64,000 nucleotides of DNA, taken from contig CAZWYF010000002.1 of the NCBI GenBank assembly GCA_964637835.1, forward strand, positions 84,614-148,613. The letters run 5' to 3'. Under the pieces are notes generated by a model. It was given only the letters and a program-made list of their open reading frames with translations, was not told where the DNA came from and did no database searches. This DNA is from an uncultured Fibrobacteraceae bacterium. Lineage in GTDB: Bacteria; Krumholzibacteriota; Krumholzibacteriia; LZORAL124-64-63. A program made the translations under genes and the position numbers. This document shows, one piece after another, positions 1-64,000 of the stretch. How positions within the stretch are numbered: position 1 is the stretch's first letter; every line of letters begins with the position of its first letter.

Positions 1-15
1 CGCGGAGGTAGATCG

Positions 16-399
16 ATGCACGAGCGCATCCTCATCGTGGACGACGAGGCCCCGGTGGCCAGCCTGCTCGAGCAGGCCCTGCGCCAGGAGGGCTACGAGG
101 TGGCCCGCGCCGACGACGGCATGGACGCCATGAACCGCATCCAGGCCTTCGAGCCGGACGTGGTGATCATGGACGTGATGATGCCCCGCCTGGACGGCGT
201 GCAGACCACGCGCCTGCTGCGACGCAACCGCAACTACCGCGACACCGTGATCATCGCCCTCTCCGCCCGGACCGACCAGCCCGCCCGCGACGCCATGCGC
301 GAGGCCGGCGCCAACCTCTACATGCGCAAGCCGTTCACCATCGCGCGCCTGGTCGAGCACGTTCGCGAGCTGCTCGACGCGCGGCCGGTGGGTCGCTAG
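16..399 (+). CDS. Single-domain response regulator (CheY-like receiver, REC only)
   Basis: ATG at 16 with GGAGG RBS at 4-9. Receiver signature residues are intact: 'ILIVDDE', phospho-acceptor 'VVIMDVMMP', 'ALSA', 'YMRKPF'. No output domain. Stop lies 7 bp before the kinase gene. Confidence 0.85.
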   Translation: MHERILIVDDEAPVASLLEQALRQEGYEVARADDGMDAMNRIQAFEPDVVIMDVMMPRLDGVQTTRLLRRNRNYRDTVIIALSARTDQPARDAMREAGANLYMRKPFTIARLVEHVRELLDARPVGR

Positions 400-405
400 G
401 AGATC

Positions 406-3400
406 ATGGATCTGGCCGTCGGCATTCCCGCCCTGTCCCAGGCCCTGCCGCCGCTCCCGGGCGCGCTGCAGGTGGCGGCCGCCATGGCGGCCGCCGTCCT
501 GGGACTGGTGCTGGCGCTGGTGGCCCAGCTGGCCTGGCGGCAGGCTGGCGCGGCGCCCTGGCGTCGGCTCCGCTTCTGCGGCCTGGCCCTGGTGGCGGCC
601 GCGGTGCTGCGCGGTCTGGCCACCCAGGCCACGCCGGCCGCGGGGCCGTTGCTGGGGGCGGCGCTCTCGGTGCTGGACCTGGTGGTGCTGGCCCTGATCC
701 TGGTGGCGACGTTGCAGGCGGGCCCCGCCGGCCGCGGGAGAGTCGTGCTGCTGGTCGCGCCCGCGCTGGCGACGCTGTTCCTCGGCCTGCTCGGCGGCGA
801 CCCGCAGGCCTCGCTCCTGGCGCGCAGCCTGCCGGCGGCCCTGGCGCACCTGGCCACCCTGGCGCTGGTGGTGGGCGTGGCGCAGGTGGAGTTCGACGCC
901 CGCACCCGCCGCGCCTGGCGCGACGCCGAGGCCCGTGCCGACCAGCTCCTGTGCGAGCGGCAGGCCCTGCAGGGCCGCGTGGAGGCGGCCGAGGCGGCGA
1001 GCGCCGAGGCCGACGGCCGCGCGGCGCGCAGCGTGGAGCTCGCGCGCGACGCCGGCCGCCGGGCGCGCCTGCTCGAGCACCTGCTGGCCGGGACGGTGGA
1101 ACTGTCGGCCCGCCGAGATCCCCGCGACCTGCTCCAGCACGCGGTGGAACTGGTGGGATTGCTCTTCGGATTCCAGCAGGTGGCGTTGCACCAGTGGTCG
1201 GAGTCCCTGGTCGCATTCGGCGTGCAGGCCACCACCGGCTGGTCGGAGGACGATGTCCAGCGCCTGGTGCACCAGCCCATCGACCGCGCCGGCTACGACC
1301 ATCTGGTCCACCCGCGCTTCCGGGTCTCCGACAGCTTCCTCGTGCCGCCGCCGGCGGTCGCCTGGCCCCCCGGCGGCCCGGCCGACGAGGTGGCCTGGCC
1401 CGAGGGCCAGCGCCTCATCGTGCCGTTGACCGACGCCAGCGGCACCGTCCACGGCTTCCTCGACCTGCAGCATCCGGAGTCCGGCCGCGCTCCCGACCTG
1501 CTGCGCATCCGCTATCTCGAGCTCCTCGCCCGCCAGGTGGCCGCCCTGCTGGACGTGCAGGAGGTGCGCGAGCATCTGGCCACCTGCCGCGCCGAGCTGG
1601 CCCACGCCGCCGACCGCCTGCAGGCCCTGGGCGACCTGCGCAGCAACTTCGTGGCCAACGTCAGCCACGAGCTGCGCACGCCGCTCACGTCGATCATCGG
1701 CTACACCGAGATGCTCCGCGACCGCGGCGAGGACATGTCCCGCGAGGTCCGCGAGGAGTTCCTGGACGTGATCCTCGAGCAGGGCCAGCGCTTCAAGGAG
1801 ATCGTCAACGACCTCCTCGATCTCGATCGCGCCGAGGAAGAGGCCGTGCGCATGGAGCGCACCGAGTGCGACCTCGCCGCCCTGACCCGCCGCCTGGCCG
1901 AGGACTGGCGCCAGCGGGCGGAGAAGCATGGTCGCCGGCTGACCGTCGAGGCCGGCCGCACCGCGATCCTGCTGGAGGCCGACCCGGTCCTCTGCCAGCA
2001 GCTCCTCGGCCACCTGGTGGATAACGCCCTGAAGTTCACGCCGCCCGACGGCCACATCGGCGTCCAGGTGACCGAGCAGGGCACCGCCGCCCGCATCGAG
2101 GTGGAGGACAGCGGCATCGGGATCCCGGAGGAGAAGCTGCACACCATCTTCGAGCAGTTCTACCAGGTGGACGGGTCCAGCACCCGCGAGGTGGGCGGCC
2201 AGGGCATCGGCCTGGCCATCTGCCAGGACATCGTCAGCTGGCACGACGGCCGCATCTGGGCCGAGAACCTGCCCGGGGGCGGGACGCGCTTCACCGTGCT
2301 GCTGCCGCGCCGGCCGCGCGTGGTGATGCCCGATCCGCCGGCCGCGGTGGATCCCGTGCTCCAGGAGCCGCGGCTGTTCCTGCAGCGATTGATCCACTGG
2401 GTGGGCGAGAACCTGGGCGTGCGCAACGCCGTGGTGCTCACCGTCGACCACGACGACGAGCACCTCACCGCCCTGGCGGCCACCGGCCTGCCCGCCGGAC
2501 AGCTCCAGGAGCTGCGCCTGGCGCCGGGCGTGGGCCTGGCCGGACGGGTCTGGCAGGAGCGCCGCAGTTCGCTCGAGATGCCGCCGGCCGGCGACGTGCT
2601 CCTGGCCGGCGAGTCGCCCGCCCTCTGCGTACCCCTGATCCGGGACGACCGGGTGCTCGGGGTGGTGGCGGTACGCGACCGCGTCGACGGCCGGCCCCTC
2701 GGGGACGACGACCGCCTGCTGCTCGAGGCCATGGCGCCCCAGCTGGCCATGCTCCTGGCCCGCTTCGACGCCCATGACCACCTGCTGCGCGACTTCGCCG
2801 CGGTGCAGTCCTCGCTGCGCGTGACCACCCGCGTGGGCAGCCTGCCCCACGCCGACGTCGCGGGCGTCTGCCAGGCGATCTGTCTGGCCACCGCCCGGCG
2901 CCTGGGCCTGCCCGAGGCCGACGTCCGCCACCTGGCCTTCGCCCTGCAGTACTACGACGTGGGCCTGGGCAGCGTGCCGCCCTACCTCCTGGCCAAGACC
3001 GGCCCGCTCACCGATGGCGAGCGCGCGCAGCTCGAGCGCCACGTCCAGGTGGGCCTGGTGACCCTGGCGCCGCTGCAGCTGCCGCCCAAGGTGCGGCAGA
3101 TCATCCTGCACCATCACGAGAACTACGACGGCTCCGGCTACCCCAAGGGGCTGGTCGGCGAGGCCATCCCTCTCGGCTCGCGCCTGATCGCCCTGGCCGA
3201 CAGCCTGCGGGCCCTGCTGCAGCGCCGGCCCTGGCGGCCGGCGGTGCCCCTCTCGGAGGCCCTGGCGGAGATCCAGGCGCTGGCCGGCACCCGGTACTGC
3301 CCGCGACTGACCGCCGTCTTCCTGGAGGAGGCCGCCCGGCGCCGCGCCCTCATCGAGGACCTGCGCCAGCGCGCCGACGACGGCGAGGATCTCAAGCGGC

Positions 3401-3438
3401 CGGTGCCGCTGCACCCGGTGCAGCTGGTCCGCCACTGA
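406..3438 (+). CDS. Membrane-anchored hybrid sensor histidine kinase. About 5 N-terminal TM helices and an Ala/Arg-rich coiled coil, then HisKA+HATPase_c, a GAF domain and a C-terminal HD-GYP-like domain.
   Basis: H-box 'NVSHELRTPLTSIIGYTEMLRD'. N/G boxes 'LVDNALKFT', 'VEDSGIGIP', 'GGQGIGLAI'. GAF region 'VGLAGRVWQERRSSLEM...VLGVVAVRD'. HD-GYP signature 'HHHENYDGSGYPKGL' is intact, but the HD dyad reads 'YDVGL' instead of 'HDIGK'. Confidence 0.8.
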   Translation: MDLAVGIPALSQALPPLPGALQVAAAMAAAVLGLVLALVAQLAWRQAGAAPWRRLRFCGLALVAAAVLRGLATQATPAAGPLLGAALSVLDLVVLALILVATLQAGPAGRGRVVLLVAPALATLFLGLLGGDPQASLLARSLPAALAHLATLALVVGVAQVEFDARTRRAWRDAEARADQLLCERQALQGRVEAAEAASAEADGRAARSVELARDAGRRARLLEHLLAGTVELSARRDPRDLLQHAVELVGLLFGFQQVALHQWSESLVAFGVQATTGWSEDDVQRLVHQPIDRAGYDHLVHPRFRVSDSFLVPPPAVAWPPGGPADEVAWPEGQRLIVPLTDASGTVHGFLDLQHPESGRAPDLLRIRYLELLARQVAALLDVQEVREHLATCRAELAHAADRLQALGDLRSNFVANVSHELRTPLTSIIGYTEMLRDRGEDMSREVREEFLDVILEQGQRFKEIVNDLLDLDRAEEEAVRMERTECDLAALTRRLAEDWRQRAEKHGRRLTVEAGRTAILLEADPVLCQQLLGHLVDNALKFTPPDGHIGVQVTEQGTAARIEVEDSGIGIPEEKLHTIFEQFYQVDGSSTREVGGQGIGLAICQDIVSWHDGRIWAENLPGGGTRFTVLLPRRPRVVMPDPPAAVDPVLQEPRLFLQRLIHWVGENLGVRNAVVLTVDHDDEHLTALAATGLPAGQLQELRLAPGVGLAGRVWQERRSSLEMPPAGDVLLAGESPALCVPLIRDDRVLGVVAVRDRVDGRPLGDDDRLLLEAMAPQLAMLLARFDAHDHLLRDFAAVQSSLRVTTRVGSLPHADVAGVCQAICLATARRLGLPEADVRHLAFALQYYDVGLGSVPPYLLAKTGPLTDGERAQLERHVQVGLVTLAPLQLPPKVRQIILHHHENYDGSGYPKGLVGEAIPLGSRLIALADSLRALLQRRPWRPAVPLSEALAEIQALAGTRYCPRLTAVFLEEAARRRALIEDLRQRADDGEDLKRPVPLHPVQLVRH

Positions 3439-3522
3439 TCGGACTCAAGCGACGCTCCCGGACGCCGATCAGGGCGTCGAGAGGAGATCGCCCAGCGACC
3501 CCGCGCCCCGGAGGCGAACGAC

Positions 3523-3894
3523 GTGCAGAAGATCCTGGTCTGCGATGACGATCCGCACATCCGCAACATCATCGACTTCGGCCTGGAGGCCGAGGGTTTC
3601 CAGGTGCTCGTGGGCGCCGACGGGCCGCAGGCCCTGACCCTGGCCCGCAGCGAGCATCCGGACCTGGTGATCCTCGACGTGATGATGCCGGGCTCGGACG
3701 GCCTCGAGGTCTGCCGGACCCTGAAGCAGGACCCGGCCACCAGCCAGATCCCCGTGCTGCTGCTCACCGCGCGCGCGGGCAAGGCCGATCGTGATCTCGG
3801 CCTGGCCGCCGGCGCCGACGACTACATCACCAAGCCGTTCAGCCCGCCGCGCCTGGTGGAGAAGGTGCAGAGCGTGCTCGGCGTCCGCCCCTGA
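3523..3894 (+). CDS. Single-domain response regulator (REC only)
   Basis: GTG start at 3523 with GGAGG 8 nt upstream. 'ILVCDDD', 'LVILDVMMPGSDG', 'LLTAR', 'YITKPF'. Confidence 0.85.
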   Translation: MQKILVCDDDPHIRNIIDFGLEAEGFQVLVGADGPQALTLARSEHPDLVILDVMMPGSDGLEVCRTLKQDPATSQIPVLLLTARAGKADRDLGLAAGADDYITKPFSPPRLVEKVQSVLGVRP

Positions 3895-4006
3895 ACCCCC
3901 CGGCGGCGCCGGCCGCCGGGAGGCCACCGGCGTCGAACCGCGGCGCGACGCGACCCTGGCGGTCGTGCCGCGCCGCCGCTTGTCCGGCGCCCCGCCCGCC
4001 GCTACC

Positions 4007-6112
4007 ATGCCCCGACCGAACCTCGCCGCCCCGTCCGCTCGACGGGGCGGCCGTCCCCGTCCCCGCGAGGTGGTCGTGGAGCGCCTGCTGGTCGACGTCG
4101 CCCTGCCCGTGCCCCTGACCGGCCCCTTCACCTACCGCTGGACCCCGGCGGTGGCGGGGGGCGTGCCGGAGGCCGGCGACCTGGTGCGGGCGCCCTTCGG
4201 GCGGCGGCGGGGCCTGATCGGGCTGGTGGAATCGGTGCGCGAGGATCCCGAGGCCGTCACCACGGTGGGCGGCACGCCGCTGCGCGATCTCGTGGCCGTG
4301 CTGCCGCCGGCGTACCGTCTGGACACGGCGCGCCGGGCCCTGGCCGCCTGGCTGGCCGGGTACTACGCGGTACCCCTCGGCGAGGTGGTCCCGCTGTTCC
4401 ATCCCCCGAAGCCGGAGACCCGCGGCCGTCGGTCGCGCCTCGAGATCCCGGCCTTTCCCCTGCAGGAGTCGCCGGACGTGCCCGATCCCACGCCGGCCCA
4501 GGCCCGCGTGATCGCGGCGGCGGCGGAGCTGCTGGCCGCCGGGCGGTTCGGCTCGCTCCTGGTGCACGGGGTGACCGGCAGCGGCAAGACCGAGGTCTTC
4601 CTGCGCGTCATCGCCGACGCCCTGGACCGGGGGCGGGGCGCGCTCTACCTGTTGCCCGAGATCGCGCTGACGCCCCAGACCCTCGCGCGCATCGCCGCGC
4701 GCTTCGGCGACCGTGCGGCGGCCATCCACAGCGGCCTGTCCGCGGGGGAGCGCTGCCGGGTCCACGAGGCGGCCGCCGCGGGGGAGATCCAGGTGGTGGT
4801 GGGGCCCCGCTCGGCCCTCTTCGCGCCGGTGCGCGATCTGGGCGTGGTGGTGGTGGACGAGGAGCACGAGACCAGCTACAAGCAGGACGAGAAGCCCCGC
4901 TACCATGCGCGCGACGTGGCCCTGGTGAGGGGTCGTCAGGCCGGGGCGGTGGTGCTGCTGGGCTCGGCCACGCCGGACCTGACGAGCTGGTCGCGGGCGC
5001 GCGAGGGCAAGCACCAGCTGCACGTGCTGGCCGACCGGGTGGGCGGCGCCGACCTGCCGCGGATCGAGCTCATCGACCTGCGGGGCGAGGCGCCGCAGGA
5101 CGGCTTCAGCGAGCCGCTGCTCGAGGCGGTGGCCGAGACGGTGGCCGCGGGCCGGCAGGTGATCCTCTACCACAACCGCCGGGGCTTCGCCCGCCAGCTG
5201 CAGTGCCGCGACTGCGGCGTGGTGGTGATGTGCCCCCACTGCGACATCGGCCTGACCTGGCACCTGCGTCCTCGCCGCCTGCTCTGCCACTACTGCGGCC
5301 ACGCCCGCGAGGTGCCGGCGGCCTGTCCGGAGTGCCGGGCGGAGGCGTTCCTGCCCGCCGGCGGGGGGACCGAGAAGACCGAACTGGTGCTGCGGGCCAC
5401 CCTGCCGGAGGCGACCATCCTGCGGCTCGATCACGACACCACCCGCCGGCGGGGCAGCCACGCCCGCATCCTCACGCAGTTCGCCGCCGGGAAGGCCCAG
5501 ATCCTGGTGGGAACCCAGATGGTGGCCAAGGGGCACCACTTCCCCGGCGTGGCGCTGGTGGGAGTCCTGGCGGCCGACGATGGCCTCTCGCTGCCGGACT
5601 ATCGCGCGGCCGAGCGGGTGTTCCAGCTGCTGACCCAGGTGGCCGGCCGGGCGGGACGCCGTGACGCGGGTCAGGTGCTGCTGCAGACCTGGCAGCCCGA
5701 GCACCCGGTGATCCTGGCCGCCGCCGACCATGACTACGCCGGCTTCGCCATGGCCGAGAGCGCGCACCGGCGGCGGGCGGGCTATCCGCCCTTCCAGCGC
5801 CTGATCCGGCTGGGTGTGACCGGTCCACGGCAGGCCGACACCGCGCGGGCGGCGGCCCAGCTCGCCGCCGCGGTCGAACGGCAGCTGGGTGGTCGCACGA
5901 AGGCGGGCGCCGGCGACGGCGGGCTGGAGGTCCTGGGCCCGGCACCCGCCGTCTTCGCCCGGCTGCAGGGGCGCTACCGCCAGCAACTCCTCCTGAAGGG
6001 GACCCTCGACCGGGGGCAGAAGGCCTGGCTCGCCCGCTGCGCGCAGGCGCTCCGGGAGGCGCACCGCGGCCTGGACGTGGCCCTCGACGTCGATCCGGCC
6101 GGACTGTTCTGA
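4007..6112 (+). CDS. priA: Primosomal protein N' (PriA replication-restart helicase)
   Basis: Walker A 'GVTGSGKTEV', DEAH-like 'VVDEEHETSYKQDE', Cys4 zinc-binding 'CRDCGVVVMCPHCD...CHYCGH...CPECRA'. The six-frame ORF begins at 3791 and overlaps the REC gene; ATG at 4007 precedes the conserved PriA N-terminus 'VERLLVDVALPVPL'. Start is uncertain. Confidence 0.85.
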   Translation: MPRPNLAAPSARRGGRPRPREVVVERLLVDVALPVPLTGPFTYRWTPAVAGGVPEAGDLVRAPFGRRRGLIGLVESVREDPEAVTTVGGTPLRDLVAVLPPAYRLDTARRALAAWLAGYYAVPLGEVVPLFHPPKPETRGRRSRLEIPAFPLQESPDVPDPTPAQARVIAAAAELLAAGRFGSLLVHGVTGSGKTEVFLRVIADALDRGRGALYLLPEIALTPQTLARIAARFGDRAAAIHSGLSAGERCRVHEAAAAGEIQVVVGPRSALFAPVRDLGVVVVDEEHETSYKQDEKPRYHARDVALVRGRQAGAVVLLGSATPDLTSWSRAREGKHQLHVLADRVGGADLPRIELIDLRGEAPQDGFSEPLLEAVAETVAAGRQVILYHNRRGFARQLQCRDCGVVVMCPHCDIGLTWHLRPRRLLCHYCGHAREVPAACPECRAEAFLPAGGGTEKTELVLRATLPEATILRLDHDTTRRRGSHARILTQFAAGKAQILVGTQMVAKGHHFPGVALVGVLAADDGLSLPDYRAAERVFQLLTQVAGRAGRRDAGQVLLQTWQPEHPVILAAADHDYAGFAMAESAHRRRAGYPPFQRLIRLGVTGPRQADTARAAAQLAAAVERQLGGRTKAGAGDGGLEVLGPAPAVFARLQGRYRQQLLLKGTLDRGQKAWLARCAQALREAHRGLDVALDVDPAGLF

Positions 6113-6344
6113 TCCTGATTTCGCGGGGCCCGTAACCCGTTCTCGCGCGATGGGCTGCCATCACGAGGGGGCTTCCGGGGAACGGTTCGCAGCAGCGCCG
6201 GGCCACCGGTACGAAAATTGATCCACGGTTTCGTGAGGTTCACGATGTATGCTTGAGCGGTGCCCGCTGCCCGTTCCGCGGCGCGGCCGCGTGCAGCCTG
6301 CCTGCCACGCGCCGCCGCCCGTTTCCGTGCCGAGGAGGCCGACC

Positions 6345-9300
6345 ATGACCCGCCGTCCGTCGCCGCGCGCCGCCGCGCGCCCGATCCTGCTGCTGCTGCT
6401 CGCCGCCAGCCTGCTGTCCCTGGCGGCCGCCACGGCCCTCGCCGAGCAGACCTACACGCGCGGCTTCGTCCCCCCGGAGAACTGGGAACGGATCCTCGAG
6501 GAGCGCCGCGTCCTCTACCCGCCGAACAAGGATCCGCTGCCCACCCACTGGGACTGGCGCGCCCACGAGGGCGTGACCCCGCCCAAGGACCAGGGCAGCT
6601 GCGGCTCCTGCTGGGCGTTCGCCGCCGCGGGCGAGATGGAGGCCAAGATCCGCATCGAGTACGGCAAGGTGCTGGACCTCTCCGAGCAGCAGATCATCTC
6701 CTGCAACCCGTACGGTTCCGGCTGCAACGGTGGCTGGGCCGGCTCGGCCTACTACGTCTTCATGCATCATGGCGGGGTCATGGAGCATTGCATGCCCTAC
6801 GAGGGCAGCGACGACGTGCCCTGCGCCCAGGACGACTACCTCCAGTTCACCACCATGGATACCTGGCATTCCCTCGCCAACGACGTCCAGCAGATCAAGA
6901 CCGCGGTCTACAACGACGGGCCGGTCTGCACCGCGGTGGACGCCAACGACGCCTGGGACGACTATGGCGGTGGCGTCATCGACGCCCAGGGCTACGGCAC
7001 CAACCACCTGGTGCTCATCGTCGGCTGGGACGACCGCATGGGCGCCGATGGCGCCTGGATCGTGAAGAACTCCTGGGGCGCGGGCTGGGGCGAGGCGGGC
7101 TACTGCTACGTGGCCTACGGCGCCACCAGCATCGGCACCGGCGTCACCTCCCTGAGCTACACGCCGCCGCCGGTGGACGTGGGCGTCTCCTCGCCGCCAG
7201 CCGACGTCCAGGTCTTCGGCGACGCCCCCCTGACCATCACCTGGAACACCTCCGGCGAGCCGGTCGATCAGGTGGATCTCTACTACGGCACCGTGGGCAA
7301 CTGCCCCTCCGAGCCCATCGCCCTGGGCCTGCCCAACACCGGCAGCTACGAGTGGGTGGTGCCCAACGTCACCACCGACCGCGCCACGGTGCTGGTCCTG
7401 CCCAGCGAGGGGACCGAGCAGGGGTTCGGCTTCAGCGAGGGCGAGTTCGCCATCCTCGGTCACCAGACGCGGTACGTCTCGCCCTCCGGCGGGGACATCC
7501 CGCCCTACGACGCCCCCGACCGGGCGGCGCGCTCCATCGTCGACGCCGTCCTCGCCGGCGCCGGCCGCGACACCATCATGATCGCCGCCGGCGACTACCT
7601 CGAGAGCTCCATCACGGTGAACTCGCCCGCGCATCTCATCGGCGGCTGGAGCGCCGATTTCGCCACCCACGATCCCGACCTGCACGTCACCCGCCTGCGC
7701 GGCGTCTACGGCACCTTGCGCTTCAGTTCCGCGGCCGGCGACTATTGCGGGGTCAGCGGCATCACCTTCCACGACTGCCAGGCGGCGGTGAGCACCACGC
7801 CGGTCAACGGCCGCCATGGCGCGGCCATCCTGGCCCTCGATGCCTCGCCCGTGATCACCGATTGCGTCTTCATCGGCAACCGGGCCGATCCCGGCATGAG
7901 CCTCGGCTGGGGCGGGGCGGTCCTGGCGCACGGCGGCTCGCCGGTGATCCGGGACTGCGAGTTCATCGGCAACATCGGCAGCCACGGCGGCGCCCTGGCG
8001 CTGTCGTCCTGCGACGGCGCGCTGGTGGAGGACTGCACCTTCCTGGCCAACAGCACCAGCGACAGCTCCACTGCGTACGTCGGCGGCGCCATCCACGTGT
8101 CCGGCGGCGAGGCCACCCTGCGCCGTGCCGAACTGCGGGCGGGCGGCTCGGGACGGGGCGGCGGTCTGGCGATCACCGGCGGCGCCCAGGTGGTGGCCGA
8201 GGACCTGGTCCTCGCCGACAACCGGGCTCTGGTGGCGGGCGCCGGCGTCCACGTGGACCAGGCGGCCAGTCTGCAGCTGATCCGCGGCGAGGTGGTGGCC
8301 AACGCCCTGCACACGGGCAGCGGCAACGGCGGCGGCCTGGCGGCCAGCGAGGCGACCCTGACCCTCGTGGGCGTCCAGTTCCGCGACAACACGGCGCCGG
8401 GAATCGGCGGCGGCATCTACGCCCAGGGCCTGGCCGGCGGCAGGCTGGAGAACTGCCTGCTCCGCGGCAACACGGGTCAGACCGGCGGCGGGGTCTTCGT
8501 GGCCGCGAGCGGGCCCTACCAGGTGCGCAACAACGTGGTGGTGGGCAACCTGGGCGGCGGCCTGTTCGCCGGCGGGCCGGAAATGGTGAGCGATTACAAC
8601 CTGGCCCACGACAACGCGGGCGGCGATTTCCAGTCGGCCCCCGGGGAGCACGACCACGTGGCGGCGCCCGTCTTCGCCGACGCGGCCGGGGGCGACTTCG
8701 CGCCCGGCCTGCACTCGCCGCTCCTCGACAGCGGCGATCCGGCCACCGGCGAGGACTGGGACGGCGGGGCCGTGGACCGCGGGCCGTACGGCGGTCCGCT
8801 GGCCGTGCCCAGCGGACCGGGCCGCGTCACCGGGCTGGCGGGCTCGCAGCAGGATGGCGTGGTGAGCCTGAGCTGGGACGCGAGCCCCGACGCCGTCGCC
8901 TACGCCGTCTACCGCGACACCGCGGCGGTGTTCCTGCCCGGGCTGACCAGCCTCTGCGCCCTGGTCGACGCGCCCGCGACCTCCTGCGATGATGCGCCGC
9001 CCGCGGGGGCGGACTGGTACTACCTGGTCGGCGCGCTGGCGGCCGATGGCCGCGCCGGCGGCTTCAGTGCGCGATACGAGGCCGGTGGCACCAGCGTGCC
9101 GGTGGCGGACGGGGGCCTGCCGCGGGCCCTGGCCATCGGCAGCGTCGCGCCCAATCCCTTCAATCCGCGCACCGTGGTGCGGTTCGCGGTCCCGGACGCC
9201 GGGCCGGTGCGCCTGCAGGTCTACGACCTGCGGGGCCGTCTGGTGCGGACGCTCCATGCCGGGCGCCTGGAGGCCGGCAGCCACACCGTCGCCTGGGACG

Positions 9301-9401
9301 GCAGCGACGCGCGGGGGCGCGCCGCGGCGGCGGGCGTCTACTGCGTGCGCCTGGATGACGGGCAGCGCGCGGTGACGGTCAAGGCGGTGCTGGCCAAGTA
9401 G
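6345..9401 (+). CDS. Secreted papain-like (C1A) cysteine protease fused to right-handed beta-helix repeats, ending in a T9SS type-A sorting domain
   Basis: ATG 6345 preceded by GAGGAGG. Signal peptide 'RPILLLLLAASLLSLAAATALA'. Catalytic Cys 'QGSCGSCWAF', His 'NHLVLIVGW', Asn 'KNSWGAGWGEAGY'. Repeated 'GGA..V.GG' beta-helix units. T9SS tail 'NPFNPRTVVRFAVPDAGPVRLQVYDLRGRLVRTL...GVYCVRL'. Confidence 0.88.
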   Translation: MTRRPSPRAAARPILLLLLAASLLSLAAATALAEQTYTRGFVPPENWERILEERRVLYPPNKDPLPTHWDWRAHEGVTPPKDQGSCGSCWAFAAAGEMEAKIRIEYGKVLDLSEQQIISCNPYGSGCNGGWAGSAYYVFMHHGGVMEHCMPYEGSDDVPCAQDDYLQFTTMDTWHSLANDVQQIKTAVYNDGPVCTAVDANDAWDDYGGGVIDAQGYGTNHLVLIVGWDDRMGADGAWIVKNSWGAGWGEAGYCYVAYGATSIGTGVTSLSYTPPPVDVGVSSPPADVQVFGDAPLTITWNTSGEPVDQVDLYYGTVGNCPSEPIALGLPNTGSYEWVVPNVTTDRATVLVLPSEGTEQGFGFSEGEFAILGHQTRYVSPSGGDIPPYDAPDRAARSIVDAVLAGAGRDTIMIAAGDYLESSITVNSPAHLIGGWSADFATHDPDLHVTRLRGVYGTLRFSSAAGDYCGVSGITFHDCQAAVSTTPVNGRHGAAILALDASPVITDCVFIGNRADPGMSLGWGGAVLAHGGSPVIRDCEFIGNIGSHGGALALSSCDGALVEDCTFLANSTSDSSTAYVGGAIHVSGGEATLRRAELRAGGSGRGGGLAITGGAQVVAEDLVLADNRALVAGAGVHVDQAASLQLIRGEVVANALHTGSGNGGGLAASEATLTLVGVQFRDNTAPGIGGGIYAQGLAGGRLENCLLRGNTGQTGGGVFVAASGPYQVRNNVVVGNLGGGLFAGGPEMVSDYNLAHDNAGGDFQSAPGEHDHVAAPVFADAAGGDFAPGLHSPLLDSGDPATGEDWDGGAVDRGPYGGPLAVPSGPGRVTGLAGSQQDGVVSLSWDASPDAVAYAVYRDTAAVFLPGLTSLCALVDAPATSCDDAPPAGADWYYLVGALAADGRAGGFSARYEAGGTSVPVADGGLPRALAIGSVAPNPFNPRTVVRFAVPDAGPVRLQVYDLRGRLVRTLHAGRLEAGSHTVAWDGSDARGRAAAAGVYCVRLDDGQRAVTVKAVLAK

Positions 9402-9432
9402 AAGCGCGACAGCGGCCTGCGAAACCCTACCC

Positions 9433-9465
9433 GGGGCGTCGTATATTGCGGCGCCCCTTTTACTT
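9433..9465 (+). terminator. Intrinsic terminator-like hairpin after the protease gene
   Basis: GGGGCGTCG-tatattg-CGGCGCCCC (9-bp stem with one G.U pair) followed by 'TTTTACTT'. Confidence 0.55.
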
Positions 9466-9565
9466 GTGTCGCTCCGGGCTGCTACCTACCTTTGCGCGGA
9501 CCGAAAGCCTCCGCTACCGCACGACGCTCTCCGGATGCGCCGAAACTCCACAAGGAAGGTGACTG

Positions 9566-10147
9566 ATGGCTGCTGAGATGGTCGAGATCCGCTGGCATGC
9601 GCGCGGCGGCCAGGGCGCCAAGACCGCGGCCATGTTCGTGGCCCAGGCCGTGCTCGTGAAGGGCAAGTACGGCCAGGGATTCCCCGAGTACGGGCCCGAG
9701 CGGCGCGGCGCGCCCATGCGCGGCTTCACCCGCATCGCCGATGCGCCCATCCGCCGGCACTGCGGCATCGAGAACCCCGGGATCGTGATCGTGCTCGACC
9801 CCACGCTGCTGGACTCCCCGGCGGCCGGCGTCACCGCCGGTACCGACAAGGACACGGTGTTCCTGATCAACACCACGCTCTCGCCCGCGGAGATCAAGAA
9901 GAAGCTGAACGTGCCGGGCGCCCAGATCTACACCGTGGACGCCACCCGCATCGCCCTCGAGGCGTTCGGCAAGCCCATTCCGAACATGCCCATGACCGGC
10001 GCGCTGATCGCGGCCCGGCCCATCCTCGAGCTGGATGAGCTGAAGGCGGCCATGCAGGAGAAGTTCAGCGAGAAGTTCTCCCAGGCCGTGGTCGACGGGA
10101 ACCTGCGCGCGGTCGAGACCGCATACAACGAGGTGGTGAGCGAATGA
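9566..10147 (+). CDS. porC: Pyruvate/2-oxoacid:ferredoxin oxidoreductase, gamma subunit
   Basis: 'RWHARGGQGAKTAAMFVAQA' gamma-subunit signature. RBS AAGGAAGG. First gene of a 4-gene gamma-delta-alpha-beta cluster with overlapping or tight junctions. Confidence 0.85.
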   Translation: MAAEMVEIRWHARGGQGAKTAAMFVAQAVLVKGKYGQGFPEYGPERRGAPMRGFTRIADAPIRRHCGIENPGIVIVLDPTLLDSPAAGVTAGTDKDTVFLINTTLSPAEIKKKLNVPGAQIYTVDATRIALEAFGKPIPNMPMTGALIAARPILELDELKAAMQEKFSEKFSQAVVDGNLRAVETAYNEVVSE

Positions 10148-10452
10148 GTTTCAAGCCTACCAGGGACCTCGCCGAGGCCGGGATCATCACCGAGGCCGGC
10201 AACGCCGCGGACTTCAAGACCGGCGACTGGCGCACCTACGTGCCGGAGTTCTACTCGGAGAACTGCATCCAGTGCATGTTCTGCTGGGTCTACTGCCCCG
10301 ACGCCGCCATCAAGGTGGACCTCAGCGGCGAGAAGCCGCAGGTGGTCGGGATCGATCTGGAGCACTGCAAGGGCTGCGGCATCTGCGCCCACGAGTGCCC
10401 GCCCGCCAAGAAGGGCAAGGCCGCCCTGGTCATGGTCCGCGAAGAGAAGTAA
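10144..10452 (+). CDS. porD: 2-oxoacid:ferredoxin oxidoreductase delta subunit (2x[4Fe-4S] ferredoxin)
   Basis: Two CxxCxxCxxxCP motifs ('CIQCMFCWVYCP', 'CKGCGICAHECP'). ATGA overlap with porC. Confidence 0.85.
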   Translation: MSFKPTRDLAEAGIITEAGNAADFKTGDWRTYVPEFYSENCIQCMFCWVYCPDAAIKVDLSGEKPQVVGIDLEHCKGCGICAHECPPAKKGKAALVMVREEK

Positions 10453-10465
10453 GGAGGCGAGGACG

Positions 10466-11659
10466 ATGAGCAAGATCGCACCGCAGGAACTCACTGCGCT
10501 GAGCGGGAACGAGGCCGTCGCCTATGCCTTCCGGCAGACGCGGCCCCACGTGGCCTCGGCCTTCCCCATCACGCCGCAGACCGAGATGATGCACAAGTAC
10601 GCCGAGTTCGTGGCCAACGGCGAGGTGGACACCGAGATGATCCTCGTCGAGAGCGAGCACTCGGCCATGTCCGCCGCCGTCGGCTCGGCCGCCGCCGGCG
10701 CCCGCACGATCACCGCCACCAGCTCGGCCGGGTTCGCGCTGATGTGGGAGATCGTCTACATCGCCGCCTCGCTGCGGCTGCCCATCCAGATGGCCCTGGT
10801 CAACCGGGCGCTGTCGGGCAACATCAACATCCACTGCGACCACAGCGATTCCATGGGCGGCCGCGACGCCGGCTGGATCCACCACTTCTGCGAGAACGCG
10901 CAGGAGGCCTACGACAGCTCGCTGATCAACTTCCGTATCGGCGAGCACATGGACGTCCGCCTGCCGGCGATGGTGAACTACGACGGCTTCATCATCTCCC
11001 ACAAGGAAGACGCCCTGCACATGCTGAGCGACGATGCGGCCTACGACTTCGTGGGCCCCTACAAGCACAAGTACACGCTGCTCGACCCGGCCAGCCCCAT
11101 CACCGTGGGCCCGCTGGACCTGACCGACTACTACTTCGAGCACAAGTTCAGCCAGCTCGAGGCGTATCCCCGCGTCTTCGACGTGGCCCAGCAGGTCTTC
11201 GACGAGTACGCCGACCTCACCGGCCGCCGCTATGGCTTCTGGGAGAGCTACAAGCTCGACGATGCCGACCTGGTCATGGTGATCCTCGGTTCCAGCGCGG
11301 GCACCGCCAAGGACGTGATCGACGAGTACCGCGAGAAGGGCGTCAAGGTGGGCCTGCTGAAGCTGCGCATGTTCCGCCCCTTCCCGGCCGAGATGCTGCG
11401 CCCGGTGCTCGAGGGTCGCAAGGCCGTCGCCGTCCTGGACCGTTCGGCCAGCTTCGGTGGCTGGGGCGGGCCCGTGTTCAACGAGATCCGCAGCGCCCTC
11501 TACGGCACCAGCAACCCGTCGCCGGTGCACAACTGGATCTACGGCCTGGGTGGCCGCGACTTCGACCTCAAGCACGCGGCCGAGGTGATCGACGCGATGC
11601 AGAAGATCGCCGCCGGCAAGAAGGTCGACACCCTCAACCTGCTCGGCTGCCGGGCGTAG
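10466..11659 (+). CDS. porA: 2-oxoacid:ferredoxin oxidoreductase alpha subunit
   Basis: Typical PorA N-terminus 'LSGNEAVAYAFRQTRPHVASAFPITPQTEMM'. Positioned third in the operon. Confidence 0.85.
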   Translation: MSKIAPQELTALSGNEAVAYAFRQTRPHVASAFPITPQTEMMHKYAEFVANGEVDTEMILVESEHSAMSAAVGSAAAGARTITATSSAGFALMWEIVYIAASLRLPIQMALVNRALSGNINIHCDHSDSMGGRDAGWIHHFCENAQEAYDSSLINFRIGEHMDVRLPAMVNYDGFIISHKEDALHMLSDDAAYDFVGPYKHKYTLLDPASPITVGPLDLTDYYFEHKFSQLEAYPRVFDVAQQVFDEYADLTGRRYGFWESYKLDDADLVMVILGSSAGTAKDVIDEYREKGVKVGLLKLRMFRPFPAEMLRPVLEGRKAVAVLDRSASFGGWGGPVFNEIRSALYGTSNPSPVHNWIYGLGGRDFDLKHAAEVIDAMQKIAAGKKVDTLNLLGCRA

Positions 11660-11673
11660 CGAAGGAGGACGAC

Positions 11674-12627
11674 ATGGCCACGAGCCTCAAGGACCTCGTC
11701 CAGAACGAAGACCTCCTCGTCGGAGGGCACCGCGCCTGCGCCGGCTGCATGGGGGCGACCATCCTGCGCCAGATCATGCTGGTCGCGGGCAAGAACACCG
11801 TGGTCGGCGGGGCCACCGGTTGCATGGAGGTGGTCACCACCATCTTCCCGTACACCGCCTGGAAGACCTCGTTCATCCACAGCGCGTTCGAGAACTCGGC
11901 GGCCACGGTCAGCGGCGTGGAGACCGCCTACCGTGCCCTCAAGAAGCGGGGCGATCTGCCGGAGGCGGCCGACCAGGCCGACGGCATGAACTTCATCGCC
12001 TTCGGCGGCGACGGCGGCACCTACGACATCGGCCTGCAGTCGCTGTCCGGGGCCTTCGAGCGCGGGCACGACATGGTGTACGTCTGCTACGACAACAACG
12101 CGTACATGAACACCGGCATCCAGCGCTCCAGCGCCACGCCGTTCGGCGCCCATACCTCCACCGCGCCCGCGGGCAAGGTGAAGCAGGGCAAGGAGCAGGA
12201 GCGCAAGGACCTGACCCGCATCATGGCCGCGCACAACATCCCGTACGTGGGCCAGACCACGCCCTTCCACTGGAAGGACATGGCCACCAAGGTGCAGAAG
12301 GCGCTGAGCTGCGACGGCCCGGCGTTCCTCAACATCCTGATGCCCTGCACCGTGGGCTGGGGCTTCGCGCCGGAGCTGGGCGCCGAGGTGGCCAAGCAGG
12401 CGGTGGAGACCAACTTCTGGCCGCTGTTCGAGATCGAGAACGGCAAGTACACCATCAACAAGAAGCCCAAGGACCCGACGCCCATCGTCGAGTGGCTCGA
12501 GCCGCAGGCGCGGTTCCGCCACCTCTTCAGGCCGGGCAACGAGCCCATGCTCGAGCACGCCCAGCAGTGGGTGGATGCGCAGTGGGAGAAGCTGCTGCGC
12601 GACGAGGCGGCCACGGCCGAACTCTAG
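11674..12627 (+). CDS. porB: 2-oxoacid:ferredoxin oxidoreductase beta subunit (TPP-binding)
   Basis: ATG 11674 with GAAGGAGGA RBS. 'HRACAGCMGATI' Cys cluster and 'GGDGGTYDIG' TPP motif. Sits within the longer, frame-shifted-looking ORF 10744-12627 in the track. Confidence 0.85.
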   Translation: MATSLKDLVQNEDLLVGGHRACAGCMGATILRQIMLVAGKNTVVGGATGCMEVVTTIFPYTAWKTSFIHSAFENSAATVSGVETAYRALKKRGDLPEAADQADGMNFIAFGGDGGTYDIGLQSLSGAFERGHDMVYVCYDNNAYMNTGIQRSSATPFGAHTSTAPAGKVKQGKEQERKDLTRIMAAHNIPYVGQTTPFHWKDMATKVQKALSCDGPAFLNILMPCTVGWGFAPELGAEVAKQAVETNFWPLFEIENGKYTINKKPKDPTPIVEWLEPQARFRHLFRPGNEPMLEHAQQWVDAQWEKLLRDEAATAEL

Positions 12628-12653
12628 GTCCGGCTGGCGCCCCAGGCGATCAC

Positions 12654-12687
12654 GAGCCCCCGGATGGCCACCGCCCTCCGGGGGCTC
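12654..12687 (+). terminator. GC-rich perfect hairpin after porB (terminator-like, no U tract)
   Basis: GAGCCCCCGGA-N12-TCCGGGGGCTC, an 11-bp perfect stem. Confidence 0.4.
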
Positions 12688-12830
12688 GGCGCGTCCGGTG
12701 GCGGGGGTGGCCCGACCCCGCGGCCACGGCACGGCGCCGCCGCAGCGGGTGGGGTTGCACACAGCCGATCACCCCGCTAGAGTCCCAGCGATGAGGTCGT
12801 TCTTCTCTTCCCGAGCAAAGGCAGGCAGCC

Positions 12831-14057
12831 ATGCCCCACCATGACCCCGTGAGCGCCCTGGTCCAGATCCGCCGCGAGTTCGGCGAGCACGGCGGCGTGG
12901 CGCCCTCCATCGAGCGCTCGAGCACCTTCACGGTGCTGGAGTCGGGCACCATGCCGGAGATCTTCGCCGGCCTCAAGGGCCCCGACCAGGGGGGCTGCTA
13001 CCTGTACAGCCGGCACTTCAATCCCACGGTGGACGTCCTGGCCCGGTCGCTGGCGGCCCTCGAGGGCACCGAGTGGGCCATCGGCACCGCCAGCGGCATC
13101 GCGGCCATCGCCACCACGCTGCTGCAGCTCTGCCACCAGGGCGCGCACATCGTGGCCAGCCACACCATCTACGGGGGCACCCACGCCCTGCTCGCGGAGA
13201 CCCTGCCGCAGATGGGGATCCAGACCACCTTCGTCGATCCCGACGACACCGAGGCCTTCCAGGCCGCCATCCGGCCGGAGACCCGGGTGCTCTACACCGA
13301 GGTGGTGGCCAATCCGACCCTGCGCGTCTCGGACATCCCGGCCCTGGCCCGGGTGGCGCGCGAGGCCAAGGTCAAGCTGGTGGTGGACAACACCTTCACG
13401 CCGGTGCTGGTCAGCCCCGCCGCCCTCGGCGCCGACGTGGTGGTCCACTCCCTGACCAAGTTCATCAACGGCGCCAGCGACGTGGTCGCTGGCGCGGTCT
13501 GCGCCAGCCGGGCCTTCATCGAGGAACTGATGGATCTGCACACGGGACGGATCATGCTGCTGGGGCCCACCATGGATCCGCGGACGGCCTATGACGTCTA
13601 CCAGCGCCTGCCCCACCTGCCGCTGCGCATGCAGGAGCACGGGCGCCGGGCCCTGGCCATCGCGGTGCGGCTGCAGGAGCTGGGCGCGCCGGTGGGCTAT
13701 CCGGGATTGCCGGACCATCCGGGCCACGGGCGGCTGAACGGCATGCTCAACGATCCCGACCTCGGCCATGGCGGCGTGATCACCCTCGATTGCGGGACCC
13801 GCGAGCGCGCGGAGGCCCTCATGGATCACCTGCAGCACCAGGAACGGTTCGGGTACATCGCCGTGTCGCTGGGCTACTTCGACACGCTGATGTCGTGCTC
13901 GGGGTCGTCCACCAGCTCGGAGATCTCCGCCGAGGAGCAGCAGCGCATGGGGCTGAGCCCGGGCCTGCTGCGGATCTCGGTGGGCATCACCGGGCGGCTG
14001 GAGGACCGTGTGGAGGAGATCACGCGGGCGGTGCGGGCCGTGGGCCTGGTGGCTTGA
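12831..14057 (+). CDS. PLP-dependent Cys/Met-metabolism enzyme (methionine gamma-lyase / cystathionine gamma-synthase family)
   Basis: PLP lysine motif 'HSLTKFINGASDVVAG'. Fold-type I trans-sulfuration family pattern throughout. Confidence 0.8.
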   Translation: MPHHDPVSALVQIRREFGEHGGVAPSIERSSTFTVLESGTMPEIFAGLKGPDQGGCYLYSRHFNPTVDVLARSLAALEGTEWAIGTASGIAAIATTLLQLCHQGAHIVASHTIYGGTHALLAETLPQMGIQTTFVDPDDTEAFQAAIRPETRVLYTEVVANPTLRVSDIPALARVAREAKVKLVVDNTFTPVLVSPAALGADVVVHSLTKFINGASDVVAGAVCASRAFIEELMDLHTGRIMLLGPTMDPRTAYDVYQRLPHLPLRMQEHGRRALAIAVRLQELGAPVGYPGLPDHPGHGRLNGMLNDPDLGHGGVITLDCGTRERAEALMDHLQHQERFGYIAVSLGYFDTLMSCSGSSTSSEISAEEQQRMGLSPGLLRISVGITGRLEDRVEEITRAVRAVGLVA

Positions 14058-14088
14058 CGGCCGGTCACGACGTCGTCACAACCCGGCT

Positions 14089-14118
14089 TGACGACGGTTG
14101 CGGGTTCGTTCTAATCTG
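14089..14118 (+). promoter_or_regulatory. Candidate sigma-70-like promoter TTGACG-N18-TAATCT upstream of the starch-binding lipoprotein, overlapping an inverted repeat
   Basis: TTGACG at 14089-94 and TAATCT at 14113-18. Imperfect inverted repeat TGACGACGG / CCGTCGTTGA spans the element. Lies in a locally AT-richer island. Confidence 0.35.
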
Positions 14119-14204
14119 CCGTCGTTGATACCGACAGTCAGCCACCCTGGTCGACCAGGCCGGCGCCGGCCGCTGGTCGAGGACCTGGAACCAAGGAGAA
14201 AGCG

Positions 14205-15221
14205 ATGAAGAAGCTCGCGCTGCTCACGCTGGCCCTGCCCGTGCTCGGCCTGGTGTTCGCCTGCACCGACGCCGGGGATCCGTACATCCCGGAGGGCGGG
14301 AACGGCGGACCGACGACCGCGGACGTGACCGTCGAGGTCATGGACATGGTGGGCGACTGGGACAACCTGCACGTCAACGGGGAGCTGACCGGAGACTCGC
14401 CGGTGGCCATGACCCAGGACGGCATCATCTGGACCGCCACCATCACCGGCGTGGAGCCCGGCACCTACGCCTACGCCATCGTCCACGATGACGGCACCAA
14501 GGCCCTGGTGGAGGTGATCTCCGGCCTGAGCGTCACCGTCACCGAGGGCGGCGAGGTCACCGGCGACCAGGAACTCGACCTCGAGCCCGCCGCCGGCACC
14601 GGCTTCAACCTCGTGGTCATCAACCACAACCCGGCCTACGACAACATCAAGATCAAGGGCTCCTATGACGGCTGGGCCACCACCGAGCGCACCGGCATGA
14701 GCGAGGACGGCATGTACGTCTATCGCCACATCGAGGCCGGCCTCGACGCTGGGACCTACGAATGGGGCGTGATCCAGGACGATGGCAGCGACAACGGTAT
14801 CTGGCTGCTGCCGGGAGACAACCTGCAGTTCGACGTGGCGGCCGACGGCTCGGTCAGCGGCACCACCACCTTCGAGATCCCCTCGCCGCAGCCGGTCACC
14901 ACGCTGACGCTGAGCTGCGACATGAACGAATACGGTGGTGGCAGCTTCACCACCTGCCAGGTCCGCGGCAGCTTCAATGGCTGGTCCGATGCCCCCACCG
15001 CGCTGTCCGACGCGGACGAGGATGGCATCTGGACCGTGGAGCTCGAGGTCGAGCAGAACCAGACGATCGACTTCAAGTTCCTGCTCGACGGGGCCACCTA
15101 CGAGTCGGTGCCTGCCGCGTGTGGCGTCGACGACGACTTCGGCGGCTACAACCGCCAGGTGGAGATCGCCACCGAGCCGGTGACCTACTCCACGCCGTGG
15201 GAAGGCTGCCCGGGCGACTGA
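14205..15221 (+). CDS. Lipoprotein with three starch-binding-like (CBM20/CBM48-type) beta-sandwich repeats
   Basis: Lipobox 'LGLVFAC'. Three repeats with the 'GS(Y/F)(D/N)GW...(D/E)G.(Y/W)...F.(F/I).DG' pattern typical of CBM48/CBM20/AMPK-beta glycogen-binding domains. RBS AAGGAGAAAG. Confidence 0.6.
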   Translation: MKKLALLTLALPVLGLVFACTDAGDPYIPEGGNGGPTTADVTVEVMDMVGDWDNLHVNGELTGDSPVAMTQDGIIWTATITGVEPGTYAYAIVHDDGTKALVEVISGLSVTVTEGGEVTGDQELDLEPAAGTGFNLVVINHNPAYDNIKIKGSYDGWATTERTGMSEDGMYVYRHIEAGLDAGTYEWGVIQDDGSDNGIWLLPGDNLQFDVAADGSVSGTTTFEIPSPQPVTTLTLSCDMNEYGGGSFTTCQVRGSFNGWSDAPTALSDADEDGIWTVELEVEQNQTIDFKFLLDGATYESVPAACGVDDDFGGYNRQVEIATEPVTYSTPWEGCPGD

Positions 15222-15240
15222 GCTTCGATGCATCGATCGG

Positions 15241-15274
15241 AGAGGGCGGCCCCGGGCACGGGGTCGCCCTCTTT
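15241..15274 (+). terminator. Hairpin after the CBM lipoprotein gene
   Basis: AGAGGGCG-(gccccgggcacggggt)-CGCCCTCT followed by TT. The palindrome TCGATGCATCGA lies just upstream. Confidence 0.4.
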
Positions 15275-15354
15275 CGCACCAAGGCTATCATGTCCACAGA
15301 GACCCGACACCCGCGCCGCCACCACGGCCACGACCCGTCGCTGGAGGTTCTCCC

Positions 15355-18300
15355 ATGCGCAAGCTCGGCTTGCTCCTCGGCGTCCTCGCCCTGATCCTGC
15401 CGGCCCTGCCGGCCCTGGCGCAGAGCGACGCCACGCTGACCATCCACTATTTCCGATTCGATGACGACTACCTCGGCTGGGGCCTGCACCTCTGGAACGC
15501 CGTCGAGGAGGACGGCGGCACCTTCATCATCGAGGGCCAGAGCTACGACTGGCAGAACCCCCTGCCGCCCACCGGTTCGGACGACTACGGCGTCTACTGG
15601 GAGGTGCCCATCGCCTACCCCGAGAACGAGCTGGGGTTCATCATCCACAACGGCGACGTCAAGGACCCCGGCCCGGACCAGTTCTGGAGCGACTACGAGG
15701 CGCACCCGGAGATCTGGATCCTCTCGGGCTACACCCAGATCTTCACCGAGCCGCCCAACCCGGACGTGCGCCTGATGTCGGCGACCAGCGATGGCGAGGA
15801 CACCATCACCCTGACCCTCGGCCGCGACGCCGATCAACTCGACGCGTTCAGCGTCCTGAAGGACGGCACGCCGGTGACCGTGACTTCCCGCACCGTCACG
15901 ACACCGCGCACGGTGCTGCTGGAGCTCGCCGAGCCCATCGACATCACCGTCCTCTACGAGGTGGCCGACTCGGTGGGCGAGAACCAGGTGGCCGTCCTGC
16001 ACGAGTTCGACGACGCCGAGTGGGCCTACGACGGCGAGGACCTCGGCTTCACCTACTCGCCCACCGAGACCACCTTCAAGCTCTGGAGCCCGGTGGCCTC
16101 GGCCGCCACCGTCCACATCTACGACAGCCCGTTCCCGGTGGACGGCGAGCCGGTGGACAGCCACCAGCTCATCCGCTCGTTCACCGATCCGGGGGTCATG
16201 GAGGTCACCGTCGCGGGGGACCACAAGGACCGCTACTACCTCTACGAGATGTCCGTCTACGGCGAGACCTACCTCACGCCGGACCTGTACTCCATCGCCA
16301 TGAGCGGCAACAGCCAGCGGTCGCAGATCATCGACCTGGACGAGACCGACCCCGCCGGCTGGGATCAGGACCAGTGGCCGGACTTCCCGGTGACCGACTC
16401 GGTGGTCTGGGAGGTCCACGTCCGCGACCTGACGGCCGCGCCGACCTGGAACGGCAGCGAGGACAACCGTCACCTGTTCCTGGGCGTGGTCGAGCCCGGC
16501 ACCAGCCACGAGGGCGAGCCCACGGGCTTCGACCACATCCTGGATCTGGGCGTCAACACCGTGCAGATCCTGCCCATGTACGATTTCACCTCGGTCAACG
16601 AGTACGATCCCCAGAGCCGCAACTGGGGCTACGACCCCTACGCCTACAACGTCCCGGAGGGCAGCTACTCCTCCGATCCGGACGACGGCAAGGTGCGCAT
16701 CCGCGAGATGAAGCAGATGATCCAGGCCTTCCACGAGGCCGGCATCAAGGTGGTCATGGACGTGGTCTACAACCACACCCACAACGTGGGCCCGCAGGGG
16801 TCGCTCTACGACGCCATGGTGCCCAGGTACTACTACCGCCTCGAGCCGGACGGCAGCTACAGCAACGGCTCGGGCGTGGGCAACGAGGTGGCCACCGAGA
16901 AGCTCATGGCTCGGAACTTCATCCTGCAGAGCGTGAAGTACTGGGTGCAGGAGTACCGCGTCGATGGCTTCCGCTTCGACCTGATGGGCCTGATCGATAC
17001 CGACCTGATGGCCACCATCACCGAGGAGGTCAAGGCCATCAACCCGCACGCCATCATCTATGGCGAGCCCTGGGGCGGCTACGGCGCCGACATCCTCACC
17101 GGCAAGGGCGACCAGCGGGGCCTGGGCTTCGGCTGCTTCAACGACAACGTCCGCAACGCCATCCGCGGTTCCACCGATGGCACCGATCCCGGCTACGCCA
17201 TGGGCATCGAGTCCGACCGGCCCGCCGTGCAGGATGGCCTCGAGGCCGCCATCGACGACTTCACCGACGGCCCCGAGGAGACCATCAACTACATCTCCGC
17301 CCACGACAACTACACCTGGTGGGACAAGCTGGACTGGCGCTGGAATCCCACCCTGCCGCCGCCCGGGCACTCCGAGGAGACGCTGATCCGCATGAACCGC
17401 TTCGGCATCAGCATGGTGCTGCTCGGCCAGGGCATCCCCTTCATCCACGCCGGCAGCGAGTTCCTGCGCACCAAGCGCGTGGGCGATCCCGACGACCCGA
17501 GCAACGACGAGGAGTCCATCCGTAACAGCTACAACGCCGGCGACGACGTCAACCAGCTCGACTGGGCGCGCCGCGTGCAGTACGACGACGTGGTGGAATA
17601 CTACCAGGGGCTGGTCGCCCTGCGCCTGGCCCGGCCGGAGTTCCGGCTGACCACGCAGGCGCAGATCGAGGCCAACCAGACCTTCCTGACCGGCCTCGAC
17701 GGCGGCGCCATCGCCTACACCCTGGCCGACGTCACGCCGGACGACGACTGGGGCGAGATCCTGGTGATCCACAATCCGAGCGACCAGGAGGTCATGGTCC
17801 CGCTGCCGGCCGGCCAGTGGGCCGCGGTGGTGGACCCGCAGACCGCCGGCACGAGCGTGCTCGCGAGCCACGTCAGCCCGGCGGCCGATCCGCTGGACCT
17901 GCCGGCGCCGCCGCGGGGGACCATGGTGCTCTACCAGGAGGCCGCGCCGGATCTGCAGCTCAACCTCTTCCAGAACCCGGTGCTGGACCGGTACCTGACC
18001 GTCGCGGTCAATGCCCTGGACACCACCATCGTGCACGCCGACGTGGTGATCAACGGCGAGGACCTGCTCCTCGAGCAGATCACCCCGGGCAGCTGGCTGG
18101 GCCGCTACACGCTGAGCGAGTCCGGCGAGCTGGTGATCACCGTGGCGGCCGGCGATCTGGTGCTCACGCGGACGGTGTCGGCCTGGGATCTCAGCGGTGG
18201 CGCCAGCTTCACCTCCCGGGACGGCGTCCTGGCGGTGGACGTGCCCGCGGGCGCCCGGCCGGGCGGCTGGCTGGTGCTGGCCGACCGCGCGGGGCGGCCC

Positions 18301-18807
18301 GACCTGCCCCGTGGCACCTGGCTGCTGGGGGCGCCGCAGGCCCGCCTGCTCGCGCCCGCCGTCCTGCGGGCGCAGCCGCCGGAGCCTGGCCAGGTCTTCC
18401 AGCTCTTCCGTGACGGCGCCTGGTCCGCCCTGCCCACCACCGTGGCGGAGGATGGCACCCTCGAGGCGCACACGGCCGAGCTGGGCCTGATCCGCCTGGC
18501 GCCGGGGCAGGCCGTGCCGGTGGCCACGCGGCTGCTGGGCAACGCTCCCAATCCCTTCAACCCGCAGACCAGCATCCGCTTCGCGCTCGCCGCCGCCGAC
18601 GCCGGCGACCGCGTGCGCCTGCGCGTCTACGACGTGCGCGGCAAGCTGGTCCGCACCCTGGTCGACGGCGCGCTGCCCGCGGGCGAGCACGCCATCGTCT
18701 GGGACGGTCGTGACGGCCAGGGCCGCGCCGCGGCCTCCGGCGTCTACCTCTATCGACTCGAGACCGGCCGGCAGGCGCTCAGCGGGCGCATGCTGATGCT
18801 GAAGTGA
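15355..18807 (+). CDS. Secreted type-I pullulanase (GH13_14) with N-terminal CBM and a T9SS type-A tail
   Basis: Signal peptide 'LGVLALILPALPALAQS'. Pullulanase signature 'RNWGYDPYAY'. GH13 regions 'VVMDVVYNHT', 'GFRFDLMGLI', 'YGEPWGG', 'YISAHDNYT'. Tail 'NPFNPQTSIRFAL...VRLRVYDVRGKLVRTL...GVYLYRL'. Confidence 0.9.
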   Translation: MRKLGLLLGVLALILPALPALAQSDATLTIHYFRFDDDYLGWGLHLWNAVEEDGGTFIIEGQSYDWQNPLPPTGSDDYGVYWEVPIAYPENELGFIIHNGDVKDPGPDQFWSDYEAHPEIWILSGYTQIFTEPPNPDVRLMSATSDGEDTITLTLGRDADQLDAFSVLKDGTPVTVTSRTVTTPRTVLLELAEPIDITVLYEVADSVGENQVAVLHEFDDAEWAYDGEDLGFTYSPTETTFKLWSPVASAATVHIYDSPFPVDGEPVDSHQLIRSFTDPGVMEVTVAGDHKDRYYLYEMSVYGETYLTPDLYSIAMSGNSQRSQIIDLDETDPAGWDQDQWPDFPVTDSVVWEVHVRDLTAAPTWNGSEDNRHLFLGVVEPGTSHEGEPTGFDHILDLGVNTVQILPMYDFTSVNEYDPQSRNWGYDPYAYNVPEGSYSSDPDDGKVRIREMKQMIQAFHEAGIKVVMDVVYNHTHNVGPQGSLYDAMVPRYYYRLEPDGSYSNGSGVGNEVATEKLMARNFILQSVKYWVQEYRVDGFRFDLMGLIDTDLMATITEEVKAINPHAIIYGEPWGGYGADILTGKGDQRGLGFGCFNDNVRNAIRGSTDGTDPGYAMGIESDRPAVQDGLEAAIDDFTDGPEETINYISAHDNYTWWDKLDWRWNPTLPPPGHSEETLIRMNRFGISMVLLGQGIPFIHAGSEFLRTKRVGDPDDPSNDEESIRNSYNAGDDVNQLDWARRVQYDDVVEYYQGLVALRLARPEFRLTTQAQIEANQTFLTGLDGGAIAYTLADVTPDDDWGEILVIHNPSDQEVMVPLPAGQWAAVVDPQTAGTSVLASHVSPAADPLDLPAPPRGTMVLYQEAAPDLQLNLFQNPVLDRYLTVAVNALDTTIVHADVVINGEDLLLEQITPGSWLGRYTLSESGELVITVAAGDLVLTRTVSAWDLSGGASFTSRDGVLAVDVPAGARPGGWLVLADRAGRPDLPRGTWLLGAPQARLLAPAVLRAQPPEPGQVFQLFRDGAWSALPTTVAEDGTLEAHTAELGLIRLAPGQAVPVATRLLGNAPNPFNPQTSIRFALAAADAGDRVRLRVYDVRGKLVRTLVDGALPAGEHAIVWDGRDGQGRAAASGVYLYRLETGRQALSGRMLMLK

Positions 18808-18818
18808 GGAGGTCGTCC

Positions 18819-19427
18819 ATGAAGACGCTCCGGATCCTCTCGCTGCTGATCCTGCCGCTGCTGGTGCTCGCCGGCTGTGGCGACGACGACGACACCGACC
18901 CGCCCACGCCGCCCAGCGACCAGGAGGTTCTCGCGGCCGGCTGGGACGCCTACGAGCAGGACGACCTCGCCGACGCGGAGGCGCAGTTCCGCGAGCTGCT
19001 CGGCCGGGGCGCGCTGCTCGCCAGGGCGCACGACGGGCTGGGCTGGGTCTTCGCCGCGCAGAGCGCGGCCGACTCCGCGCAGACCCACTTCGTGGCCGCG
19101 GTGACGGCCAACGGTGGCGCCGACGGCGCCCTCGACGAGCAGGCGTATGCCGGGCAGGCCCTCGCTCTCGACGCCCTGGGCGACTGGAACGGCGTGCTCA
19201 CCGCCGCCCTGGAGGTGCCCGAGGGCTGGACCTTCACCCATGATCCCACCATCGACCGCAACGACATCCACGTCCTGCAGGCGGTGGCCCACTACGCCCT
19301 CGGCGATTTCGGCGCCAGCCTGATCCAGGTCCAGATCTTCGACGCGAGCTTCGCACCCGATCTGCAGACCGTGGCGGGCCGCGCCGAACTGGCGGCCCGC
19401 ATCGAGGCGTTGCTACTCTCGGTGTAG
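18819..19427 (+). CDS. Small lipoprotein of unknown function in the starch locus
   Basis: GAGGAGG RBS then ATG 18819. Lipobox 'LVLAGC' followed by 'GDDDDTDPPTPP'. Helical, Ala/Leu-rich. Confidence 0.55.
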   Translation: MKTLRILSLLILPLLVLAGCGDDDDTDPPTPPSDQEVLAAGWDAYEQDDLADAEAQFRELLGRGALLARAHDGLGWVFAAQSAADSAQTHFVAAVTANGGADGALDEQAYAGQALALDALGDWNGVLTAALEVPEGWTFTHDPTIDRNDIHVLQAVAHYALGDFGASLIQVQIFDASFAPDLQTVAGRAELAARIEALLLSV

Positions 19428-19499
19428 CCGCGTCGACCGTCGTGGACGGGGGGCCTGCGGGCCCCCCATCGCGCCTGGCCACCATCCGGAGGCTCCTTC

Positions 19500-21164
19500 A
19501 TGCGCCGCGCCCCGCTCGCCGCCCTCGTCCTCGCGCTACTCTTGCTGCTGCCCGCCTGCTCGGACGACGACGACCCTCGCGGTCCCACCACGCCCGGCGG
19601 CGGCGGCGGCGAGATCGAGCAGCCCGGACCCACCTCCTGGTATCACGACAAGGTCTGGTACGAGGTCTTCGTGCGCAGCTTCCAGGACAGCGACGGCGAC
19701 GGGATCGGCGACCTGCAGGGCCTGATCTCGCGGCTGGACTACCTCAACGACGGCGACCCGTCCACCGACACCGACCTCGGCGTGACCGGCCTCTGGCTCA
19801 TGCCCATCGTCGAGTCGCCCAGCTACCACGGCTACGACGCCACGGACTACCGCACCGTCGAGCCCGATTACGGCACCAATGCCGACTTCCAGCAACTCAT
19901 CGCGGCGGCCGAGGCGCGGGGCATGACGGTGATCGTCGACTACGTCATGAACCACTGCTCCACCCAGCATCCGTGGTTCCAGGCCTCGGCACAGGGCGAT
20001 CCCGACTTCGCCGACTGGTTCCTCTGGCGCAGCGACAATCCGGGCTGGTCCCAGCCGTGGGGGGGCGGCAGCGTCTGGCACTCCGGCGCGCGCGGCTACT
20101 ACTACGGCGTCTTCTGGGGTGGCATGCCCGATCTGAACTATACCCACGCGCCCGTGGTCGCCGAGATGCTCGACACCGCCGACTGGTGGCTGCAGGACAT
20201 GGGCGCCCACGGCTTCCGACTCGACGCCGTGAAGTACCTCATCGAGGAGGGCAGCCGCCTGGAGGACACCGGCGCCACGCTGGCCTTCTGGGGGCGGTTC
20301 CGCGAGCACCTCGATCTCGTGGCCCCCGACGCCTTCGTGGTGGGCGAGGCCTGGGATCGCTCCACCGTCTCGGCCAGCTACGTGGATGCGGGCCTGCACA
20401 CGGTCTTCGAGTTCGACCTCGCCGACGCCATGATCCGCGCGGCCAACCAGGGCGACGCGCGTCCGGTCAACACCCAGCTGGACGTGGTGCAGGCGTCGTA
20501 CCCGTTCCTGACCCATGCCACCTTCCTGACCAACCACGACCAGCAGCGGGTCTTCTCCCAGCTCGACCAGGAGCCCGGCCGCAACCGGACCGCCGCCGCC
20601 CTGCTGCTCACCCTGCCGGGCGTGCCCTTCCTCTTCTATGGCGAGGAGGTGGGCATGATCAGCAGCTGGGTCCACGAGGACGTGCGCCGGCCCATGTCCT
20701 GGACCGGCGGCGCGGGGGCGGGCTTCACCACCGGCACGCCCTGGCAGGCGCCGGCGGCCAACCACGGGTCCTTCAACGTGCAGGCCATGCAGGCCGCCGA
20801 GGGCTCGCTCTGGCATCACTACCGCCGTCTGGTCCACGTGCGCAACGGTTCGCCCGCCCTGCGGCGCGGCACCTACCATCAGCTGGGCACCGGCACCAAT
20901 CAGCTGCTGGCGTTCCTGCGCCACCACGAGGCGCAGGCGGTGGTGGTCCTGCACAACTTCTCCGGCGGCAGCCTGGCCGGCTGGAGCCTGAGCACCGCGG
21001 CCAGTCAGCTCGCGCCAGGAGCGTACGCGGCCACCGACCTGGAGACCGGCGAGGAGCTCGCCGGGCTCACCGTGGCGGACAACGGCGCCTTCGCCGACTG
21101 GTCGCCCGTGGGCTTCGTCACCGGCCGTGGCGTCCGGTTCGTCGAGCTCGCGCCGGTGCGGTGA
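19500..21164 (+). CDS. GH13 alpha-amylase-family lipoprotein (alpha-amylase / alpha-glucosidase type)
   Basis: Lipobox 'LLLLLPAC' + 'SDDDDPRG'. GH13 regions I 'VIVDYVMNHCS', II 'GFRLDAVKYL', III 'VVGEAWD', IV 'FLTNHDQQR' are all intact. Confidence 0.88.
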   Translation: MRRAPLAALVLALLLLLPACSDDDDPRGPTTPGGGGGEIEQPGPTSWYHDKVWYEVFVRSFQDSDGDGIGDLQGLISRLDYLNDGDPSTDTDLGVTGLWLMPIVESPSYHGYDATDYRTVEPDYGTNADFQQLIAAAEARGMTVIVDYVMNHCSTQHPWFQASAQGDPDFADWFLWRSDNPGWSQPWGGGSVWHSGARGYYYGVFWGGMPDLNYTHAPVVAEMLDTADWWLQDMGAHGFRLDAVKYLIEEGSRLEDTGATLAFWGRFREHLDLVAPDAFVVGEAWDRSTVSASYVDAGLHTVFEFDLADAMIRAANQGDARPVNTQLDVVQASYPFLTHATFLTNHDQQRVFSQLDQEPGRNRTAAALLLTLPGVPFLFYGEEVGMISSWVHEDVRRPMSWTGGAGAGFTTGTPWQAPAANHGSFNVQAMQAAEGSLWHHYRRLVHVRNGSPALRRGTYHQLGTGTNQLLAFLRHHEAQAVVVLHNFSGGSLAGWSLSTAASQLAPGAYAATDLETGEELAGLTVADNGAFADWSPVGFVTGRGVRFVELAPVR

Positions 21165-21314
21165 GTCGGCGGGATGCGAGTCGGGTGCACATGAGCCCAG
21201 GTGGGATTTCCTGAACTCCGGTGAAGAGCCGGATCCCGCGTCGCCGCCGCTGCTTGCGGGAAATTCATAACCTTTTGACTTGTATGGTCTTGTGCGCGTC
21301 GACTTTGCGTGCAT

Positions 21315-21344
21315 TTGACGCATGTCGAACCCTATCCGTAATCT
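21315..21344 (+). promoter_or_regulatory. Second TTGACG-N18-TAATCT promoter-like element with overlapping palindrome
   Basis: TTGACG 21315-20, TAATCT 21339-44. Same spacing as the element at 14089. CGAC-tt-TGCGT-N7-ACGCA-t-GTCG inverted repeat overlaps the -35. Confidence 0.35.
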
Positions 21345-21456
21345 TCCGCGCTACGGTTCCTGCGTCCTGGGAGGAGTCCTGGACGTGCGCTGGCTGCCGC
21401 GGCTCCGGTTCGCTCCTCCCGCCCCGAGAGACCCGCTTTCCCATGGGGAGAACGAC

Positions 21457-23202
21457 ATGCGGAACTTGCTGCGGACGTCCCTGGTGGTCCTGACCCTGAT
21501 CGCGCTGGCCGCCGGCGCGCAGGCCCAGGTGCCCACCGCCAAGAACATCATCGTCTTCATCAGCGACGGCTGGGGCCAGTCCCAGCTCGACGCCACCGCC
21601 TACTGGAACGGTGAGCGCGCGAGCTACGAGAGCTGGGCCAGCACCCACATGAGCACCTACTCCTACGTCCGACCCTCCGACAACCCGCCCTACGGCGACG
21701 GCAGCTTCGAGGGCATCCACGGGTACGACCCCGCGCTGGCCTGGAGCGACTGGTGGTACCACCAGAACTTCGCCACCGACTCGGCCGCGGCCGGCACCGC
21801 CATGGCCACCGGCCAGAAGACCTACAACGGCGCCATCTGCTGGAGCGTCGATGATCAGCCCATCGAGAATTATTTCGAGTTCGCCGAGGCGGCCGGCAAG
21901 GCCACCGGTACGGTCACCAGCGTCCAGCTGAACCATGCCACGCCGGCGACTCACCGCGCCCACAATCCGGCTCGCGGCAACTACGCGGCCATCGCCCAGG
22001 AGATGATCGAGGACTCGGGACTGGACGTCATCATGGGCGCCGGTCATCCAAACTACGACCACGACGGCCAGTGGGATGCCGGTGATCCGACCGTCCCCGG
22101 CGACTGGCGGCACGTGGGTGGCCACGAGCTCTGGAACGAGCTCCTGGCCGGCACCGCCGGCGGCAGCGAGCCCTGGACCCTCATCGACCAGAAGGCCGAC
22201 TTCGAGGCGCTGGCCGACGGCACCCTGGTCCTCGATCGCGTCGTCGGCGTGGCCCAGGTGGCCAGCACCCTGCAGCACAACCGCGCGGGCTATCCGGACG
22301 ACAACGCGCCGGACGCCCCCTACACCGATCCCTTCGTGCCCAACGTGCCCACCCTGGCGACCATGACCGCCGGCGCGCTCAACGTCCTGGGCCAGGATCC
22401 CGACGGCTTCGTCGTGATGGTCGAGGGCGGCGCCGTGGACTGGTCCGGCCATGGCCGCGCCATGGAGCGCCTCATCGAGGAGCAGGACGATTTCAACGCG
22501 GCCGTCGAGGCGGCCATCGCCTGGGTCGAGGCCCACAGCAGCTGGGACGAGACCCTGATCATGGTCACCGGCGATCACGAGACCGGCGGCCTGTTCGGCC
22601 CCGGCGTCGACCCCGAGGACGAGAGCACCTGGTTCGCGCCCATCGTCGACAACGGTCCGGGCAACGTGCCAGGCTTCTATTACTACTCCGCCCCTGGTCA
22701 GGACTGGCAGAATCCCACCGGCTCCGCCGGCCACACCAACCTGCTGGTGCCCTTCTTCGTGCGCGGCGCCGGGGCCGAGGTCCTGCTCGGCCACGCCGAC
22801 GAGGTCGACCCGGTGGTGGGCAGCTACATCGACAACACCGAGGTCGCCCTGACCTGCTTCGATCTGATCTCCGGGACCGTGCCGGTGGAGAACCCCGACC
22901 TGCCCGGCGACGAGGTGCCCGTGGTCGCGCGGAGCCTGGAGCAGAACTACCCCAACCCGTTCAATCCCCAGACCACCATCGCCTTCGACCTGCCCCGCAG
23001 CGAGGCCGTGCGCCTGGAGATCGTCGACATGCAGGGCCGCCACGTGCGCACCCTGGTGGACGGGACCCGTGGGGCCGGACACCACACGGTGGTCTGGGAC
23101 GGAACCGACCGGACCGGCCGTCGCGTGGCCAGCGGCACCTACGTCTATCGCCTGAACACCGAGAGCCTGGTCCAGAGCAAGACCATGGCCCTGGTGAAGT
23201 AG
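21457..23202 (+). CDS. Secreted alkaline phosphatase (PhoA family) with a T9SS type-A tail
   Basis: Signal peptide 'VLTLIALAAGAQAQ'. Active-site block 'TDSAAAGTAMATGQKTYNGAI' (PhoA DSAAS..TG.KT). Tail 'NPFNPQTTIAFDLPRSEAVRLEIVDMQGRHVRTL...GTYVYRL'. ATG 21457 preceded by GGGGAG. Confidence 0.85.
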   Translation: MRNLLRTSLVVLTLIALAAGAQAQVPTAKNIIVFISDGWGQSQLDATAYWNGERASYESWASTHMSTYSYVRPSDNPPYGDGSFEGIHGYDPALAWSDWWYHQNFATDSAAAGTAMATGQKTYNGAICWSVDDQPIENYFEFAEAAGKATGTVTSVQLNHATPATHRAHNPARGNYAAIAQEMIEDSGLDVIMGAGHPNYDHDGQWDAGDPTVPGDWRHVGGHELWNELLAGTAGGSEPWTLIDQKADFEALADGTLVLDRVVGVAQVASTLQHNRAGYPDDNAPDAPYTDPFVPNVPTLATMTAGALNVLGQDPDGFVVMVEGGAVDWSGHGRAMERLIEEQDDFNAAVEAAIAWVEAHSSWDETLIMVTGDHETGGLFGPGVDPEDESTWFAPIVDNGPGNVPGFYYYSAPGQDWQNPTGSAGHTNLLVPFFVRGAGAEVLLGHADEVDPVVGSYIDNTEVALTCFDLISGTVPVENPDLPGDEVPVVARSLEQNYPNPFNPQTTIAFDLPRSEAVRLEIVDMQGRHVRTLVDGTRGAGHHTVVWDGTDRTGRRVASGTYVYRLNTESLVQSKTMALVK

Positions 23203-23211
23203 CCACCATCT

Positions 23212-23256
23212 CCTCCCGGGGGAGGTCGCGGGGGCCCCGGCCACGGCCGGGGCCCC
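23212..23256 (+). terminator. Two consecutive GC-rich hairpins after the phosphatase gene
   Basis: CCTCCCGGGGGAGG palindrome, then GGGGCCCCGGCC-ac-GGCCGGGGCCCC (12-bp perfect stem). Confidence 0.4.
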
Positions 23257-23309
23257 GCCGGAACCACGTCCCCCGGCATCCGCCCCCCTCGGCCCGGAGG
23301 TCCTTCGAC

Positions 23310-24680
23310 ATGGCTCGCCGCCTGGTTCCGTTCTCGACCGCCACCCTCCTCCTCCTGCTCTGGGGGCTCACCGCGCTCGGGGGGTGCGACCGGCACCGCG
23401 TGCCGTCGAGCGGCCACGGAGGCGGCGACACCTTCACCGGACAGGTGCTCTACCAGATCAACATCGCGGAATTCAGCACCGCCGGCACCCTCGATGGTGC
23501 CATCGCGCACCTGGACGGGCTCCAGGAGCTCGGCATCGAGATCCTCGTGCTCAATCCCATCCATCCGGCCGGCGGGCTGCCGGGAGACACCACCGCGGCC
23601 CACCCCTACGCCGTCCGTGACCACCTCGCCGTGGCGCCAGAGCTCGGCGACGTGGCGGCATTCGAGCGCTTCTGCGCTGCCGCGCATGCTCGTGGCCAGC
23701 GTGTCCTGCTCGACATGGTGCTCAACCATGGTTCCCTCGACCACGCCGAGATCCTGCAGCATCCGGAGTACTTCCTTCGCGACCAGGCCGGCCAGCCCAC
23801 GCGCGAGGTCGCTGCCTGGCGGACCATCGCCGACTTCGATCACGACGATGCCGGCGCCCGCGCCTACCTCGAACGCGTCCTGCGCACCTGGGCGCAACGA
23901 GGAGCCGACGGTTTCCGGTGTCTGCACGCCGACCTCGTACCGGCCGGGTTCTGGAGGGACGCGCTCGCCGCCGCGAGGCGTGCGCGACCTGGCCTCCGCC
24001 TCATCGCCGATTCCCGGGATCCGGGGCACCTGGCGGTGGGCTTCGACGCCATCCTGCGTCCGCAGTACCTGGAGGCCTGCCGCTTCGCGATGATGGACGA
24101 CTTCGCCCAGCGTGGGCTTCACGAGGACCTCTGGCTGGCGGCCGCGGACACCAGCATCGTCGAGCGGGGGGCAGCGATCCACTTCCTGGAGGACCGGTTC
24201 GGCGAGCGTGCGGCCAGGGCGTTCTCCTGGCCGCACGGCATCGGATACGTGGTGGCCATGTTGACCCTGCCGGGCCATCCCCAGCTCTACAGCGGGCAGG
24301 AGTGGGGGGCGACGCAGCCGCCGCGGTTGCACCGCCCGGTGCCCCTGGATCGCACCGCGCGCGATGCGCGCTGGGAGTCTCTCTATCGCGAGCTGCTGGG
24401 ATTGCGGCATCGCAGCGACGCCGTGCGGCAGGGGGAGACCCGGCGCGTGCCCTGTGACGAGCAGGGGGTCCTGGTCTACCTCCGCGAGTCCCCGGAGGAG
24501 ACGGTGCTGGTGGCCGTGAACCTGTCGGAGTTCCAGCCCACCGTGGCGCTGCCGGTAGCGGTGACCGGGAAACGGTGGCGAAGATGGTCGTCCGGGGCCT
24601 TCGCCGCCGATCCTGAGGAGATCCCGGCCGATCTGACCCTCGCGCCCCGCAGCTGGCGCGTGTGGCGGGAAGGACCCTGA
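23310..24680 (+). CDS. GH13-like (alpha-amylase family) lipoprotein with a divergent catalytic region II
   Basis: Lipobox 'LTALGGC'. Region I 'LLDMVLNHGSLDH' present. Region II reads 'GADGFRCLHAD', so the canonical nucleophile Asp in 'GFRxD' is absent or shifted. Confidence 0.6.
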   Translation: MARRLVPFSTATLLLLLWGLTALGGCDRHRVPSSGHGGGDTFTGQVLYQINIAEFSTAGTLDGAIAHLDGLQELGIEILVLNPIHPAGGLPGDTTAAHPYAVRDHLAVAPELGDVAAFERFCAAAHARGQRVLLDMVLNHGSLDHAEILQHPEYFLRDQAGQPTREVAAWRTIADFDHDDAGARAYLERVLRTWAQRGADGFRCLHADLVPAGFWRDALAAARRARPGLRLIADSRDPGHLAVGFDAILRPQYLEACRFAMMDDFAQRGLHEDLWLAAADTSIVERGAAIHFLEDRFGERAARAFSWPHGIGYVVAMLTLPGHPQLYSGQEWGATQPPRLHRPVPLDRTARDARWESLYRELLGLRHRSDAVRQGETRRVPCDEQGVLVYLRESPEETVLVAVNLSEFQPTVALPVAVTGKRWRRWSSGAFAADPEEIPADLTLAPRSWRVWREGP

Positions 24681-24718
24681 GGTCCGACCGATCCCGAAGC
24701 GACGGCAGGCCGTCCGGC

Positions 24719-25900
24719 TCAGTCCAGCCGCAGGATCCGGTCGACGAACACCTGACTTCCCGCGCGGACCCGCAGGAGGTAGACCCCGGCGGGTGCGCGC
24801 CGGCCCCCGTCCTGGCGGCCGTCCCAGCGGAGGTCATGCACGCCGGCCGGCCACGATCCCCGCGACACGCGTGCCACGCGGCGACCGCGCAGGTCGAAGA
24901 TGTCGGCCTGCACCAGCGCTGCGGCGGACAGCTCGAGACGCCAGTGGGCCGTCCCGGACGCCGGCGCCGGGCCCGCGCGCCGGAGTCGAGCCGCGGCGGC
25001 CGGCGTTCCCGCGGCCGTGGGCAACCCCACCCGCTCGGTGGCCAGCGGCGGCGCGGCGAGGTCGGTCAGGACCTGGGCGCCGGCGGCGGCATCGCCACGC
25101 AGGCGCCAGGCCAGCCAGCCCGTCACCAGGCGCCGCGTGAGGGCCTGCTGGCTCGCCGACGGCAACGTCGGCGGGCACCAGGACTCCCCACCCAGGCACG
25201 CCGGCGAGGGCTCGGCGAAACTGCAGTGTCCGCCGCCGAGCACCAGCGCCAGCGCGCGCGTGGACGAGCCGAGGGCGGTGAAGAGCGGCTGTTGATGCTC
25301 CGCTGGCGGCGTCACGCAGTCCAGCTCGCCGGCGAGGATGAGCGCCGGAGCCTGCACGTCCGGAGCCCGGCCGATCATGGAGGGACGGGGTCGTTCCTGG
25401 GGCGCGAGCAGGGCCAGAACGCCGGCCAGGGGGTCGTCCGCGGCGGCCACCACGGCGGCGCCCCCCCCGAGGCTGTGACCGACCAGGGCATGGGGGCCGG
25501 ACGACCGGGCCGGCAGATCCGCCGGCAGGTCCGGATGCCCCTGGCGCAGGGCCGAGGCCAGGAACGTCATGTCCGCGGCGAGGGCGGCCTGGTCGCCGGG
25601 CAGACCCATCTCGGTGGTCGGCAGGGCCACCAGCCAGCCGGTCCCGGCCAGGGTGTCGGCCAGGGCGGCGTAATGCTCCCAGCCCGTGAGGGTGGCGTGG
25701 GCGAGCACCACCACCGGGCAGGGGGCCGTGGCGGCGGGATCGGCCACCAGGACCGCGGTCACCGGACGATCCGGTCGCTCGGGATCGTTCAGGCCCACCG
25801 GCCACTGGCGGGGCGAGGCCATCGCCACCGCGGAGAGGAGCACGGGGAGCAGCAGGCCGACCAGGGCGGCGGCATGATGATGGCGGCGATCAGCACTCAT
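24719..25900 (-). CDS. Secreted alpha/beta-hydrolase (esterase/lipase) with a T9SS type-A tail
   Basis: Nucleophile elbow 'LVGHSLGGGAAV'. C-terminal 'ADIFDLRGRRVARVSRGSWPAGVHDLRWDGRQDGGRRAPAGVYLLRV' matches the T9SS tail shared with the other cargo. Confidence 0.75.
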   Translation of the reverse strand: MSADRRHHHAAALVGLLLPVLLSAVAMASPRQWPVGLNDPERPDRPVTAVLVADPAATAPCPVVVLAHATLTGWEHYAALADTLAGTGWLVALPTTEMGLPGDQAALAADMTFLASALRQGHPDLPADLPARSSGPHALVGHSLGGGAAVVAAADDPLAGVLALLAPQERPRPSMIGRAPDVQAPALILAGELDCVTPPAEHQQPLFTALGSSTRALALVLGGGHCSFAEPSPACLGGESWCPPTLPSASQQALTRRLVTGWLAWRLRGDAAAGAQVLTDLAAPPLATERVGLPTAAGTPAAAARLRRAGPAPASGTAHWRLELSAAALVQADIFDLRGRRVARVSRGSWPAGVHDLRWDGRQDGGRRAPAGVYLLRVRAGSQVFVDRILRLD

Positions 25901-25979
25901 GGGCGGTCACGGCGCGGGGGCGTCGCGCCGGTGGACAGGATACCCGGAATCCCGGTCGCTGTCAGCAGGCCGGTTCCTG

Positions 25980-26606
25980 TCAGGAGGCCGGCGGGGTGGC
26001 GGGATCGAAGTCCGCGAGGTCGGCATCGATCTCGGCCAGGCGCCGCCGGGCCCACTCGTCCTCCCGGTGCCGGAGTCCCCGGGCCAGCAGGCCGAGGGCG
26101 ACCGCCAGCAGCAGGGTGCTGGCCAGATCCAGCCAGGGGAGCGTCGCCGGCGGGAGCAGATGCAATTCGCGCAGCACCACCTTCAGGAGCAGCACCGCTG
26201 CCGCGGCCTGCAGGACGTGCCGGCGGAAGGGGGCCACCTGTCGGCGCGTCGCCAGCGCCAGCAGCGACAGCAGGACGGCCTTGGGGATCACCAGCTGCAG
26301 GTAGATCCAGGCACCCGGTCCGGAGCCGAGCAGCCCGGCCACCAGGCCGGCCAGCTGGGCGAGGAACACGGCCCCGGCGGCGACCGCCAGGGTGGTCAGC
26401 CAGGGACGCAGGCCCGAGAGGATCAGGCCCACGCCGCTGAGGGCCAGGCCCAGGCCCCAGATCGACCAGCCGGGATCGCCGCCGCCCTGCAGGCGGGCCA
26501 GCACCGGCGCGGTGGCGGTGGCCATGGCGCCGGCGAGCAGGACGGAACTGGGGCGCACCCCGGCGCGGATCCGTCGCCAGGCAGGGTCGTGATCACCGAG
26601 TGGCAT
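25980..26606 (-). CDS. Integral membrane protein, unknown function (about 5 TM helices)
   Basis: Hydrophobic helices 'SVLLAGAMATATAPVLA', 'IWGLGLALSGVGLILSGL', 'LAVAAGAVFLAQLAGLVAGLL' etc. The track ORF extends to 26714, but that would overlap the divergent ATPase start; the internal ATG at 26606 is preferred. Confidence 0.5.
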   Translation of the reverse strand: MPLGDHDPAWRRIRAGVRPSSVLLAGAMATATAPVLARLQGGGDPGWSIWGLGLALSGVGLILSGLRPWLTTLAVAAGAVFLAQLAGLVAGLLGSGPGAWIYLQLVIPKAVLLSLLALATRRQVAPFRRHVLQAAAAVLLLKVVLRELHLLPPATLPWLDLASTLLLAVALGLLARGLRHREDEWARRRLAEIDADLADFDPATPPAS

Positions 26607-26691
26607 GAGTGGCGGCTCCTGAACGGCCCCGCGGGACGGCACGAGGCGTCCGTTGTGGACGCGTGGCCTGGGGCGAGCTAAGTTTCCGCCC

Positions 26692-27243
26692 ATGAAGATC
26701 GCGTTCATGGGCACTCACGGGGTGGGCAAGACCACCCTCTGCTTCGAGCTGGCCGCGGCGCTCAAGCGCCTGGATCTGAGCGTCGACCTGGTCAAGGAGG
26801 TGGCGCGACGCTGTCCGCTGCCCATCAACCAGGAGACCACCCGGGATGCCCAGCTCTGGATCCTGCACTCCCAGATCGCCGCCGAGCTGGACCATGCGGC
26901 CCGCTACGAGGTGATCGTCTGCGATCGGGCGGTGCTTGACAACTATGCCTACCTGGTCAACGCCGCGGGCCGGCACCCGCACCTCGAGGACCTGATCCGC
27001 GAGTGGCTGCGCAGCTACCACCTGCTGGTCAAGGTGCCGGTGATCGCACCGCCGAGCTACGATGGCACGCGTGACGTCTCCATCACCTTCCAGCTGGCCA
27101 TCGACCGGATCATCGAGGACCTGCTGCAGGAGTACGGCGCGCCCTGCCTGCGCCTGCCCGCCGGCGACCGTTCCGGCTGGGTGTCGGCGGTCCTCGGCGC
27201 CCTGGATCTGCCCCCGCGCGCGCCCCAGCTGGACCTCTTCTGA
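26692..27243 (+). CDS. Small P-loop NTPase (AAA_28 / NadR-like ATPase-kinase fold)
   Basis: Walker A 'FMGTHGVGKTTL'. Walker B-like 'VIVCDRAVLD'. About 184 aa, no other domain. Confidence 0.6.
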   Translation: MKIAFMGTHGVGKTTLCFELAAALKRLDLSVDLVKEVARRCPLPINQETTRDAQLWILHSQIAAELDHAARYEVIVCDRAVLDNYAYLVNAAGRHPHLEDLIREWLRSYHLLVKVPVIAPPSYDGTRDVSITFQLAIDRIIEDLLQEYGAPCLRLPAGDRSGWVSAVLGALDLPPRAPQLDLF

Positions 27244-27481
27244 GCCCCGGAACGCCCGGCGAACCCCCGGTTCTCCGTCGTTCTTGATATCGGACTTGCA
27301 ACGTGGGATATCTGTGTCCATCTTGACGGTGCGCCCCGGCCCGGACCTTGCTCCAGCACGGAGGAACTTTCTCCTGCCGCGGGTTTTGCAAGGAGATGGA
27401 CGTCGCCGCGGGCGGCGGTCCCGACAGTGACCCGGCGCGGCCGCCGCGGCCGCCGACCATAGATCGCAGACGGAGCATCCC

Positions 27482-28369
27482 TTGACGCTGATCCAGATCC
27501 CCCCCGTCGCCGACGGCCTCCGCGTCATGACGTTCAACCTGCTGGCGGCTTCCAAGAAGCGCCGTCGCTACCCGTGGGAACAGCGCCTGCAGGGCATCGT
27601 GGACGTGTTCGAGCAGCAGCGCCCCGACGTGGTGGGCACCCAGGAGGCCAACCTCGCGCAGCTCAACGACCTCCGCGAGCGCCTGCCGGATTACGACTAC
27701 ACCGGCGAGGCCAACCTGGGCCCCGGCCGGGCCGAGCACACCGACGCCTGGTACAACGCCATCTTCTACCGCCGCGACCGGATCCGGCGCCTGCCCACCC
27801 CGGGCGAGTCGTTCTGGCTGTCGCCGCGGCCGCTGGAGCCAGCCAGCCGCTTCGTGCTGGCCTCGCGGCCGCGCCTGGCGGTGTGGTCGTTCCTCGAGCA
27901 TCGCCCCACGGGACGACCCCTGCTCTTCGGCACCACGCACCTGGAGGCCTTCCTGCCGGGGCATCGCCGCCATGGCGCGCTGCTGCTGCAGCAGTACATC
28001 CAGCGGAAGCTCGCCGAGATGGGCGAGGAGATGCCCGTCTTCCTCACCGGCGACTTCAACGCCGCGGCCAATACCCGGGAGATCCGGGCGCTGGCCGAGC
28101 AGACCGCCGACCGTGCGGGCCTGCTCGACGCCTGGAGCGCGGCCGGCGGGATCGAGGGCCGCCCCGGCGCCACCTTCCGGGGCCTGGGCCTGCGTGATCG
28201 TCTGGGCAATCTGCTTTTCGGCCCCCGCCGCATCGACTACGTGTTCTACCGTCCGCAGCTGGAGGTCCGCAGCGTCTCGCGGGTCGATTTCGATCGCCTG
28301 AGCACGCTGGGCGCGCCGCCGCCCTCGGACCACTTCCCCGTGATGGCCGAGTTCCGGCTCGCCAGCTGA
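27482..28369 (+). CDS. Endonuclease/exonuclease/phosphatase (EEP) family protein
   Basis: 'MTFNLLAA...GTQEA' N-terminal Mg-binding block and C-terminal 'SDHFPVMAEF' motif. Start is TTG at 27482 or ATG at 27527. Confidence 0.75.
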   Translation: MTLIQIPPVADGLRVMTFNLLAASKKRRRYPWEQRLQGIVDVFEQQRPDVVGTQEANLAQLNDLRERLPDYDYTGEANLGPGRAEHTDAWYNAIFYRRDRIRRLPTPGESFWLSPRPLEPASRFVLASRPRLAVWSFLEHRPTGRPLLFGTTHLEAFLPGHRRHGALLLQQYIQRKLAEMGEEMPVFLTGDFNAAANTREIRALAEQTADRAGLLDAWSAAGGIEGRPGATFRGLGLRDRLGNLLFGPRRIDYVFYRPQLEVRSVSRVDFDRLSTLGAPPPSDHFPVMAEFRLAS

Positions 28370-28470
28370 CGGCCTGTTCCGAGGGGGTTGCATCGGCGCC
28401 CCGGTCGGTTAGAATGGCACCAACCGCGGCCGGCCGTGGCCGCGAGTACGCTGAACGAAGGAGGGCATCC

Positions 28471-28830
28471 ATGGAGACGACGCGGACCGAGCAGTTCGCA
28501 GGCTTGCTGCCCGAGGAGGTCCTCGCCCTTCCCAAGGTCGAGGTGCCCGTCGACGGCGTGACGGGCTTCGCCCTCAACGACGACGAGAAGCAGGTGGTCT
28601 TCTTCGTCTTCGAGGAAGGGGTCTCCTTCCCCGATCACGCGCACTGCGCCCAGCGCGGCACGGTCCTGAGCGGGGAGATGGTGATGGAACTCGACGGCCG
28701 GACCAACCTCTACCAGTCCGGCGACCATTATCACGTGCCCGAGAATACCCCGCATCGTACGGTCTTCTCGAAGCGGACCGTGCTGGTGGACCTCTCCGAC
28801 GATCCTGCCCGGTATCCCGTGCGCCGCTGA
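28471..28830 (+). CDS. Cupin-fold small protein
   Basis: GAAGGAGGG RBS. 'FPDHAHCAQRGTVLSGEMVMELDGRTNLYQSGDHYHVPENTPH' has the two-His cupin motif pattern. Confidence 0.6.
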   Translation: METTRTEQFAGLLPEEVLALPKVEVPVDGVTGFALNDDEKQVVFFVFEEGVSFPDHAHCAQRGTVLSGEMVMELDGRTNLYQSGDHYHVPENTPHRTVFSKRTVLVDLSDDPARYPVRR

Positions 28831-29110
28831 CCCGGCGCGCGACCGTCGTTCTCGCTGGCCGGCTCCGCCTGGGGCCGGCCTTCTCATGATCGGCCGCCCT
28901 CCCGCCGGCGTCTCGACGCGCGGCGCCGGCCGGATGGTCAGCGGGAGGCCGTCACGTCGGCGTGGGGGTGGCGACCGTGCGCCGACGTTGACGCGGCGCC
29001 CGGCGTTTGCCAGTGTTGCGGCGACCGCGGCCGGACGCGGGCCGCCGGGCGCGGCCGGTGGTGGCCGCCACCGCTCCCACGGAACCGTTTCCTCCGACCG
29101 AGGTCGTCCC

Positions 29111-31201
29111 ATGCTCCCGCACGTCCCGGCACGTCTGCGGCACTCGCTGTACGTGCTCCGCGACCGGATCTCGCCGGACGAGACCACCATCATGGTGGCG
29201 ATCGCGGTGGTGATCGGCGTGCTGGGCGGCTTCGGCGCCATCCTCTTCCGTCACCTGGTGGACTTCTTCCAGGGCTTCGCCATCGGGTCGGGCGAGCACA
29301 CCGCGGAGCTGCTCCTCGGGCATCCCTGGTGGCGCAAGCTGCTCCTGCCGGTGGTGGGTGCGCTGATCGTGGGCCCGCTGGTCCACTACCTGGCCCGCGA
29401 GGCCCGGGGGCACGGCGTGCCCGAGGTGATCAATGCGGCCGTCTTCCGCAACGGCGTCATCCGCCCCATCGTCGCGGCGGTGAAGATCACCGCCAGCGCC
29501 GTGACCATCGGCTTCGGCGGCTCGGTGGGGCGCGAGGGGCCCATCGTGCAGATCGGCGCCGCGCTGGCCTCCTCGGTGGGACAGGTCCTGCACTTCTCCC
29601 CCCAGCGGTTGCGGACGCTCATCGGCTGCGGCGCGGCGGCCGGCATCGCCGCCACCTTCAACGCCCCCATCGCCGGCACGTTCTTCGCGCTGGAGATCCT
29701 GCTGCGCGACTTCGCCGTGGTCACCTTCAGCCCCATCGTGGTCGCCAGCGTGGTGGCCACCACGGTCAGCCGCCACTACCTCGGCGACACGCCCGCCTTC
29801 CCGGTCCCTGGCTTCCAGATGAACTCCCCGGTGGAACTGCCGCTGTACCTGCTCATGGGCCTGATCGTGGGCGCGGTGGCCGTGGTCTACGTGCGCACGC
29901 TCTACTTCACCGAGGAGCGCTTCGCGGCGCTGCGCTTCCCCGAGCCGCTCAAGCCGGTCCTGGGGGCCATTCCGCTGGGGCTGCTCTTCCTCTGGTTCCC
30001 GCAGGTCTACGGCGTGGGTTACGGCTCGATGGTCCATGCCCTGGAGGGGAACATGGAGCTGCAGCTGATGGCCCTGCTGGTGGTGGTCAAGCTGGTGGCG
30101 GTCTGCCTGACCCTGGGGTCGGGTTTCTCGGGCGGCATCTTCGCACCGGCGCTCTTCCTCGGCGGCATGACCGGCGGCGCCTGCGGGGCCCTGTTCGACC
30201 TGCTCTGGCCCGGCCTCGAGGTGCCGGTGGGCGCCTTCGCCATGGTGGGCATGGCGGCCATGGTGGGTGCGGCCACCGGCGGGCCGCTGACGGCCATCAT
30301 CATCCTCTTCGAGATGACCGGCGAGTACCGGGTGATGCTGCCGCTCATGCTGGCGAGCGTCACCGCCACCCTCGGCTACCGGGCGGTCCTGCGCGACAGC
30401 ATCTTCACGCTGAAGTTCACCCGCGAGGGCCGGAGCCTGGATCTCGGCCGCGAGAGCGCCATCCTGCGCCAGTACCACGTGGACGACGTCATGGACGCCA
30501 ACCCGGTGACCGTGACCCGCGACACGCCCTACGAGCGCATCCTCGAGCTCTTCCTCGCGAGCAACGACGAGCACTACTACGTGGTCGACGCGGACGGCCA
30601 TCTGGCCGGCCGCATCACCATCCATGACGTCAAGGACATCCTGCACGAGGAGAGCCTGGGCCAGGTGCTCATCGCCGCCGACCTCGCCGAGCCGGTTCCG
30701 GCGACCGTCCACCGTGCCGACACCCTCGAGGACTGCCTCCTGCGTCTCGGCGACCGCGACAGCAGCGATCTGCCCGTGCTCGCCTCTGGCGAGCGACCCG
30801 TCCTCGTGGGCGTCATCACCCGCCGGGCCATCTTCGAGGTCTACAACCGCGAGGTGCTGCACCAGGAGGACATGGGCATCAAGCTGGTCCACGGCGAGGC
30901 GCGCCTGCGCGACTGCGTGGACCTGCCCGAGGCCTACCGGGTCCAGGTGCTGATCCCGCCGAGCAGCTGGCTGGGCGTCACCCTGCGCGACCTCGAGCTG
31001 CGCCCGCGTCACGGCATCACCGTCCTGGCGGTCAAGCACCGGCGGCTGCTCGGCGGCAGCGAGAACGAGCTGCCCCGGCCGGATCGCCCCCTGGAACCCG
31101 GTGATCGGCTGATCATCGTCGGCCGCGCCGACGATCTCGAGCGCCTGCTCGAGGACACTCGCCGCGGCGGTGGCTGGCCGCCGGCGGCGGCGGCGGACTG
31201 A
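29111..31201 (+). CDS. ClC-family chloride channel / Cl-/H+ antiporter with C-terminal tandem CBS domains and an RCK_C (TrkA-C) domain
   Basis: ClC selectivity motifs 'GHGVPE', 'GGSVGREGP', 'GFSGGIFAPALFLGG'. CBS pair after the TM region. 'GITVLAVKHRRLLGG...PGDRLIIVGRADDLERL' RCK_C. Confidence 0.85.
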   Translation: MLPHVPARLRHSLYVLRDRISPDETTIMVAIAVVIGVLGGFGAILFRHLVDFFQGFAIGSGEHTAELLLGHPWWRKLLLPVVGALIVGPLVHYLAREARGHGVPEVINAAVFRNGVIRPIVAAVKITASAVTIGFGGSVGREGPIVQIGAALASSVGQVLHFSPQRLRTLIGCGAAAGIAATFNAPIAGTFFALEILLRDFAVVTFSPIVVASVVATTVSRHYLGDTPAFPVPGFQMNSPVELPLYLLMGLIVGAVAVVYVRTLYFTEERFAALRFPEPLKPVLGAIPLGLLFLWFPQVYGVGYGSMVHALEGNMELQLMALLVVVKLVAVCLTLGSGFSGGIFAPALFLGGMTGGACGALFDLLWPGLEVPVGAFAMVGMAAMVGAATGGPLTAIIILFEMTGEYRVMLPLMLASVTATLGYRAVLRDSIFTLKFTREGRSLDLGRESAILRQYHVDDVMDANPVTVTRDTPYERILELFLASNDEHYYVVDADGHLAGRITIHDVKDILHEESLGQVLIAADLAEPVPATVHRADTLEDCLLRLGDRDSSDLPVLASGERPVLVGVITRRAIFEVYNREVLHQEDMGIKLVHGEARLRDCVDLPEAYRVQVLIPPSSWLGVTLRDLELRPRHGITVLAVKHRRLLGGSENELPRPDRPLEPGDRLIIVGRADDLERLLEDTRRGGGWPPAAAAD

Positions 31202-31294
31202 GCCCGACCGGCGCGTGCGCAGCGGGCGCTTCGTTGTTACCGTGCCTGCCAGCGTCCGCCGGGCCGGTCCGGCGGCGGAACCGGGACGGGACCC

Positions 31295-31957
31295 TTGAGC
31301 GCAGCCGGCTACCACTGCCATGAGCGTCCGCAGATGCGCCGCTACGTGCCCGCCGGCGCGCGCGCGCTGCTGGACGTCGGCTGCGGCGACGGCGCCTTCG
31401 CCGCCGGCCTGAGGGCCGATCGCGAGGGGCCGGGCGACCCGCTGGAGATCTGGGGCCTGGAGCTGGATCCCGACGCGGCGCAGCGCGCCCGGCAGCACCT
31501 GCAGCGCGTGCTCGTGGGGCCGGCCCAGACCACGGTCACCGCGCTGCCCGCCGCCCACTTCGACTGCGTGGTGCTCAACGACGTGCTCGAGCACATGGCC
31601 TGGCCGGAGGAATTCCTGCGGTCTTTGCACCGGGTCCTGCGCCCGGGCGCCTGCCTGGTGGCCAGCATCCCCAACGTCCGCTACTTCCCCAACCTCTGGG
31701 GCCTGCTGGTCCGGTCCGACTGGGAATACCGCGACGAGGGCATCCTCGATCGCACGCACCTGCGCTTCTTCACCCGCGACAGCATGCGCGGCCTCTTCGT
31801 CCGCAGCGGCTTCCGGCTCCAGCGGCAGGAGGGGATCAATCCCACCGGGTCCTGGCGCTTCCGGGTCGCCAACCTCCTCAGCCTCGGGCGCCTGGCCGAC
31901 ACCCGCTTCCTGCAGTACGCCTGCGTGGCCGAGCCCTCGCCGGAGCACCGCTCGTGA
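31295..31957 (+). CDS. Class I SAM-dependent methyltransferase
   Basis: Motif I 'LLDVGCGDGAFAAGL'. TTG start at 31295 or ATG at 31334. Confidence 0.7.
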   Translation: MSAAGYHCHERPQMRRYVPAGARALLDVGCGDGAFAAGLRADREGPGDPLEIWGLELDPDAAQRARQHLQRVLVGPAQTTVTALPAAHFDCVVLNDVLEHMAWPEEFLRSLHRVLRPGACLVASIPNVRYFPNLWGLLVRSDWEYRDEGILDRTHLRFFTRDSMRGLFVRSGFRLQRQEGINPTGSWRFRVANLLSLGRLADTRFLQYACVAEPSPEHRS

Positions 31958-32877
31958 GCGCGACACCCGACATCCTGACCATCGACGTGGAGGAGTGGTT
32001 CCACGGGCACAATTACCTGACGCAGGTGCCGCCGGACGCCTGGGACCGGCAGGAGGAACGGGTGGTGGCCAACACCGATCGGGTCCTCGACCTCCTCGCG
32101 CGCCACGGGGTCCGGGCCACCTTCTTCGTGCTCGGCTGGACGGCGTCGCGGCATCCGGACCTGGTCCGTCGCATCGCCGCGGCCGGCCACGAGATCGGCT
32201 GCCACTCCTTCGGCCACCCCGTGGTCTGCGAGCAGGATGAGACCGCCTTCCTCGCCGACCTCGACCGGGCCCTCGCCGCCCTGGCCGACTGCGGGGTCAC
32301 GCCGGCCGGCTACCGGGCGCCGAGCTTCACCATCACGCCGCCGGTCCACCACTACCTGCATCACCTGCAGGCGCGCGGCTTCGCCTACGACTGCTCCCTC
32401 TTTCCGGTGCGCCACCCCCGTTACGGCCAGCCCGACTCGCCACGCTACCCGTTCCTGCTGGCCCCCGCGGGCGCGGGGGGCCGTCTCGCCGATCCCGACC
32501 GCACCCTCGCCGTGGTCCCCATGCCCACCTGGCGCGTCCTGGGCGTCAACGTGCCCTTCAGCGGCGGCGGCTACCTGCGCCTGTTGCCTCGCTGGGCCTA
32601 CCGGCTGGTCCGCGCCGGCGCCAGCCGTCAGGGTCTGCCCTGCATCATCTACCTGCACCCCTGGGAGTTCGATACCTACCGCCCCGTCACCGGCCAGAGC
32701 CGCCTGCAGCGGTGGCGCAGCCAGGGTGGCCAGGACACGGTGATCGCCAAGCTGGACGACCTCCTGCGCCGGGGTCGGTTCATCACCCTCGGCGAGTACG
32801 TGACGTCCCTGCGCCGCGGCGGCCTGCCCGTCCGGGAGCTGCCCCTCGGGCCCGCCGCGGTCGTCGCGGGCGCCTGA
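31954..32877 (+). CDS. Polysaccharide deacetylase (CE4 / NodB-homology, DUF3473-type)
   Basis: 'ILTIDVEEWFHGHNY' start, 'HGVRATFFVLGW', 'GHEIGCHSFGHP' His-His metal motif. Overlaps the methyltransferase stop. Confidence 0.8.
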   Translation: MSATPDILTIDVEEWFHGHNYLTQVPPDAWDRQEERVVANTDRVLDLLARHGVRATFFVLGWTASRHPDLVRRIAAAGHEIGCHSFGHPVVCEQDETAFLADLDRALAALADCGVTPAGYRAPSFTITPPVHHYLHHLQARGFAYDCSLFPVRHPRYGQPDSPRYPFLLAPAGAGGRLADPDRTLAVVPMPTWRVLGVNVPFSGGGYLRLLPRWAYRLVRAGASRQGLPCIIYLHPWEFDTYRPVTGQSRLQRWRSQGGQDTVIAKLDDLLRRGRFITLGEYVTSLRRGGLPVRELPLGPAAVVAGA

Positions 32878-32982
32878 TCGACCTCTCGTCCAGATTTCTT
32901 TGCAACCTTCCCGGTGCGATCCGTATCTTCAGATACCCCCCGCGTTGACCATGAACTCCCTGACCGCTTCAGGAGGGACATC

Positions 32983-35900
32983 ATGGCGCGCAAGCTCTTG
33001 ATCGGATGGACCCTGGCGACCCTCGCGCTGGCCGGTGCCGCGGTTGCCGACGACGGAATCATGCCGGACCAGTTGCTGGACCGGCTCACGGCCCGCTCCA
33101 TGGCCCATCAGGGCCAGGTGGCCGCCACGACCGACCTGGCCAGGGCGTCGGGCGACACCATCTACCTGCTCGGTGGCCCCGACCGCCTCGACGGCCGCTT
33201 CGAGGACGCCAACGGCCAGCCGGACTGGCACGACTGGATCACGGTGGACTTCACCGACGCCGGCATGGACAATGCCTGGCACGTCCAGGACCAGTACGTC
33301 CTCTCGGGCAGCCACTCCATGATCTGCGCCGCGGACATCCCCCAGCCCGATGGCTCGGTCTGGGGCTACGGCAACAACTGGCGCATGACCCTGCTGCAGT
33401 CCCACACCGTGGACGACCCCTCCCAGACCAGCACCCTGCGCATCACCGGTACCCTGCGCGTGGACACCGAGCCGCAGTACGACTACGTCTACCTCCAGGT
33501 CCAGAAGGCGGGTACCTGGGTGGACATCGACGCCGAGGCCGTCTGGGACGGCGTCCAGGACGTCGGCTTCGACTTCTCCACCAGCTTCCGAGCCGGCGAT
33601 TACTCCGGCTCGGGCGACGATGAGATCCGCATCCGCTTCTACTTCGCGTCCGACAGCATGGCCTCCGATCAGGACGGGGATTACGACTCCGACGGCGCCT
33701 GCCTGCTGGACGACATCACCGTGGCGATCGACGGCGCGGTGGTCGCCTTCGACGATTTCGAGGACGGCACCAGCGGCAACTGGGTCGGCGAGGTGCTGCC
33801 GGGCGCCGGCGATTTCGCGGCGCTCTACGGCAATCTCCAGGACCTCGATCCCTGCCGGAGCAACAGCTCCATCCAGGTGGCGTTCGTCGATAACGGCATC
33901 GTGGTCCCCGGTACCGGTGGCACGCCGTGCATCACCTGGTGCTACGGCCCCGAGGGCTACATCGTCAACAACACCGGCGGCCTGCTCGGCCCCGAGAACC
34001 ACGTGGAGAACGGCATCGTCTCGCCACCGCTGCGGTGGCAGGAAGGCCATGACGCGGCCGAGTTGGCGCTGAGCCTCTTCGTGCACGAGCCCATGCACTC
34101 GACCTCCGGCGGCACCATGTTCATCTGGTGGGTGCGCAGCACCACCGCCGACGACCCGGCCATGCTCGAGCATGCCGAGTGGACCAGCAACTACACCCTC
34201 TGGTACGGCTCGCCCATCTACGTCAACCATGCGGCGGATCTGACCAGCCATCTCGAGCCCGGCCGCAAGTGGTTCCAGGTGCGGCTGGAGGTCTGGGAGG
34301 CCGGCTGGATCTTCGGCGTCGAGGGTTCCGACGGTACGCCGCACCCCTACCTCGACAACGTGCGGATCCGCAGCTATCCCTCGGGCGGCCCCGCCATCTC
34401 GCACAACGAGCTCTTCCTGGCCCAGTCCAGCTTCCCCGAGCACGGCGACATCGACTTCGGCAACCTCGGGGGCAACTCCATCCGTTTCGACGCCGCGCGC
34501 AACATCAGTCCCACCGCCCACCTGCGGAACGACCCCGGCGACTCCCTCTGGGTGGACGTGGTCCCGGTGCGCGAGGGCTCGACGCTGCCCCAGCTCCCGC
34601 AGATGGTGGTGCGCATGAAGGCCAACCCGCTGTTCGACGACGTGCGGGCGCTACCGCCAGGCTTCAGCCAGGACGGCGAGGTCATCACCGGCACGGTGGT
34701 CGGCGACTCGACCTACAACGGCAACACCGGCGAGCTGGTGGCCGACCGCTACAACTTCGACCTGCCGGACACCGGCTTCTTCTACCCCGGCGACGTGATC
34801 CACTACTACTTCGAGGCCTGGGACGACCGGAACGGCGACATCGGCCACACCATGCTCCCGGCCGACACCACCGGCTTCGCCAGCTTCGCGCACGACCTCG
34901 GCTACCCCAGCGACTTCATCTGCCGGGGCCTGCCCACGCTGTTCAGCGATGCCCCCGGCGATCAGCCGAAGATCCTGCTGTGGAACGACTTCGCGGACTA
35001 CGGCGGCGAGAACGAGTGGTACCATGCGCTGTCCGGCGCTGGCCTCGTCGAGGGCGTGGACTACGACATCTACTACACCATCTCGCCGGACGCGGGCGAG
35101 GGGAACGGCCTCGGCGGCCGCGCCACCAGCGCCGTGCTCGACGGCTACGACATCCTGCTCTACACCAGCGGCACGCTGTTCGTCTACACGCTGGGCGACG
35201 GCGATTTCGCGACCGATCCCTCCCAGGACATCCAGTTGCTCAACGCCTGGTTCGCCCGCGGGGGCAAGAAGGCGTTGTTCACCGGCGACGATCTGGTGAA
35301 CGACCTGATGGACGGCGGTTCGCTCGGCCAGGCGCTCGTCAACAACTACCTGGGCGTCCAGTTCTTCGACAACTCGCTCGTCGACTACATCGGCCGCCAG
35401 ACCGCGCCCACGGTGCGCACCTACTCCGGCAACGGCTTCCTGCCCAGCGTGGGCACCTGGATCGCGTATGGCGGCTGCCTCGGCATCAACACCTTCGACG
35501 CGGTGCAGACGGTGGGTTCGGCGCAGAGCCTCGCCGAGTTCACCGACGCCAACGGCAACGGCGGCGTGTACCCCTACACCGCCGCGGTCTACAACTACAA
35601 CGAGACCACCGACACCGAGGTGATCTACCTGCCCTACGACTTCATGTTCGTCTACAATGCGCCCGGCTACGTGCCGCCCGGGGGCCTGGAGGGGCTGCCC
35701 GCCCGTGCGGTCATGCTGCGCGACATCCTCAATGCCTTCGGCCAGCAGCTCGACGGCCCCATCGGCGTGGAGGACACGCCGGCCGTGCAGGCCGTGGATG
35801 TCATGGCCTATCCCAATCCCTTCAACCCGCAGACCACCCTGGCGCTCAGCCTGCCGCGCGCCGGTCACGTGAGCGTGAAGATCTTCAACGTGCGGGGCGA

Positions 35901-36063
35901 ACTGGTCCGCACGTTGCAGGACGGAGCGCTGACCGCTGGCCGACACGAGCTGCGCTGGGACGGCCGCGACACCGACGGGTCGCGGCAGGCCTCCGGCGTC
36001 TACTTCGCCGAGACCCGCGCCCTCGGACAGACCGAGGTCACGCGCATGGCCATGATCAAGTAA
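32983..36063 (+). CDS. Large secreted protein of unknown function (1027 aa) with a T9SS type-A tail
   Basis: AGGAGGGA RBS. Signal peptide 'LLIGWTLATLALAGAAVA'. Asp/Gly/Trp/Tyr-rich beta-type body. Tail 'YPNPFNPQTTLALSLPRAGHVSVKIFNVRGELVRTL...GVYFAETR'. One HExxH-like string 'HEPMH' whose context is not convincing. Confidence 0.6.
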   Translation: MARKLLIGWTLATLALAGAAVADDGIMPDQLLDRLTARSMAHQGQVAATTDLARASGDTIYLLGGPDRLDGRFEDANGQPDWHDWITVDFTDAGMDNAWHVQDQYVLSGSHSMICAADIPQPDGSVWGYGNNWRMTLLQSHTVDDPSQTSTLRITGTLRVDTEPQYDYVYLQVQKAGTWVDIDAEAVWDGVQDVGFDFSTSFRAGDYSGSGDDEIRIRFYFASDSMASDQDGDYDSDGACLLDDITVAIDGAVVAFDDFEDGTSGNWVGEVLPGAGDFAALYGNLQDLDPCRSNSSIQVAFVDNGIVVPGTGGTPCITWCYGPEGYIVNNTGGLLGPENHVENGIVSPPLRWQEGHDAAELALSLFVHEPMHSTSGGTMFIWWVRSTTADDPAMLEHAEWTSNYTLWYGSPIYVNHAADLTSHLEPGRKWFQVRLEVWEAGWIFGVEGSDGTPHPYLDNVRIRSYPSGGPAISHNELFLAQSSFPEHGDIDFGNLGGNSIRFDAARNISPTAHLRNDPGDSLWVDVVPVREGSTLPQLPQMVVRMKANPLFDDVRALPPGFSQDGEVITGTVVGDSTYNGNTGELVADRYNFDLPDTGFFYPGDVIHYYFEAWDDRNGDIGHTMLPADTTGFASFAHDLGYPSDFICRGLPTLFSDAPGDQPKILLWNDFADYGGENEWYHALSGAGLVEGVDYDIYYTISPDAGEGNGLGGRATSAVLDGYDILLYTSGTLFVYTLGDGDFATDPSQDIQLLNAWFARGGKKALFTGDDLVNDLMDGGSLGQALVNNYLGVQFFDNSLVDYIGRQTAPTVRTYSGNGFLPSVGTWIAYGGCLGINTFDAVQTVGSAQSLAEFTDANGNGGVYPYTAAVYNYNETTDTEVIYLPYDFMFVYNAPGYVPPGGLEGLPARAVMLRDILNAFGQQLDGPIGVEDTPAVQAVDVMAYPNPFNPQTTLALSLPRAGHVSVKIFNVRGELVRTLQDGALTAGRHELRWDGRDTDGSRQASGVYFAETRALGQTEVTRMAMIK

Positions 36064-36064
36064 C

Positions 36065-36119
36065 GTCCGCCAGCGGACGCCGTCCCCCGAGGGCCCCGGG
36101 TCGTCGCGACCCGGGGCCC
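36065..36119 (+). terminator. Two perfect GC-rich hairpins immediately after the large cargo gene
   Basis: CGTCCGC-cag-GCGGACG, then GGGCCCCGGGTCG-tcg-CGACCCGGGGCCC (13-bp perfect stem). Confidence 0.45.
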
Positions 36120-36145
36120 GGTTCATGGAGCGGGCCGGGGCGCCC

Positions 36146-36186
36146 GGCGAGGCTGGCGAGCCGGGCGAGGCTGGCGAGCCGGGCGG
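36146..36186. repeat. 18-bp tandem direct repeat (2.3 copies) in a non-coding region
   Basis: GGCGAGGCTGGCGAGCCG x2 followed by GGCGGCG. Confidence 0.7.
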
Positions 36187-36821
36187 CGATGACCATGGCG
36201 GGGGGCCGAGGTCGGCCGGCACGGAAGACCTGGCGGGAGGAGATCCGGGGGGAAGAGATCCGGTGGGGGGTGTTCCGTCGGTGGTGAGCCAGGCTGGCGC
36301 CTGGAGGAGGTCGAGTCTCGTGGCCGCGAGGGTCGATCCGTCCTCCGAGGCGCTTCACCCGGTCGCAGAAGCGATCCGTTCTGTTCTGATTGTTCGCCAC
36401 CCGGGACGTTGCAAGCGGAGTGCCCGTTGCGAGTCGCCGTTCAATATTCTCAAGTCGTTCAAATACAATGACATGTGGCTGCACCGGCCGCCACCTCGCG
36501 CCGCGGGGACGCGGGGGTGTCAACGCCGTTGATACCCCCGGGGCTGAGCTTGTAACCTGCAGTGATATAATAACATGTGCGATAAACAAAGTTTCTGCCC
36601 GGAGGCCGCCCGCTGGAACCCGTTGCGAGAACGCTGATTCCAGGGCCGGCACGGCGACGGGGCCCCCCGGGGGGCCCCGTCCGCTCGCTGTCCGCTCGTT
36701 CCCTGGGATCCGGCCGCGGGGGAAAAGCCGGTGGCGGTCGCGGATCCGGCTTGTGTTACACTCGCCGGCCGTGTTTGTTCCAGCCGGTCTTCCGTCGCCC
36801 GTCCTCCGGGGAGATGCTGCC

Positions 36822-37775
36822 GTGTCCGAGCTCCGCCATGACGTCCTGCACCAGACCTGGGTGGTCCTGGCTCCCGGCCGGGGCGACCGCCCGCGGGACG
36901 TCCAGCTGCGGACCGAGCCGGCCGCCGCCGGTCCCTGCCCGTTCTGCCCCGGGCAGGAGGCGCAGACGCCTGCCGAGGTCCTGGCCACCGGCCGGCCAGA
37001 CGGCGTGCCGGCCGACCACCCGCCCTGGCGGGTGCGCGTGTTTCCCAACCGCTACCCGGCGGTGACCGGGGCGGCGGGCCGGCACGAGGTGGTGGTGCTC
37101 TCGCCCGACCACGAGCGCGGCCTGGCCGACCTCACCGGCGAGGAGGCGGCCGAGGTCCTCGCCGCGGTGCGGACGCGGATGGCGGAGCTGGAGAGACGGC
37201 CGGACCTGGCGGCGGTGACCTTCTTCCTCAACTCGGGGGCCGGCGCCGGCGCCAGCCTCAGCCATCCGCACGGGCAATTGCTGGCCACGCCGGCGGTGCC
37301 GGCGGTGCTGCGTGCCGAGCTGGGCGCCCTGGCCGCCTGGCGCCGGGACCGGGGGGAATGCCTGCTCTGCGCCGCGCCGGCAGCCGCCGACGTGGTGGCG
37401 GCCGGGCCGCTGGCCCTGGCGTTCGCCCCCCGGGCGAGCCGCTTCGCCTGGGAGACCCTGCTGATGCCGCGACGCCACGAGGCGCGCTTCACCGCCGCCA
37501 CCGACGCGGAGCTCGGCGCGGTGGCCAGCCTGCTGGTCCAGCTGGCGGCCGCGCTGCGCGTCGCGGCCGGTGATCCCGCTTACAATCTGGTCTTGCACAC
37601 CGCCCCGCCCGGGAGCGAGGATTTCCACTGGCACCTGGAGCTGATGCCGCGGCTGGCGCCGCTGGCCGGCTTCGAGGCGGGCACGGGGTTCTTCATCAAC
37701 CCGGTGGATCCGTCCCGGGCCGCCGCCGCCCTGCGGGCCCAGCTACCCGCGACCCCAGCGAGGACCGACCCATGA
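36822..37775 (+). CDS. GalT-like HIT-family nucleotidyltransferase (galactose-1-phosphate uridylyltransferase / ADP-glucose phosphorylase family)
   Basis: Zn-site 'CPFCPGQE'. Active-site 'SHPHGQLLATP' (HxHxQ). 'RVRVFPNRYPAV'. GTG start at 36822 after CCGGGGAG. ATGA overlap with glgA. The in-frame upstream extension to 36390 looks like non-coding translation. Confidence 0.7.
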   Translation: MSELRHDVLHQTWVVLAPGRGDRPRDVQLRTEPAAAGPCPFCPGQEAQTPAEVLATGRPDGVPADHPPWRVRVFPNRYPAVTGAAGRHEVVVLSPDHERGLADLTGEEAAEVLAAVRTRMAELERRPDLAAVTFFLNSGAGAGASLSHPHGQLLATPAVPAVLRAELGALAAWRRDRGECLLCAAPAAADVVAAGPLALAFAPRASRFAWETLLMPRRHEARFTAATDAELGAVASLLVQLAAALRVAAGDPAYNLVLHTAPPGSEDFHWHLELMPRLAPLAGFEAGTGFFINPVDPSRAAAALRAQLPATPARTDP

Positions 37776-39247
37776 GGATCCTGATGATCACCGCGGAGAT
37801 GGCGCCGCTGGTGAAGATCGGCGGCCTGGCCGACGTCACCGGGGCGCTGCCGGCCGCCCTGGCCGCCCACGGCCACGAGGTGCGGGTGGTGCTGCCGCTC
37901 TACGGCCATCTCGATCGCCGGGCGCAGGACCTGCAACCGCGCCCGGAGACCGGGCCGTTGCCCCTGCGCGTGGGGCAGGCCGTGCACACGGTACGCTTCT
38001 GGTCCTGGCCGGCGGCCCCGGCGGGGGTCCAGGTGGACCTGGTGGAGTGCCGGGACCTGTTCGGTCGTCCCGGGGTCTATGCCGATCCCGCAGGCGCGGT
38101 GTTCGGCGACACGCTCGAGCGGGCCAGCTGCCTCTGCGCCGCGGCCCTGGCCCTGCCCGAGCTGCTCGACTGGCCGGTGGACGTGGTCCACGCCCACGAC
38201 GTGCACGCCGCGCTGGCCCCCCACTACCGCGCCCACTGGTACGCCGGCCGCGAGCTGCCCGGCCCGGCGGCCACCATGCTGACCATCCACAACCTGGCCC
38301 ACCAGCAGCTCGAGCCGGCGGGCGCCATCGTCCGCGTGGGGCTGCCCCGCGAGCTGGCCGAGTATCCCGGTCCCTTCGAGTTCCACGGCCACTGCAACCT
38401 GCTGAAGGCCGGCATCCTGGCCGCCGACCACGTCAACACCGTCAGCCCCACCTACGCGCGGGAGGTGGTGGCCGACGCCACCGCCGGCTGTGGCCTGCAC
38501 GGCGTGCTCGCCGCGCGCGGCGAGGCCTTCGACGGCATCGTCAACGGTGTGGACACCCGCACCTGGGACCCCTCGCGCGACCGCCACCTGCCGGCGCGCT
38601 ACCACGCCCAGGACCTGGTGGGCAAGTCCGTCTGCCGGTCGCGACTGCTCCGTGACGCCGGCCTGGAGGAGGATCAGCGCCCGCTGCTGGGCGTGGTCAG
38701 CCGCCTGGTGCCGCAGAAGGGCATCGACCTGGTGTGCGACCTGCTGGATCGCCTGGTGGACGGGGGCTTCTCCCTGCTGGTCCTGGGGACGGGCGACGCG
38801 CCCCTGCACGAGCAGCTCGCCGCCGCGGCGGCCCGGCATCCGGGGCGGGTGGCCTTCCGTCCGGAGTTCAGCGAGTCGTGGGCCCATCGCATCTACGCCG
38901 GCAGCGACCTCTTCCTCATGCCCAGCCGCTTCGAGCCCTGCGGCCTGGGCCAGCTCTACGCCCTGCGCTACGGGACCTTGCCCGTGGTGCGCCGCACCGG
39001 CGGCCTGGCCGACACCATCGCCGACGTCGACACCGCCGGTGGCACCGGCTTCGTGTTCGACGAGCCCACGCCCGACGCCCTCTGGCAGGCCCTGGTGCGC
39101 GCCCGCGCCACCCGGGAGGACACCGTCCGCTGGCGCGCCATGCAGCGCCGCGGCATGCAGCGCGACGTCTCCTGGGAGATCAGCGCCGCCGCCTACGCCG
39201 CGCGCTACCGCCGGCTGGTCCCCGTCGCCGCGGAGGTGGCGCCATGA
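37772..39247 (+). CDS. glgA: Glycogen synthase (ADP-glucose type, GT5)
   Basis: 'MRILMITAEMAPLVKIGGLADVTGALP' canonical GlgA N-terminus. C-terminal 'SRFEPCGL' block. Confidence 0.92.
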   Translation: MRILMITAEMAPLVKIGGLADVTGALPAALAAHGHEVRVVLPLYGHLDRRAQDLQPRPETGPLPLRVGQAVHTVRFWSWPAAPAGVQVDLVECRDLFGRPGVYADPAGAVFGDTLERASCLCAAALALPELLDWPVDVVHAHDVHAALAPHYRAHWYAGRELPGPAATMLTIHNLAHQQLEPAGAIVRVGLPRELAEYPGPFEFHGHCNLLKAGILAADHVNTVSPTYAREVVADATAGCGLHGVLAARGEAFDGIVNGVDTRTWDPSRDRHLPARYHAQDLVGKSVCRSRLLRDAGLEEDQRPLLGVVSRLVPQKGIDLVCDLLDRLVDGGFSLLVLGTGDAPLHEQLAAAAARHPGRVAFRPEFSESWAHRIYAGSDLFLMPSRFEPCGLGQLYALRYGTLPVVRRTGGLADTIADVDTAGGTGFVFDEPTPDALWQALVRARATREDTVRWRAMQRRGMQRDVSWEISAAAYAARYRRLVPVAAEVAP

Positions 39248-40998
39248 ATGATCCCGTGACCCTCGATGAGCTCGCCCACCGCAGCCTGGCCGCCACCCAG
39301 ACGCCCCTGCTGGTGGTGGACGCCCGCTGGCGCGTGCTCCTGGCCAGCACCGGCGCCGGCCGTCTCTACGCCGAGGAGCCGGCGGACCTGGTGGGCCGAT
39401 CCCTGGAGGAGCTGGTCACCAGCACCGACCCGTTCGCAGGGTGCGACGACCCCGGCTGTCCCGACCGCGGGTGCGTCCGGCAGCTGGACCTGTGCGTGGG
39501 CGACGCCACCGTGGCCGCCGAGCTGCAGTGCGAGGCCTTCCGCGACGGCCAGGGACGGCTCCATCGCCTCCTGCTGATCCACGACGCCAGCGAGCTGGCC
39601 GCCCGCGACGCCATGCGTGCCGCCCGCCTGGCCAAGCTCAACCTGCTGAACCAGGTCTCGGAGGCCCTGTACGGCGCGCAGCTCTCCTTGCCCCAGGTGC
39701 TCGAGTCGGTGCTCATCGCCATGACCGCCGGCCAGGGCCTGCGCTTCAACCGCGCCTTCCTGCTGCTGGTGGACGAGCGCACCCGTTGCTTGCGCGGGGA
39801 GATCGCCATCGGCCCGAGCAGCCGCGAGGAGGCCGAGCGCATCTGGCGCGACCTGGCCGATCAGCCCACCGACCTCTACGAGATGATGACCAGCTACGAC
39901 CTCTCCCTCCGGGAGACCGACGTGGCGGTCAACAACATCGTCCGGCAGCTCTCCGTCTCCCTGGACGAGGGCCAGCACGTGCTCATCCGCGCGCTGCACG
40001 GTCGCCGCACGGTCCTGGTCACCGAGACCGACGACGGTCCGGGCACCGCCGACGTCCGTCGCTGGCTCGGCGTGGGCCGCTTCGCCGTGGCGCCCCTGGC
40101 CACCCGCCGCGGCGCCATCGGCGTGCTCATCGCCGACAATGCCATCAGCGGGCTGGAGATCACGGAGATGGACCTGGAGTTCCTCCAGCTCTTCGCCAAC
40201 CAGTCGGCCAACGCCATCGAGTCCTCCCGGCTGACCGAGGAGCTGGCGCGCAAGGTCCTGGACCTGCGCAAGGCCCAGCAGAAGCAGAAGGAGGACCAGC
40301 AGACCCTGCTGCGCATGGAGCGCCTGTCGGTCATGGGCGAGACCTCGGCCATCGTGGCCCACGAGCTGCGCAATCCCCTGGTGGCCATCGGCGGTTTCGC
40401 CCGGGCGCTGCTGCGCAGCCTGGAGGAGGACGACGCCAACCGGCAATACGCCCAGATCATCTCCGAGGAGGTGGCGCGCCTCGAGCGCATCATCCACGAC
40501 CTCCTCGACTTCATCCGGCCCCAGAAGATGATGCGTCGCAGCGTGGCTCCGGATACCATCGTGCAAGAAGTGGCACGAAAGATGCAGCCGACCCTGGACC
40601 ACGGGTCGGTGGCACTGCACCTCGACCTGCGGGCCGGGCCGGCGGAGGTCCACTGCCATCCCGGCGAGATCCAGCAGGTACTGCAGAACCTGGTGTTGAA
40701 CGCCGTCCAGGCCCAGCCGGACGGCGGGCGCATCCGCCTGGCGAGCCGGTCGCTCGAGGGCGGCGTGCTCATCCAGGTGGCGGATGACGGACCGGGGCTG
40801 GCCAGGGACGTGGCGGACAAGATGTTCTCGCCGTTCTTCACCACCAAGTCCGCGGGCTCGGGTCTGGGACTGACCATCTGCGCCCAGATCATCAAGGCCC
40901 ACGGCGGGGTGCTGCGGGGCGAGAACCTCGCCGACGGCGGCGCCAGCTTCAGCTTCATCCTGCCGCGACCAAAGCTGGAACCCGACCAGGGCGAGTAG
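39244..40998 (+). CDS. Cytoplasmic sensor histidine kinase (Cys-rich PAS-like region, GAF, HisKA, HATPase_c) embedded in the glycogen operon
   Basis: ATGA overlap with the glgA stop. No TM segment. 'FAGCDDPGCPDRGCVRQLDLCVGD...LQC' (5 Cys within 33 aa). GAF 'GRFAVAPLATRRGAIGVLIADN'. H-box 'VAHELRNPLVAIGGFARAL'. G-boxes 'VADDGPGL', 'GSGLGLTIC'. Confidence 0.85.
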   Translation: MNDPVTLDELAHRSLAATQTPLLVVDARWRVLLASTGAGRLYAEEPADLVGRSLEELVTSTDPFAGCDDPGCPDRGCVRQLDLCVGDATVAAELQCEAFRDGQGRLHRLLLIHDASELAARDAMRAARLAKLNLLNQVSEALYGAQLSLPQVLESVLIAMTAGQGLRFNRAFLLLVDERTRCLRGEIAIGPSSREEAERIWRDLADQPTDLYEMMTSYDLSLRETDVAVNNIVRQLSVSLDEGQHVLIRALHGRRTVLVTETDDGPGTADVRRWLGVGRFAVAPLATRRGAIGVLIADNAISGLEITEMDLEFLQLFANQSANAIESSRLTEELARKVLDLRKAQQKQKEDQQTLLRMERLSVMGETSAIVAHELRNPLVAIGGFARALLRSLEEDDANRQYAQIISEEVARLERIIHDLLDFIRPQKMMRRSVAPDTIVQEVARKMQPTLDHGSVALHLDLRAGPAEVHCHPGEIQQVLQNLVLNAVQAQPDGGRIRLASRSLEGGVLIQVADDGPGLARDVADKMFSPFFTTKSAGSGLGLTICAQIIKAHGGVLRGENLADGGASFSFILPRPKLEPDQGE

Positions 40999-41076
40999 AG
41001 TTTTCCTGGAACCGCAGCCGGCCATTTGCTAGCCTGCGAGTGGAGATCCTGGAACCCGCACGAAGGAGGGTGTTCC

Positions 41077-41445
41077 ATGGCCAAGGTCCTCATCGTCGAC
41101 GACGAACCGCATCTGCGCCTGCTCTACGAGACGGAACTCCGTCGAGCCGGCTACGAGACCATGACCGCGAGCAATGCCGAGCAGGGACTCGAGTACGTCC
41201 AGACCATGCAGCCGGATCTGGTGATCCTGGACATCCGCATGGCGGGGATGGATGGAATTGAGGCCTTGCAAAGGATCCTGGATATGGATAATACCATACC
41301 GGTGATCCTGAACACCGCCTACTCGAGCTATCGCGAGAACTACCTCACCTGGTCGGCCGACGCGTACATCACCAAGTCGTCGGATACCACGGCCCTGCTC
41401 GAGAAGGTCAAGGAACTGCTGCACGCGAAGACGGTCGAGAACTGA
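41077..41445 (+). CDS. Single-domain response regulator (REC only)
   Basis: GAAGGAGGG RBS. 'VLIVDDEPH', 'LVILDIRMAGMDG', 'VILNTAYS', 'YITKSS'. Confidence 0.85.
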   Translation: MAKVLIVDDEPHLRLLYETELRRAGYETMTASNAEQGLEYVQTMQPDLVILDIRMAGMDGIEALQRILDMDNTIPVILNTAYSSYRENYLTWSADAYITKSSDTTALLEKVKELLHAKTVEN

Positions 41446-41468
41446 GCCCGGGTTCCGGCCTCGCGTGG

Positions 41469-42755
41469 ATGGCGAGCCCGCGGGCGCCGGGAGCATGGCC
41501 GGTGGATATTCTCGAACGCATACGTCGCACGCTGACCATCGTCCTGGCCGGCGGGCAGGGCGAACGCCTGTACCCGCTGACCAAGGACCGTTCCAAGCCC
41601 TCGGTCCCCTTCGGCGGGAACTACCGCATCATCGATTTCACCCTGTCCAACTGCTTCAACTCGGGCCTGCGGCGCATCTACGTGCTGACCCAGTACAAGA
41701 GCTACAGCCTGGACAAGCACCTGCAGCGCGGCTGGAACATCTTCAACTACGAGGCGGACGAGTTCCTCTACCGTATCCCCCCGCAGCATCGCGTGGGCAC
41801 CAAGTGGTACGAGGGCACCGCCGACGCCATCTACCACAACATCTATCTGCTGGAGAAGGACAAGCCGGAGCACGTCCTGGTCCTCTCGGGCGACCACGTC
41901 TACAAGATGGACTACGGGGACTTCATGACCTTCCACCTCGGCCACGGCGCGCCCTTCTCCCTGTGCGCGGCGGTGGTTCCCCGCGAGGGCGCCCATCACT
42001 TCGGCATCCTCGAGGTGGACGAGGACTGGCGGGTGATCGGCTACGAGGAGAAGCCGCCCAACCCCAAGACCATCCCCGGCGATCCCGAGCACTGCCTGGT
42101 CAACATGGGTGTCTACCTGGTGGACACCGAGTGCCTGGTCAAGGAGCTCTGCCACGACTCGCGGCGTACCGACAGCCACCACGATTTCGGCAAGAACATC
42201 ATCCCGCGGCTGGTCCAGCACGGCGAGGTCTTCGCCTACCCGTTCCGTGACGCCGGGAGTCGCGAACCCCTCTACTGGCGCGACATCGGGACCCTGGACA
42301 GCTTCTATGCGGCCGCCATGGACCTGCTCTCGCGCCGGCCGCCCCTGGACCTCTACGACCGCGACTGGCCGTTCCGGGCCTGGCAGCCGCCGGTCCCCCC
42401 GGCCAAGTCGGTGCACAGCTTCAACGAGGACGAGCCGCAACCCGGCATCCTGGCCAACTCCATCATCGGCGGCGGCTCGATCATCTCCGGCGCCCGCGTC
42501 GAGAAGTCCATCCTGCACCGCGGCGTGAAGGTGAACTCCTACGCCAAGGTCTCCGGGAGCATCCTCATGGACGGCGTGCAGGTGGGCCGTTACGCCGACC
42601 TGCACCGGGTGATCTGCGACAAGGACGTGGTGATCCCCGAGGGGCTGGTGATCGGCCGCGACCTGGAGCAGGACCGCGAGCTGTTCACCGTCACCCAGGA
42701 CGGTATCGTGGTGATCCCCAAGGAGATGGACCTCTCCGGCCTCGGCGGCGGTTGA
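41469..42755 (+). CDS. glgC: Glucose-1-phosphate adenylyltransferase
   Basis: 'IVLAGGQGERLYPLTKDRSKPSVPFGGNYRIIDFTLSNCFNSGLRRIYVLTQYKSYSL'. C-terminal left-handed beta-helix 'GGGSIISGARVEKSILHRGVKV'. Alternative GTG start at 41502. Confidence 0.92.
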   Translation: MASPRAPGAWPVDILERIRRTLTIVLAGGQGERLYPLTKDRSKPSVPFGGNYRIIDFTLSNCFNSGLRRIYVLTQYKSYSLDKHLQRGWNIFNYEADEFLYRIPPQHRVGTKWYEGTADAIYHNIYLLEKDKPEHVLVLSGDHVYKMDYGDFMTFHLGHGAPFSLCAAVVPREGAHHFGILEVDEDWRVIGYEEKPPNPKTIPGDPEHCLVNMGVYLVDTECLVKELCHDSRRTDSHHDFGKNIIPRLVQHGEVFAYPFRDAGSREPLYWRDIGTLDSFYAAAMDLLSRRPPLDLYDRDWPFRAWQPPVPPAKSVHSFNEDEPQPGILANSIIGGGSIISGARVEKSILHRGVKVNSYAKVSGSILMDGVQVGRYADLHRVICDKDVVIPEGLVIGRDLEQDRELFTVTQDGIVVIPKEMDLSGLGGG

Positions 42756-42855
42756 CCGCGGGCCCCGGCGGGATCACATTGTCCAGCGATCATCGTCCAG
42801 CATCCGGGGCAGCCAGGCGGCTGCCCCGCCCGGACCCCCGCGATCCCGAGGCCCC

Positions 42856-43263
42856 ATGACCGATCGACAGAATCCCCGCGACCGCGCTGGCCAGGGCGCC
42901 GACGAGTTCGACCTCACGGCGTCCGAGGTGGAGATCGCCCTGATCTGCCTGCGCTTCTTCCGTGGCGACTGGGACATGTACCTGGACTACCTCCAGGGTT
43001 CACGCGTCACGCCCGAACAGCGTCGCCGCGACCTGCCGCTGGTCGAATCCCTCCGCGACCGCGACCGCCGGACCGAGTTCCTCACCGCCTTCCTCGAGGA
43101 CGAGGTGGTGGCCCTGGCCCAGCGGCTCGGCTTCGACCAGCTCCTGAGGATCTGGGAGCACGCCCTCGAGCTCGACCCCGAGTCCGAGCCGTTTCCCGAG
43201 TTCCACGGCGAGGGCGCGGCCGAGGACGACGGGGGGGACGATGCGCCGACGACGTTGCACTGA
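42856..43263 (+). CDS. Hypothetical acidic protein (135 aa), possibly the last gene of the glg operon
   Basis: No recognisable motifs. C-terminus 'EGAAEDDGGDDAPTTLH'. Same strand, 100 bp after glgC. Confidence 0.4.
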   Translation: MTDRQNPRDRAGQGADEFDLTASEVEIALICLRFFRGDWDMYLDYLQGSRVTPEQRRRDLPLVESLRDRDRRTEFLTAFLEDEVVALAQRLGFDQLLRIWEHALELDPESEPFPEFHGEGAAEDDGGDDAPTTLH

Positions 43264-43395
43264 GGCGGTGGGGTGAGGGGCCATGGTGGCGAAGGTCCTC
43301 GCGAAGGGTGGGCCTGGACGGCCCACCCTTCTGCTGCGGAGTTTCGCCATCAGGACGGAGCGACCCTACCCCCCAGGCGAGCGCCGGGAGCCGGA

Positions 43396-44187
43396 TCAGA
43401 GGACGTAGAACTCCGGCCGGCGATCGGCGAGGAGGTGATTGCGCGGCGTGATCCGGTGGTCGCAGAGGGCGAGGTCGAGCTCGGCGACGGCGGCCTCGGG
43501 ACGATCCTCGCTGCCGAGGACCAGGCGCTCGGCGGTGGGCGCGCAGATGGTGCTGCGACCGATGAAGTCCAGGGCCTCGGCGGTGCGGTGCTCGCGGCCG
43601 ACGCGATTGGCGGTCAGGGTGAAGACGCGGTTCTCCAGGGCGCGGATGCGCATGGCGTCCGGGCAGTGGGGCAGCACCAGGTTCGAGGGGTGGGCGACCA
43701 CGCGGGCACCGCGGCGGCCCAGGGTGCCGGCGGCCTCGGGGAACTGCCAGTCGAAGCAGATCATCAGGCCCACGGTGGTGCCGCAGGCCGCGAACACGGG
43801 CAGGCCCAGGTCGCCCGGGTCGAAGACCAGCTTCTCGTCCCAGAACAGGTGGAGCTTGCGGTAACGGTCGATGCGGCCATCGGGCTGGACCAGGACGGCG
43901 CTGTTGTAGAGGCGCTGGCCGTGGGCCTCGGCCAGGCCGGCCACCAGGGTGGTGCCGGTGCGCGCGGCGTGGTCGCGGAGCGCCGCGCAGCTGGGGCCAT
44001 CGGGGATGGGCTCGGCCAGTCGCTTCAGTTCCTCGCGATCGCGGAACTGGTAGCCGGTGGCGCAGAGCTCCGGCAGGACGGCCAGGTCGCAATGGTCGGG
44101 CACCAGGGCGAGGGCGGCCGCCAGGTTGGCGGCGGGCTCGCCGAAGACGGGGTCGGTCTGGATCACGGCGGCACGCAGGACGGTCAT
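43396..44187 (-). CDS. Carbon-nitrogen hydrolase (nitrilase superfamily)
   Basis: Catalytic triad blocks 'VLPELCATGY' (Glu), 'YRKLHLF' (Lys), 'GLMICFDWQFPE' (Cys). ATG at 44187 with GGAGGAG RBS. 4-bp overlap with the upstream GT4 gene. Confidence 0.8.
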   Translation of the reverse strand: MTVLRAAVIQTDPVFGEPAANLAAALALVPDHCDLAVLPELCATGYQFRDREELKRLAEPIPDGPSCAALRDHAARTGTTLVAGLAEAHGQRLYNSAVLVQPDGRIDRYRKLHLFWDEKLVFDPGDLGLPVFAACGTTVGLMICFDWQFPEAAGTLGRRGARVVAHPSNLVLPHCPDAMRIRALENRVFTLTANRVGREHRTAEALDFIGRSTICAPTAERLVLGSEDRPEAAVAELDLALCDHRITPRNHLLADRRPEFYVL

Positions 44188-45335
44188 GGCATCTCCTCCG
44201 GACAGGTCAGGGCCAGCAGGCGGTCCCAGCACCGCTCGGCGTCGAGGACGGCCTCGGCGCGGCGTCGGCCCGCCGCTCCCAGTCTGGTCGCCAGCTCGTG
44301 GTCGGACAAGAGCGCGCTCAGGGCGGCGGCCAGCTCGTCCGGCCGGTCCGGGGGCACCAGCAGGCCGGTCTTTCCGCCGGCGATCACCTCCGGCAAGCTG
44401 CTCGTGTCTGCCGCCACCACCGGCAGGCCGCAGGCCGAGGCCTCGGCGGCTGCCAGACCGTAACCCTCGGCTCGCGAGGGCAGTACGGCCACGCGGCAGC
44501 CGGCCCAGAAGCCGGGCACGTCCTCCACGAATCCCCTCAGCTCGACGCTCCGGGGACTCGCGAGGCCGGCACGCCAGCGCTCCAGGATCGGGCGCAGGGG
44601 ACCCTCGCCCGCCAGGCGCAGCACGGGGCCCGCCACCGTGGCCGCCGCGCCCGGCGGCGAGGCTCCCGGCGGCGAGGCTCCCGGCGCGGCGGTGGCGATG
44701 ATCTGCTCCCAGGCGGCCATGAGCGCCTCGAGCCCCTTGCGAGCGATGAGCTGGCCCACGTACCCCACCACCGGCGGCCGGGCGGCCAGCTCCGGCCCCT
44801 GGGGGCGGAACCGTCGCGTGTCCACGCCCTTCATCAGCAGCTGGACGCGGGCGGGGTCCAGCCAGGGGACGCTCGCGAGCACCGTCCGCCGCGTGGCCTC
44901 GCTGCCCACGAGCACCCCGGTGGCCGCGTGGTGGAAGTACCACCGGTAGTGGCTCCTGTCCTTGAGCGGGAAGTCGCTCTCGCGGCTGGCCAGGCGCACC
45001 GGCACGCCGGCCCAGCGTCCGGCCAGGCCGGCCGCCTTGACGTCCTTGGTCAGGTTGCAGACCAGGGCGGTCACGCCCTGGCGCCGGAAATGCCACCAGA
45101 GCCGGGCCAGGGTCCAGGGGGCGCCGTCGCAACGGATGGGGATGGCGGCGGCGGGGACACCGGCCGCGCGGGCGCGCGCCAGCAGCGCGCTGCCGGGCCG
45201 GGCCACCAGGCTCGCACGCACGGCGCGCCGCTGCAGGGCCCGGGCGGCATCCAGGAACCAGAGCTCCGCTCCACCCAGCTCGCGCAGGGAGTTGACCAGG
45301 CAGACGTGTGGCGGCCGGCGGGCAGGGCGGGGCAT
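44184..45335 (-). CDS. Glycosyltransferase family 4 (GT1-fold)
   Basis: 'EGYGLAAAEASACGLPVVAADTSSLPEVI' EX7E-type C-terminal domain. Internal in-frame 15-bp duplication encodes GASPPGASPPG. Confidence 0.75.
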   Translation of the reverse strand: MPRPARRPPHVCLVNSLRELGGAELWFLDAARALQRRAVRASLVARPGSALLARARAAGVPAAAIPIRCDGAPWTLARLWWHFRRQGVTALVCNLTKDVKAAGLAGRWAGVPVRLASRESDFPLKDRSHYRWYFHHAATGVLVGSEATRRTVLASVPWLDPARVQLLMKGVDTRRFRPQGPELAARPPVVGYVGQLIARKGLEALMAAWEQIIATAAPGASPPGASPPGAAATVAGPVLRLAGEGPLRPILERWRAGLASPRSVELRGFVEDVPGFWAGCRVAVLPSRAEGYGLAAAEASACGLPVVAADTSSLPEVIAGGKTGLLVPPDRPDELAAALSALLSDHELATRLGAAGRRRAEAVLDAERCWDRLLALTCPEEMP

Positions 45336-45479
45336 TCCGGGCTACTCACCTTTTGTTTTTGATAAAGGCGTGCGGGCGTGCTTACTTTAGCCCCGATCGG
45401 CAGTCGGGGAAAGGCGCGGCCCAGGCATCAGCTGCCGCGACCCGCTCCCTTCCGGACCCAACCCCGGTGGAGGTTCCCG

Positions 45480-47210
45480 TTGGCTACCCAGGATCTGGTC
45501 GTCAGGATCGGCGGCGAGGGTGGCGAGGGCGTCATTTCCTGTGGCGAAATCCTGTCGAAGGCGGTGGCGCGTGGAGGTCTCAACATCCACGCGTTTCGCA
45601 CGTTTCCGGCGGAGATTCGCGGTGGTCTGGCCATGTTCCAGCTGCGTGGCAGCGATGGACCGGCCCGGTCGCTCAAGCAGTCGGTGGACGTTCTCTGCGC
45701 CATCAACCACAACGCATACGACGCCTATGTCAGCAACATCAGGGAAGACGGGTTCCTGGTCTACGACCCCGCCTTCGTCAAGCTGGACGACCGCCTCGGC
45801 AGCCGGCTGCGGCTCGAACTGCCCCTCGACGCGATCTCCAGGGAGGTCACCGAGTCGAGCCGCTCGAAGAACATGGTGGCCATGGGCGCCTTGCTCTTCG
45901 TCTTCGGCACACCGCTGGACTACGGCAAGACGCTGATCAAGGACCACTTCGGCAAGAAGGGCGACGCGGTGGTGCGGAGCAACCACGCCGCCGTGGAAGC
46001 GGGCTACCGCTTCGCCGAGCAGAACCTGGCCCAGTTGCAGAAGCCGTTCGAGCGGCAGCCCGAACGCGACCACATCCTGGTCTCGGGCAACGAGGCCGTG
46101 GCCCTCGGCGCCATCGCGGCCAAGGTGGACTTCGTGCCCGGTTATCCCATCACGCCGGCCACACCCATCTTCGAGTTCCTCTGCCGCGAGTTGCCCCGCT
46201 TCGGCGGCAGAGCGGTGCAGTTCGAGGACGAGATCGCCTCGCTCGCCGCCGGCATCGGCGCCAGCTTCGCCGGCGAGCGCGTGCTGACGGCCACGAGCGG
46301 GCCGGGCCTGTCGCTGATGAGCGAGACGCTGAACCTCGCGGCCATGACCGAGTGCCCCATCACCATCGTCAACGTGATGCGTGGCGGCCCGAGCACCGGC
46401 CTGCCCACCAAGACCGAGCAGTCGGATCTGAAGTTCGCCATCTACGGCACCAGTGGCGAGTCGCCGCGGTGCATCATGGCGCCGCTGGACATCTACGACT
46501 GCTTCTGGCAGACGGTCCGCGCGGTGCGCATCGCCGAGAAGTACCAGATCCCGGTGATCCTGCTGACGGACCAGGCCCTGGCCTACACCAGCCAGAACAT
46601 CCCCACCCCGGACCTCTCGGGTGTGGAGCTGGGTGAGCGCCTGGTGCCCGGACCGGAGGCCACGCGAGAGAACTTCAAGCGCTACGCCATCACCGACACG
46701 GGCATCAGCCCCATGCCGGTACCCGGCGTGCACGATCTGCCGTACATGTGCACCGGCCTGGAGCACACCGAGACCGGCGCGCCCAACTACACGCCGCAGA
46801 ACCACGAGGCCATGACCGAGAAGCGCTTCCGCAAGCTGAAGGCCCTCGGCAAGCGCATCGTGCAGCAGACGCAGGTGGAGGAGGACGAGTCGGAGGGCAC
46901 CGAGGTGGGCGTGATCGGCTGGGGCAGCACCTACGGCGCCATCTGCGAGGCCCTCGAGCAGATCGAGGCCGACACCGGCGTCCGGGTGGCGCACCTGCAC
47001 CCGCGCATCCTCTCGCCGCTCAACGAGTGGCGCATCCGCCAGTTCCTCGGCCCGCTGCGCAAGCTGATCGTGCCCGAGGAGAACTACACCGGTCAGTACG
47101 CGCACTTCCTCAAGGGCAAGTTCGGCATCAAGCCCATCGAGATCCACAAGGCGCATGGCGTGCCGTTCACCTCCGAGGAACTCTACGCCGCCATCCGGGA
47201 GGAGCTGTGA
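45480..47210 (+). CDS. korA: 2-oxoacid:ferredoxin oxidoreductase, fused gamma-alpha subunit (KorA-type)
   Basis: N-terminal gamma-domain 'LVVRIGGEGGEGVISCGEIL' then alpha-domain. TTG 45480 preceded by GGTGGAGG. The track ORF begins at 45378 but has no better start. Substrate (2-oxoglutarate vs other) cannot be told from sequence. Confidence 0.8.
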   Translation: MATQDLVVRIGGEGGEGVISCGEILSKAVARGGLNIHAFRTFPAEIRGGLAMFQLRGSDGPARSLKQSVDVLCAINHNAYDAYVSNIREDGFLVYDPAFVKLDDRLGSRLRLELPLDAISREVTESSRSKNMVAMGALLFVFGTPLDYGKTLIKDHFGKKGDAVVRSNHAAVEAGYRFAEQNLAQLQKPFERQPERDHILVSGNEAVALGAIAAKVDFVPGYPITPATPIFEFLCRELPRFGGRAVQFEDEIASLAAGIGASFAGERVLTATSGPGLSLMSETLNLAAMTECPITIVNVMRGGPSTGLPTKTEQSDLKFAIYGTSGESPRCIMAPLDIYDCFWQTVRAVRIAEKYQIPVILLTDQALAYTSQNIPTPDLSGVELGERLVPGPEATRENFKRYAITDTGISPMPVPGVHDLPYMCTGLEHTETGAPNYTPQNHEAMTEKRFRKLKALGKRIVQQTQVEEDESEGTEVGVIGWGSTYGAICEALEQIEADTGVRVAHLHPRILSPLNEWRIRQFLGPLRKLIVPEENYTGQYAHFLKGKFGIKPIEIHKAHGVPFTSEELYAAIREEL

Positions 47211-48064
47211 TGAGCGACACCGCCACGGTCCTGAAGGTCGCCGACTACAAGAGCGATCTGAAGCCCATCTGGTGTTCCGGCTGCGGGGATTACGGCGTGA
47301 TCTCGCCGTTCTATCAGGCCCTGGCCGAGCAGCAGGCCGACCCCAAGAGCACGGTCATCGTCTCGGGCATCGGCTGCTCCGGCCGGTTCCCGTACTTCTG
47401 CAACACCTATGGCTTCCATGGCGTGCACGGCCGTGCGCTGCCCACCGCCGCCGGCGTGAAGATCTCGCGGCCCGAGCTGACGGTGGTGGCGGTGGGTGGC
47501 GACGGCGACGGCCTGGGCATCGGCGGCGGACACGTGCCGCACGTCTGCCGCAAGAACGTCGACATGACCTACATCCTCATCGACAACTCGATCTACGGCC
47601 TGACCAAGGGCCAGTCGAGCCCCACCTCGCCCCTGGACATGAAGTCCAAGACGGCGCCCTACGCGTACATCGAGGATCCGCTCAACCCGCTGCTGATGTT
47701 CCTCGCCTACAACGCGAGCTTCGTGGCGCGCGGCTACAGCGGCAAGCCCAAGCACCTGAAGCAGCTCTTCGTGGACGCCATGCAGCACAAGGGCTTCTCG
47801 GTCCTGCACATCTTCTCGCCGTGCGTGTCGATGAACAAGCAGGTCACGTTCAAGACCATGAGCGAGATCGTCAAGCCGCTGCCCGAGGACTGGGACCCCG
47901 GCAACCGGCTGGAGGCCATGAGGATGGCCCTCGACACCAGCACGTTCTGGACGGGGCTGGTCTACAAGGAGGAGCGGGACACCATCCACGAGCGGCTCGA
48001 CGGGATCGTCGAGCGGGTGGGCCAGTACGACGGCCTGGGCGACCTGCTGGCCGAGTTCAAGTAG
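47210..48064 (+). CDS. korB: 2-oxoacid:ferredoxin oxidoreductase beta subunit (TPP-binding, KorB-type)
   Basis: 'IWCSGCGDYGV', 'GIGCSGRFPYF', 'GGDGDGLGIGGGH'. ATG overlaps the korA stop (TGATGA). Confidence 0.85.
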   Translation: MSDTATVLKVADYKSDLKPIWCSGCGDYGVISPFYQALAEQQADPKSTVIVSGIGCSGRFPYFCNTYGFHGVHGRALPTAAGVKISRPELTVVAVGGDGDGLGIGGGHVPHVCRKNVDMTYILIDNSIYGLTKGQSSPTSPLDMKSKTAPYAYIEDPLNPLLMFLAYNASFVARGYSGKPKHLKQLFVDAMQHKGFSVLHIFSPCVSMNKQVTFKTMSEIVKPLPEDWDPGNRLEAMRMALDTSTFWTGLVYKEERDTIHERLDGIVERVGQYDGLGDLLAEFK

Positions 48065-48105
48065 ACGGCACGCGTCGCCAGCGAGCGGATCGACCCCATC
48101 GCGAA

Positions 48106-48166
48106 GGGGCCCCGTCCGGATGGACGGGGCCCCGTTTGCGAGGATGGGGCGCGATCGCGCCCCATC
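48106..48166. terminator. Pair of perfect hairpins between convergent korB and the minus-strand secreted-protein gene (bidirectional terminator candidate)
   Basis: GGGGCCCCGTCC-ggat-GGACGGGGCCCC then TTTG. The 24-nt perfect palindrome GATGGGGCGCGATCGCGCCCCATC follows. Confidence 0.5.
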
Positions 48167-48178
48167 GGCGGGAAGCGA

Positions 48179-48844
48179 TCAGTCGAACAGGCTGCGGACC
48201 TGGCTGAGCGTGGTGGTCTCCACCGGCACGCCGCCGAACGTCGCCTTGAACTGCAGGACCGCGGTGCGGCCCCAGTCCGCGTCGGGATCCCAGGCGCCTT
48301 CGTACCAGGCCCAGGTGTCCACGCCGTTGGCGGTGATCTGGCCGCCGATGCCCGGGTTCTCGTACCCGAAGTAGAACGTCGCGTCGGCGGGGATCATGAT
48401 GTCCGCGGCGGTGACGTCGACGTAGCTGTAGGTGGTGGGCGGGAACTCGTCCGGGTCGCTGCTCGCCGGCGTCCACTGGCCGTTGAAGGTCTCGGTGCCC
48501 ACCGGGCCGGGCAGGGTCTCGGAGATCCACACGTACCAGTCCACGGGGCCGGGGCCGCCGCAGGGCCAGCCGAACTCGATGAGGGTGATATCCTGGCCGG
48601 TGTCGTTGGTCCAGGCGGTGATGAAGTAGGGGCCCCAGCCGTCGGCCGAGCCGCCGGTGGTGGCCGGCCCGTCGATGGTGCCGGTGGTGTTCCACTCCAC
48701 GTCGGCGCGGGTGCCGCTGTTGCCCTGGGCGGGGTTGTCCTGCACGGGCAGGGTCTGCCCGTCCTTGCCGCAGACGCCGTCGGCGGCCAGGACGCCGGAC
48801 GTCATGAGGGCGAGGATGCCGATGATGGTCAATAGCTTCTTCAT
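48179..48844 (-). CDS. Small secreted Trp/Gly-rich protein of unknown function
   Basis: Signal peptide 'MKKLLTIIGILALMTSGVLA'. 'GWPCGGPGPVDWYVWISE', many W/G/T/D. Monocistronic, between terminator hairpins and a divergent promoter region. Confidence 0.55.
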   Translation of the reverse strand: MKKLLTIIGILALMTSGVLAADGVCGKDGQTLPVQDNPAQGNSGTRADVEWNTTGTIDGPATTGGSADGWGPYFITAWTNDTGQDITLIEFGWPCGGPGPVDWYVWISETLPGPVGTETFNGQWTPASSDPDEFPPTTYSYVDVTAADIMIPADATFYFGYENPGIGGQITANGVDTWAWYEGAWDPDADWGRTAVLQFKATFGGVPVETTTLSQVRSLFD

Positions 48845-49049
48845 GAGTTATTACCCCCGGGTTCTCGGGTGAATGCCCACGGCGGTCGGCGATGGTCGCC
48901 GCGTTGCTCCCCTAGCATAGCAGATCGGCCAGGGTCCTGAGAAGGGTCTTGATGGAAAAATCTCAATTGCCGGGATCTCGCCGTGGCTGGCCCCCCGGGG
49001 GGGCCACGTACTATCTTCGCAGAGGCCATCTGTCCCCGGAGGAACCCCG

Positions 49050-50114
49050 TTGCCCGCACACAAGCCCGTCCGCCTCGATGCTCGCATCCCCTGGTTCGGC
49101 GAGGTGCGCCACCTGCTGTCACCCATGGCGGGGGTCACCGACCGGCCTTTCCGCGCCATCTGCCGCGATCTGGGGGCGGACATGGGCTTCTGCGAGTTCA
49201 CCTCCGCCTCGGGCCTCTATCACGAGAACGAGCAGACCTGGCGCCTGATCGACACCGAGGGCGAACCCGGGCGCGTGGGCATCCAGATCTTCGGCAGCGA
49301 CCCCGACCACATGGCGGCCGCCGCCGAGATGCTGCGGCCGCGGCGCCTGGACGTGCTGGACATCAACTTCGGCTGCCCGGCCAAGAAGGTGGTCAAGAAG
49401 TGCGGCGGCAGCGCCCTGCTGGCCGACGTGCCCCTGCTCGCGGAGATCACCCGGCGGGTGGTCGCGGCGGCAGCGCCGGTGCCCGTGTCGGCCAAGTTCC
49501 GCACCGGCTGGGACCACGACAGCGTCAACTACGCCGAGGTGGGCGCCATGCTCCAGGAACTGGGCTGTGTCTGGGTGACGCTCCATGGCCGCACCCGCGC
49601 CCAGAAGTACACCGGCCGGGCCGACTGGGACACCATCGCCCGCCTGGTGGAACTGCTGGCGATCCCGGTGATCGGCAACGGCGACGTGGTCGATGGCGCG
49701 AGCTACCGGGACCTGGTGCGCCACACCCGTTGCCACGGCGTCATGGTGGCCCGCGGCGCCATCGGCAACCCCTGGATCTTCGGCGAGATGGCCGCCGTCG
49801 ATCGCGGCGTGGCCTGGCAGCCGCCGGCGTTCGCGGAGATGTGCGCCACCATCGCCCGGCACGTGCGCCTGGAGGTGGCCCAGCGTGGCGAACGCTCCGG
49901 CTGCCTGGTGGTGCGCAAGCACATCGCTCGCTGCTTCCGGGGCTACCCGGGCGCAGCGCAGCTGCGCAAGCGGCTCTATGCGGAGGAGACCTCGGCCGCC
50001 ATGATCGCCATCCTGGACGAGGCCGCCGCGGCCGGCGATCCGCGGCACGTTCGCGGTGTCGCGCCAGCGATCGCCGGCGCGCAGGAGCAGGAACGGAAGG
50101 ACGTGGCGTCATGA
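49050..50114 (+). CDS. tRNA-dihydrouridine synthase
   Basis: 'LSPMAGVTDRPFRAICRDLGA', 'DINFGCPAKKV' (catalytic Cys), 'GNGDV'. TTG start with GGAGG upstream. Confidence 0.85.
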   Translation: MPAHKPVRLDARIPWFGEVRHLLSPMAGVTDRPFRAICRDLGADMGFCEFTSASGLYHENEQTWRLIDTEGEPGRVGIQIFGSDPDHMAAAAEMLRPRRLDVLDINFGCPAKKVVKKCGGSALLADVPLLAEITRRVVAAAAPVPVSAKFRTGWDHDSVNYAEVGAMLQELGCVWVTLHGRTRAQKYTGRADWDTIARLVELLAIPVIGNGDVVDGASYRDLVRHTRCHGVMVARGAIGNPWIFGEMAAVDRGVAWQPPAFAEMCATIARHVRLEVAQRGERSGCLVVRKHIARCFRGYPGAAQLRKRLYAEETSAAMIAILDEAAAAGDPRHVRGVAPAIAGAQEQERKDVAS

Positions 50115-50902
50115 CGGACTCGCGCCGTGGTCTCGACAGCCGGCGGCTCCTCGCCGTCGCGGCCGCCACGGTCCTGCTCGGCCTGGCCGGTTGCAGCAAG
50201 CAGGTCCCGGCACCGGGGCCGCGCACCGGGGCGCCACCGGCCGGCGAGCAGGTGATCGCGCACACCGTCCGCACCGGCGAGGATCTGCAGCGCATCGCCG
50301 ATCTCTACTATGGCGATCCCGACCGCGCCGATCGCATCGCCGCGGACAATGGCCTGCAACGACCGGTGGATCTGCTGGCCGGCTCGGTCCTGCAGCTGAC
50401 GTTCGCGGCCGACGAGTACGCCACCGCCCGGCGGCGCGCCGCCGCCCTGGGTCCCTACAACCGCGGCGTGGCCGCCCTGGATGGCGGCGACCTCGCCGAG
50501 GCCGAGCGTCAGTTCCGGCTGGCCCTGCGGACGGCCCCCGACCTGACCGACGCGCGCTACAACCTGGCGCTGGTGCTCCTGGATCGCGGGCAGACCGACG
50601 TCGCCGCCGACTCCCTCGCCGTTCTCGCCAGCGAGCGGCCCGCAGATCCGGACATCGGCTTCGCCCTGGGCAATGCCCGCTTCCACCAGACCCGCTACCG
50701 GGAGGCCGCCACCGCGTTCGCCGGCGTGCTCGCGCGCCATCCCGGCCATCGCCGCGCCGCCTTCGGCCACGCCCGCGCGCTGCAGGAGGCCGGCGAGCAG
50801 GCGGCGGCCATCTCCGCCTGGCAGACCTACCTGCGCCTCGATCCCGACAGCGGCTGGGCCGCGCAGGCCCGGCGGCACCTCGGCGAGCTCACCGGTGGCT
50901 GA
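50111..50902 (+). CDS. Lipoprotein with an N-terminal LysM domain and TPR repeats
   Basis: Lipobox 'LGLAGC'. LysM 'HTVRTGEDLQRIADLYYGDPDRADRIAADNGL'. TPR-like 'YNLALVLLDRGQTDVAADSL...'. ATGA overlap with dus and GTG overlap with the downstream ABC gene. Confidence 0.7.
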   Translation: MTDSRRGLDSRRLLAVAAATVLLGLAGCSKQVPAPGPRTGAPPAGEQVIAHTVRTGEDLQRIADLYYGDPDRADRIAADNGLQRPVDLLAGSVLQLTFAADEYATARRRAAALGPYNRGVAALDGGDLAEAERQFRLALRTAPDLTDARYNLALVLLDRGQTDVAADSLAVLASERPADPDIGFALGNARFHQTRYREAATAFAGVLARHPGHRRAAFGHARALQEAGEQAAAISAWQTYLRLDPDSGWAAQARRHLGELTGG

Positions 50903-52271
50903 GCGGCTGCATCTGCACGACCTCAGCCTGGAGCGGGACGGGCCGCAGGGCCCGCTGCTGGTGCTGCGCAACCTGGACCTGGAGCTGGACCTCGCCGGCG
51001 GCGAGCGCCTGGCCCTGATCGGCGGTAACGGCGCGGGCAAGTCGTCCCTGCTGCGGCACCTGGCCACCCCCGGCGTGCTGCCCGGGGTGCGCGCCGGGCT
51101 GGTCTTCCAGGATCCCGATGAGCAGCTCATCGCCGCCACCGTGGCCGAGGAACTGGGCCTCGGCCGGCCCGATCCGGTCACCGGGGACCACCTCGCCGCC
51201 TGCGGCCTCGCCGGCCGCGAGGGCGAGGATCCGCGGCTGCTCTCGGCGGGACAGAAGCAACGCCTGCAGGTGGCCACCGTGCTCGGCGGCCGCCCCGATC
51301 TGCTCCTGCTCGACGAGCCCACCAGCCTGCAGGACGCCGACCAGGCCGCCTGGCTGCGCCAGCAGCTCGACGCGCGTCCGGAGGCGATGATCTGGGCCAC
51401 CCAGCAGGCAGAGGAGGTGGCGCTCTGCCACCGCGCCGTGGTGCTCGACCGGGGCCAGCCGGTGGCGAGCGGCCCGGTGCCGGAACTGCTCGCGCGCCCG
51501 GACGTGCAGGCCTTGCTCGCGCCGGACTACGGGCCGCCGGCGGCCGCGCCGGTGGCGACCGCGGCTGCCGGGCCGGCCGCGCCCGCCGCCGCGCCTGCGC
51601 CCGCGCCCCTGGCCACCGTCGACGACCTGCGCCTCGGCTTCCGCGACGGCGGCGCCCTCCACCTCGCGCGGTGGCGCCTGGCCCCCGGCGACCGCGTGGG
51701 CGTGGTGGGGCCCAACGGCTGCGGCAAGAGCACCCTGCTGGCCGTCCTGGCCGGCCTGCGCCGCCCCGATGCCGGCACCGTCACCCTGGCCGGCCGCCGC
51801 CTCTACGGGCGCGGCCGTCGCGATCTCGACCACGGTCTCTGCGCCCTGGCTCCCCAGCTGCCCGAGTACCTGCTCACCCGCGATACCGTGGCCGCCGAGA
51901 TCGCCCTCGACCCCGGCCTCGCCGGCCAGGATCCGGCCGCGGTTCTGGCCACCGCCGGCCTGGAGCCCGACCTGCTCGGCTGCCATCCGTACGACCTCTC
52001 CGGCGGCCAGCGCCGGCGCCTGGCCCTGGCCCTGGCCCTGGCCAGCGGTCGTCCCCTGCTGCTGCTGGACGAGCCCACCGCGGCCCTGGACGCCGCCGGC
52101 CGGGCGCAGGTGGCCCGCCAGATCGTGGCCAGTCCCCGCGATGGCGCCCTGGTGATCGCGTCCCACGATCGCCCCTTCCTCGCCGCCTGCGGCTGCGGCC
52201 TGCTGGATCTCTCCGGGGGGGCGGCGGCGGGTCCGGCAGGGGGCCCGGCGGCGGCCTTGCACGGCGCCTGA
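50895..52271 (+). CDS. ABC-type ATPase with two fused nucleotide-binding domains (ECF/CbiO-like tandem NBD), no permease gene adjacent
   Basis: NBD1: 'LIGGNGAGKSSL', 'LSAGQKQRLQVA', 'LLLDEPTSLQD'. NBD2: 'VVGPNGCGKSTL', 'LSGGQRRRLALA', 'LLLDEPTAALD'. GTG 50895 overlaps the upstream stop. Confidence 0.8.
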   Translation: MAERLHLHDLSLERDGPQGPLLVLRNLDLELDLAGGERLALIGGNGAGKSSLLRHLATPGVLPGVRAGLVFQDPDEQLIAATVAEELGLGRPDPVTGDHLAACGLAGREGEDPRLLSAGQKQRLQVATVLGGRPDLLLLDEPTSLQDADQAAWLRQQLDARPEAMIWATQQAEEVALCHRAVVLDRGQPVASGPVPELLARPDVQALLAPDYGPPAAAPVATAAAGPAAPAAAPAPAPLATVDDLRLGFRDGGALHLARWRLAPGDRVGVVGPNGCGKSTLLAVLAGLRRPDAGTVTLAGRRLYGRGRRDLDHGLCALAPQLPEYLLTRDTVAAEIALDPGLAGQDPAAVLATAGLEPDLLGCHPYDLSGGQRRRLALALALASGRPLLLLDEPTAALDAAGRAQVARQIVASPRDGALVIASHDRPFLAACGCGLLDLSGGAAAGPAGGPAAALHGA

Positions 52272-52302
52272 CGGCCTGCTATCTTCCCCGGCGTCCACGG
52301 TC

Positions 52303-52396
52303 CTTTTTAACGCGGTCCCGCGAGGCCCGAAGAGGAGGCGGCCGATCCCACGACGGACCCCTGCGCCCCCGGCGCCCGGGCCCGTTTTTTTTGCCC
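52303..52396 (+). promoter_or_regulatory. PyrR-dependent transcription-attenuation leader: PyrR-binding loop followed by a GC hairpin and a T8 tract
   Basis: 'TTTTTAACGCGGTCCCGCGAGGCCCGAAGAGGAGG' closely matches the Bacillus PyrR box 'TTTAACAGTCCAGAGAGGCTGAGAAGGA'. Downstream 'CCCGGCGCCCGGG' hairpin then 'CCCGTTTTTTTT', an eight-T run that is exceptional in 70% GC DNA, 25 nt before the pyrR RBS. Confidence 0.7.
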
Positions 52397-52421
52397 GCTT
52401 CCCAGCCCAGGCAGGAGAATC

Positions 52422-52970
52422 ATGAGTTTCACCGAGAAGGCCGTCATCATGAACGGGGCCGAGGTCACCCGGGCGATCAAGCGCATGGCCCACGAGGTGC
52501 TCGAGGCCAATCACGGGACCAGCGACCTGGTGGTCCTGGGGATCCAGCGCCGCGGCGTGCCGCTCGCCGGCCTGCTGCGCGACGCCATCCAGTCGGTGGA
52601 GGGCGTGGAGCTGCCCATGGGCGCCATCGACATCACCTTCTACCGGGACGACCTCTCCAGGCTCGGGCCCTCGCCCAGGGTGGCCACCACCGAGATGCCC
52701 CTGGACGTCACCGACAAGGTGGTGATCCTGGTGGACGACGTCCTCTACACCGGCCGCACCGTGCGCGCGGCGCTGGACGTGATCATGGACTGGGGTCGTC
52801 CCCGGGCCATCCAGCTGGTGGTGCTGGTCGATCGCGGTCATCGCGAGTTGCCCATCCGTCCGGACTACGTGGGCAAGAACGTCCCCACCAGCCAGAAGGA
52901 GGTCATCAAGGTGAAGGTGGCCGACATCGACGGGAAGCAGGAAGTGGTGGTGGGGGAGGTGGGCGCCTGA
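52422..52970 (+). CDS. pyrR: Bifunctional pyrimidine regulatory protein / uracil phosphoribosyltransferase
   Basis: PRPP loop 'VVILVDDVLYTGRTVRAAL'. PyrR N-terminus 'KAVIMNGAEVTRAIKRMAHEV'. Confidence 0.9.
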   Translation: MSFTEKAVIMNGAEVTRAIKRMAHEVLEANHGTSDLVVLGIQRRGVPLAGLLRDAIQSVEGVELPMGAIDITFYRDDLSRLGPSPRVATTEMPLDVTDKVVILVDDVLYTGRTVRAALDVIMDWGRPRAIQLVVLVDRGHRELPIRPDYVGKNVPTSQKEVIKVKVADIDGKQEVVVGEVGA

Positions 52971-53920
52971 TGAGCCTCAAGCGCAAGGACGTGCTGGGCC
53001 TCGAGGAGATGTCCGCCGAGGAGATCCTCATGGTGCTCGACATCGCCGAGCGGTTCCGCGCCGTCTTCGACCGCCCGGTCCGCTCGGTGCCCATCATGCG
53101 CGGCCGCACCGTGGTGAACTTCTTCCACGAGCCCAGCACCCGCACCCGCATCAGCTTCGAGCTGGCGGAGAAGCGGCTCTCGGCGGACATCGTCAACTTC
53201 TCGGTGGCCACCAGCAGCTTCAGCAAGGGCGAGACCCTGCGCGACACCGCGGAGAACCTGCAGGCCATGAAGATCGACATGCTGGTGGTGCGCCACCGGA
53301 GCAGCGGTTCGGCCCATTACCTGGCCCGGGTGCTGCAGTGCCCGGTGATCAACGCGGGCGACGGCTGCCACGAGCACCCCACCCAGGGTCTGCTGGACAT
53401 CATGACCATGCGCCAGCGCCTGGGCGACCTGCGCGGCAAGCAGGTCACCATCATCGGGGACATCGCCCACAGCCGCGTGGCCCGCTCCAACATCTGGGGT
53501 CTGAGCAAGCTGGGCGCCGAGGTCACCGTCTGCGGCCCGCCCACCATGGTGCCGGGCAACATCGCGCGCATGGGTGTGAACGTGGAGTACGACCTGCAGC
53601 GCGCCGTGGCGCAGGCGGACGTGCTGAACATCCTGCGCATCCAGCTCGAGCGCCACGCCAGCCAGGGCTTCCCCAGCAATCGCGAGTACCACCGTCGTTA
53701 CGGGGTGACCGAGGACGTCGTGCGGGGACTGAAGCCCGAGGCGTTCATCATGCACCCGGGGCCCATGAACCGGAACGTGGAGATCGCCAGCGAGGTGGCC
53801 GACGGCCCGCGCCAGGTGATCCTCGACCAGGTGGCCAACGGCGTGGCGGTGCGCATGGCCCTGATCTACCTGCTGTCCGGCGGCGACCCGGGTGCGCTGG
53901 CGGCCGGCGACGCGGCCTGA
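52970..53920 (+). CDS. pyrB: Aspartate carbamoyltransferase catalytic subunit
   Basis: 'EPSTRTRISFE', 'HEHPTQGLLD', 'HPGP'. ATGA overlap with pyrR. Confidence 0.9.
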   Translation: MSLKRKDVLGLEEMSAEEILMVLDIAERFRAVFDRPVRSVPIMRGRTVVNFFHEPSTRTRISFELAEKRLSADIVNFSVATSSFSKGETLRDTAENLQAMKIDMLVVRHRSSGSAHYLARVLQCPVINAGDGCHEHPTQGLLDIMTMRQRLGDLRGKQVTIIGDIAHSRVARSNIWGLSKLGAEVTVCGPPTMVPGNIARMGVNVEYDLQRAVAQADVLNILRIQLERHASQGFPSNREYHRRYGVTEDVVRGLKPEAFIMHPGPMNRNVEIASEVADGPRQVILDQVANGVAVRMALIYLLSGGDPGALAAGDAA

Positions 53921-53939
53921 ACCCCCGAAAGGACCCGAC

Positions 53940-55253
53940 ATGCAGTGGAGCTGGCAGCGCATCCCGGCGGAGTATCTGATCACCGGCGTCAAGCTGGTGC
54001 GCGGCGGCAAGGTGGCCGGCCGCAAGGGCTTCATCCACGTCAAGAAGGGCCGCATCGAGGCCCTGGGCGTGGGCAAGCCCACCGCCGAGGGCCTCGCGGT
54101 CCTGGACGCCGACGGCCTGCTCCTGGCGCCCGGGTTCATCGACACCCACGTGCACTTCCGCGAGCCGGGCCAGGAAGAGAAGGAGACCGTGGCCACTGGC
54201 AGCCGGGCCGCCGCGTGCGGCGGGTTCACCACCGTGGTGACCATGCCCAACACCGATCCCACCATCGACAACGCCGGCATGGTGCGCTACCTGGTCGACC
54301 GCGCCGCCGAGGCCGGCCTCTGCCGCGTCCTGCCCACCGGCGCCATCTCGGTGGGGCGGCAGGGCGAGGCCATGGCCGAGCTGGGCGCCATGGTGGACGC
54401 CGGCGCGGTGGCCTTCACCGACGACGGCTCGCCGGTGCTCAGCGGCAAGCTCATGAGCAACGCCCTGAAGTACGCCGGTGTGCTGGGCGTGCCCATCATG
54501 ACCCATGCCGAGGACCCCGGCATCGCCGGCGACGGCTGCATGCACGGCGGCTACTGGTCCACCCGCCTGGGCCTGACGGGGATCCCGCGGGCGAGCGAGG
54601 ACAGCGCCACGTTCCGGGACATCGAGCTGGCCCGCGCGGCCGGCGCCCACCTGCACATCTGCCATGTCTCCACGCGGGGCGCGGTGGAGATCATCCGGCG
54701 AGCCAGGGCCGAGGGCGTCAAGGTGACCGCGGAGGCCACGCCGCATCACTTCGCGCTGGATCACAGCCGCTGCCGCGACTACTCCCCGTCCTTCAAGATG
54801 AATCCTCCCCTGCGCGAGCCGGACGATGTGGCGGCCGTGGCCGACGGCCTGGCCGACGGGACCATCGACGGCATCGCCACCGACCACGCGCCCCATACGG
54901 CCACCGAGAAGGAGCTGCAGTTCGACCAGGCGCCCTTCGGCGTGATCGGCCTGGAGACGGCGTTCGCCGCCGGGGTGACCTACCTGGTGGAGACCGGCAA
55001 GCTCGACCTGGGCACCCTGGTGCAGTGCCTGAGCGAGCGGCCGGCCGACGTGCTGGGCCTGCCCCTCGGCCGCCTGGAGGAGGGGCGGGAGGCGGACTTC
55101 GTGCTCCTCGACCCGCAGGCCGAGTGGGTGGTGGACCGGTCGCACCTGCGCTCTCGCAGCCACAACTCCTGCTTCCTCGGCGAGACCCTCAAGGGGCGCG
55201 TGACGGCCACCTTCCTGCGCGGCCGCGCCACCTGGCACCACGAGGAGAGTTGA
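53940..55253 (+). CDS. pyrC: Dihydroorotase (multifunctional-complex type)
   Basis: 'GFIDTHVHFREPG', 'DHAPHT', 'ICHVSTRG'. Confidence 0.88.
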   Translation: MQWSWQRIPAEYLITGVKLVRGGKVAGRKGFIHVKKGRIEALGVGKPTAEGLAVLDADGLLLAPGFIDTHVHFREPGQEEKETVATGSRAAACGGFTTVVTMPNTDPTIDNAGMVRYLVDRAAEAGLCRVLPTGAISVGRQGEAMAELGAMVDAGAVAFTDDGSPVLSGKLMSNALKYAGVLGVPIMTHAEDPGIAGDGCMHGGYWSTRLGLTGIPRASEDSATFRDIELARAAGAHLHICHVSTRGAVEIIRRARAEGVKVTAEATPHHFALDHSRCRDYSPSFKMNPPLREPDDVAAVADGLADGTIDGIATDHAPHTATEKELQFDQAPFGVIGLETAFAAGVTYLVETGKLDLGTLVQCLSERPADVLGLPLGRLEEGREADFVLLDPQAEWVVDRSHLRSRSHNSCFLGETLKGRVTATFLRGRATWHHEES

Positions 55254-55356
55254 CCCGGCCGCGGCGAGCGCCTAGCCTCGCGGCGGAGCGGGAACCACGG
55301 TTGCCGCTCCGGGTTCAACCCCCGCACCAAGGACGCTGCAGGAACCCCCTGATCCT

Positions 55357-57414
55357 GTGGGCGGAAAGGCAGCGCGCGTGATCAGCTCGGAGCTCCGCAA
55401 CCGCGACCGCCGGTCGGATCGGCGCTCCGGCCGCCGTCTGGTGGCCGCAGGCCTGGGGTTGCTCTGCGCCCTGGCGCTGGCCTCCGGCTGCGCCCGGTAC
55501 AATACCTTCTACAACGCCGAGCGGGCGTTCGATGACGCCGAGCAGGTGCGCGAGGACAAGCAGCGCGCCGGTGAGGACGTCACCCAGGCCAGCGCTGCTC
55601 AGCGGCAGGATTACCAGACGGCCATCAAGAAGGCCCAGAAGGTCCTGGACAACTACCCCGGCCACGGCCTGACCGATGACGCCCTCTTCCTGCAGGGCAA
55701 GGCCTACCACCGCCTCTCCAGCTACCGCATGTCCATCCGCAAGCTGGACCTGCTCTATACCAACTTCCCGCAGACGGCGTTCCTGGAGGAGACCTACTAC
55801 CTGCAGGCGGTCAATTACCTGATGCTCGGCAACGCCGGCCGCAGCCAGGACTACCTCGACCGCCTCGAGCGCCAGTTCCCCGACAGCCGGTTCCAGTCCG
55901 AGGCCCTGCGGGCCAGCGGCGACAACGCCTACGCCATGGAGGACTGGGAGGACGCGGCCACCGCGTACCGGGCATTCCTCGCGCGCTATCCCGAGGCCGA
56001 GGACTGGGACGTCAGCACCCTGCGCCTGGGGGAGGCGCTCTTCGAGCTGGACCGGTACGCGGAAGCGGCCACCGCCGTGCAGCGGGTGATCGAGGAGTCC
56101 GACCAGACCGACCGCGTGTTCCGGGCGCGGCTGCTGCAGGCCCGCGGCCTGGCCCGCGCGGGCGAGCACGACCGTGCCGACGGGTTGCTGGCCGCGCTGG
56201 CCGATGAGGCCGCCATCTACCAGTCCGAGGGCCTGGTGGCCGTGGCCGAGGCGGAGAACCTGGTGGCCGCCGGCGACCTCGGCGCGGCCATCACGCTGCT
56301 CGAGGGCCTGCCCGACGACCAGATCTCCACCGAGGTCAAGCCCCGGCGGGCCGACATCCTCGGCCGGTCCTACGTCACGGTGGGCGAGCTGGATACCGAG
56401 AACCTGGAGCAGGCCCGCGACAACCTGCAGCAGGCCGTCTCCGGTGCGCGCTGGCTCGAGGATCCCGAGGACACGCGACTGCTCCTGCAAACCATCAAGG
56501 ATTACCTCGCCGCGGCCGGCCGGCTGCCCGATGCCCGTCCCGATCGTGCGGCCAGCCTGCGCTTGCTGCAGGCCAACGCCCTGCTCTTCGGCTTCGAGCG
56601 GCCCCGGCGGGCCCTGGACCTCTTCGCCGACGTGGCGGCCGACACGGCGGCCGATTCCACGGTGGCGGCCCGGGCGCTCTACGGCGCCATGCTCGTCCAC
56701 GACGCCTATCTCGACCAGCCCGATTCCGCCGCCGTGTACGCCGAGCAGCTGGACCAGCGGTATCCCGAGTCGCCGCAGGCCTACGAGGTTCGCAGCGGCA
56801 CCGGGGCCGACCTGCTCGCCTTCCTCCTCGAGCAGGAGGCGGAGCTGGCCGCCCTCGCCCGCGCCGAGGCCGACACCGTGGCCGAGGACACGGACCTGGT
56901 CGTGCCGGCCGCGCTGGGCGAGGCGCCGCTGCGGCGGCGCCTGGTCTACCTGCAGCGCCGGGCCAACCTGGTGTACCCGCCGCCGCCGGCCGCGGTGGCG
57001 GCCCAGGAGGTCCGCCTGGCCGAGGAACGCGCGGCCGCCGCCGCCGCGGCGGCCGTGGCGGTGCCTTTGCCCGGCGAGGCGCTCGCCGAGACGCTCAGCT
57101 TCGCCGCGCCGCCCGGGGGAGGGCCCGAGGCCGGTGCGCTGGCTCCCGCCGATGCCGATACGGTCGGATCGGGCGCGCCGGCGCCGGCGGACGCCGCGGC
57201 GCCGGATACCGCGCTGACCGGCGCCGGCGCCGACACGGTGCTCACCGGCGCCGCCGCGGACACCGCGCTCACCGGCGCCGCCGCCGACACGGCGCTCACC
57301 GGCGCCGCCGCCGACACGGCGCTCACCGGCGCCGCCGCCGACACCGTCGCGGCCGAACCCGAGCCGCCGCCCGAGGAACCCGAAGAGGAGAAGCCGCGCA
57401 GTTGGGACTTCTAG
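55357..57414 (+). CDS. TPR-repeat lipoprotein with a C-terminal tandem 9-aa repeat array, inserted between pyrC and pyrK
   Basis: Lipobox 'ALALASGC'. Multiple TPR-like 'A..Y.......Y..A' helices. C-terminal 'ADTALTGAA' x5. GTG start at 55357 or 55378. Confidence 0.65.
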   Translation: MGGKAARVISSELRNRDRRSDRRSGRRLVAAGLGLLCALALASGCARYNTFYNAERAFDDAEQVREDKQRAGEDVTQASAAQRQDYQTAIKKAQKVLDNYPGHGLTDDALFLQGKAYHRLSSYRMSIRKLDLLYTNFPQTAFLEETYYLQAVNYLMLGNAGRSQDYLDRLERQFPDSRFQSEALRASGDNAYAMEDWEDAATAYRAFLARYPEAEDWDVSTLRLGEALFELDRYAEAATAVQRVIEESDQTDRVFRARLLQARGLARAGEHDRADGLLAALADEAAIYQSEGLVAVAEAENLVAAGDLGAAITLLEGLPDDQISTEVKPRRADILGRSYVTVGELDTENLEQARDNLQQAVSGARWLEDPEDTRLLLQTIKDYLAAAGRLPDARPDRAASLRLLQANALLFGFERPRRALDLFADVAADTAADSTVAARALYGAMLVHDAYLDQPDSAAVYAEQLDQRYPESPQAYEVRSGTGADLLAFLLEQEAELAALARAEADTVAEDTDLVVPAALGEAPLRRRLVYLQRRANLVYPPPPAAVAAQEVRLAEERAAAAAAAAVAVPLPGEALAETLSFAAPPGGGPEAGALAPADADTVGSGAPAPADAAAPDTALTGAGADTVLTGAAADTALTGAAADTALTGAAADTALTGAAADTVAAEPEPPPEEPEEEKPRSWDF
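57206..57340 (+). repeat. 27-bp tandem repeat (5 copies) inside the TPR lipoprotein gene
   Basis: GACAC(G/C)G(C/T)GCTCACCGGCGCCGCCGC(C/G) x5, in frame, encoding (ADTALTGAA)n. Confidence 0.85.
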
Positions 57415-58253
57415 AACCGACCACCTGGGATCTGGCCGGCGTCGTCACCGCCAACGCGGCGGTCTCGCGGGGGCTGATCCGCCTGGACGTGGAATTGCCG
57501 CGCGTCGTGCCCTTCGCCCCGGGCCAGTTCGCCATGCTCAACCTCGCCGGCGCCGGCCGGCTGGTCTTCCGGCGTCCCTTCAGCATCCTGGCCGCCTCGG
57601 GAACGGAGATGTCGTTCCTCTACCGGGTGGTCGGACGGGGCACGGCGTTGCTGGCCGGCGCGCGGCCCGGTGATCGCCTGGACTGCCTGGCCCCGCTGGG
57701 GCGGGGATTCGACGCGCCGGGCCCCGGGTCGCCGCCTGCCCTGGTGCTGGCCGGCGGCGTGGGCTTGCCGCCGCTGCACGCCTGGTGGGAGCGGTTCGGT
57801 CGGCCGGACGACCTGATCTGCTTCGGCGGCCGCGACGGGGCCGACGTGCCCTGGAGCCTGCTGCCGGATCGGTGGCGCGTGAGCGTGGACGTGGGGCGCG
57901 AGGTGCCGGCGGGCCGGGAGGCGTTCACGGGCCTGGTCACGGATCTGGCCCGGCGCGAGCTGGACGCCGGCGGCGCGGCCGGGCCGCGGCTGGTGCTCGC
58001 CTGCGGCCCCACGCCGCTGCTGCGGGCGGCGGCCGCGCTGGCGGCCGCTCGCGACTGGCCCTGCCAGGTGTCGCTGGAGGAGCACATGGGCTGTGGCTAC
58101 GGCGTGTGCAAGGGCTGCGTGGTGCCGGTGCGCATCACCGAGACGCCGGGCTGGCGCAACGCCACCAGCTGCACCGAGGGCCCGGTCTTCGATGCCGCCG
58201 ACCTGGACTGGGCGCGCCTCGGCGCGCACCACGCGGCGGGAGGTGCCCCGTGA
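57402..58253 (+). CDS. pyrK: Dihydroorotate dehydrogenase electron-transfer subunit (FAD / 2Fe-2S)
   Basis: 'FAPGQFAMLN', 'RRPFSI', C-terminal 'CGYGVCKGCVV' cluster. TTG start overlaps the end of the TPR gene. Confidence 0.8.
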   Translation: MGLLEPTTWDLAGVVTANAAVSRGLIRLDVELPRVVPFAPGQFAMLNLAGAGRLVFRRPFSILAASGTEMSFLYRVVGRGTALLAGARPGDRLDCLAPLGRGFDAPGPGSPPALVLAGGVGLPPLHAWWERFGRPDDLICFGGRDGADVPWSLLPDRWRVSVDVGREVPAGREAFTGLVTDLARRELDAGGAAGPRLVLACGPTPLLRAAAALAAARDWPCQVSLEEHMGCGYGVCKGCVVPVRITETPGWRNATSCTEGPVFDAADLDWARLGAHHAAGGAP

Positions 58254-59260
58254 TCCTGCCCACCTGGTGGACCACCGATCCCTGCGCCCCGGTGACCGTG
58301 GGGCCGCGGGAGCTGCCTGGCCGCATCTGGACCGCGTCCGGCTGCTTCGCCTATGGCCTGACCGGCCACGACATCGCCGCCGCCGATGGCGCCACGCCCT
58401 ACGCGGGGATCGGCGCGGTGGTCACCAAGACCGTCACCCCGCAGCCGCGTGCGGGCAATCCCATGCCCCGCCTGGTGGAACTGCCGTGCGGCGCCATCAA
58501 CTCCATCGGCCTGGAGAACGTGGGCTTCGCCGCCTTCCTCGCCGAGACCCTCCCCGCGCTGGCGGAGAAGGGCGTGCCCACGGTGGTCAGCCTGGCCGCC
58601 ACGCGTCCGGAGGAGTTCGGCCCCATGGTCCGGCAGCTGCACGACGTGGGGCATCGCTTCGCATGCTGGCACGGCGTGGAGCTGAACCTGAGCTGCCCCA
58701 ACGTGGCCGAGGGAGGGCATGATTTCGGCAGCGATCCGTCCACCGTCGCGGCCTGCGTCTCGGCGGCCCGGCGGCACCTGCCCGACCGCGCGCTCATCGC
58801 CAAGCTGACCCCCAACGTGGCGCGGCTCGCGCCGCTGGCTGCGGCCGCCGCCGATGCGGGCTGCGACGCCATCGCGGCCATCAACACCGTGCTCGGCCTG
58901 GACGTGGACCTGGCCACCGGCCAGCCGGTGCTGCCGCGGCGCTTCGGCGGCTACTCCGGCCCCGGCATCCAGCCCATCGCCCTGGCCAAGGTGGACGAGG
59001 TGGTCCGCGAGGTGGGCGTGCCGGTGGTGGGGATCGGCGGCATCGACACCGCGGCCGACGCGCTGAAGTTCTTCGCCCTCGGCTGCGTGGCCGTGCAGGT
59101 GGGCACCGCGCAGATGCGCGATCCCTTCGCCGCCGCGCACATCGCGCGGGACCTGCGGCCCGCGACGCGGGTCACGCCGCGCGACGCCGCGACCCCCGGC
59201 GGGGCGGCCACGACCAGCAGGACCCCCGGTGGGACGGCCACCAGGGGGGCGGGGGACTAG
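58250..59260 (+). CDS. pyrD: Dihydroorotate dehydrogenase catalytic subunit (class 1B)
   Basis: 'ASGCFAYG', 'AINSIGLEN', catalytic Cys 'ELNLSCPNV', 'GIGGI'. GTG overlaps the pyrK stop (GTGA). Confidence 0.88.
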   Translation: MILPTWWTTDPCAPVTVGPRELPGRIWTASGCFAYGLTGHDIAAADGATPYAGIGAVVTKTVTPQPRAGNPMPRLVELPCGAINSIGLENVGFAAFLAETLPALAEKGVPTVVSLAATRPEEFGPMVRQLHDVGHRFACWHGVELNLSCPNVAEGGHDFGSDPSTVAACVSAARRHLPDRALIAKLTPNVARLAPLAAAAADAGCDAIAAINTVLGLDVDLATGQPVLPRRFGGYSGPGIQPIALAKVDEVVREVGVPVVGIGGIDTAADALKFFALGCVAVQVGTAQMRDPFAAAHIARDLRPATRVTPRDAATPGGAATTSRTPGGTATRGAGD

Positions 59261-60288
59261 CGGTCGTTCTCGTCGAACTCGGGGAATTCCTTGAGGACGG
59301 CCACGTCGGGGTCTTCCTCCACCTCTTCCTCGTCCGCGTCTCCGGGCAGGCCCTCGGGGAACTCGGCCTCGAGCAGGCCGATGAGCGTCTGGCCGCTCTG
59401 CAGGATGGCCTCGGCCAGCTCCGCGCCCAGGGCGGCGGCCTGCTCGGCCGGGCCCTCGCGCTGCTGGATCTCCGCGGCCGCGGCGTCCGAGGTGCCCACC
59501 GCGCCGGTCACCGTCAGGCGGGTGCCATCGCACCGGGCGAGGACGCCCACCGGCAGCTCGAGGTCGCTGGCGAAACGCTGCAGGAAGGCGTGCTCGGCCT
59601 CCATCTCCCGCTGGGTCGGTGAGCTGTGGACGGGGGCGAGCAGGTCGCGGACCTCGGCGTCGTCCGTGCGGCCGAGCACCACCAGGATGCCCTGTCCGCC
59701 ACTGGGCAGCGCCAGTTCCGGATTGAAGATCTCCGCCACCACGCCCTGCAGGCCCAGGTGCTCGGCCACCGCCGCCGGCGCCACCAGGCCATCCAGCTCC
59801 GCCCGCCGCAGCAGCGACTCCAGGGCGGCCTGCACGCCGCCGCGCAGGAGCTGGAAATCCAGTTCCGGCCACAGCGCCTGCATCTGCGTGCGCGAACGGA
59901 GGTTGAGCACCCCGATGGCCGAGCCGGCGGGCATGTCGTCGATGATGACGTTCTGGCGGGTCAGGAAGGCGTCGAAGGGCGTATCGCGGGCGGGGATCGC
60001 CACCTGGGCCAGGCCCTCGCGAAGGGGCAGGACCAGGTCCTGGGCGCGGATCACCGCCAGGCGGAACTCGCCGGCCAGGAGCTGCTCCTCGAGGAACTCC
60101 ACCTCCGCGGCGCTGGCCGCGAAGAACGACTCGTCCTGCAGATCCGGCGGCGGCACGGGCGAGGGCACCACCTGCATGCGGCAGACCAGGCGGGGACTCG
60201 CCTCCTGCAGCCGGTCGAGGACCACCTTGGTCTGATCCTTGGCGAGCTGCGTGTTGAGGCATCCGAAACTGAGGACCTTGCCCGTCAC
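59257..60288 (-). CDS. Divergent hydroxymethylbilane synthase (HemC)-like protein with an acidic C-terminal extension
   Basis: HemC-like blocks 'NLRSRTQMQALWPELDFQLLRGGVQAAL' (cf. 'SSLRRQAQL..RPDL...RGNVDTRL'), 'LPSGGQGILVV' (cf. 'PAVGQGAL'), 'RCDGT'. The N-terminal 'GTRGS' Arg motif is replaced by 'FGCLNT'. Tail 'DADEEEVEEDPDVAVLKEFPEFDENDR'. Confidence 0.4.
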   Translation of the reverse strand: MTGKVLSFGCLNTQLAKDQTKVVLDRLQEASPRLVCRMQVVPSPVPPPDLQDESFFAASAAEVEFLEEQLLAGEFRLAVIRAQDLVLPLREGLAQVAIPARDTPFDAFLTRQNVIIDDMPAGSAIGVLNLRSRTQMQALWPELDFQLLRGGVQAALESLLRRAELDGLVAPAAVAEHLGLQGVVAEIFNPELALPSGGQGILVVLGRTDDAEVRDLLAPVHSSPTQREMEAEHAFLQRFASDLELPVGVLARCDGTRLTVTGAVGTSDAAAAEIQQREGPAEQAAALGAELAEAILQSGQTLIGLLEAEFPEGLPGDADEEEVEEDPDVAVLKEFPEFDENDR

Positions 60289-60353
60289 CTTGAGCCTCCC
60301 GGCGCCCGGGGGGCGCCATCATCGGATGCATGGATGCGGCCGTCGTGCCGTCG

Positions 60354-61493
60354 TCAGCCGGCGGCCTCTTCCTGTCGCTCGAGGAACTCGCCCACCATGG
60401 TCCCGATGCGCTCGGCCGTGGCGAACGGCATGGCGGCATGGATGGGCAGGGTCAGGATCTCGCGCCCGGCCACCTCGGAGGCCTCGAGGCTGCCAGCGAT
60501 CCGACAGTACTCCATGAGCGGATGGTGGTGCAAGGGGGGGTCGTAGTAGACGCCGGTGTCGATGCCCTCGCTGTCCAGGCGGTGCTGCAGCCGATCGCGG
60601 GCCTTGCTGCGCACCCAGTACTGGTGGTAGGTGACCTTGGTGCCGGGGTCGAGATCCTCCACCGCCAGGCGGTTGGACCCGGGGATCCGCGCATCGTAGA
60701 TGGCGGCCACCCGGTCGCGGTCGCGCTGCTCGTCTTCGAAGCGGGAGAGGCGGTGACGGATCACCATGGCCTGGATCTCGTCCAGGCGACTGTTCCAGCC
60801 GCAGTAGAGGTTCTTGTTGATCCAGAGCGCCTTGTGGCCGCGGAGCTGGCGGATGCGGTCGGCGTCCTCCTGCTGCTGGCAGAAGATCAGGCCGCCGTCG
60901 CCGATGCCTGGCAGGTTCTTGGTGGGATAGAAGCTCAGCGTGCTCATGCGGCCGATGCTGCCGCAGGGCCGGCCCTTGTAGAGCGTGCCCCAGGCCTGGG
61001 CCATGTCCACCACCACCTGCAGGTCGTGCCGGTGGGCGATGTCTATGATGGCATCCATGTCCGCCGGGGCGCCGAAGATGTGCACCGGCAGGATGGCGCG
61101 CGTCCGGGGCGTGATGGCGGCCTCGATGGCGGCAGGGTCGATGTTCAGGTCGTCCGGCTTGATGTCCACCAGGACCGGCCGCGCATGCAGCATGATCACG
61201 GCCTCGATGGTGGCCTCGAAGGTGTACGGGGTGGTGATCACCTCGGTGCCGGGCCGCACGCCCGCCATGGCCAGCGCCAGGTACAGGGCTTCCGAACCGC
61301 TGGCCACGCCCACGGCGTCCGCAACGCCGCACTGGTCGGCCATCTCGCGCTCGAGCGTCTTCACCTCGTGGCCCAGGATGTACTGGCCGGACATGAGGAT
61401 GCGTTCGAAGTCGGCGAGGATCTGCTCCTTGACCGGGAGCATGGGCGTCACCAGATCGTAGCGCGAGATGCGCGACTGCTTGGGGTCAGACAT
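60354..61493 (-). CDS. DegT/DnrJ/EryC1/StrS-family PLP-dependent sugar aminotransferase
   Basis: 'GVASGSEALYLAL', PLP-lysine block 'LSFYPTKNLPGIGDGG'. Confidence 0.85.
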   Translation of the reverse strand: MSDPKQSRISRYDLVTPMLPVKEQILADFERILMSGQYILGHEVKTLEREMADQCGVADAVGVASGSEALYLALAMAGVRPGTEVITTPYTFEATIEAVIMLHARPVLVDIKPDDLNIDPAAIEAAITPRTRAILPVHIFGAPADMDAIIDIAHRHDLQVVVDMAQAWGTLYKGRPCGSIGRMSTLSFYPTKNLPGIGDGGLIFCQQQEDADRIRQLRGHKALWINKNLYCGWNSRLDEIQAMVIRHRLSRFEDEQRDRDRVAAIYDARIPGSNRLAVEDLDPGTKVTYHQYWVRSKARDRLQHRLDSEGIDTGVYYDPPLHHHPLMEYCRIAGSLEASEVAGREILTLPIHAAMPFATAERIGTMVGEFLERQEEAAG

Positions 61494-61514
61494 GAGATCC
61501 TTTCGGGCCGGGAG

Positions 61515-62843
61515 TCAGGACTCCTGGCCGGGCTGCGGGCGGCCGAAGCTGCGGTAGCTGAAGCCGAAGGGCGTCACGTGGTCGTGCGAGTAGACGTTGC
61601 GGCAGTCGAGGAACCGGCGGCCGGACATCACCTCGCCGAGGTGGTTGAAATCGAGCTGCCGATACTGGTTCCACTCGGTCACCAGCACGGCCAGGTCCGC
61701 GCCCTCGCAGGCCTCGTAGGCGTTGCGGCAGTATGTCAGGTCGGGGTAGGCCTGGCGGAAGTTGTCCATGGCCACGGGGTCGTGGACGCGCAGGGTGGCG
61801 CCGGCGTCGGCGAACATGCTCACCAGCTGGCGGCTGCCCGCGCAGCGGATGTCGTCGGTGTTGGGCTTGAAGGCCAGGCCGAGCAGGGCGACGGTCTTGC
61901 CGGAGAGGTCGGGCATCATCTCGCGGGCCTTGCTCACCGCCCGGGCGGGCAGCCCGGAATTCACCGCGATGGCGGACTCCACGATGGACATGCGCTCGCC
62001 GTGCTCGCGGGCGATGTGGCAGATGGCGTGGGTGTCCTTGGGGAAGCAGCTGCCGCCGTAGCCCAGACCCGCGTGCAGGAACTTGCCGCCGATGCGGCCG
62101 TCCAGGCCCATGGCCTTGGCCACCTGGGAGACGTCGGCGCCCACCCGGTCGGCCAGCGTGGCGATCTCGTTGATGAAGCTGATCTTCACGGCGAGGAAGC
62201 TGTTGCTGGCGTACTTGATCAGCTCGGCGGTCTCGATGCGCGGGCAATGCACGATGGGCGTGTCGAGCAGGTACAGCGGCCGGTAGATGCCGCGCATGAG
62301 TTCCTCCGCCCGCTCGCTCTCGGTGCCGATGACCACGCGGTCGGGGCGCATGAAGTCCTCGATGCTCGAGCCCTCGCGCAGGAACTCCGGGTTGCTGGCC
62401 ATGTCGAAGGGCACGGGCTGGGGCTGGGCGTCGGTGATCACCTGCTGGAGCTTGCGCGCCGTTCCCACCGGCACCGTGCTCTTGGTGACGATCACCTTGT
62501 AGCTCTCGAGCCGCTCGCCGATCTGCTTGCCCACCTCCCAGATGTACGTGAGGTCCGCCTCGCCGCTGCCCTCGGCCTGGGGTGTCTGCACCGCGATGAA
62601 CACGACGTCGGCCTCGCGCATGCCGGCGGCCAGGTCGGTGGTGAACGAGAGGTGCCCCTCCTGGACGTTCTTGGCCACGAGGCGGTCGAGCCCCGGCTCG
62701 TAGAAGGGCATCTCGCCCCGCTCGATGGCGGCGATGCGCTCGGGCAGGATGTCGACGCAGGTGACGCGATGGCCGAAGTCTGCCATGCAGGCGCCGGATA
62801 CCAGACCGACGTAGCCGGTGCCGATCATGCAGATGCGGATCAT
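61515..62843 (-). CDS. Nucleotide-sugar dehydrogenase (UDP-glucose / UDP-ManNAc 6-dehydrogenase family)
   Basis: 'ICMIGTGYVGL' Rossmann, catalytic 'GGSCFPKD'. Confidence 0.85.
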   Translation of the reverse strand: MIRICMIGTGYVGLVSGACMADFGHRVTCVDILPERIAAIERGEMPFYEPGLDRLVAKNVQEGHLSFTTDLAAGMREADVVFIAVQTPQAEGSGEADLTYIWEVGKQIGERLESYKVIVTKSTVPVGTARKLQQVITDAQPQPVPFDMASNPEFLREGSSIEDFMRPDRVVIGTESERAEELMRGIYRPLYLLDTPIVHCPRIETAELIKYASNSFLAVKISFINEIATLADRVGADVSQVAKAMGLDGRIGGKFLHAGLGYGGSCFPKDTHAICHIAREHGERMSIVESAIAVNSGLPARAVSKAREMMPDLSGKTVALLGLAFKPNTDDIRCAGSRQLVSMFADAGATLRVHDPVAMDNFRQAYPDLTYCRNAYEACEGADLAVLVTEWNQYRQLDFNHLGEVMSGRRFLDCRNVYSHDHVTPFGFSYRSFGRPQPGQES

Positions 62844-63841
62844 GTCGTCTCTCCTCCGGGTCGAGCCAGGGACGCCCTGGCGTCCTCCAGGAGGTCGCCG
62901 AGGGTCTCGGTCATGGTCAGGCGCGGACGCCAGCCGGTGGCGTCGCGCAACGCGGCCGGGTCGCCGATCAGCCGGGGCACGTCCACCGGCCGCAGGCGGG
63001 AGGGATCGGTGGTCACCTCGATCCGCGCGGTGGACAACCCCAGAAGTATCTCCAGTCCCCCGGCGATCGTCAACGCCGAGCCGGAGCAGACGTTGTAGAC
63101 CCGCCCCGGCCGACCCCGTTCCAGCAGCAGGGCGTAGGCCCGGACCACGTCGCGGACGTCGAGGAAATCCCGGCAGGCGGCCAGGTTGCCGGTGCGCAGG
63201 ATCGGCTCCTGTCGGCCCGCCTCGATGGCGGCGATCTGGTGGGCGAAGGCCGGGAAGACGAACCGGCGGTCCTGGCCCGGGCCGGTGTGGTTGAAGGCCC
63301 GGACCGCGAGGGCGGGCAACCCGAAGGCCTGATGATACTGGATGGTCAGCTGCGTGGCGGCCGCCTTGCTCGTGGCATAGGGGGAGAGGGGCAGCAGGGG
63401 GTCGCCCTCGCGGCAGGGTCGGTCCGGGCGGGCCGCGGCGCCGTATTCCTCGGCCGATCCCACCACCAGCAGCCGGGGCACCGGCCGGCCGGCACGATCG
63501 AGCCGTCGCAGGGCCTCGAGCACCTCGACGGTACCGCCCAGGTTGGCGGCCACCGTCCCGGCGGGATCGGCGAAGCTGGCGCCGGCGGAGCTCTGGCCGG
63601 CCAGGTGACAGATCGCGGTGAAGGCCTCGGCGGACAGCAGGTCGGCCAGGGCGGCGCCACCGTCGGCAGGGCTGGCGCCGAGTTCGCGTCGCCAGCGGAC
63701 CAGCGGCTCGTCGGTCGTCCCGTCATCGGCGCGCGGGCGGTCGAGCCCGGCGGCGTCGATACCCGCCGCGGCGAGGGCCGCGGCCAGGTGGCGGCCGACG
63801 AAGCCGCCGGCGCCGGTGATCAGGATCCTGGGGGAGGTCAT
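62840..63841 (-). CDS. NAD-dependent epimerase/dehydratase (short-chain dehydrogenase/reductase fold)
   Basis: 'ILITGAGGFVG' and 'PYATSKAAA' (YxxxK). 4-bp overlap with the dehydrogenase gene. Confidence 0.8.
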   Translation of the reverse strand: MTSPRILITGAGGFVGRHLAAALAAAGIDAAGLDRPRADDGTTDEPLVRWRRELGASPADGGAALADLLSAEAFTAICHLAGQSSAGASFADPAGTVAANLGGTVEVLEALRRLDRAGRPVPRLLVVGSAEEYGAAARPDRPCREGDPLLPLSPYATSKAAATQLTIQYHQAFGLPALAVRAFNHTGPGQDRRFVFPAFAHQIAAIEAGRQEPILRTGNLAACRDFLDVRDVVRAYALLLERGRPGRVYNVCSGSALTIAGGLEILLGLSTARIEVTTDPSRLRPVDVPRLIGDPAALRDATGWRPRLTMTETLGDLLEDARASLARPGGETT

Positions 63842-63865
63842 CGGCAGGATCGCCTCCGTGGCAGC

Positions 63866-64000
63866 TCAGCCGTTCAGCAGCCGCAGGTATTCCTTGTAGA
63901 TGCAGCGGTCCATGACCACGGGGATGCCGGCGTCCCTGGCCCGGGCGGCCGCCTCCGCATGTTCCACGCCTTCCTGCATCCAGATCATGCCGTCGCGGCG
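63866..64000 (-). CDS. Partial gene (C-terminal 44 aa only): CoA-binding (YccU-like) protein
   Basis: '...RDGMIWMQEGVEHAEAAARARDAGIPVVMDRCIYKEYLRLLNG*' resembles the C-terminus of CoA_binding_2 proteins. Truncated by the window edge. Confidence 0.35.
   Translation of the reverse strand, partial: RRDGMIWMQEGVEHAEAAARARDAGIPVVMDRCIYKEYLRLLNG

Follow-up and report, generated by a model that had tools for sequence, protein, structure and literature searches.

A receiver–kinase–receiver locus of Krumholzibacteriota whose kinase carries a degenerate HD-GYP domain, a candidate cyclic-dinucleotide receptor

The window, a 64 000 nt stretch of DNA, opens with three ORFs on the + strand, at positions 16–399, 406–3438 and 3523–3894. 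They encode REC1, a single-domain receiver of 127 aa; HK2, a membrane histidine kinase of 1010 aa that ends in a GAF and YD-GYP module and is 100% identical to P0001; and REC2, a second single-domain receiver, of 123 aa and with a GTG start. The ORFs and their Pfam domains bear out the trio of a receiver, a transmembrane kinase and a receiver that an earlier, sequence-only reading had proposed. Each ORF is preceded at 5–8 nt by a ribosome-binding site (GGAGG or AGGAG), with GGAGG 8 nt 5′ of the ATG of REC1 and GGAGG also 5′ of the GTG of REC2. A scan of the intergenic gaps between the three genes revealed no promoter-like or terminator-like site.

REC1 and REC2 are single-domain (CheY-like) receivers, matching Pfam Response_reg over their full length with E values of about 1e-30 (9.4e-30 and 9.5e-31, respectively) and lacking an output domain. 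The phospho-acceptor residues are all kept, as D9, D10, D53, S83 and K105 in REC1 and as D8, D9, D52, T82 and K104 in REC2, and the two receivers that flank the kinase are intact, as had been proposed. The description of these receivers as ‘orphan’ did not survive the comparison of synteny, as they are syntenic partners of the kinase that are conserved across the phylum: in relatives, REC1 immediately precedes the YD-type kinase, and the position of REC2 3′ of the kinase is kept in all of them.

Nor is the locus a self-contained three-gene unit, as the window begins inside a conserved cluster that is cut at the window edge. Upstream of the window, the same genome encodes a REC-GGDDF protein and a soluble kinase-GAF-HD-GYP paralogue; the receiver of the former and REC2 share 48% identity. 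Across Krumholzibacteriota the conserved core of the cluster consists of REC-GGDEF, REC, kinase and REC genes, located between tsaD and priA. Wherever a Krumholzibacteriota locus has enough upstream flank, the kinase is accompanied by the REC-GGDEF gene, as it also is in the more distant L091. In the encoded REC-GGDEF protein the GGDDF motif is invariant, the RxxD I-site is absent and a ‘DID’ motif is present. Motifs of the GGDDF type are generally taken to be inactive and, therefore, c-di-GMP may not be produced within the cluster. Activity has been demonstrated for one GGDDF enzyme (PMC8835794).

The domain order of HK2, from Pfam searches and a Kyte–Doolittle scan for transmembrane segments, is TM, GAF, HisKA, HATPase_c, GAF, HD-GYP. 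The N-terminal membrane region (aa 1–165; nt 406–900) contains four to five hydrophobic segments separated by short loops (residues 20–165), an arrangement kept in orthologues; it has no match in Pfam and is the least conserved part of the protein, with 45% mean pairwise identity. A GAF-like input domain follows (aa about 226–399; nt 1081–1602; a Pfam GAF/GAF_2 stretch), the position of which is also matched by a local gaf HMM in distant family members. The kinase core (nt 1639–2313) comprises HisKA (aa 412–478; E=9e-22) and HATPase_c (aa 526–636; E=2e-30). Its features are those of a HisKA-type (class I) sensor histidine kinase: the phospho-accepting H421 within SHELRTP, the N box (N540), the G1 box (D568/G570/G572), the F box (F582/F585) and the G2 box (G598/G600/G602), all invariant in an alignment of 37 sequences (A1). 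About 37 full-length homologues share the HK2 architecture. Partial matches to the NCBIfam models of PhoR, PnpS and WalK fell below the equivalog cut-offs.

The kinase core is followed by a second GAF domain (aa 657–784; nt 2374–2757; GAF_2, E=1e-17), a 43-residue helical stalk (aa 767–809) and an HD-GYP-type domain (aa 800–985; nt 2803–3360). The Pfam order therefore upholds the earlier claim that a GAF and an HD-GYP-type domain, and not a receiver, stand after the ATPase of this 1010 aa kinase. HK2 is not a hybrid histidine kinase, as Pfam detects no Response_reg domain within the polypeptide, and its order of HisKA, HATPase_c, GAF and HD-GYP places it outside the RpfG family, which is REC-HD-GYP. 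An N-terminal REC domain does occur in one distant member of the family, P0336.

Identification of the last domain as HD-GYP, from Pfam, a PDB sequence search and a fold search, is solid. The HMM searches that had been suggested matched HisKA, HATPase_c, GAF and HD_5, the last of them strongly (aa 822–967; E=1.2e-34; 120 bits against a cut-off of 27.2), and the HD family was also matched (E=4e-7). Sequence matches in the PDB were 5z7c, 4r8z, 9rbz and 4mcw. An AF2 model had pLDDT above 90 throughout the domain and showed a GAF fold and a long helix (model residues 128–170) ahead of it. Foldseek placed the domain in the HD-GYP fold, which joins a five-helix HD core to C-terminal helices, with target-normalized TM scores of 0.74 (4r8z) and 0.73 (9rbz), and matched the C-terminal module to GAF structures and to the two-domain protein PmGH of Persephonella marina (PDB 4MCW/4MDZ). 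PmGH was the best fold match to the module (4mcw; 345–355 columns, E=1e-16) and has the same succession of GAF, helical stalk and HD-GYP as the C-terminal 370 aa of HK2. PmGH differs in being free-standing and active, with a tri-iron centre and eight ligands, whereas in HK2 the module follows a complete histidine kinase in the same polypeptide.

The two signature motifs of HD-GYP domains (ProSite PS51832) differ in their state here. The HHExxDGxGYP motif is present as HHHENYDGSGYP (aa 902–913; nt 3109–3144), exactly the perfect GYP signature that had been reported, and is invariant in the family; it includes H903 and H904 (H276 and H277 of PmGH) and Y912 (Y285). The HDxGK motif is replaced by YDVGL (aa 850–854), and Y850–D851 (nt 2953–2958) stands where PmGH has the dyad H221–D222, as both alignments (A1 and A2) and the earlier reading agree. 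We scored the metal site against PmGH, using the seven binuclear-type ligands H189, H221, D222, H250, H276, H277 and D305. Five of the seven are present at their canonical positions (D851, H879, H903, H904 and D932) and are invariant in A1; H189 and H221 are replaced by V818 and Y850.

The degeneracy is deeper than the change from HD to YD. All three auxiliary catalytic residues are replaced as well, K225 by L854 (nt 2965–2967), D183 by S812 and D308 by R935, and HK2 also has no equivalent of E185. In PmGH, alanine at H189, H221, K225, D183 or D308 abolishes activity in each case (Bellini et al., PMC4159591). With five of seven ligands and none of the three auxiliary residues, the domain lacks the residue set of a catalytically competent phosphodiesterase. 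The earlier remark that the first His of the domain is not evident holds for the canonical column, which is V818; another His, H815, is located three residues upstream. This residue, conserved in most Krumholzibacteriota orthologues, could substitute for the missing His; it is absent from distant YD members and sits in a loop with low AF2 confidence.

A remodelled metal centre, with Tyr850 and/or His815 as ligands, could in principle still support hydrolysis, and HK2 would then combine a kinase with a hydrolase of c-di-GMP (or cGAMP or pGpG) opposing the adjacent cyclase. The five canonical ligands and the whole HHExxDGxGYP block are invariant, more than the metal-free receptor DvhD keeps, H815 is retained in most orthologues of the phylum, some RpfG proteins without H189 have been reported to be active (Galperin & Chou), and the metal sites of HD-GYP proteins are known to vary (Galperin & Chou; PMC13090378). 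We nevertheless regard such an enzyme as unlikely. H221, K225, D183 and D308, each needed in PmGH, are all replaced non-conservatively, H815 lies in a poorly modelled loop and is missing from distant YD members, and a Lys at the K225 position occurs in none of 75 kinase-fused clusters. The related YN-GYP protein PA2572 of Pseudomonas aeruginosa is inactive (PMC3749722).

In contrast to the catalytic residues, every position that contacts c-di-GMP in PmGH is kept: Y912, R941, R944, K864, A936 and L937. In A1, Y912, R941 and R944 are invariant and K864 and A936 are conserved at 90% or more. A short segment (nt 3199–3237) holds the ligand D932 (D305 of PmGH), R935, A936/L937 and R941-P-W-R944, the last of which matches the c-di-GMP base-contact motif R314xxK317 (PMC4159591; Galperin & Chou). 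In PmGH itself, a subunit with the G-site metal alone binds intact c-di-GMP and does not turn it over (PMC4159591). The closest receptor for comparison is DvhD of Desulfovibrio vulgaris (PAS-HD-GYP, PDB 9RBZ/9RC0), a degenerate HD-GYP protein that binds c-di-GMP without metal and without hydrolysis, and in which binding changes the helical-stalk dimer (PMC13090378). It matches the YD-GYP domain in sequence (E=1e-17) and in fold, and both have an RxxR base-contact motif (RSYR in DvhD, RPWR in HK2). The nucleotide-contact residues of a DvhD-type receptor, namely the Tyr of GYP, RxxK/R, the Lys of KPG and A309/L310, are all retained in HK2. DvhD has lost HD (to SQ) and HH (to MN), whereas HK2 keeps the D, the H, the HH and the D; the output of DvhD is a periplasmic domain controlling a protease, while that of HK2 is a kinase. 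PA2572 (REC-YN-GYP) shares with HK2 a Tyr for the His of the dyad and an intact GYP block; it is enzymatically inactive but regulatory (PMC3749722), and differs in also lacking the dyad Asp and in being a response regulator with no kinase fusion. We infer from these residues and from the precedents of DvhD and PA2572 that hydrolysis has probably been lost and nucleotide binding kept, as the sequence-only reading had predicted.

Conservation within HK2 peaks in the YD-GYP domain (83% mean pairwise identity vs 75–76% for the kinase core), with D851, H903, H904, E905, D908, G909, G911, Y912, P913, D932, R941 and R944 invariant and Y850 conserved at 90% or more in A1. At least 75 clusters of kinase-fused HD-GYP proteins exist at 50% identity. 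Of 75 such clusters, 27 have YD and 40 have HD as the dyad, a His at the H189 position is found in just one, and D222, H250, H276, H277, Y285, D305 and R314 are near-universal. YD also accompanies the kinase fusion in Nitrospiraceae and Syntrophotalea. On the sequences compared, the YD state is no local oddity: it is fixed in a subfamily of kinase-fused HD-GYP proteins that occurs in at least three phyla. The domain is under strong selection. The fusion had been called unusual, and it is indeed absent from the HD-GYP censuses that we examined; it is no one-off, given the number of clusters. No description of this sizeable family was found in the literature searched.

Given the loss of the canonical catalytic residues, the HD-GYP part might be taken for the relic of an earlier enzyme fusion, now in decay and without function. 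That notion is scarcely tenable for a domain that exceeds all others of HK2 in conservation, in which the same residue pattern is fixed across 75 divergent clusters and in at least three phyla and the AF2 pLDDT exceeds 90, and the conservation analysis effectively refutes it. As key catalytic residues are lost yet the domain is the best-conserved part of HK2, a messenger sensor is the most likely role.

What is sensed could, at least formally, be the metal site, with D851, H879, H903, H904 and D932 informing the kinase of metal loading or oxidation state as a gauge of iron availability, redox state or O2/NO, and with no nucleotide involved. These five residues are invariant and oxidation affects how active diiron HD-GYP enzymes are (Galperin & Chou), but R941, R944, Y912 and K864 are conserved at least as well as the metal ligands, a precedent was not found in the literature searched, and the syntenic GGDEF gene argues for a dinucleotide; such a sensor is quite improbable. 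A metal-dependent function of the domain, residual catalysis included, is possible because the five ligands are invariant, while the metal-free receptor DvhD needs none.

The neighbouring GGDEF gene also raises the prospect of protein docking. In the Rpf system the GYP motif mediates contact with GGDEF proteins, RpfG requiring it to bind them via their DxD motif (PMC3749722); in HK2 the invariant GYP block would recruit the GGDEF-type domain of REC-GGDDF independently of nucleotide, and so bring a substrate receiver to the kinase. The synteny of the REC-GGDEF gene extends throughout the phylum, and the gene product has the ‘DID’ motif. However, docking leaves the invariance of the buried metal ligands and of the base-contact residues R941 and R944 unexplained, and family members of other phyla have no GGDEF neighbour. 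We consider docking an unlikely explanation of the domain, and it is compatible with a receptor role, not exclusive of it.

On balance, we lean towards a model where HK2 is a bifunctional kinase, the tail of which is a non-hydrolysing c-di-GMP receptor that exerts feedback on phosphotransfer. HK2 would be an active HisKA-type membrane sensor kinase, probably with both kinase and phosphatase activity. We infer that its phosphotransfer partners include REC2, REC1 and the receiver of the upstream REC-GGDDF cyclase-like protein. The PmGH-like GAF and HD-GYP module would have lost phosphodiesterase chemistry while retaining its nucleotide pocket and some of its metal site, and would act as a cyclic-dinucleotide receptor, with c-di-GMP the most likely ligand. 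The module would shift the kinase/phosphatase balance of the HK2 dimer via the long helical stalk, giving a loop that runs from kinase to receiver-cyclase to c-di-GMP and returns to the kinase. In this loop the single-domain receivers could be phosphate sinks that compete with one another, or adaptors for output. No neighbouring REC or GGDEF gene was found for the distant family members of Nitrospiraceae and Syntrophotalea and, therefore, the feedback loop would not be a property of the whole family.

Sensor kinases have been coupled to c-di-GMP in other ways. CckA is a c-di-GMP-binding kinase that uses its catalytic domain for this purpose. In the RpfC/RpfG (DSF) system of Xanthomonas a sensor kinase is likewise coupled to an HD-GYP domain, but there the domain is on the response regulator and is controlled by phosphorylation, whereas in HK2 it is on the kinase itself with no receiver between. 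RavS is reported to be a c-di-GMP-binding kinase (PMC6707612), and SgmT of Myxococcus xanthus is reported to be a hybrid histidine kinase in which a GGDEF-type domain at the C terminus is the c-di-GMP receptor (PMC3509222). SgmT matches HK2 in concept, being a histidine kinase with a built-in receptor taken from the c-di-GMP machinery; its receptor is a degenerate GGDEF domain, whereas the candidate receptor of HK2 is derived from HD-GYP. A kinase with an HD-GYP-derived receptor was not found in the literature searched. HK2 would be such a kinase, a variant on the theme of DvhD, PA2572 and SgmT.

The membrane histidine kinase HK2 (1010 aa) is encoded at window positions 406-3438 (+), between the single-domain receivers REC1 (16-399, +; 127 aa) and REC2 (3523-3894, +; 123 aa, GTG start), exactly the coordinates and strand that the sequence-only reading had given for three ORFs. 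Both receivers match Response_reg (Pfam E about 1e-30), with the acid pocket, Thr/Ser and Lys all present. Pfam places HisKA at HK2 aa 412-478, HATPase_c at aa 526-636, a C-terminal GAF at aa 657-784 and HD_5 at aa 822-967 (E 1.2e-34); a second GAF stretch lies N-terminal of HisKA, and aa 20-165 contain four to five hydrophobic segments. The domain assignment and the two intact receivers of the earlier reading were borne out by Pfam and residue checks, including this strong HD-GYP match, and the YD(VGL) and HHHENYDGSGYP strings that it quoted recur unchanged in the translation. NCBIfam gave no more than generic core matches for the three proteins (PhoR, WalK or PhoB-like), none of which reached an equivalog cut-off. 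The H, N, G1, F and G2 boxes of the kinase do not vary among homologues, and the intact HisKA kinase carries HExxT, the HisKA phosphatase motif, which suggests that HK2 is probably bifunctional (kinase and phosphatase). All three genes have a GGAGG or AGGAG ribosome-binding site upstream, the intergenic gaps are 6 nt (REC1/HK2) and 84 nt (HK2/REC2), and a scan of these gaps found no promoter-like or terminator-like sites, an arrangement that fits co-transcription of the three genes.

Searched against PDB sequences, the HD-GYP domain of HK2 matched V-cGAP3 (5z7c), PA4781 (4r8z), the degenerate receptor DvhD (9rbz/9rc0) and the Persephonella marina phosphodiesterase PmGH (4mcw), with E values of 1e-17 to 1e-22. 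Active-site residues were scored by alignment with 16 canonical HD-GYP proteins and comparison with an AlphaFold model of the domain (pLDDT >90). In PmGH numbering, the metal ligands H189 and H221 (the His of the HD dyad) are replaced by V818 and Y850, the auxiliary catalytic residues D183 and K225 by S812 and L854, the third-metal ligand E185 by P814, and the structural, essential D308 by R935. The metal ligands D222 (the Asp of the dyad), H250, H276/H277 and D305 are kept as D851, H879, H903/H904 and D932. Also kept are the c-di-GMP contacts K235 (K864), Y285 of the GYP motif (Y912), A309/L310 (A936/L937) and R314 (R941), and K317 is changed conservatively to R944. E185 is also missing from many canonical HD-GYP proteins, which form the binuclear group. 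The sequence-only reading had judged the metal site incomplete, and the alignment places five of the seven binuclear ligands, not all seven. It had also found the first His of the domain not evident. The canonical column does hold V818, but H815 lies three residues away and is kept in most Krumholzibacteriota orthologues, and to call this His simply absent is too simple. H189 marks the start of helix alpha-6 in PmGH (PMC4159591); in the HK2 model the equivalent helix begins at V818, and H815 falls in the preceding low-confidence loop.

In PmGH, each of the substitutions H189A, H221A, K225A, D183A and D308A abolishes activity, mutation of substrate contacts does not substantially lower it, and a subunit reduced to the G-site iron binds intact c-di-GMP via Y285, R314, K317, K235, A309 and L310 (PMC4159591). 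All of the contact positions of this G-site-iron form are conserved in HK2, with K317 conservatively changed to R944. Because residues essential in PmGH are replaced and the c-di-GMP contact positions are conserved, the prediction that catalysis is lost and binding kept is well grounded at the residue level. By fold the tail belongs to the HD-GYP family, but it has neither the HDxGK motif nor the full ligand set of the catalytic members, and this YD-GYP domain is likely to be without normal phosphodiesterase activity. Residual or remodelled catalysis, to which the five retained ligands and H815 would lend themselves, is unlikely given that four essential residues are replaced and that PA2572, a YN-GYP protein, is inactive. 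Use of the retained metal site for metal or redox sensing seems to us very unlikely.

A full-length search returned about 37 proteins with the HK2 architecture, at identities down to 28%, one of them named Candidatus Krumholzibacteriia. Their alignment shows no variation at D851, H879, H903, H904, E905, the DGxGYP block, D932, R941 and R944; conservation of Y850 is 90% or more. Among orthologues, YD-GYP has the highest mean pairwise identity of all domains (0.83), ahead of HisKA (0.76), HATPase (0.75), the two GAFs (0.61-0.63) and the membrane region (0.45). Family-wide fixation, together with the highest conservation within the protein, rules out a recent degeneration of the dyad, and the conservation analysis likewise excludes a functionless remnant, which we regard as extremely improbable.

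A homologue search with the domain alone yielded short fragments for the most part and not one full-length kinase, so the architecture census was taken from an exhaustive profile search over 1.84 billion representatives at 50% identity. Among its best 150 matches, at least 75 clusters carried a collinear kinase, (GAF), HD-GYP fusion. Lys was found at the K225 position in none of these 75 clusters (Met in 51, Leu in 19, Val, Ile or Ala in three), and His at the H189 position in only one. The dyad reads HD in 40 clusters, YD in 27, RD in three, FD and HE in one each, and is unreadable in three; D222, H250, H276, H277, Y285, D305 and R314 are near-universal. Since the fused members share this signature, and HDxGK prevails overwhelmingly among the unfused HD-GYPs sampled in species-representative genomes, the kinase-fused HD-GYP is, as judged from its residues, a distinct subfamily. 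Close relatives of HK2 in species-representative genomes are confined to Krumholzibacteriota, and all fused clusters whose origin could be traced come from uncultured lineages. Fused members from uncultured Nitrospiraceae and a Syntrophotalea MAG have YD, with the K225 position occupied by Ile or Leu. The names of cluster members carry almost no taxonomy, Nitrospira sp. being the one exception, and an NCBI entry from Nitrospira sp. for a fused cluster member is labelled ‘GAF domain-containing protein’. The GAF, HisKA, GAF, YD-GYP proteins of the Nitrospiraceae (L019 3448-5808) and Syntrophotalea (L024 185-2494) contigs have an HATPase_c match that is weak (below the Pfam cut-off) or lacking at E<=1e-4, and may be pseudokinases or phosphatase-only proteins.

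The sequence-only reading described a three-gene module. The REC-kinase-REC arrangement is present, but the window starts inside a larger conserved cluster. Logan contig L006, from the same genome, is 99.993% identical over 13.4 kb and reaches upstream (window position 1 is L006 position 5584), giving the order tsaD, REC-GGDEF (L006 2198-3184; 328 aa), HK1 (L006 3198-5594) and REC1 before HK2. HK1 is a soluble kinase of 798 aa with HisKA, HATPase_c, GAF-like and HD_5 domains; it keeps HD, and its H189, K225 and D308 positions hold Ala, Met and Phe, respectively. P0036 and P0041 had seemed to show orthologues keeping HD; P0036 proved to be this upstream paralogue, and P0041 has the same signature. 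HK1 aligns collinearly with HK2 from HisKA through to the C-terminus, with 34% identity over 614 aa (E 1e-62); the fused kinase-HD-GYP unit was therefore duplicated as a whole.

In other Krumholzibacteriota contigs the recurrent order is yjeF, tsaD, REC-GGDEF, HK1, REC, HK2, REC, priA, C1 peptidase. HK1 is missing from one syntenic relative (L087), and a variant order runs REC-GGDEF, kinase, kinase, REC. Because a more distant relative has a YD-type kinase alone (REC-GGDEF, REC, kinase, REC, priA), the comparison of loci indicates that the core is a four-gene unit, with HK1 an extra copy in some lineages. The idea that REC1 belongs only to HK1, through tandem duplication of a kinase and receiver pair, is weakened by this same relative, which still has REC, kinase, REC. 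In the distant member P0336 (L089 5001-7265), a receiver is N-terminal to HisKA, HATPase_c, GAF and YD-GYP in one polypeptide, and this gene has no REC or GGDEF neighbours.

Where the region is covered, priA usually follows REC2; L002 differs. In the window, priA is the long ORF overlapping REC2 (3791-6112, +; 3'BD, DEAD, Zn-ribbon, PriA_C). Its first 95 codons are probably untranslated, because the 3'BD begins at residue 102 and the identical contig has the gene called from window 4076 onwards. The secreted 1050-aa protein at 6249-9401 (+) combines Peptidase_C1 and beta-helix repeats with an FlgD_ig-type domain at its C-terminus; its gene lies downstream of priA in most of the Krumholzibacteriota relatives examined that cover this flank (L001, L004, L006, L087). 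A 2-oxoacid:ferredoxin oxidoreductase set at about 9566-12627 (L006 15149-18210; POR gamma, 4Fe-4S ferredoxin, POR_N/PFOR_II, TPP_enzyme_C) is consistent with an anaerobic lifestyle. The very high G+C of window 1-12000 (0.66-0.77) produces many long spurious ORFs that overlap real genes on both strands, such as 396-1280 (-) and 951-2024 (+). Another kinase and CheY-like pair occupies 38656-41442: a second histidine-kinase ORF (38656-40995, +; kinase-core HMM E 3e-39) and, directly after it, a single-domain receiver (40999-41442, +; E 3e-20 to REC2).

Wherever a Krumholzibacteriota locus extends far enough upstream, REC-GGDEF adjoins the kinases. GGDDF is usually regarded as inactive; GSU1937 is a working GGDDF protein (PMC8835794). 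The GHVGGDDF motif of REC-GGDEF is invariant, and its Pfam GGDEF match spans only profile positions 5-111 of 161. At the positions that we take, from the PleD sites, to be guanine-specifying, Asn and Asp are retained, and the RxxD I-site is absent. The receiver of REC-GGDEF is 48% identical to REC2, helix alpha-1 included, and 39% identical to REC1, which is itself 36% identical to REC2.

HK2 thus combines membrane and GAF inputs with a PmGH-like tail of GAF, stalk and HD-GYP, whose metal site is partial and whose predicted nucleotide pocket is complete. Its gene is tightly syntenic with those of three receivers, of which one is part of a cyclase-like protein. In the model that we favour, the tail would bind c-di-GMP without hydrolysing it, and a 43-residue stalk (aa 767-809) would relay binding to alter the kinase/phosphatase balance; a comparable change is seen in DvhD, whose stalk dimer rearranges on c-di-GMP binding (PMC13090378). 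HK2 would phosphorylate REC2, REC1 and the cyclase receiver, with the single-domain receivers acting as competing sinks or output carriers. We put this receptor model for HK2 as a whole at somewhat better than even. That the GYP motif instead docks a GGDEF protein, as in RpfG, is improbable, and such docking would be compatible with the receptor model. A closed feedback loop of kinase, cyclase and c-di-GMP is a more tentative proposal: in Krumholzibacteriota, the kinase or kinases would phosphorylate the GGDDF cyclase, which lacks an I-site, its product would bind back to the kinase tails, and the two single-domain receivers would serve as phosphate sinks, yielding built-in feedback or a bistable switch. 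Equally speculative is the broadest form, in which the whole kinase-fused clade ([H/Y]DxG[M/L], no H189 or K225) would be a dedicated cyclic-dinucleotide receptor derived from a phosphodiesterase and gating kinase output, with the closed, operon-encoded loop in Krumholzibacteriota. In a bolder variant of this reading, Tyr850 would ligate the remaining metal, creating a new Tyr-ligated HD-type site for sensing or altered chemistry.

Bacterial signalling is dominated by two currencies, histidine kinases and c-di-GMP, and to our knowledge few direct links between the two are understood (CckA, SgmT, RavS). Functionally, the closest counterparts of the HK2 tail are DvhD and PA2572; at the whole-protein level the closest is SgmT, a kinase whose receptor domain is a degenerate GGDEF. 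In the RpfC/RpfG system the HD-GYP domain is on the regulator, whereas in HK2 it is on the kinase. The running text of the Galperin and Chou HD-GYP census does not mention a kinase-HD-GYP architecture, and we found no description of the fusion in the open-access literature searched, reviews included, which is no proof of novelty. Kinases that bind c-di-GMP have been described before, as have degenerate HD-GYP receptors, and no new signalling principle is involved here; what the HK2 family offers is a clear prediction that can be tested for a whole family in uncultured phyla. Across at least 75 clusters at 50% identity, a phosphodiesterase fold has apparently been turned into a nucleotide-sensing kinase tail with a fixed residue signature. 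If true, this would add a new receptor class to the list of c-di-GMP effectors, and a sequence rule (no H189, no K225, intact GYP, RxxR) could re-annotate proteins now called ‘HD-GYP phosphodiesterase’. At four to five genes, the compact cluster would then represent a tractable system for feedback between phosphorelay and second messenger.

Follow-up and report, generated by a model that had tools for sequence, protein, structure and literature searches.

Sigma-54-dependent sRNAs are well known in Proteobacteria. Sigma-54 promoters have GG at -24 and GC at -12 in a TGGCAC-N5-TTGCW context with fixed spacing, and rpoN-dependent transcription is expected to start 11-13 nt downstream of the -12 GC. 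Their use needs a genome-encoded RpoN and an enhancer-binding AAA+ activator (with a GAFTGA loop), whose sites are usually dyad-symmetric and located 80-150 bp upstream; the DNA lying between such sites and the promoter carries an IHF site or is intrinsically bent. The Qrr sRNAs of Vibrio depend on LuxO and sigma-54, and CrcZ and NrsZ of Pseudomonas on CbrB/NtrC and sigma-54. In Enterobacteriaceae, the sRNA genes glmY and glmZ have a sigma-54 promoter, GlrR/QseF sites (TGTCN10GACA) and IHF sites (PMC3045617).

The locus described here is a gap of about 760 bases (36064-36821) in the window (the whole stretch of DNA that was analysed, 64 kb, 71% GC overall). It extends from the TAA stop codon of a gene for a 1049-aa FlgD_ig/T9SS-tail protein (32914-36063) to the GTG start codon of GalT/DUF4921 (36822), which is followed by glgA. 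The non-coding status assigned to the gap by a first-pass annotation is borne out: GC content by codon position is flat in all six frames (0.66-0.73), compared with a third-position GC of 0.93-0.94 in the flanking genes, no Pfam match was found for the ORFs inside the gap (36125-36532, plus strand; 36355-36474 and 36056-37048, minus strand), and no gene was called in it on two identical Logan contigs. Among homologs, 1-nt indels and non-periodic substitutions exclude coding in the conserved core described below, and on all these grounds a protein-coding reading of the gap ORFs was rejected. From its sequence features, the gap probably contains an independent small non-coding RNA gene, transcribed from the minus strand under a sigma-54 promoter and convergent with FlgD_ig. 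The features of the gap are as follows.

36091-36119: palindrome with 13-nt arms (100% complementary) and a 3-nt loop.
36120-36283, minus strand: variable 3' part of the putative sRNA, holding 18-bp and 15-bp tandem repeats.
36284-36402, minus strand: core of the putative sRNA, from alignments, structure and covariation.
36289-36362, minus strand: 74-nt irregular hairpin with an invariant apical loop, CGGCCA (36321-36326).
36367-36401, minus strand: 5' stem-loop with an invariant 19-nt A/C-rich loop, ACAAUCAGAACAGAACGGA (36375-36393), also given as ACAAUCAGAACAGAAC.
36410-36424, minus strand: sigma-54 type promoter GGCAC-TCCGC-TTGCA, with the -24 GG at 36424/36423 and the -12 GC at 36412/36411.
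36425-36486: AT island 1, minimum GC 0.35 over 40-nt stretches.
36436-36475: spacer part of AT island 1, between dyad site and promoter, at -37 to -76 from the predicted start.
36512-36540: palindrome with 14-nt arms (93% complementary).
36518-36534: dyad site TGTCAACGCCGTTGATA (consensus TGTCAACGnCGTTGACA), centred at about -127, the core of the preceding hairpin.
36539-36607: AT island 2, minimum GC 0.32 over 40-nt stretches.
36550-36600, plus strand: part of AT island 2 with TGATATAAT, possibly a plus-strand promoter or upstream control DNA of the sigma-54 promoter.
36656-36681, plus strand: palindrome GACGGGGCCCCCCGGGGGGCCCCGTC with 14-nt arms (100% complementary).
36751-36785, plus strand: proximal block CTTGTGTTACACTCGCCGGCCGTGTTTGTTCCAGC, about 90% identical in L081 and L163.

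The window was compared with seven homologous loci (L081, L163, L170, L001, L166, L171 and L173). Across these, a GC-rich block of 119 nt (36284-36402) is conserved and the rest of the gap drifts. Identity of this core to the window is 93% in L081 and 90% in L163, where the four-fold degenerate sites of GalT are 84% and 69% identical, respectively; the core is thus more conserved than these sites, which argues that it is under selection. Core identity is 87% in L170 and 66-77% in L001, L166, L171 and L173, and in L001, L166 and L171 GalT is only 56-66% identical while the core still retains this level. On the minus strand, the consensus structure of the eight sequences comprises 35 pairs, with 96.0% of the cells paired and five pairs changed on both sides. 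The observed paired fraction and covariation score were reached by none of 500 shuffles, and the observed pair counts by two and one of 500, while slid controls pair only 39-50% of the cells. The covariation analysis against syntenic relatives that had been proposed in the first-pass annotation yields compensatory changes in the conserved core (36284-36402), with weak statistics and modest support since they come from only eight related sequences. The core was not among the elements singled out in that annotation, and its best-supported direction is the minus strand, with a sigma-54 promoter in place of the TATAAT box.

The sigma-54 type promoter adjoins the core, directly upstream on the minus strand, and is the one exact match to GGCAY-N5-TTGCW in the 64-kb window; a relaxed pattern allowing two mismatches is uninformative, with 25 matches compared with 22.5 expected. 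All eight loci have the -24 and -12 elements in the same position, with C or T as the fifth base of the -24 element, and the N5 spacer, the flanks and the 7 nt after TTGCA vary. Invariant sequence restarts 8 nt past the -12 C, at the predicted start of the minus-strand RNA near 36399. The 64-kb window and the loci L001, L017, L163 and L166-L168 yielded neither rpoN nor a gene for a GAFTGA-type activator, so the use of sigma-54 here is predicted from its DNA footprint only. A sigma-54-pattern match upstream of the POR operon in L168 was rejected as further evidence of sigma-54 use, since it proved to be a terminator hairpin with a T-run, and its counterpart in the window deviates at both promoter elements.

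Upstream of the promoter, the dyad site occurs once per locus with 0-3 mismatches in seven of the eight loci (the exception, L173, holds a half-site only), and is unique in the window at up to one mismatch; a weak second copy is present in L001 only. The distance from its centre to the -24 element is 101-104 nt in all seven loci, and the DNA between is not conserved. The site is a candidate upstream activator sequence, which an enhancer-binding protein would occupy, and forms the core of the hairpin at 36512-36540, one of two terminator hairpins reported in the first-pass annotation. This hairpin was rejected as a Rho-independent terminator: no T-run follows it, and what is kept is the sequence of the dyad core (CAACGnCGTTG) and not the pairing, the stem being weakened in L081 and L166. 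It is better explained as a dyad-symmetric binding site for an activator. The hairpin at 36656-36681 is probably a terminator, serving an extra FlgD_ig paralog where one is present and otherwise a short transcript, or persisting as a remnant; equivalent hairpins occur in L001, L170, L171 and L173, with the position kept and the sequence not. Between dyad site and promoter, AT island 1 is AT-rich in all loci without being conserved in sequence. The IHF consensus WATCARNNNNTTR is matched there with at most one mismatch and at the same offset in L001 (no mismatches), L081, L166 and L173, and at a shifted position in L170; the window match, with two mismatches by hand count, is poor. AT island 1 is a candidate DNA-bending or IHF-type site.

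In the proposed mechanism, sigma-54 RNA polymerase would bind the -24/-12 promoter at 36410-36424, of which motif and conservation are observed, and stay closed until contacted, by DNA looping, by an enhancer-binding ATPase on TGTCAACGnCGTTGACA about 127 bp upstream of the start. AT island 1 may aid this looping, through intrinsic bending or an IHF-type protein. Transcription would run leftward from near 36399, as the conservation pattern suggests, and in the window would end either inside a C-rich, G-poor tract in a Rho-dependent manner or at the hairpin 36119-36091, giving an RNA of about 120-310 nt. The predicted RNA has an almost invariant 5' region exposing the 19-nt A/C-rich loop, followed by the long compensated hairpin. 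It would most likely act in trans as a base-pairing regulator, with the invariant 5' loop as the seed on U/G-rich sites elsewhere. The reading of the locus as a sigma-54-dependent sRNA gene is supported by the combination of the promoter with a dyad at fixed distance across non-conserved AT-rich DNA; a three-part layout of this kind is documented for the sigma-54 sRNA genes glmY and glmZ (PMC3045617).

The 3' part of the putative sRNA (36120-36283) is not alignable between relatives. On the minus strand it is C-rich (47% C) and G-poor with CCUCC-type motifs, the C content of the tract being 43-47% in the window, L163, L170 and L001, and it is a candidate Rho-dependent termination tract or anti-Shine-Dalgarno region. 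The 18-bp tandem repeat noted previously lies within it (36142-36185, 2.4 copies, 96% matches). A 15-bp tandem repeat, absent from the earlier list, is also present (36235-36267, 2.2 copies). In L171, the C-rich tract is replaced by a canonical intrinsic terminator on the minus strand straight after the core (an 8-bp stem followed by GTTTTTCT), which would stop the RNA at about 150 nt, some 85 nt before the FlgD_ig stop codon. A simple terminator scan found no U-tailed terminator on the minus strand of this region in the window. The palindrome at 36091-36119 sits between the convergent FlgD_ig (plus strand) and putative sRNA (minus strand) and is not flanked by a U-run in the window; in L163, L170, L001, L166 and L171 its position is taken by a hairpin with another sequence. 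It is probably a shared bidirectional terminator or a hairpin protecting the 3' end.

Transcribed from the plus strand, the core would instead be a structured element of the FlgD_ig 3'-UTR, or an sRNA derived from it, in a transcript ending at the hairpin GGTCGC-AGAA-GCGATC followed by CGTTCTGTTCTGATTGTTC. The modelled structure does not by itself fix the transcribed strand: the consensus fold has practically equal stability on the plus and minus strands (-41.7 vs -41.8 kcal/mol), 93.5% of the cells pair on the plus strand, and some changes are G-U-compatible on the plus strand only. With five sequences, the plus strand gave 155 Watson-Crick pairs, 18 G-U pairs and 11 mismatches and the minus strand 161, 20 and 8, a tie, and with eight sequences the preference is modestly for the minus strand. 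In the covarying hairpin of these eight, more cells are broken on the plus strand (21, vs 11 on the minus strand), and the pairing intermediates are U-G on the minus strand and C-A on the plus strand. The plus-strand orientation is that of all the neighbouring genes, and the core always lies directly downstream of a FlgD_ig ortholog. A terminator-like plus-strand site with a T-rich tail is present in the window and also in L171 (the terminator scan found one hairpin with a T-run in the region, on the plus strand at 36361-36376, with a chance expectation of 0.6), but the stem of the proposed terminator is down to 3 bp in L173 by hand pairing. Moreover, a strong hairpin directly follows the FlgD_ig stop codon, the 170 nt before the block are G-rich and not conserved, and the U-tailed terminator of L171 is on the minus strand. 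A plus-strand transcript also leaves unexplained why GGCA and TTGCA are invariant at sigma-54 spacing, why the dyad site keeps its distance, and why invariance begins again precisely at the +1 predicted for the minus strand. We regard plus-strand transcription of the core as unlikely.

Two further possibilities accept the sigma-54 transcript and differ in what it does. It may act in cis, with convergent transcription reaching into or overlapping the FlgD_ig mRNA 3' end, and so control this secreted-protein gene and not distant targets, through transcriptional interference or a duplex at the shared palindromic terminator. The element always follows the FlgD_ig gene, converging with the same ortholog in all eight loci, while the gene on its other side differs; only one hairpin separates the two genes, a perfect palindrome that could serve either of them, and a search for trans targets among neighbouring gene starts found none. 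Against cis action, interference has no need of an invariant 5' loop or a compensated hairpin, the intrinsic terminator of L171 would stop the RNA well short of the FlgD_ig stop codon, and synteny among such close relatives may only reflect common descent. Action in cis appears distinctly improbable. Equally doubtful is the possibility that the RNA is an enhancer-controlled regulator physically coupled to the secreted T9SS-tail family, and not an ordinary seed-pairing sRNA. Here, sigma-54-driven convergent transcription, ending in the Rho-dependent tract or at the shared palindrome, would set FlgD_ig output, with the conserved hairpin and loop serving to recruit a protein partner.

In a version of the first-pass annotation, the AT islands would be plus-strand sigma-70 promoters (TACAAT and TGATATAAT) driving a small RNA, the GalT-glgA-HK-RR-glgC operon through a long structured leader, or both. 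The islands are indeed anomalous, no other 40-nt stretches in the 64-kb window being as rich in AT, and the TATAAT box is present at 36566-36571, where a preceding TG-n makes it a perfect extended -10 (36563-36571). The sequence ATAYAATRACATGTG is seen twice (36463 and 36565), far above the 0.02 occurrences expected from shuffles. Island 2 is AT-rich in the relatives, with a loose motif, TTAYGnnGrTAAA, recurring in five loci and TTGACA-17-TAAAAA in L081, and a short transcript could terminate at the 36656-36681 hairpin. L081 and L163 however lack both boxes and the duplicated motif, the sequence there being about 40-60% identical. Nowhere in the gap is conservation lower than in the AT-rich blocks, TATAAT box and tandem repeats, with about 40-60% identity in a relative whose GalT is 91% identical; conservation of the AT-rich blocks, which the annotation had named as a deciding point, was not found in the relatives compared. 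A consensus scan found no sigma-70 promoter in the region, and island 1 would suit the role of bend region for the minus-strand promoter. A GGATCCG/CGGATCC inverted repeat (36706-36712 and 36741-36747, with a 28-nt spacer) is present as described, and the direct repeat CCCGTTGCGAG (36423 and 36619) was discarded as a signal, its frequency being compatible with chance.

Other GalT loci point elsewhere for the promoter of the operon. The proximal block is retained even where GalT has just 50-200 nt of DNA in front of it. The promoter of the operon is therefore probably located at 36751-36785, which would be the promoter and 5' leader of GalT-glgA, upstream of a ribosome-binding site GGAGA at 36810-36814. 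Related motifs (TTGTATCCTAC ... GGTTCCC) occur at the same distance from GalT in L001, L002, L171 and L173, including loci without a long gap, and the final 75 nt or so of the gap are the most likely place for the glg operon promoter. The proposed link between the gap element and the glg operon finds no support: in L001 and L166 a whole gene of 1011-1013 aa separates the element from GalT, and L167, L168 and L017 have GalT without the element next to it or within 10 kb. Sigma-70 promoters in the islands are accordingly quite improbable as the explanation of the gap, but the idea could be partly true for island 2, beside the minus-strand sRNA gene. Of the earlier proposal, the general idea of a gap that encodes an sRNA and holds regulatory DNA is supported, and the TATAAT promoter, the AT blocks as the conserved signal and the glg link are not.

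The view of the gap as debris without function, left for example by a deleted FlgD_ig paralog or a mobile element, with hairpins and repeats as by-products of 71% GC, is very remote: L001 and L166 do have an extra paralog exactly between the element and GalT, window positions 36656-36821 match the region after it, and the tandem repeats and C/G-rich tract are lineage-specific, but this view is contradicted for the core, where conservation exceeds that of synonymous sites and compensatory changes occur, and by a promoter and dyad whose spacing stays fixed while GalT identity ranges over 56-91% among the loci, leaving it applicable only to parts of the gap (36120-36283, perhaps 36600-36700). No second copy of the element was found in the window or in the 288 kb of loci searched, and an exact 30-mer of its invariant part is absent from IMG/VR viral contigs; on these grounds a mobile or viral origin was rejected.

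Searches against known RNA families and candidate targets were also carried out for the putative minus-strand sRNA. The Rfam/Infernal scan proposed earlier gave no match to the element: none of the 4227 models of Rfam 15 (including GlmY, GlmZ, Qrr, CrcZ, 6S and 6C) reached its gathering threshold anywhere in the window, and permissive scans (E<=10 for the window, E<=1 for L171 and L166) gave nothing on the conserved block and, over the window gap and two homologous gaps, only chance matches to miRNA and hairpin models. The 6C RNA model (RF01066) scored 19.6 bits against a gathering threshold of 47 at 36588-36685 on the plus strand, a chance match. A covariance model of the core hits the core with 134 bits, a self hit by construction. 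Duplexes of the 5' 40 nt with neighbouring gene starts in seven loci did not rise above background (favourable z of -1.2 or weaker), and the best duplex predicted within the window, of -29.9 kcal/mol at the stop codon of priA, is read from the window alone.

To our knowledge, the Krumholzibacteriota have no cultured representative, and we know of no regulatory RNA described from the phylum. The locus is predicted to form a module of enhancer site, bend region, sigma-54 promoter and structured sRNA, in which the eye-catching AT islands and palindromes would be control DNA and the putative RNA would lie in an unremarkable GC-rich stretch. The covariance model of the element (R1) offers a means of scanning every genome of the phylum. 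Carriers of the element include the MAGs GCA_041390065.1, GCA_003353795.1 and RA.bin123, and it also lies on Logan contigs of SRR15425352 and SRR15425353. A further prediction is that these organisms use sigma-54 with an activator recognising TGTCAACGnCGTTGACA, which would provide a handle on that regulon. If the coupling to the T9SS-tail family were true, an uncultured phylum would have a new way to wire secretion cargo to an enhancer-binding protein.

Like the C-rich sRNAs of high-GC or Gram-positive bacteria, such as 6C RNA (RF01066), the putative sRNA has C-rich stretches in its 3' part that could pair with G-rich ribosome-binding sites, but its C-rich tract lacks sequence conservation and is missing in L171. 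Like Qrr and CrcZ/NrsZ, it would be an enhancer-dependent short RNA whose conserved unpaired region is predicted to be the active part; it differs from them in that their Rfam models do not match, in its single copy per locus and in its C-rich tail, and by hand comparison its A/C-rich loop is not an exact fit to the A-rich AANAANAA motif of CrcZ. It differs from glmY and glmZ in having no sequence or structure similarity to their RNAs in the Rfam scans, in having one recognisable dyad where they have three, in the spacing of that dyad (TGTC-N9-GACA, vs N10), and in belonging to another phylum, with no two-component activator gene next to it and no sigma-70 promoter shown to overlap its own. 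It would share with them a stand-alone sRNA gene with a -24/-12 promoter, a dyad more than 100 bp upstream that starts with TGTC and ends with GACA, and an AT-rich, possibly IHF-type region between dyad and promoter (PMC3045617). Since sigma-54-dependent sRNAs are known in Proteobacteria, the arrangement is not conceptually new, and judged from sequence the putative RNA is most likely a new sRNA family of a known kind, that of the sigma-54- and enhancer-dependent sRNAs.

Judging from comparative sequence analysis, the Krumholzibacteriota locus between the FlgD_ig gene and the glg operon quite probably represents a new family of sigma-54/enhancer-dependent small RNA (sRNA). The features involved are the following.

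32914-36063: gene for a 1049-aa protein, in which a C-terminal FlgD_ig/T9SS sorting tail is the sole domain recognised
36064-36821: the gap, from the stop codon of the 1049-aa protein to the GTG start at 36822
36424 to 36410, minus strand: putative sigma-54-type promoter GGCAC-TCCGC-TTGCA, immediately right of the conserved core
36512-36540: candidate enhancer palindrome with core TGTCAACGnCGTTGACA
36822: GTG start of a GalT/DUF4921-type gene, with glgA coming next

The gap is non-coding. In this 71% GC window, GC content across codon positions is flat in the gap (0.66-0.73) and reaches 0.93-0.94 at third positions of both neighbours. Pfam searches of the gap's ORFs gave no match, and gene calls on two identical Logan contigs placed none within it. 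The Rfam scan proposed by the first-pass annotation returned nothing for the whole window at gathering thresholds, and only chance matches for the gap at E up to 10. The elements which that annotation had listed are present, including the 18-bp tandem repeat, three strong palindromes, the GGATCCG/CGGATCC inverted repeat, the TGATATAAT box, and two AT-rich islands, the most AT-rich 40-mers in the entire window. Its reading of the gap as sRNA and regulatory DNA is also supported, but the strand and the promoter type were wrong.

Both GalT and the upstream protein assign the window to Krumholzibacteriota, and the comparison set comprised eight sequences, the window and seven homologous loci. GalT identity to the window is 91% in L081, 80% in L163, 66% in L166, 63% in L001 and 56% in L171; GalT of L170 is cut by the contig end, and neither it nor L173 has an identity figure. 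A 580-865-nt gap lies 3' of the FlgD_ig ortholog in 7/7 homologous loci. In L001 and L166 an extra FlgD_ig paralog (1011-1013 aa) sits between gap and GalT, GalT follows directly in the remaining loci having a gap, and some relatives have GalT with just 50-200 nt upstream and lack the element. Thus, the element travels with the FlgD_ig gene and not with the glg operon, to which it had originally been tied. The ~1020-aa FlgD_ig protein occurs as three tandem paralogs in L166 (1-9805) and as two in L001 (11-4838), whereas the window, L163, L170, L171 and L173 have just one copy, adjacent to GalT; the sRNA module is 3' of one and the same ortholog throughout. In L166 and L001, the next paralog after the module has a clear promoter, TTGACC-N18-TACAAT/TAAAAT. 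In L172, from another relative, no sRNA core was found within the 260 nt 3' of the FlgD_ig ortholog up to the contig end; the DNA there differs (6766-7028), with a Cys/His-rich-looking ORF that is possibly a transposase-type zinc finger. Positions 1-136 of L081, a JGI contig, are nearly pure poly-G, a sequencing or assembly artefact which hides the left half of the homologous gap.

The AT-rich blocks, whose conservation in relatives the first-pass annotation had made part of its test, are not conserved. With the TATAAT box and tandem repeats, they are ~40-60% identical even in L081, and the role given to them is not borne out. What is conserved is a GC-rich block, 36284-36402, whose identities to the window are 93% (L081), 90% (L163), 87% (L170) and 66-77% (four distant loci); four-fold degenerate GalT sites are below this, at 84% in L081 and 69% in L163. 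Block substitutions lack 3-nt periodicity and homologs differ by single-nucleotide indels, which places the constraint at the RNA or DNA level rather than on a peptide.

The promoter fits the sigma-54 consensus TGGCAC-N5-TTGCW with correct spacing, and is the sole exact match to the pattern in the 64 kb window. GGCA[CT]-N5-TTGCA is found in the same place in 8/8 loci, with differing N5 spacers (TCCGC, TCCAC, TCCTC, CGTGC, TCCCC, CGGGA, CCTGA, TGCGC). Variation extends to the seven bases 3' of TTGCA, and invariance restarts 8 bases past the -12 C with G(G/A)GTGGCGAACAAT, where a sigma-54 transcript would be expected to start. Neither rpoN nor an enhancer-binding protein was found in the window or in related loci L001, L017, L163 and L166-L168; the window also encodes, at its left end, a large hybrid sensor protein (406-3438; HisKA, HATPase_c, GAF, HD_5), another signalling gene but one unrelated to the sRNA element. 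A second perfect match, at L168 847-861, 5' of a pyruvate:ferredoxin oxidoreductase operon, proved to be the T-run of an intrinsic terminator following a Peptidase_C1/FlgD_ig gene (window counterpart 9430-9470). The pattern easily arises by chance in the GC-rich DNA considered here, and the case for sigma-54 is therefore carried by footprint conservation at this single locus.

The minus-strand RNA from ~36399 is predicted to form a 5' stem (GGCGA/UCGCU) displaying an invariant 19-nt A/C-rich loop, ACAAUCAGAACAGAACGGA, and a 74-nt irregular hairpin (36362 to 36289) capped by an invariant CGGCCA loop. In the consensus structure of the eight sequences (35 pairs), 96.0% of cells are paired, compared with 39-50% in slid controls, and five pairs have both-side changes; 0/500 shuffles equalled the real alignment in paired fraction or covariation score. 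The plus strand is nearly as good (93.5% paired), as expected of hairpins; the covarying helix has 21 broken cells on the plus strand versus 11 on the minus strand, and several intermediates that form U-G on the minus strand read C-A on the plus strand.

The core of L171 runs straight into a canonical terminator on the minus strand (8-bp stem, then GTTTTTCT), for a predicted RNA of ~150 nt built in the classic way from seed, hairpin and terminator. At this position the window, L163, L170 and L001 instead have a variable tract (43-47% C, G scarce) containing tandem repeats and CCUCC motifs and extending to a palindromic hairpin (36119-36091) adjoining the FlgD_ig stop codon. We infer that this tract is a Rho-dependent termination region, the weakest step of the model; alternatively, it could be an anti-Shine-Dalgarno region. 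Duplex prediction against the window and the starts of neighbouring genes in 7 loci found no sRNA target. The strongest window duplex predicted for the sRNA 5' region (6086-6125, -29.9 kcal/mol, with 10 nt of exact complementarity, CUGUUCUGAU) is at the priA stop codon; a Peptidase_C1/beta-helix/FlgD_ig gene (6249-9401) lies 130 nt farther downstream.

The right part of the gap (36656-36821) is the counterpart of the region 3' of the extra paralog in L001, where a hairpin, a CTGTCGCTCG-like sequence and a proximal block occur in the same order. The block at 36751-36785 is ~90% conserved in close relatives, with counterparts at the same distance from GalT even in loci without the long gap, making it most likely the promoter and leader of the glg operon. 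A plus-strand promoter is one possible role for AT island 2, where L081 carries TTGACA-17-TAAAAA. The strong hairpin at 36656-36681 has equivalents of differing sequence at the same position, ~140-165 nt before GalT (L170 ~7657-7688, L171 ~7568-7597, L173 ~7550-7579), and ends no recognisable gene where the upstream paralog is lacking; it may mark the end of a short transcript or be left over from a lost paralog. The GGATCCG/CGGATCC repeat (36706-36747), just 5' of the probable GalT promoter, is retained in L163, degraded in L081 and absent in L171 and L173, and is probably lineage-specific rather than a conserved operator.

The hairpin at 36512-36540, previously taken for a terminator, is better read as a candidate enhancer. 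In 7/8 loci its core is present as a single copy (0-3 mismatches), which in every one of the seven is centred 101-104 nt from the -24 GG, across unalignable DNA; the core is unique within the window at <=1 mismatch; L173 has a half-site only, nearer the promoter. Within 36518-36560 and its homologs, the right half of the palindrome reads TTGACA on the plus strand (TTGATA in the window), followed after 16 nt by TGTAAC, TGTAAT, CGTAAC, TGTATC or GATAAC in five loci, a possible divergent sigma-70 promoter that would overlap the activator site. Between the candidate enhancer and the sigma-54 promoter, AT-rich island 1 spans -37 to -76, and the IHF consensus WATCARNNNNTTR is matched with <=1 mismatch at one fixed offset in four loci (perfectly in L001), and displaced in a fifth; the window has two mismatches. 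Sigma-54/enhancer-dependent sRNAs are an already known kind, and it is the proposed family that is new here, in Krumholzibacteriota. In glmY/glmZ, dyad sites, an IHF region and a -24/-12 promoter precede the sRNA gene (PMC3045617), and this locus resembles them in its -24/-12 motif and in a dyad site, opening with TGTC and closing with GACA, >100 bp upstream, with the AT-rich island 1 between the two as a candidate IHF region.

Follow-up and report, generated by a model that had tools for sequence, protein, structure and literature searches.

In the textbook view, bacterial glycogen synthesis is controlled by allosteric regulation of GlgC and by global regulators, CsrA, ppGpp and PhoPQ among them, whose action comes from elsewhere in the genome. 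The two-component inputs to glycogen genes that are known come from other chromosomal sites and act through DNA-binding regulators; examples are the PhoP–PhoQ system of E. coli and Francisella BfpR (PMC7082314). What role, then, would a sensor kinase and a response regulator have when their genes lie between glgA and glgC? The question is raised by the window, that is, the whole stretch of 64,000 nucleotides that was analysed, from an uncultured bacterium of the Krumholzibacteriota.

A glycogen cluster with an embedded kinase and receiver

The elements of the cluster are the following:

36754..36762, + strand: candidate extended -10 element, P1, TGTTACACT, preceding the first gene by 59 nt
36822..37775, + strand: galT/HIT-like gene, GTG start; Pfam GalP_UDP_transf (PF01087), DUF4921 (PF16268) and HIT (PF01230)
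37772..39247, + strand: glgA, ADP-glucose-type glycogen synthase; TIGR02095 and NF001899 above cutoffs
39244..40998, + strand: soluble PAS-GAF-HisKA-HATPase histidine kinase, 584 aa, from Pfam domains and an AlphaFold model
41027..41035, + strand: candidate extended -10 element, internal P2, TGCTAGCCT, in the kinase–REC spacer
41063..41069, + strand: strong Shine–Dalgarno sequence of REC, AAGGAGG, read from the sequence
41077..41445, + strand: receiver-only response regulator (REC), 122 aa, TrrA-like; PF00072
41502..42755, + strand: glgC, glucose-1-phosphate adenylyltransferase; GTG start preferred, alternative ATG at 41469
42806..42827, + strand: GC-rich hairpin in the glgC–ORF135 spacer, 9-bp stem GGGGCAGCC/GGCTGCCCC, no T tract
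42856..43263, + strand: ORF135, small conserved protein, downstream of glgC
43303..43331, no strand assigned: GC-rich hairpin, 12 bp, between the convergent ORF135 and CN_hydrolase gene

The order galT-like gene, glgA, kinase, REC and glgC, all on the + strand, had been proposed in the first-pass annotation and is borne out by the open reading frames and their domains. Direct reading of the sequence likewise upholds the two ATGA stop/start overlaps that it reported, CCATGAGG at 37772 between the galT-like gene and glgA and CCATGAAT at 39244 between glgA and the kinase gene, and the kinase–REC spacer is 78 bp, as it had stated. Its gap of 23 bp between REC and glgC is obtained only if glgC starts at the ATG at 41469. 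The GTG at 41502 is preferred because it is favoured by the gene call on an identical contig and by homologues, and the 56-bp gap that results matches the mean of the REC–glgC spacers (roughly 55 bp, range about 22 to 68 bp, n = 26).

GlgC and GlgA, and with them the ADP-glucose pathway, are both present above curated family thresholds. GlgA scores 497.8 bits with TIGR02095 (cutoff 328.45) and 468.7 bits with NF001899, also above cutoff, and GlgC scores 531.7 bits with NF001947 (cutoff 470) and 448.5 with TIGR02091 (cutoff 424.9). GlgC is colinear with the E. coli enzyme (5L6S, 1e-115), keeps the equivalent of the activator residue Lys39, and has no lineage-specific insertion relative to that enzyme that would mark a docking site. 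With bona fide GlgC and GlgA, the cluster resembles glgBXCAP of E. coli, where glgC and glgA are adjacent. It differs from classical glycogen operons in that glgA precedes glgC, the kinase and receiver genes lie between them, and a GalT/ADP-glucose-phosphorylase-like gene leads the cluster.

The product of this leading gene, whose translation contains CPFCPG and HPHGQ motifs, does belong to the GalT/HIT family, as its first label "GalT-like" implied, but it resembles the plant ADP-glucose phosphorylase more than a true GalT. A Leloir-pathway GalT was rejected (NF008724, 84.6 bits against a cutoff of 448; TIGR00209, 60.3 against 102.1), and the PDB match to E. coli GalT is weak (7e-14). Among solved structures its closest relative is Arabidopsis At5g18200 (1Z84/2H39, 5.8e-46), like it a class I GalT-like HIT enzyme with a zinc site and an HxHxQ motif, which is described as an ADP-glucose phosphorylase (preprint 10.64898/2026.09.13.751320). 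The gene product is probably ADP-glucose phosphorylase-like rather than a true GalT, with the qualification that substrate specificity cannot be read from the sequence, since 6K5Z, deposited as a galactose-1-phosphate uridylyltransferase, also matches (9.3e-31). At the other end of the cluster, ORF135 has no match in Pfam or NCBIfam and no conserved internal histidine. Its homologues are found co-directional and after glgC in one Krumholzibacteriota sub-clade only, and by this distribution it is classed as a clade-specific accessory gene of the cluster.

Candidate transcription units

No canonical sigma-70 site was scored in the cluster. In 7 of 21 loci the P1 motif precedes the first gene by 59–112 nt, where shuffled sequences would give 3.3, and this hints weakly that 36754..36762 could be the -10 element of a cluster promoter. 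The internal element has a broader distribution. A TAnnnT -10-like element is present in every one of the 26 Krumholzibacteriota kinase–REC spacers, 41–125 nt upstream of the REC start, and 14 of them contain the extended form TGnTAnnnT (shuffle mean 1.6, maximum 7, in 2000 shuffles), while the controls contain none (0 of 26 REC–glgC spacers and 0 of 100 kinase coding segments). As the motif is enriched in these spacers and absent from the controls, an internal promoter for REC–glgC is likely. Of 25 related loci, 24 also have a Shine–Dalgarno core no more than 20 nt from the start of REC.

These elements suggest two units, galT-like–glgA–kinase and REC–glgC, which would be separated through an internal promoter at the conserved -10-like element. 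Expression in the Krumholzibacteriota would then proceed from nested units, the upstream one with tight or overlapping frames and the downstream one (plus ORF135) driven by the putative internal promoter and its strong ribosome-binding site. The single transcript envisaged in the first-pass annotation agrees with the finding of no convincing terminator inside the cluster, where the sole + strand terminator-like hit lies within the glgA coding region, but would need modifying in view of the -10-like element conserved in all these spacers. P2 would leave the signalling genes joined to the glg genes, the kinase in one unit with glgA and REC in the other with glgC. In lineages outside the Krumholzibacteriota the kinase and REC genes overlap. 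The hairpin at 43303..43331, which has no T tract and was unreported by a consensus terminator scan, is a candidate for the end of the transcription unit.

Conservation and recurrence of the arrangement

Each of the 25 Krumholzibacteriota loci recovered from species representatives retains kinase–REC–glgC, and glgA lies upstream in all species but one. The synteny comparison named as a check at the outset gives a strongly positive result, the order glgA–kinase–REC–glgC being found phylum-wide and again in Acidobacteriota. In the modules outside the Krumholzibacteriota the kinases are 30–43% identical. One such locus, L128 of Candidatus Polarisedimenticolaceae (Acidobacteriota), has the order PFK–GalT–glgA–kinase–REC–glgC with overlapping genes. 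The same order is found in L042 and in L045, whose Rho protein clusters with Rho of an Acidobacteriota genome, whilst L046 has GH57–GalT–GH57 branching enzyme–kinase–REC–glgC, and metagenome loci contain the same gene set in permuted orders. With all 25 Krumholzibacteriota loci and its recurrence in distant lineages, the arrangement is far beyond chance. Glycogen genes are present at at least 15 of 23 distant loci with kinase and REC. In some lineages the set is GalT–glgA–kinase–REC and glgC is missing; in another, GH57 enzymes are found instead. Since the pair has no glg neighbour common to all lineages, the target of REC cannot be deduced from synteny.

The close junction of glgA and the kinase gene, first seen in the window, proved to be common: in most Krumholzibacteriota loci the two genes are tightly spaced or overlap, several of them with a 4-nt overlap (L001, L005, L016, L026), and in L017 GlgA and the kinase are apparently fused in frame. 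The most conserved protein of the cluster is REC, with a median identity to the window protein of 79%, followed by GlgC (69%), the kinase (57%), GlgA (56%) and GalT (42%). This ranking, the tight glgA–kinase junction, the promoter-like element and strong ribosome-binding site before REC in the Krumholzibacteriota, and the receiver-only form of REC wherever it was examined all point to close functional coupling. Since the layout is both conserved and recurrent, kept throughout the Krumholzibacteriota and found again in Acidobacteriota, it probably represents a switch, hitherto undescribed, that controls bacterial glycogen storage; no published description of the arrangement was found in the literature searched.

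The kinase, its receiver and their proposed function

The kinase has Pfam matches to GAF, HisKA (1.7e-14) and HATPase_c (7e-24), together with PAS matches below the Pfam threshold. Its AlphaFold model (pLDDT 78) has a PAS-like fold at residues 1–114, a GAF domain at 149–298, DHp helices at 308–424 and a catalytic domain at 432–574. Invariant in 18 orthologues are H373 in the H-box HELRNPL, N482/N486, D514–G516–G518 and G538–G540–G542, so that the H-box and the N, G1 and G2 boxes are those of a HisKA-type kinase. It has no membrane segment (highest 19-residue Kyte–Doolittle mean 1.16), and REC is receiver-only in every lineage examined (115–142 aa), so the soluble kinase and REC-only regulator of the first-pass annotation both stand. 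PF00072 (3.2e-27) is the only domain of REC that reaches the Pfam cutoff, and its residues D8, D9, D52, T80 and K100, which characterise a receiver, are invariant in 22 orthologues.

REC belongs to the TrrA-like single-domain receiver group, and the best solved relatives of both partners come from one ThkA–TrrA complex, 3A0R: TrrA for REC (3A0U/3A0R_B, 1.3e-24) and ThkA for the kinase (3A0R_A, 1.9e-38), the latter match spanning only the DHp and catalytic part of a crystallised fragment of 349 aa. ThkA/TrrA of Thermotoga maritima (TM1359/TM1360; 3A0R, 3A0U) likewise pairs a soluble HisKA-type kinase and a single-domain receiver some 120 aa long, and the window pair is of this type, with a cytoplasmic kinase and a receiver-only partner immediately downstream. 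It differs in that its genes lie within a glycogen cluster, and in that the kinase model has a GAF domain before the DHp helices, whereas the PAS domain directly precedes them in the crystal structure of ThkA. The class is well known structurally, yet we know of no established output for ThkA/TrrA, and the glycogen cluster would supply a physiological context for such soluble pairs. CheY, DivK and Spo0F, all among the solved relatives of REC, are also receiver-only and make phosphorylation-dependent protein contacts, in motility, cell cycle and sporulation, whereas the context of REC is carbohydrate storage.

As for the signal, the first-pass annotation had proposed redox sensing on account of a Cys cluster in the kinase. 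C67, C72, C77 and C84 are indeed present in the PAS region of the window kinase, with the nearly invariant C96 nearby, and a CxxxxCxxxxC stretch of this kind could bind a metal or Fe–S centre, or form disulfides, and so gate the kinase. This stretch is limited to the closest relatives (87% identity), however, and the four cysteines are lost in most orthologues, even within the phylum. No part of the kinase varies more than the PAS region, which is absent altogether from the Acidobacteriota orthologue in L128, a locus with the same gene order, and Pfam and NCBIfam gave no haem or Fe–S family match. Redox sensing does not hold as a property of the family, and such gating is very improbable; the conserved sensor domain is the GAF domain, not the Cys cluster.

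The current model proposes that the cluster encodes a conserved regulatory module of ADP-glucose/glycogen metabolism, running from a GAF-sensing kinase through REC to the cluster enzymes, and is given a probability of roughly one half. It builds on the observed gene content, catalytic motifs, synteny and motif conservation, and direct protein-level control of the ADP-glucose enzymes by REC is the leading idea that we infer from them. The cytoplasmic kinase, encoded inside the glycogen cluster, would read an intracellular signal, most probably by way of its GAF domain, which is highly conserved, and would phosphorylate its ThkA/TrrA-type partner. As REC has no DNA-binding or enzymatic domain, it would act by phosphorylation-dependent protein–protein contact, and its most parsimonious targets would be the products encoded alongside, GlgC, GlgA and the ADP-glucose-phosphorylase-like enzyme, so that glycogen synthesis may be tuned at the enzyme level. 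In a more specific form, which is tentative, phosphorylated REC would bind GlgC, the ADP-glucose-phosphorylase-like enzyme or both, the kinase would perhaps dock to GlgA, and the cell would be switched between making and dismantling ADP-glucose.

It could also be argued that REC is the intermediate or sink of a phosphorelay with an unlinked output, for example an Hpt protein and a DNA-binding regulator, or some other effector, which would control transcription of the glycogen genes and possibly of many others. Receiver-only proteins are frequently relay elements, and REC has Spo0F among its best solved relatives; moreover, GlgC looks fully canonical down to its allosteric Lys, and synteny singles out no one enzyme as a partner. 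On the other hand, none of the lineages examined has a conserved Hpt gene or DNA-binding regulator in the cluster or beside it, ORF135 lacks a conserved internal histidine and is confined to one sub-clade, and the very strong conservation of REC, which keeps its place ahead of glgC, agrees with a local role. A relay is possible but rather unlikely. The pair may instead sense carbon or energy status in general, with targets across the cell, its position among the glg genes reflecting co-expression or historical linkage rather than dedicated control of the glycogen enzymes. The GAF motif is shared with relatives that lack glycogen-gene linkage, and kinase/REC pairs that are related and have both this motif and the REC hallmark lie in flagellar or PilZ/CsrA/FliW clusters, which indicates that the pair is not intrinsically a glycogen system; the kinase family is itself large, a threshold of E<1e-30 giving 7868 cluster representatives. 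Nevertheless, the linkage has survived extensive rearrangement, in no fewer than two phyla and through several permutations of gene order, which is hard to explain other than by selection for shared function, and overlapping reading frames tie the pair to the glg genes. General sensing is considered unlikely.

Under the preferred reading, control of the cluster enzymes by REC, glycogen synthesis would gain a new level of control from a dedicated kinase–receiver pair that lies inside the cluster and is conserved in more than one phylum, connecting a GAF-read intracellular signal to the ADP-glucose node. If the more specific form, with its switch between making and dismantling ADP-glucose, is true, it would be the first case of a two-component system that controls glycogen synthesis by acting on the enzymes themselves and not on transcription, and it would occur widely, in Krumholzibacteriota, in Acidobacteriota and in further uncultured lineages. 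The organisms are uncultured; the components are all small soluble proteins, so that the hypothesis is testable with synthetic genes.

The glycogen cluster and its signalling pair

Six co-directional genes lie on the + strand at 36.8-43.3 kb of the window:

36822-37775, + strand: GalT/HIT-like gene, GTG start
37772-39247, + strand: glgA, above the curated NCBIfam cutoff
39244-40998, + strand: histidine kinase, 584 aa
41077-41445, + strand: receiver-only gene (REC), 122 aa
41502-42755, + strand: glgC, from its preferred GTG start, above the curated NCBIfam cutoff
42856-43263, + strand: ORF135, 135 aa, no family match

The first-pass annotation described a glycogen-synthesis operon interrupted by a two-component system. 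Both of the ATGA stop/start overlaps that it reported (GalT-like/glgA and glgA/kinase) are found in the window sequence, as is its gap of 78 bp between the kinase and REC. Its gap of 23 bp between REC and glgC holds only if translation starts at ATG 41469; GTG 41502 is favoured by homologues and by the gene call on an identical contig, so that this gap becomes 56 bp.

The same arrangement is conserved in Krumholzibacteriota. One genome was scanned for each GTDB species, giving 25 orthogroup loci, and tblastn with the six window proteins places the kinase, REC and glgC in the same order and orientation in all 25. glgA lies directly upstream in every locus that reaches that far, except L003 (6837-8001) and L004, two loci of one species from whose cluster, carried on a 2.4-Mb contig, it is cleanly missing; there the GalT-like gene is followed by 135 bp and then by the kinase, and REC, glgC and the small ORF are retained. 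The GalT-like gene heads the cluster in most loci, not all, and the GalT-glgA and glgA-kinase junctions are overlapping or very short in most of them. Measured against the window proteins, median identity falls from 79% (REC) through 69% (GlgC), 57% (kinase) and 56% (GlgA) to 42% (GalT-like protein), which makes the small receiver the most constrained component of the cluster.

Close relatives of the kinase number in the hundreds, and those bearing names are labelled Candidatus Krumholzibacteria or Krumholzibacteriota. When library proteins are clustered at 50% identity, the kinases of this phylum form one full-length representative (676 bits), and the next relatives, 30-43% identical and scoring at most 367 bits, have the GAF-DHp-catalytic part in common and varied N-termini. 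Several of these are also linked to glycogen genes. In L128, whose genome bears the name Candidatus Polarisedimenticolaceae (Acidobacteriota), the order is PFK-GalT-glgA-GAF kinase (without PAS)-REC-glgC with all junctions overlapping, and the order GalT-glgA-kinase-REC-glgC is found in L042 and in L045, a locus whose Rho clusters at 90% or more with the Rho of an Acidobacteriota genome. L046 (817-6013) reads GH57-GalT-GH57 branching enzyme-kinase-REC-glgC. Further permutations from the metagenome scan are HK-REC-glgC-GalT, GalT-HK-REC-glgC, GalT-glgA-HK-REC followed by unrelated genes, and HK-REC-GH57-GH57 branching enzyme-GalT. Glycogen or alpha-glucan genes accompany at least 15 of 23 distinct kinase+REC loci outside Krumholzibacteriota, several of the others being cut by contig ends, in a sample biased by the use of glycogen-linked kinases as seeds for the scan. 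Selection retains the kinase/REC pair in glycogen clusters of at least two phyla.

Known two-component inputs to glycogen genes work through DNA-binding regulators encoded elsewhere (PMC7082314). Full-text literature searches returned no description of a kinase/receiver pair within a glgA-glgC cluster, nothing on glycogen regulation in Krumholzibacteriota and no case of ADP-glucose pyrophosphorylase being targeted by a receiver-only protein. Every component is of a known kind; what is new is their conserved combination.

In L046 (817-6013) and L050 (3915-8877), GH57 enzymes, namely an amylopullulanase or glucanotransferase-like protein and a GH57 branching enzyme, replace glgA beside the pair. 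In the Nitrospinaceae locus L032, an unrelated hybrid kinase and glgC are 4 kb apart with opposite-strand genes between them, and this proximity was set aside as coincidence.

The kinase, its signal and the receiver

By gene content, the window encodes an intact two-component pair of the ThkA/TrrA type, named after the soluble kinase and single-domain receiver of Thermotoga maritima. The best solved relative of the kinase core is 3A0R_A, from the ThkA-TrrA complex (1.9e-38), and those of REC are 3A0R_B and 3A0U, both TrrA (1.3e-24); the catalytic residues of kinase and receiver are all invariant among orthologues. An AlphaFold model of the kinase (18 orthologues, pLDDT 78) comprises a PAS-like fold (1-114), a linker helix, a GAF domain (149-298), DHp helices (308-424) and a catalytic domain (432-574). 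The kinase had been described as cytoplasmic, in agreement with the absence of any hydrophobic segment (maximum 19-residue hydropathy 1.16).

It had also been proposed that a cysteine cluster makes this kinase a sensor of redox or energy state, and this proposal did not survive comparison. Of the five cysteines concerned, C96 alone is nearly invariant, and the CxxxxCxxxxC pattern does not extend beyond the closest relatives. No part of the protein varies more than the PAS region, which the L128 orthologue lacks altogether; Cys-based redox sensing is the least likely of the readings considered. Long stretches of the GAF domain are invariant, TAGQGLRFNRAFLLL and AIGPS..EA.RIW among them, and the GAF motif is also present in kinase relatives without glycogen linkage, so that the signal read is probably a general intracellular one. 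When the kinase model was used for a fold search, the matches were generic histidine kinases, phytochromes and NifL, which are uninformative on the GAF ligand.

REC is a receiver without an output domain. Its counterparts are 52-55% identical to the window protein in glycogen-linked loci of other lineages and 38-42% identical in motility-type clusters, and all of them have the stretch LN(T/S)AYSxY(K/R)xxFxSWxADxYVxKS. The motility-type relatives, a kinase and a TrrA-like receiver in L043 (6001-8136) and L044 (6001-8274), lie in flagellar/MCP/FapA and PilZ/CsrA/FliW clusters, so that other lineages appear to have wired the same signalling pair to neighbourhoods of the motility type.

In L017 (4350-7550 of JADGEP010000125.1), the glgA stop has become a sense codon (TAA to AAG against the sister locus L015), so that GlgA and the kinase are read as one 1066-aa frame; with a genome coverage of only 3x, the joined frame may reflect a true fusion or a fault in the assembly. 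At 400-3438 the window encodes another soluble signalling protein, whose domains follow the unusual order HisKA, HATPase_c, GAF and then HD_5 (HD-GYP-like).

Transcription of the cluster

A consensus sigma-70 scan of the cluster found no promoter, and the promoter proposed here comes instead from comparative motif conservation. The kinase-REC spacer (57-163 bp) is the sole consistently long gap in Krumholzibacteriota clusters. A TAnnnT element is present in every one of the 26 such spacers, 41-125 nt before REC begins. In 14 of them it takes the extended form TGnTAnnnT, where 2000 shuffles give 1.6 on average and 7 at most; among controls the count is 0/26 for REC-glgC spacers and 0/100 for kinase coding segments. 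The extended -10 form is often preceded, by about 18 nt, by a hexamer resembling CTGGCA. We read this as a candidate internal promoter at 41027-41035 of the window, driving REC-glgC, whose expression would then probably be higher; these genes may also be reached by read-through from an upstream promoter, for which a candidate element was placed, on weak evidence, as follows:

36754-36762: candidate upstream promoter element

Loci of the Acidobacteriota type lack such a spacer, their kinase and REC genes overlapping by about 23 nt. An AAGGAGG-type ribosome-binding site precedes REC in 24 of the 25 loci; hairpins occur 5' of REC in many loci, yet they have no alignable common structure. No convincing terminator was found inside the cluster, terminator-like matches falling within coding regions, and an Rfam scan of 35900-43500 returned no known RNA element and one sub-threshold archaeal snoRNA match.

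The 760-bp intergenic region 5' of the cluster (36064-36821), in a genome of 71% G+C, is unusually long, and its counterpart in L001, a homologous locus, measures only about 160 bp. It contains an AT-rich island (about 36430-36600) with TGATATAAT (36563-36571), and a short tandem GGCGAGGCTGGCGAGCC repeat near 36140-36185. GC-rich hairpins without a T tract lie in the glgC/ORF135 gap (42806-42827) and between the convergent ORF135 and CN_hydrolase genes (43303-43331), and may be terminators or RNA-stabilising structures.

Candidate targets of the receiver

The first gene does not encode GalT of the standard kind: curated GalT models score far under their cutoffs. The best solved relative of its product is Arabidopsis At5g18200 (5.8e-46; E. 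coli GalT, 7e-14), which has been described as an ADP-glucose phosphorylase (10.64898/2026.09.13.751320, preprint). If the GalT-like enzyme were of this type, three of the cluster's enzymes would work on ADP-glucose: GlgC as its producer, GlgA as its consumer, and the HIT enzyme perhaps by cleaving it with phosphate or by forming it from ADP. GlgC is colinear with its E. coli counterpart and retains the equivalent of Lys39, and no lineage-specific insertion that could act as a docking site was found in it.

In the mechanism proposed, the kinase would sense a cytoplasmic signal through its GAF domain and phosphorylated REC would work by binding proteins, the nearest candidates being the ADP-glucose enzymes encoded alongside. 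The pairing of the kinase with glgA, through tight junctions and the possible fusion, and of REC with glgC, as a shared sub-unit, is a suggestive hint at function. REC may otherwise relay the signal to an unlinked output, a reading that suits a receiver of this kind and sits less easily with its retention beside glgC in 25 of 25 loci. The pair may also be a global carbon or energy-status sensor; the GAF motif of relatives lacking glycogen linkage speaks for this, and the recurrence of glycogen genes around the pair for the local action preferred here.

ORF135 has zero matches in Pfam and NCBIfam and follows glgC in one sub-clade only, where FRGxWDxYLD is invariant in the protein and a C-terminal His is conserved. 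A role as an Hpt relay protein was rejected, given this restricted distribution and the absence of a conserved internal histidine, and the apparent homologues (141 aa) at other loci have the look of antisense artefacts.

A FlgD_ig / type IX secretion-type sorting domain forms the C-terminus of four large proteins of the window (6237-9401, 15184-18807, 21319-23202 and 32914-36063): one papain-like protease, which also has a beta-helix, one pullulanase, one alkaline phosphatase and one protein of 1049 aa without any other domain. An alpha-amylase gene (19428-21164) adjoins that of the pullulanase, so that, some 18 kb upstream of the glycogen cluster, the window has genes for breaking down external alpha-glucans.
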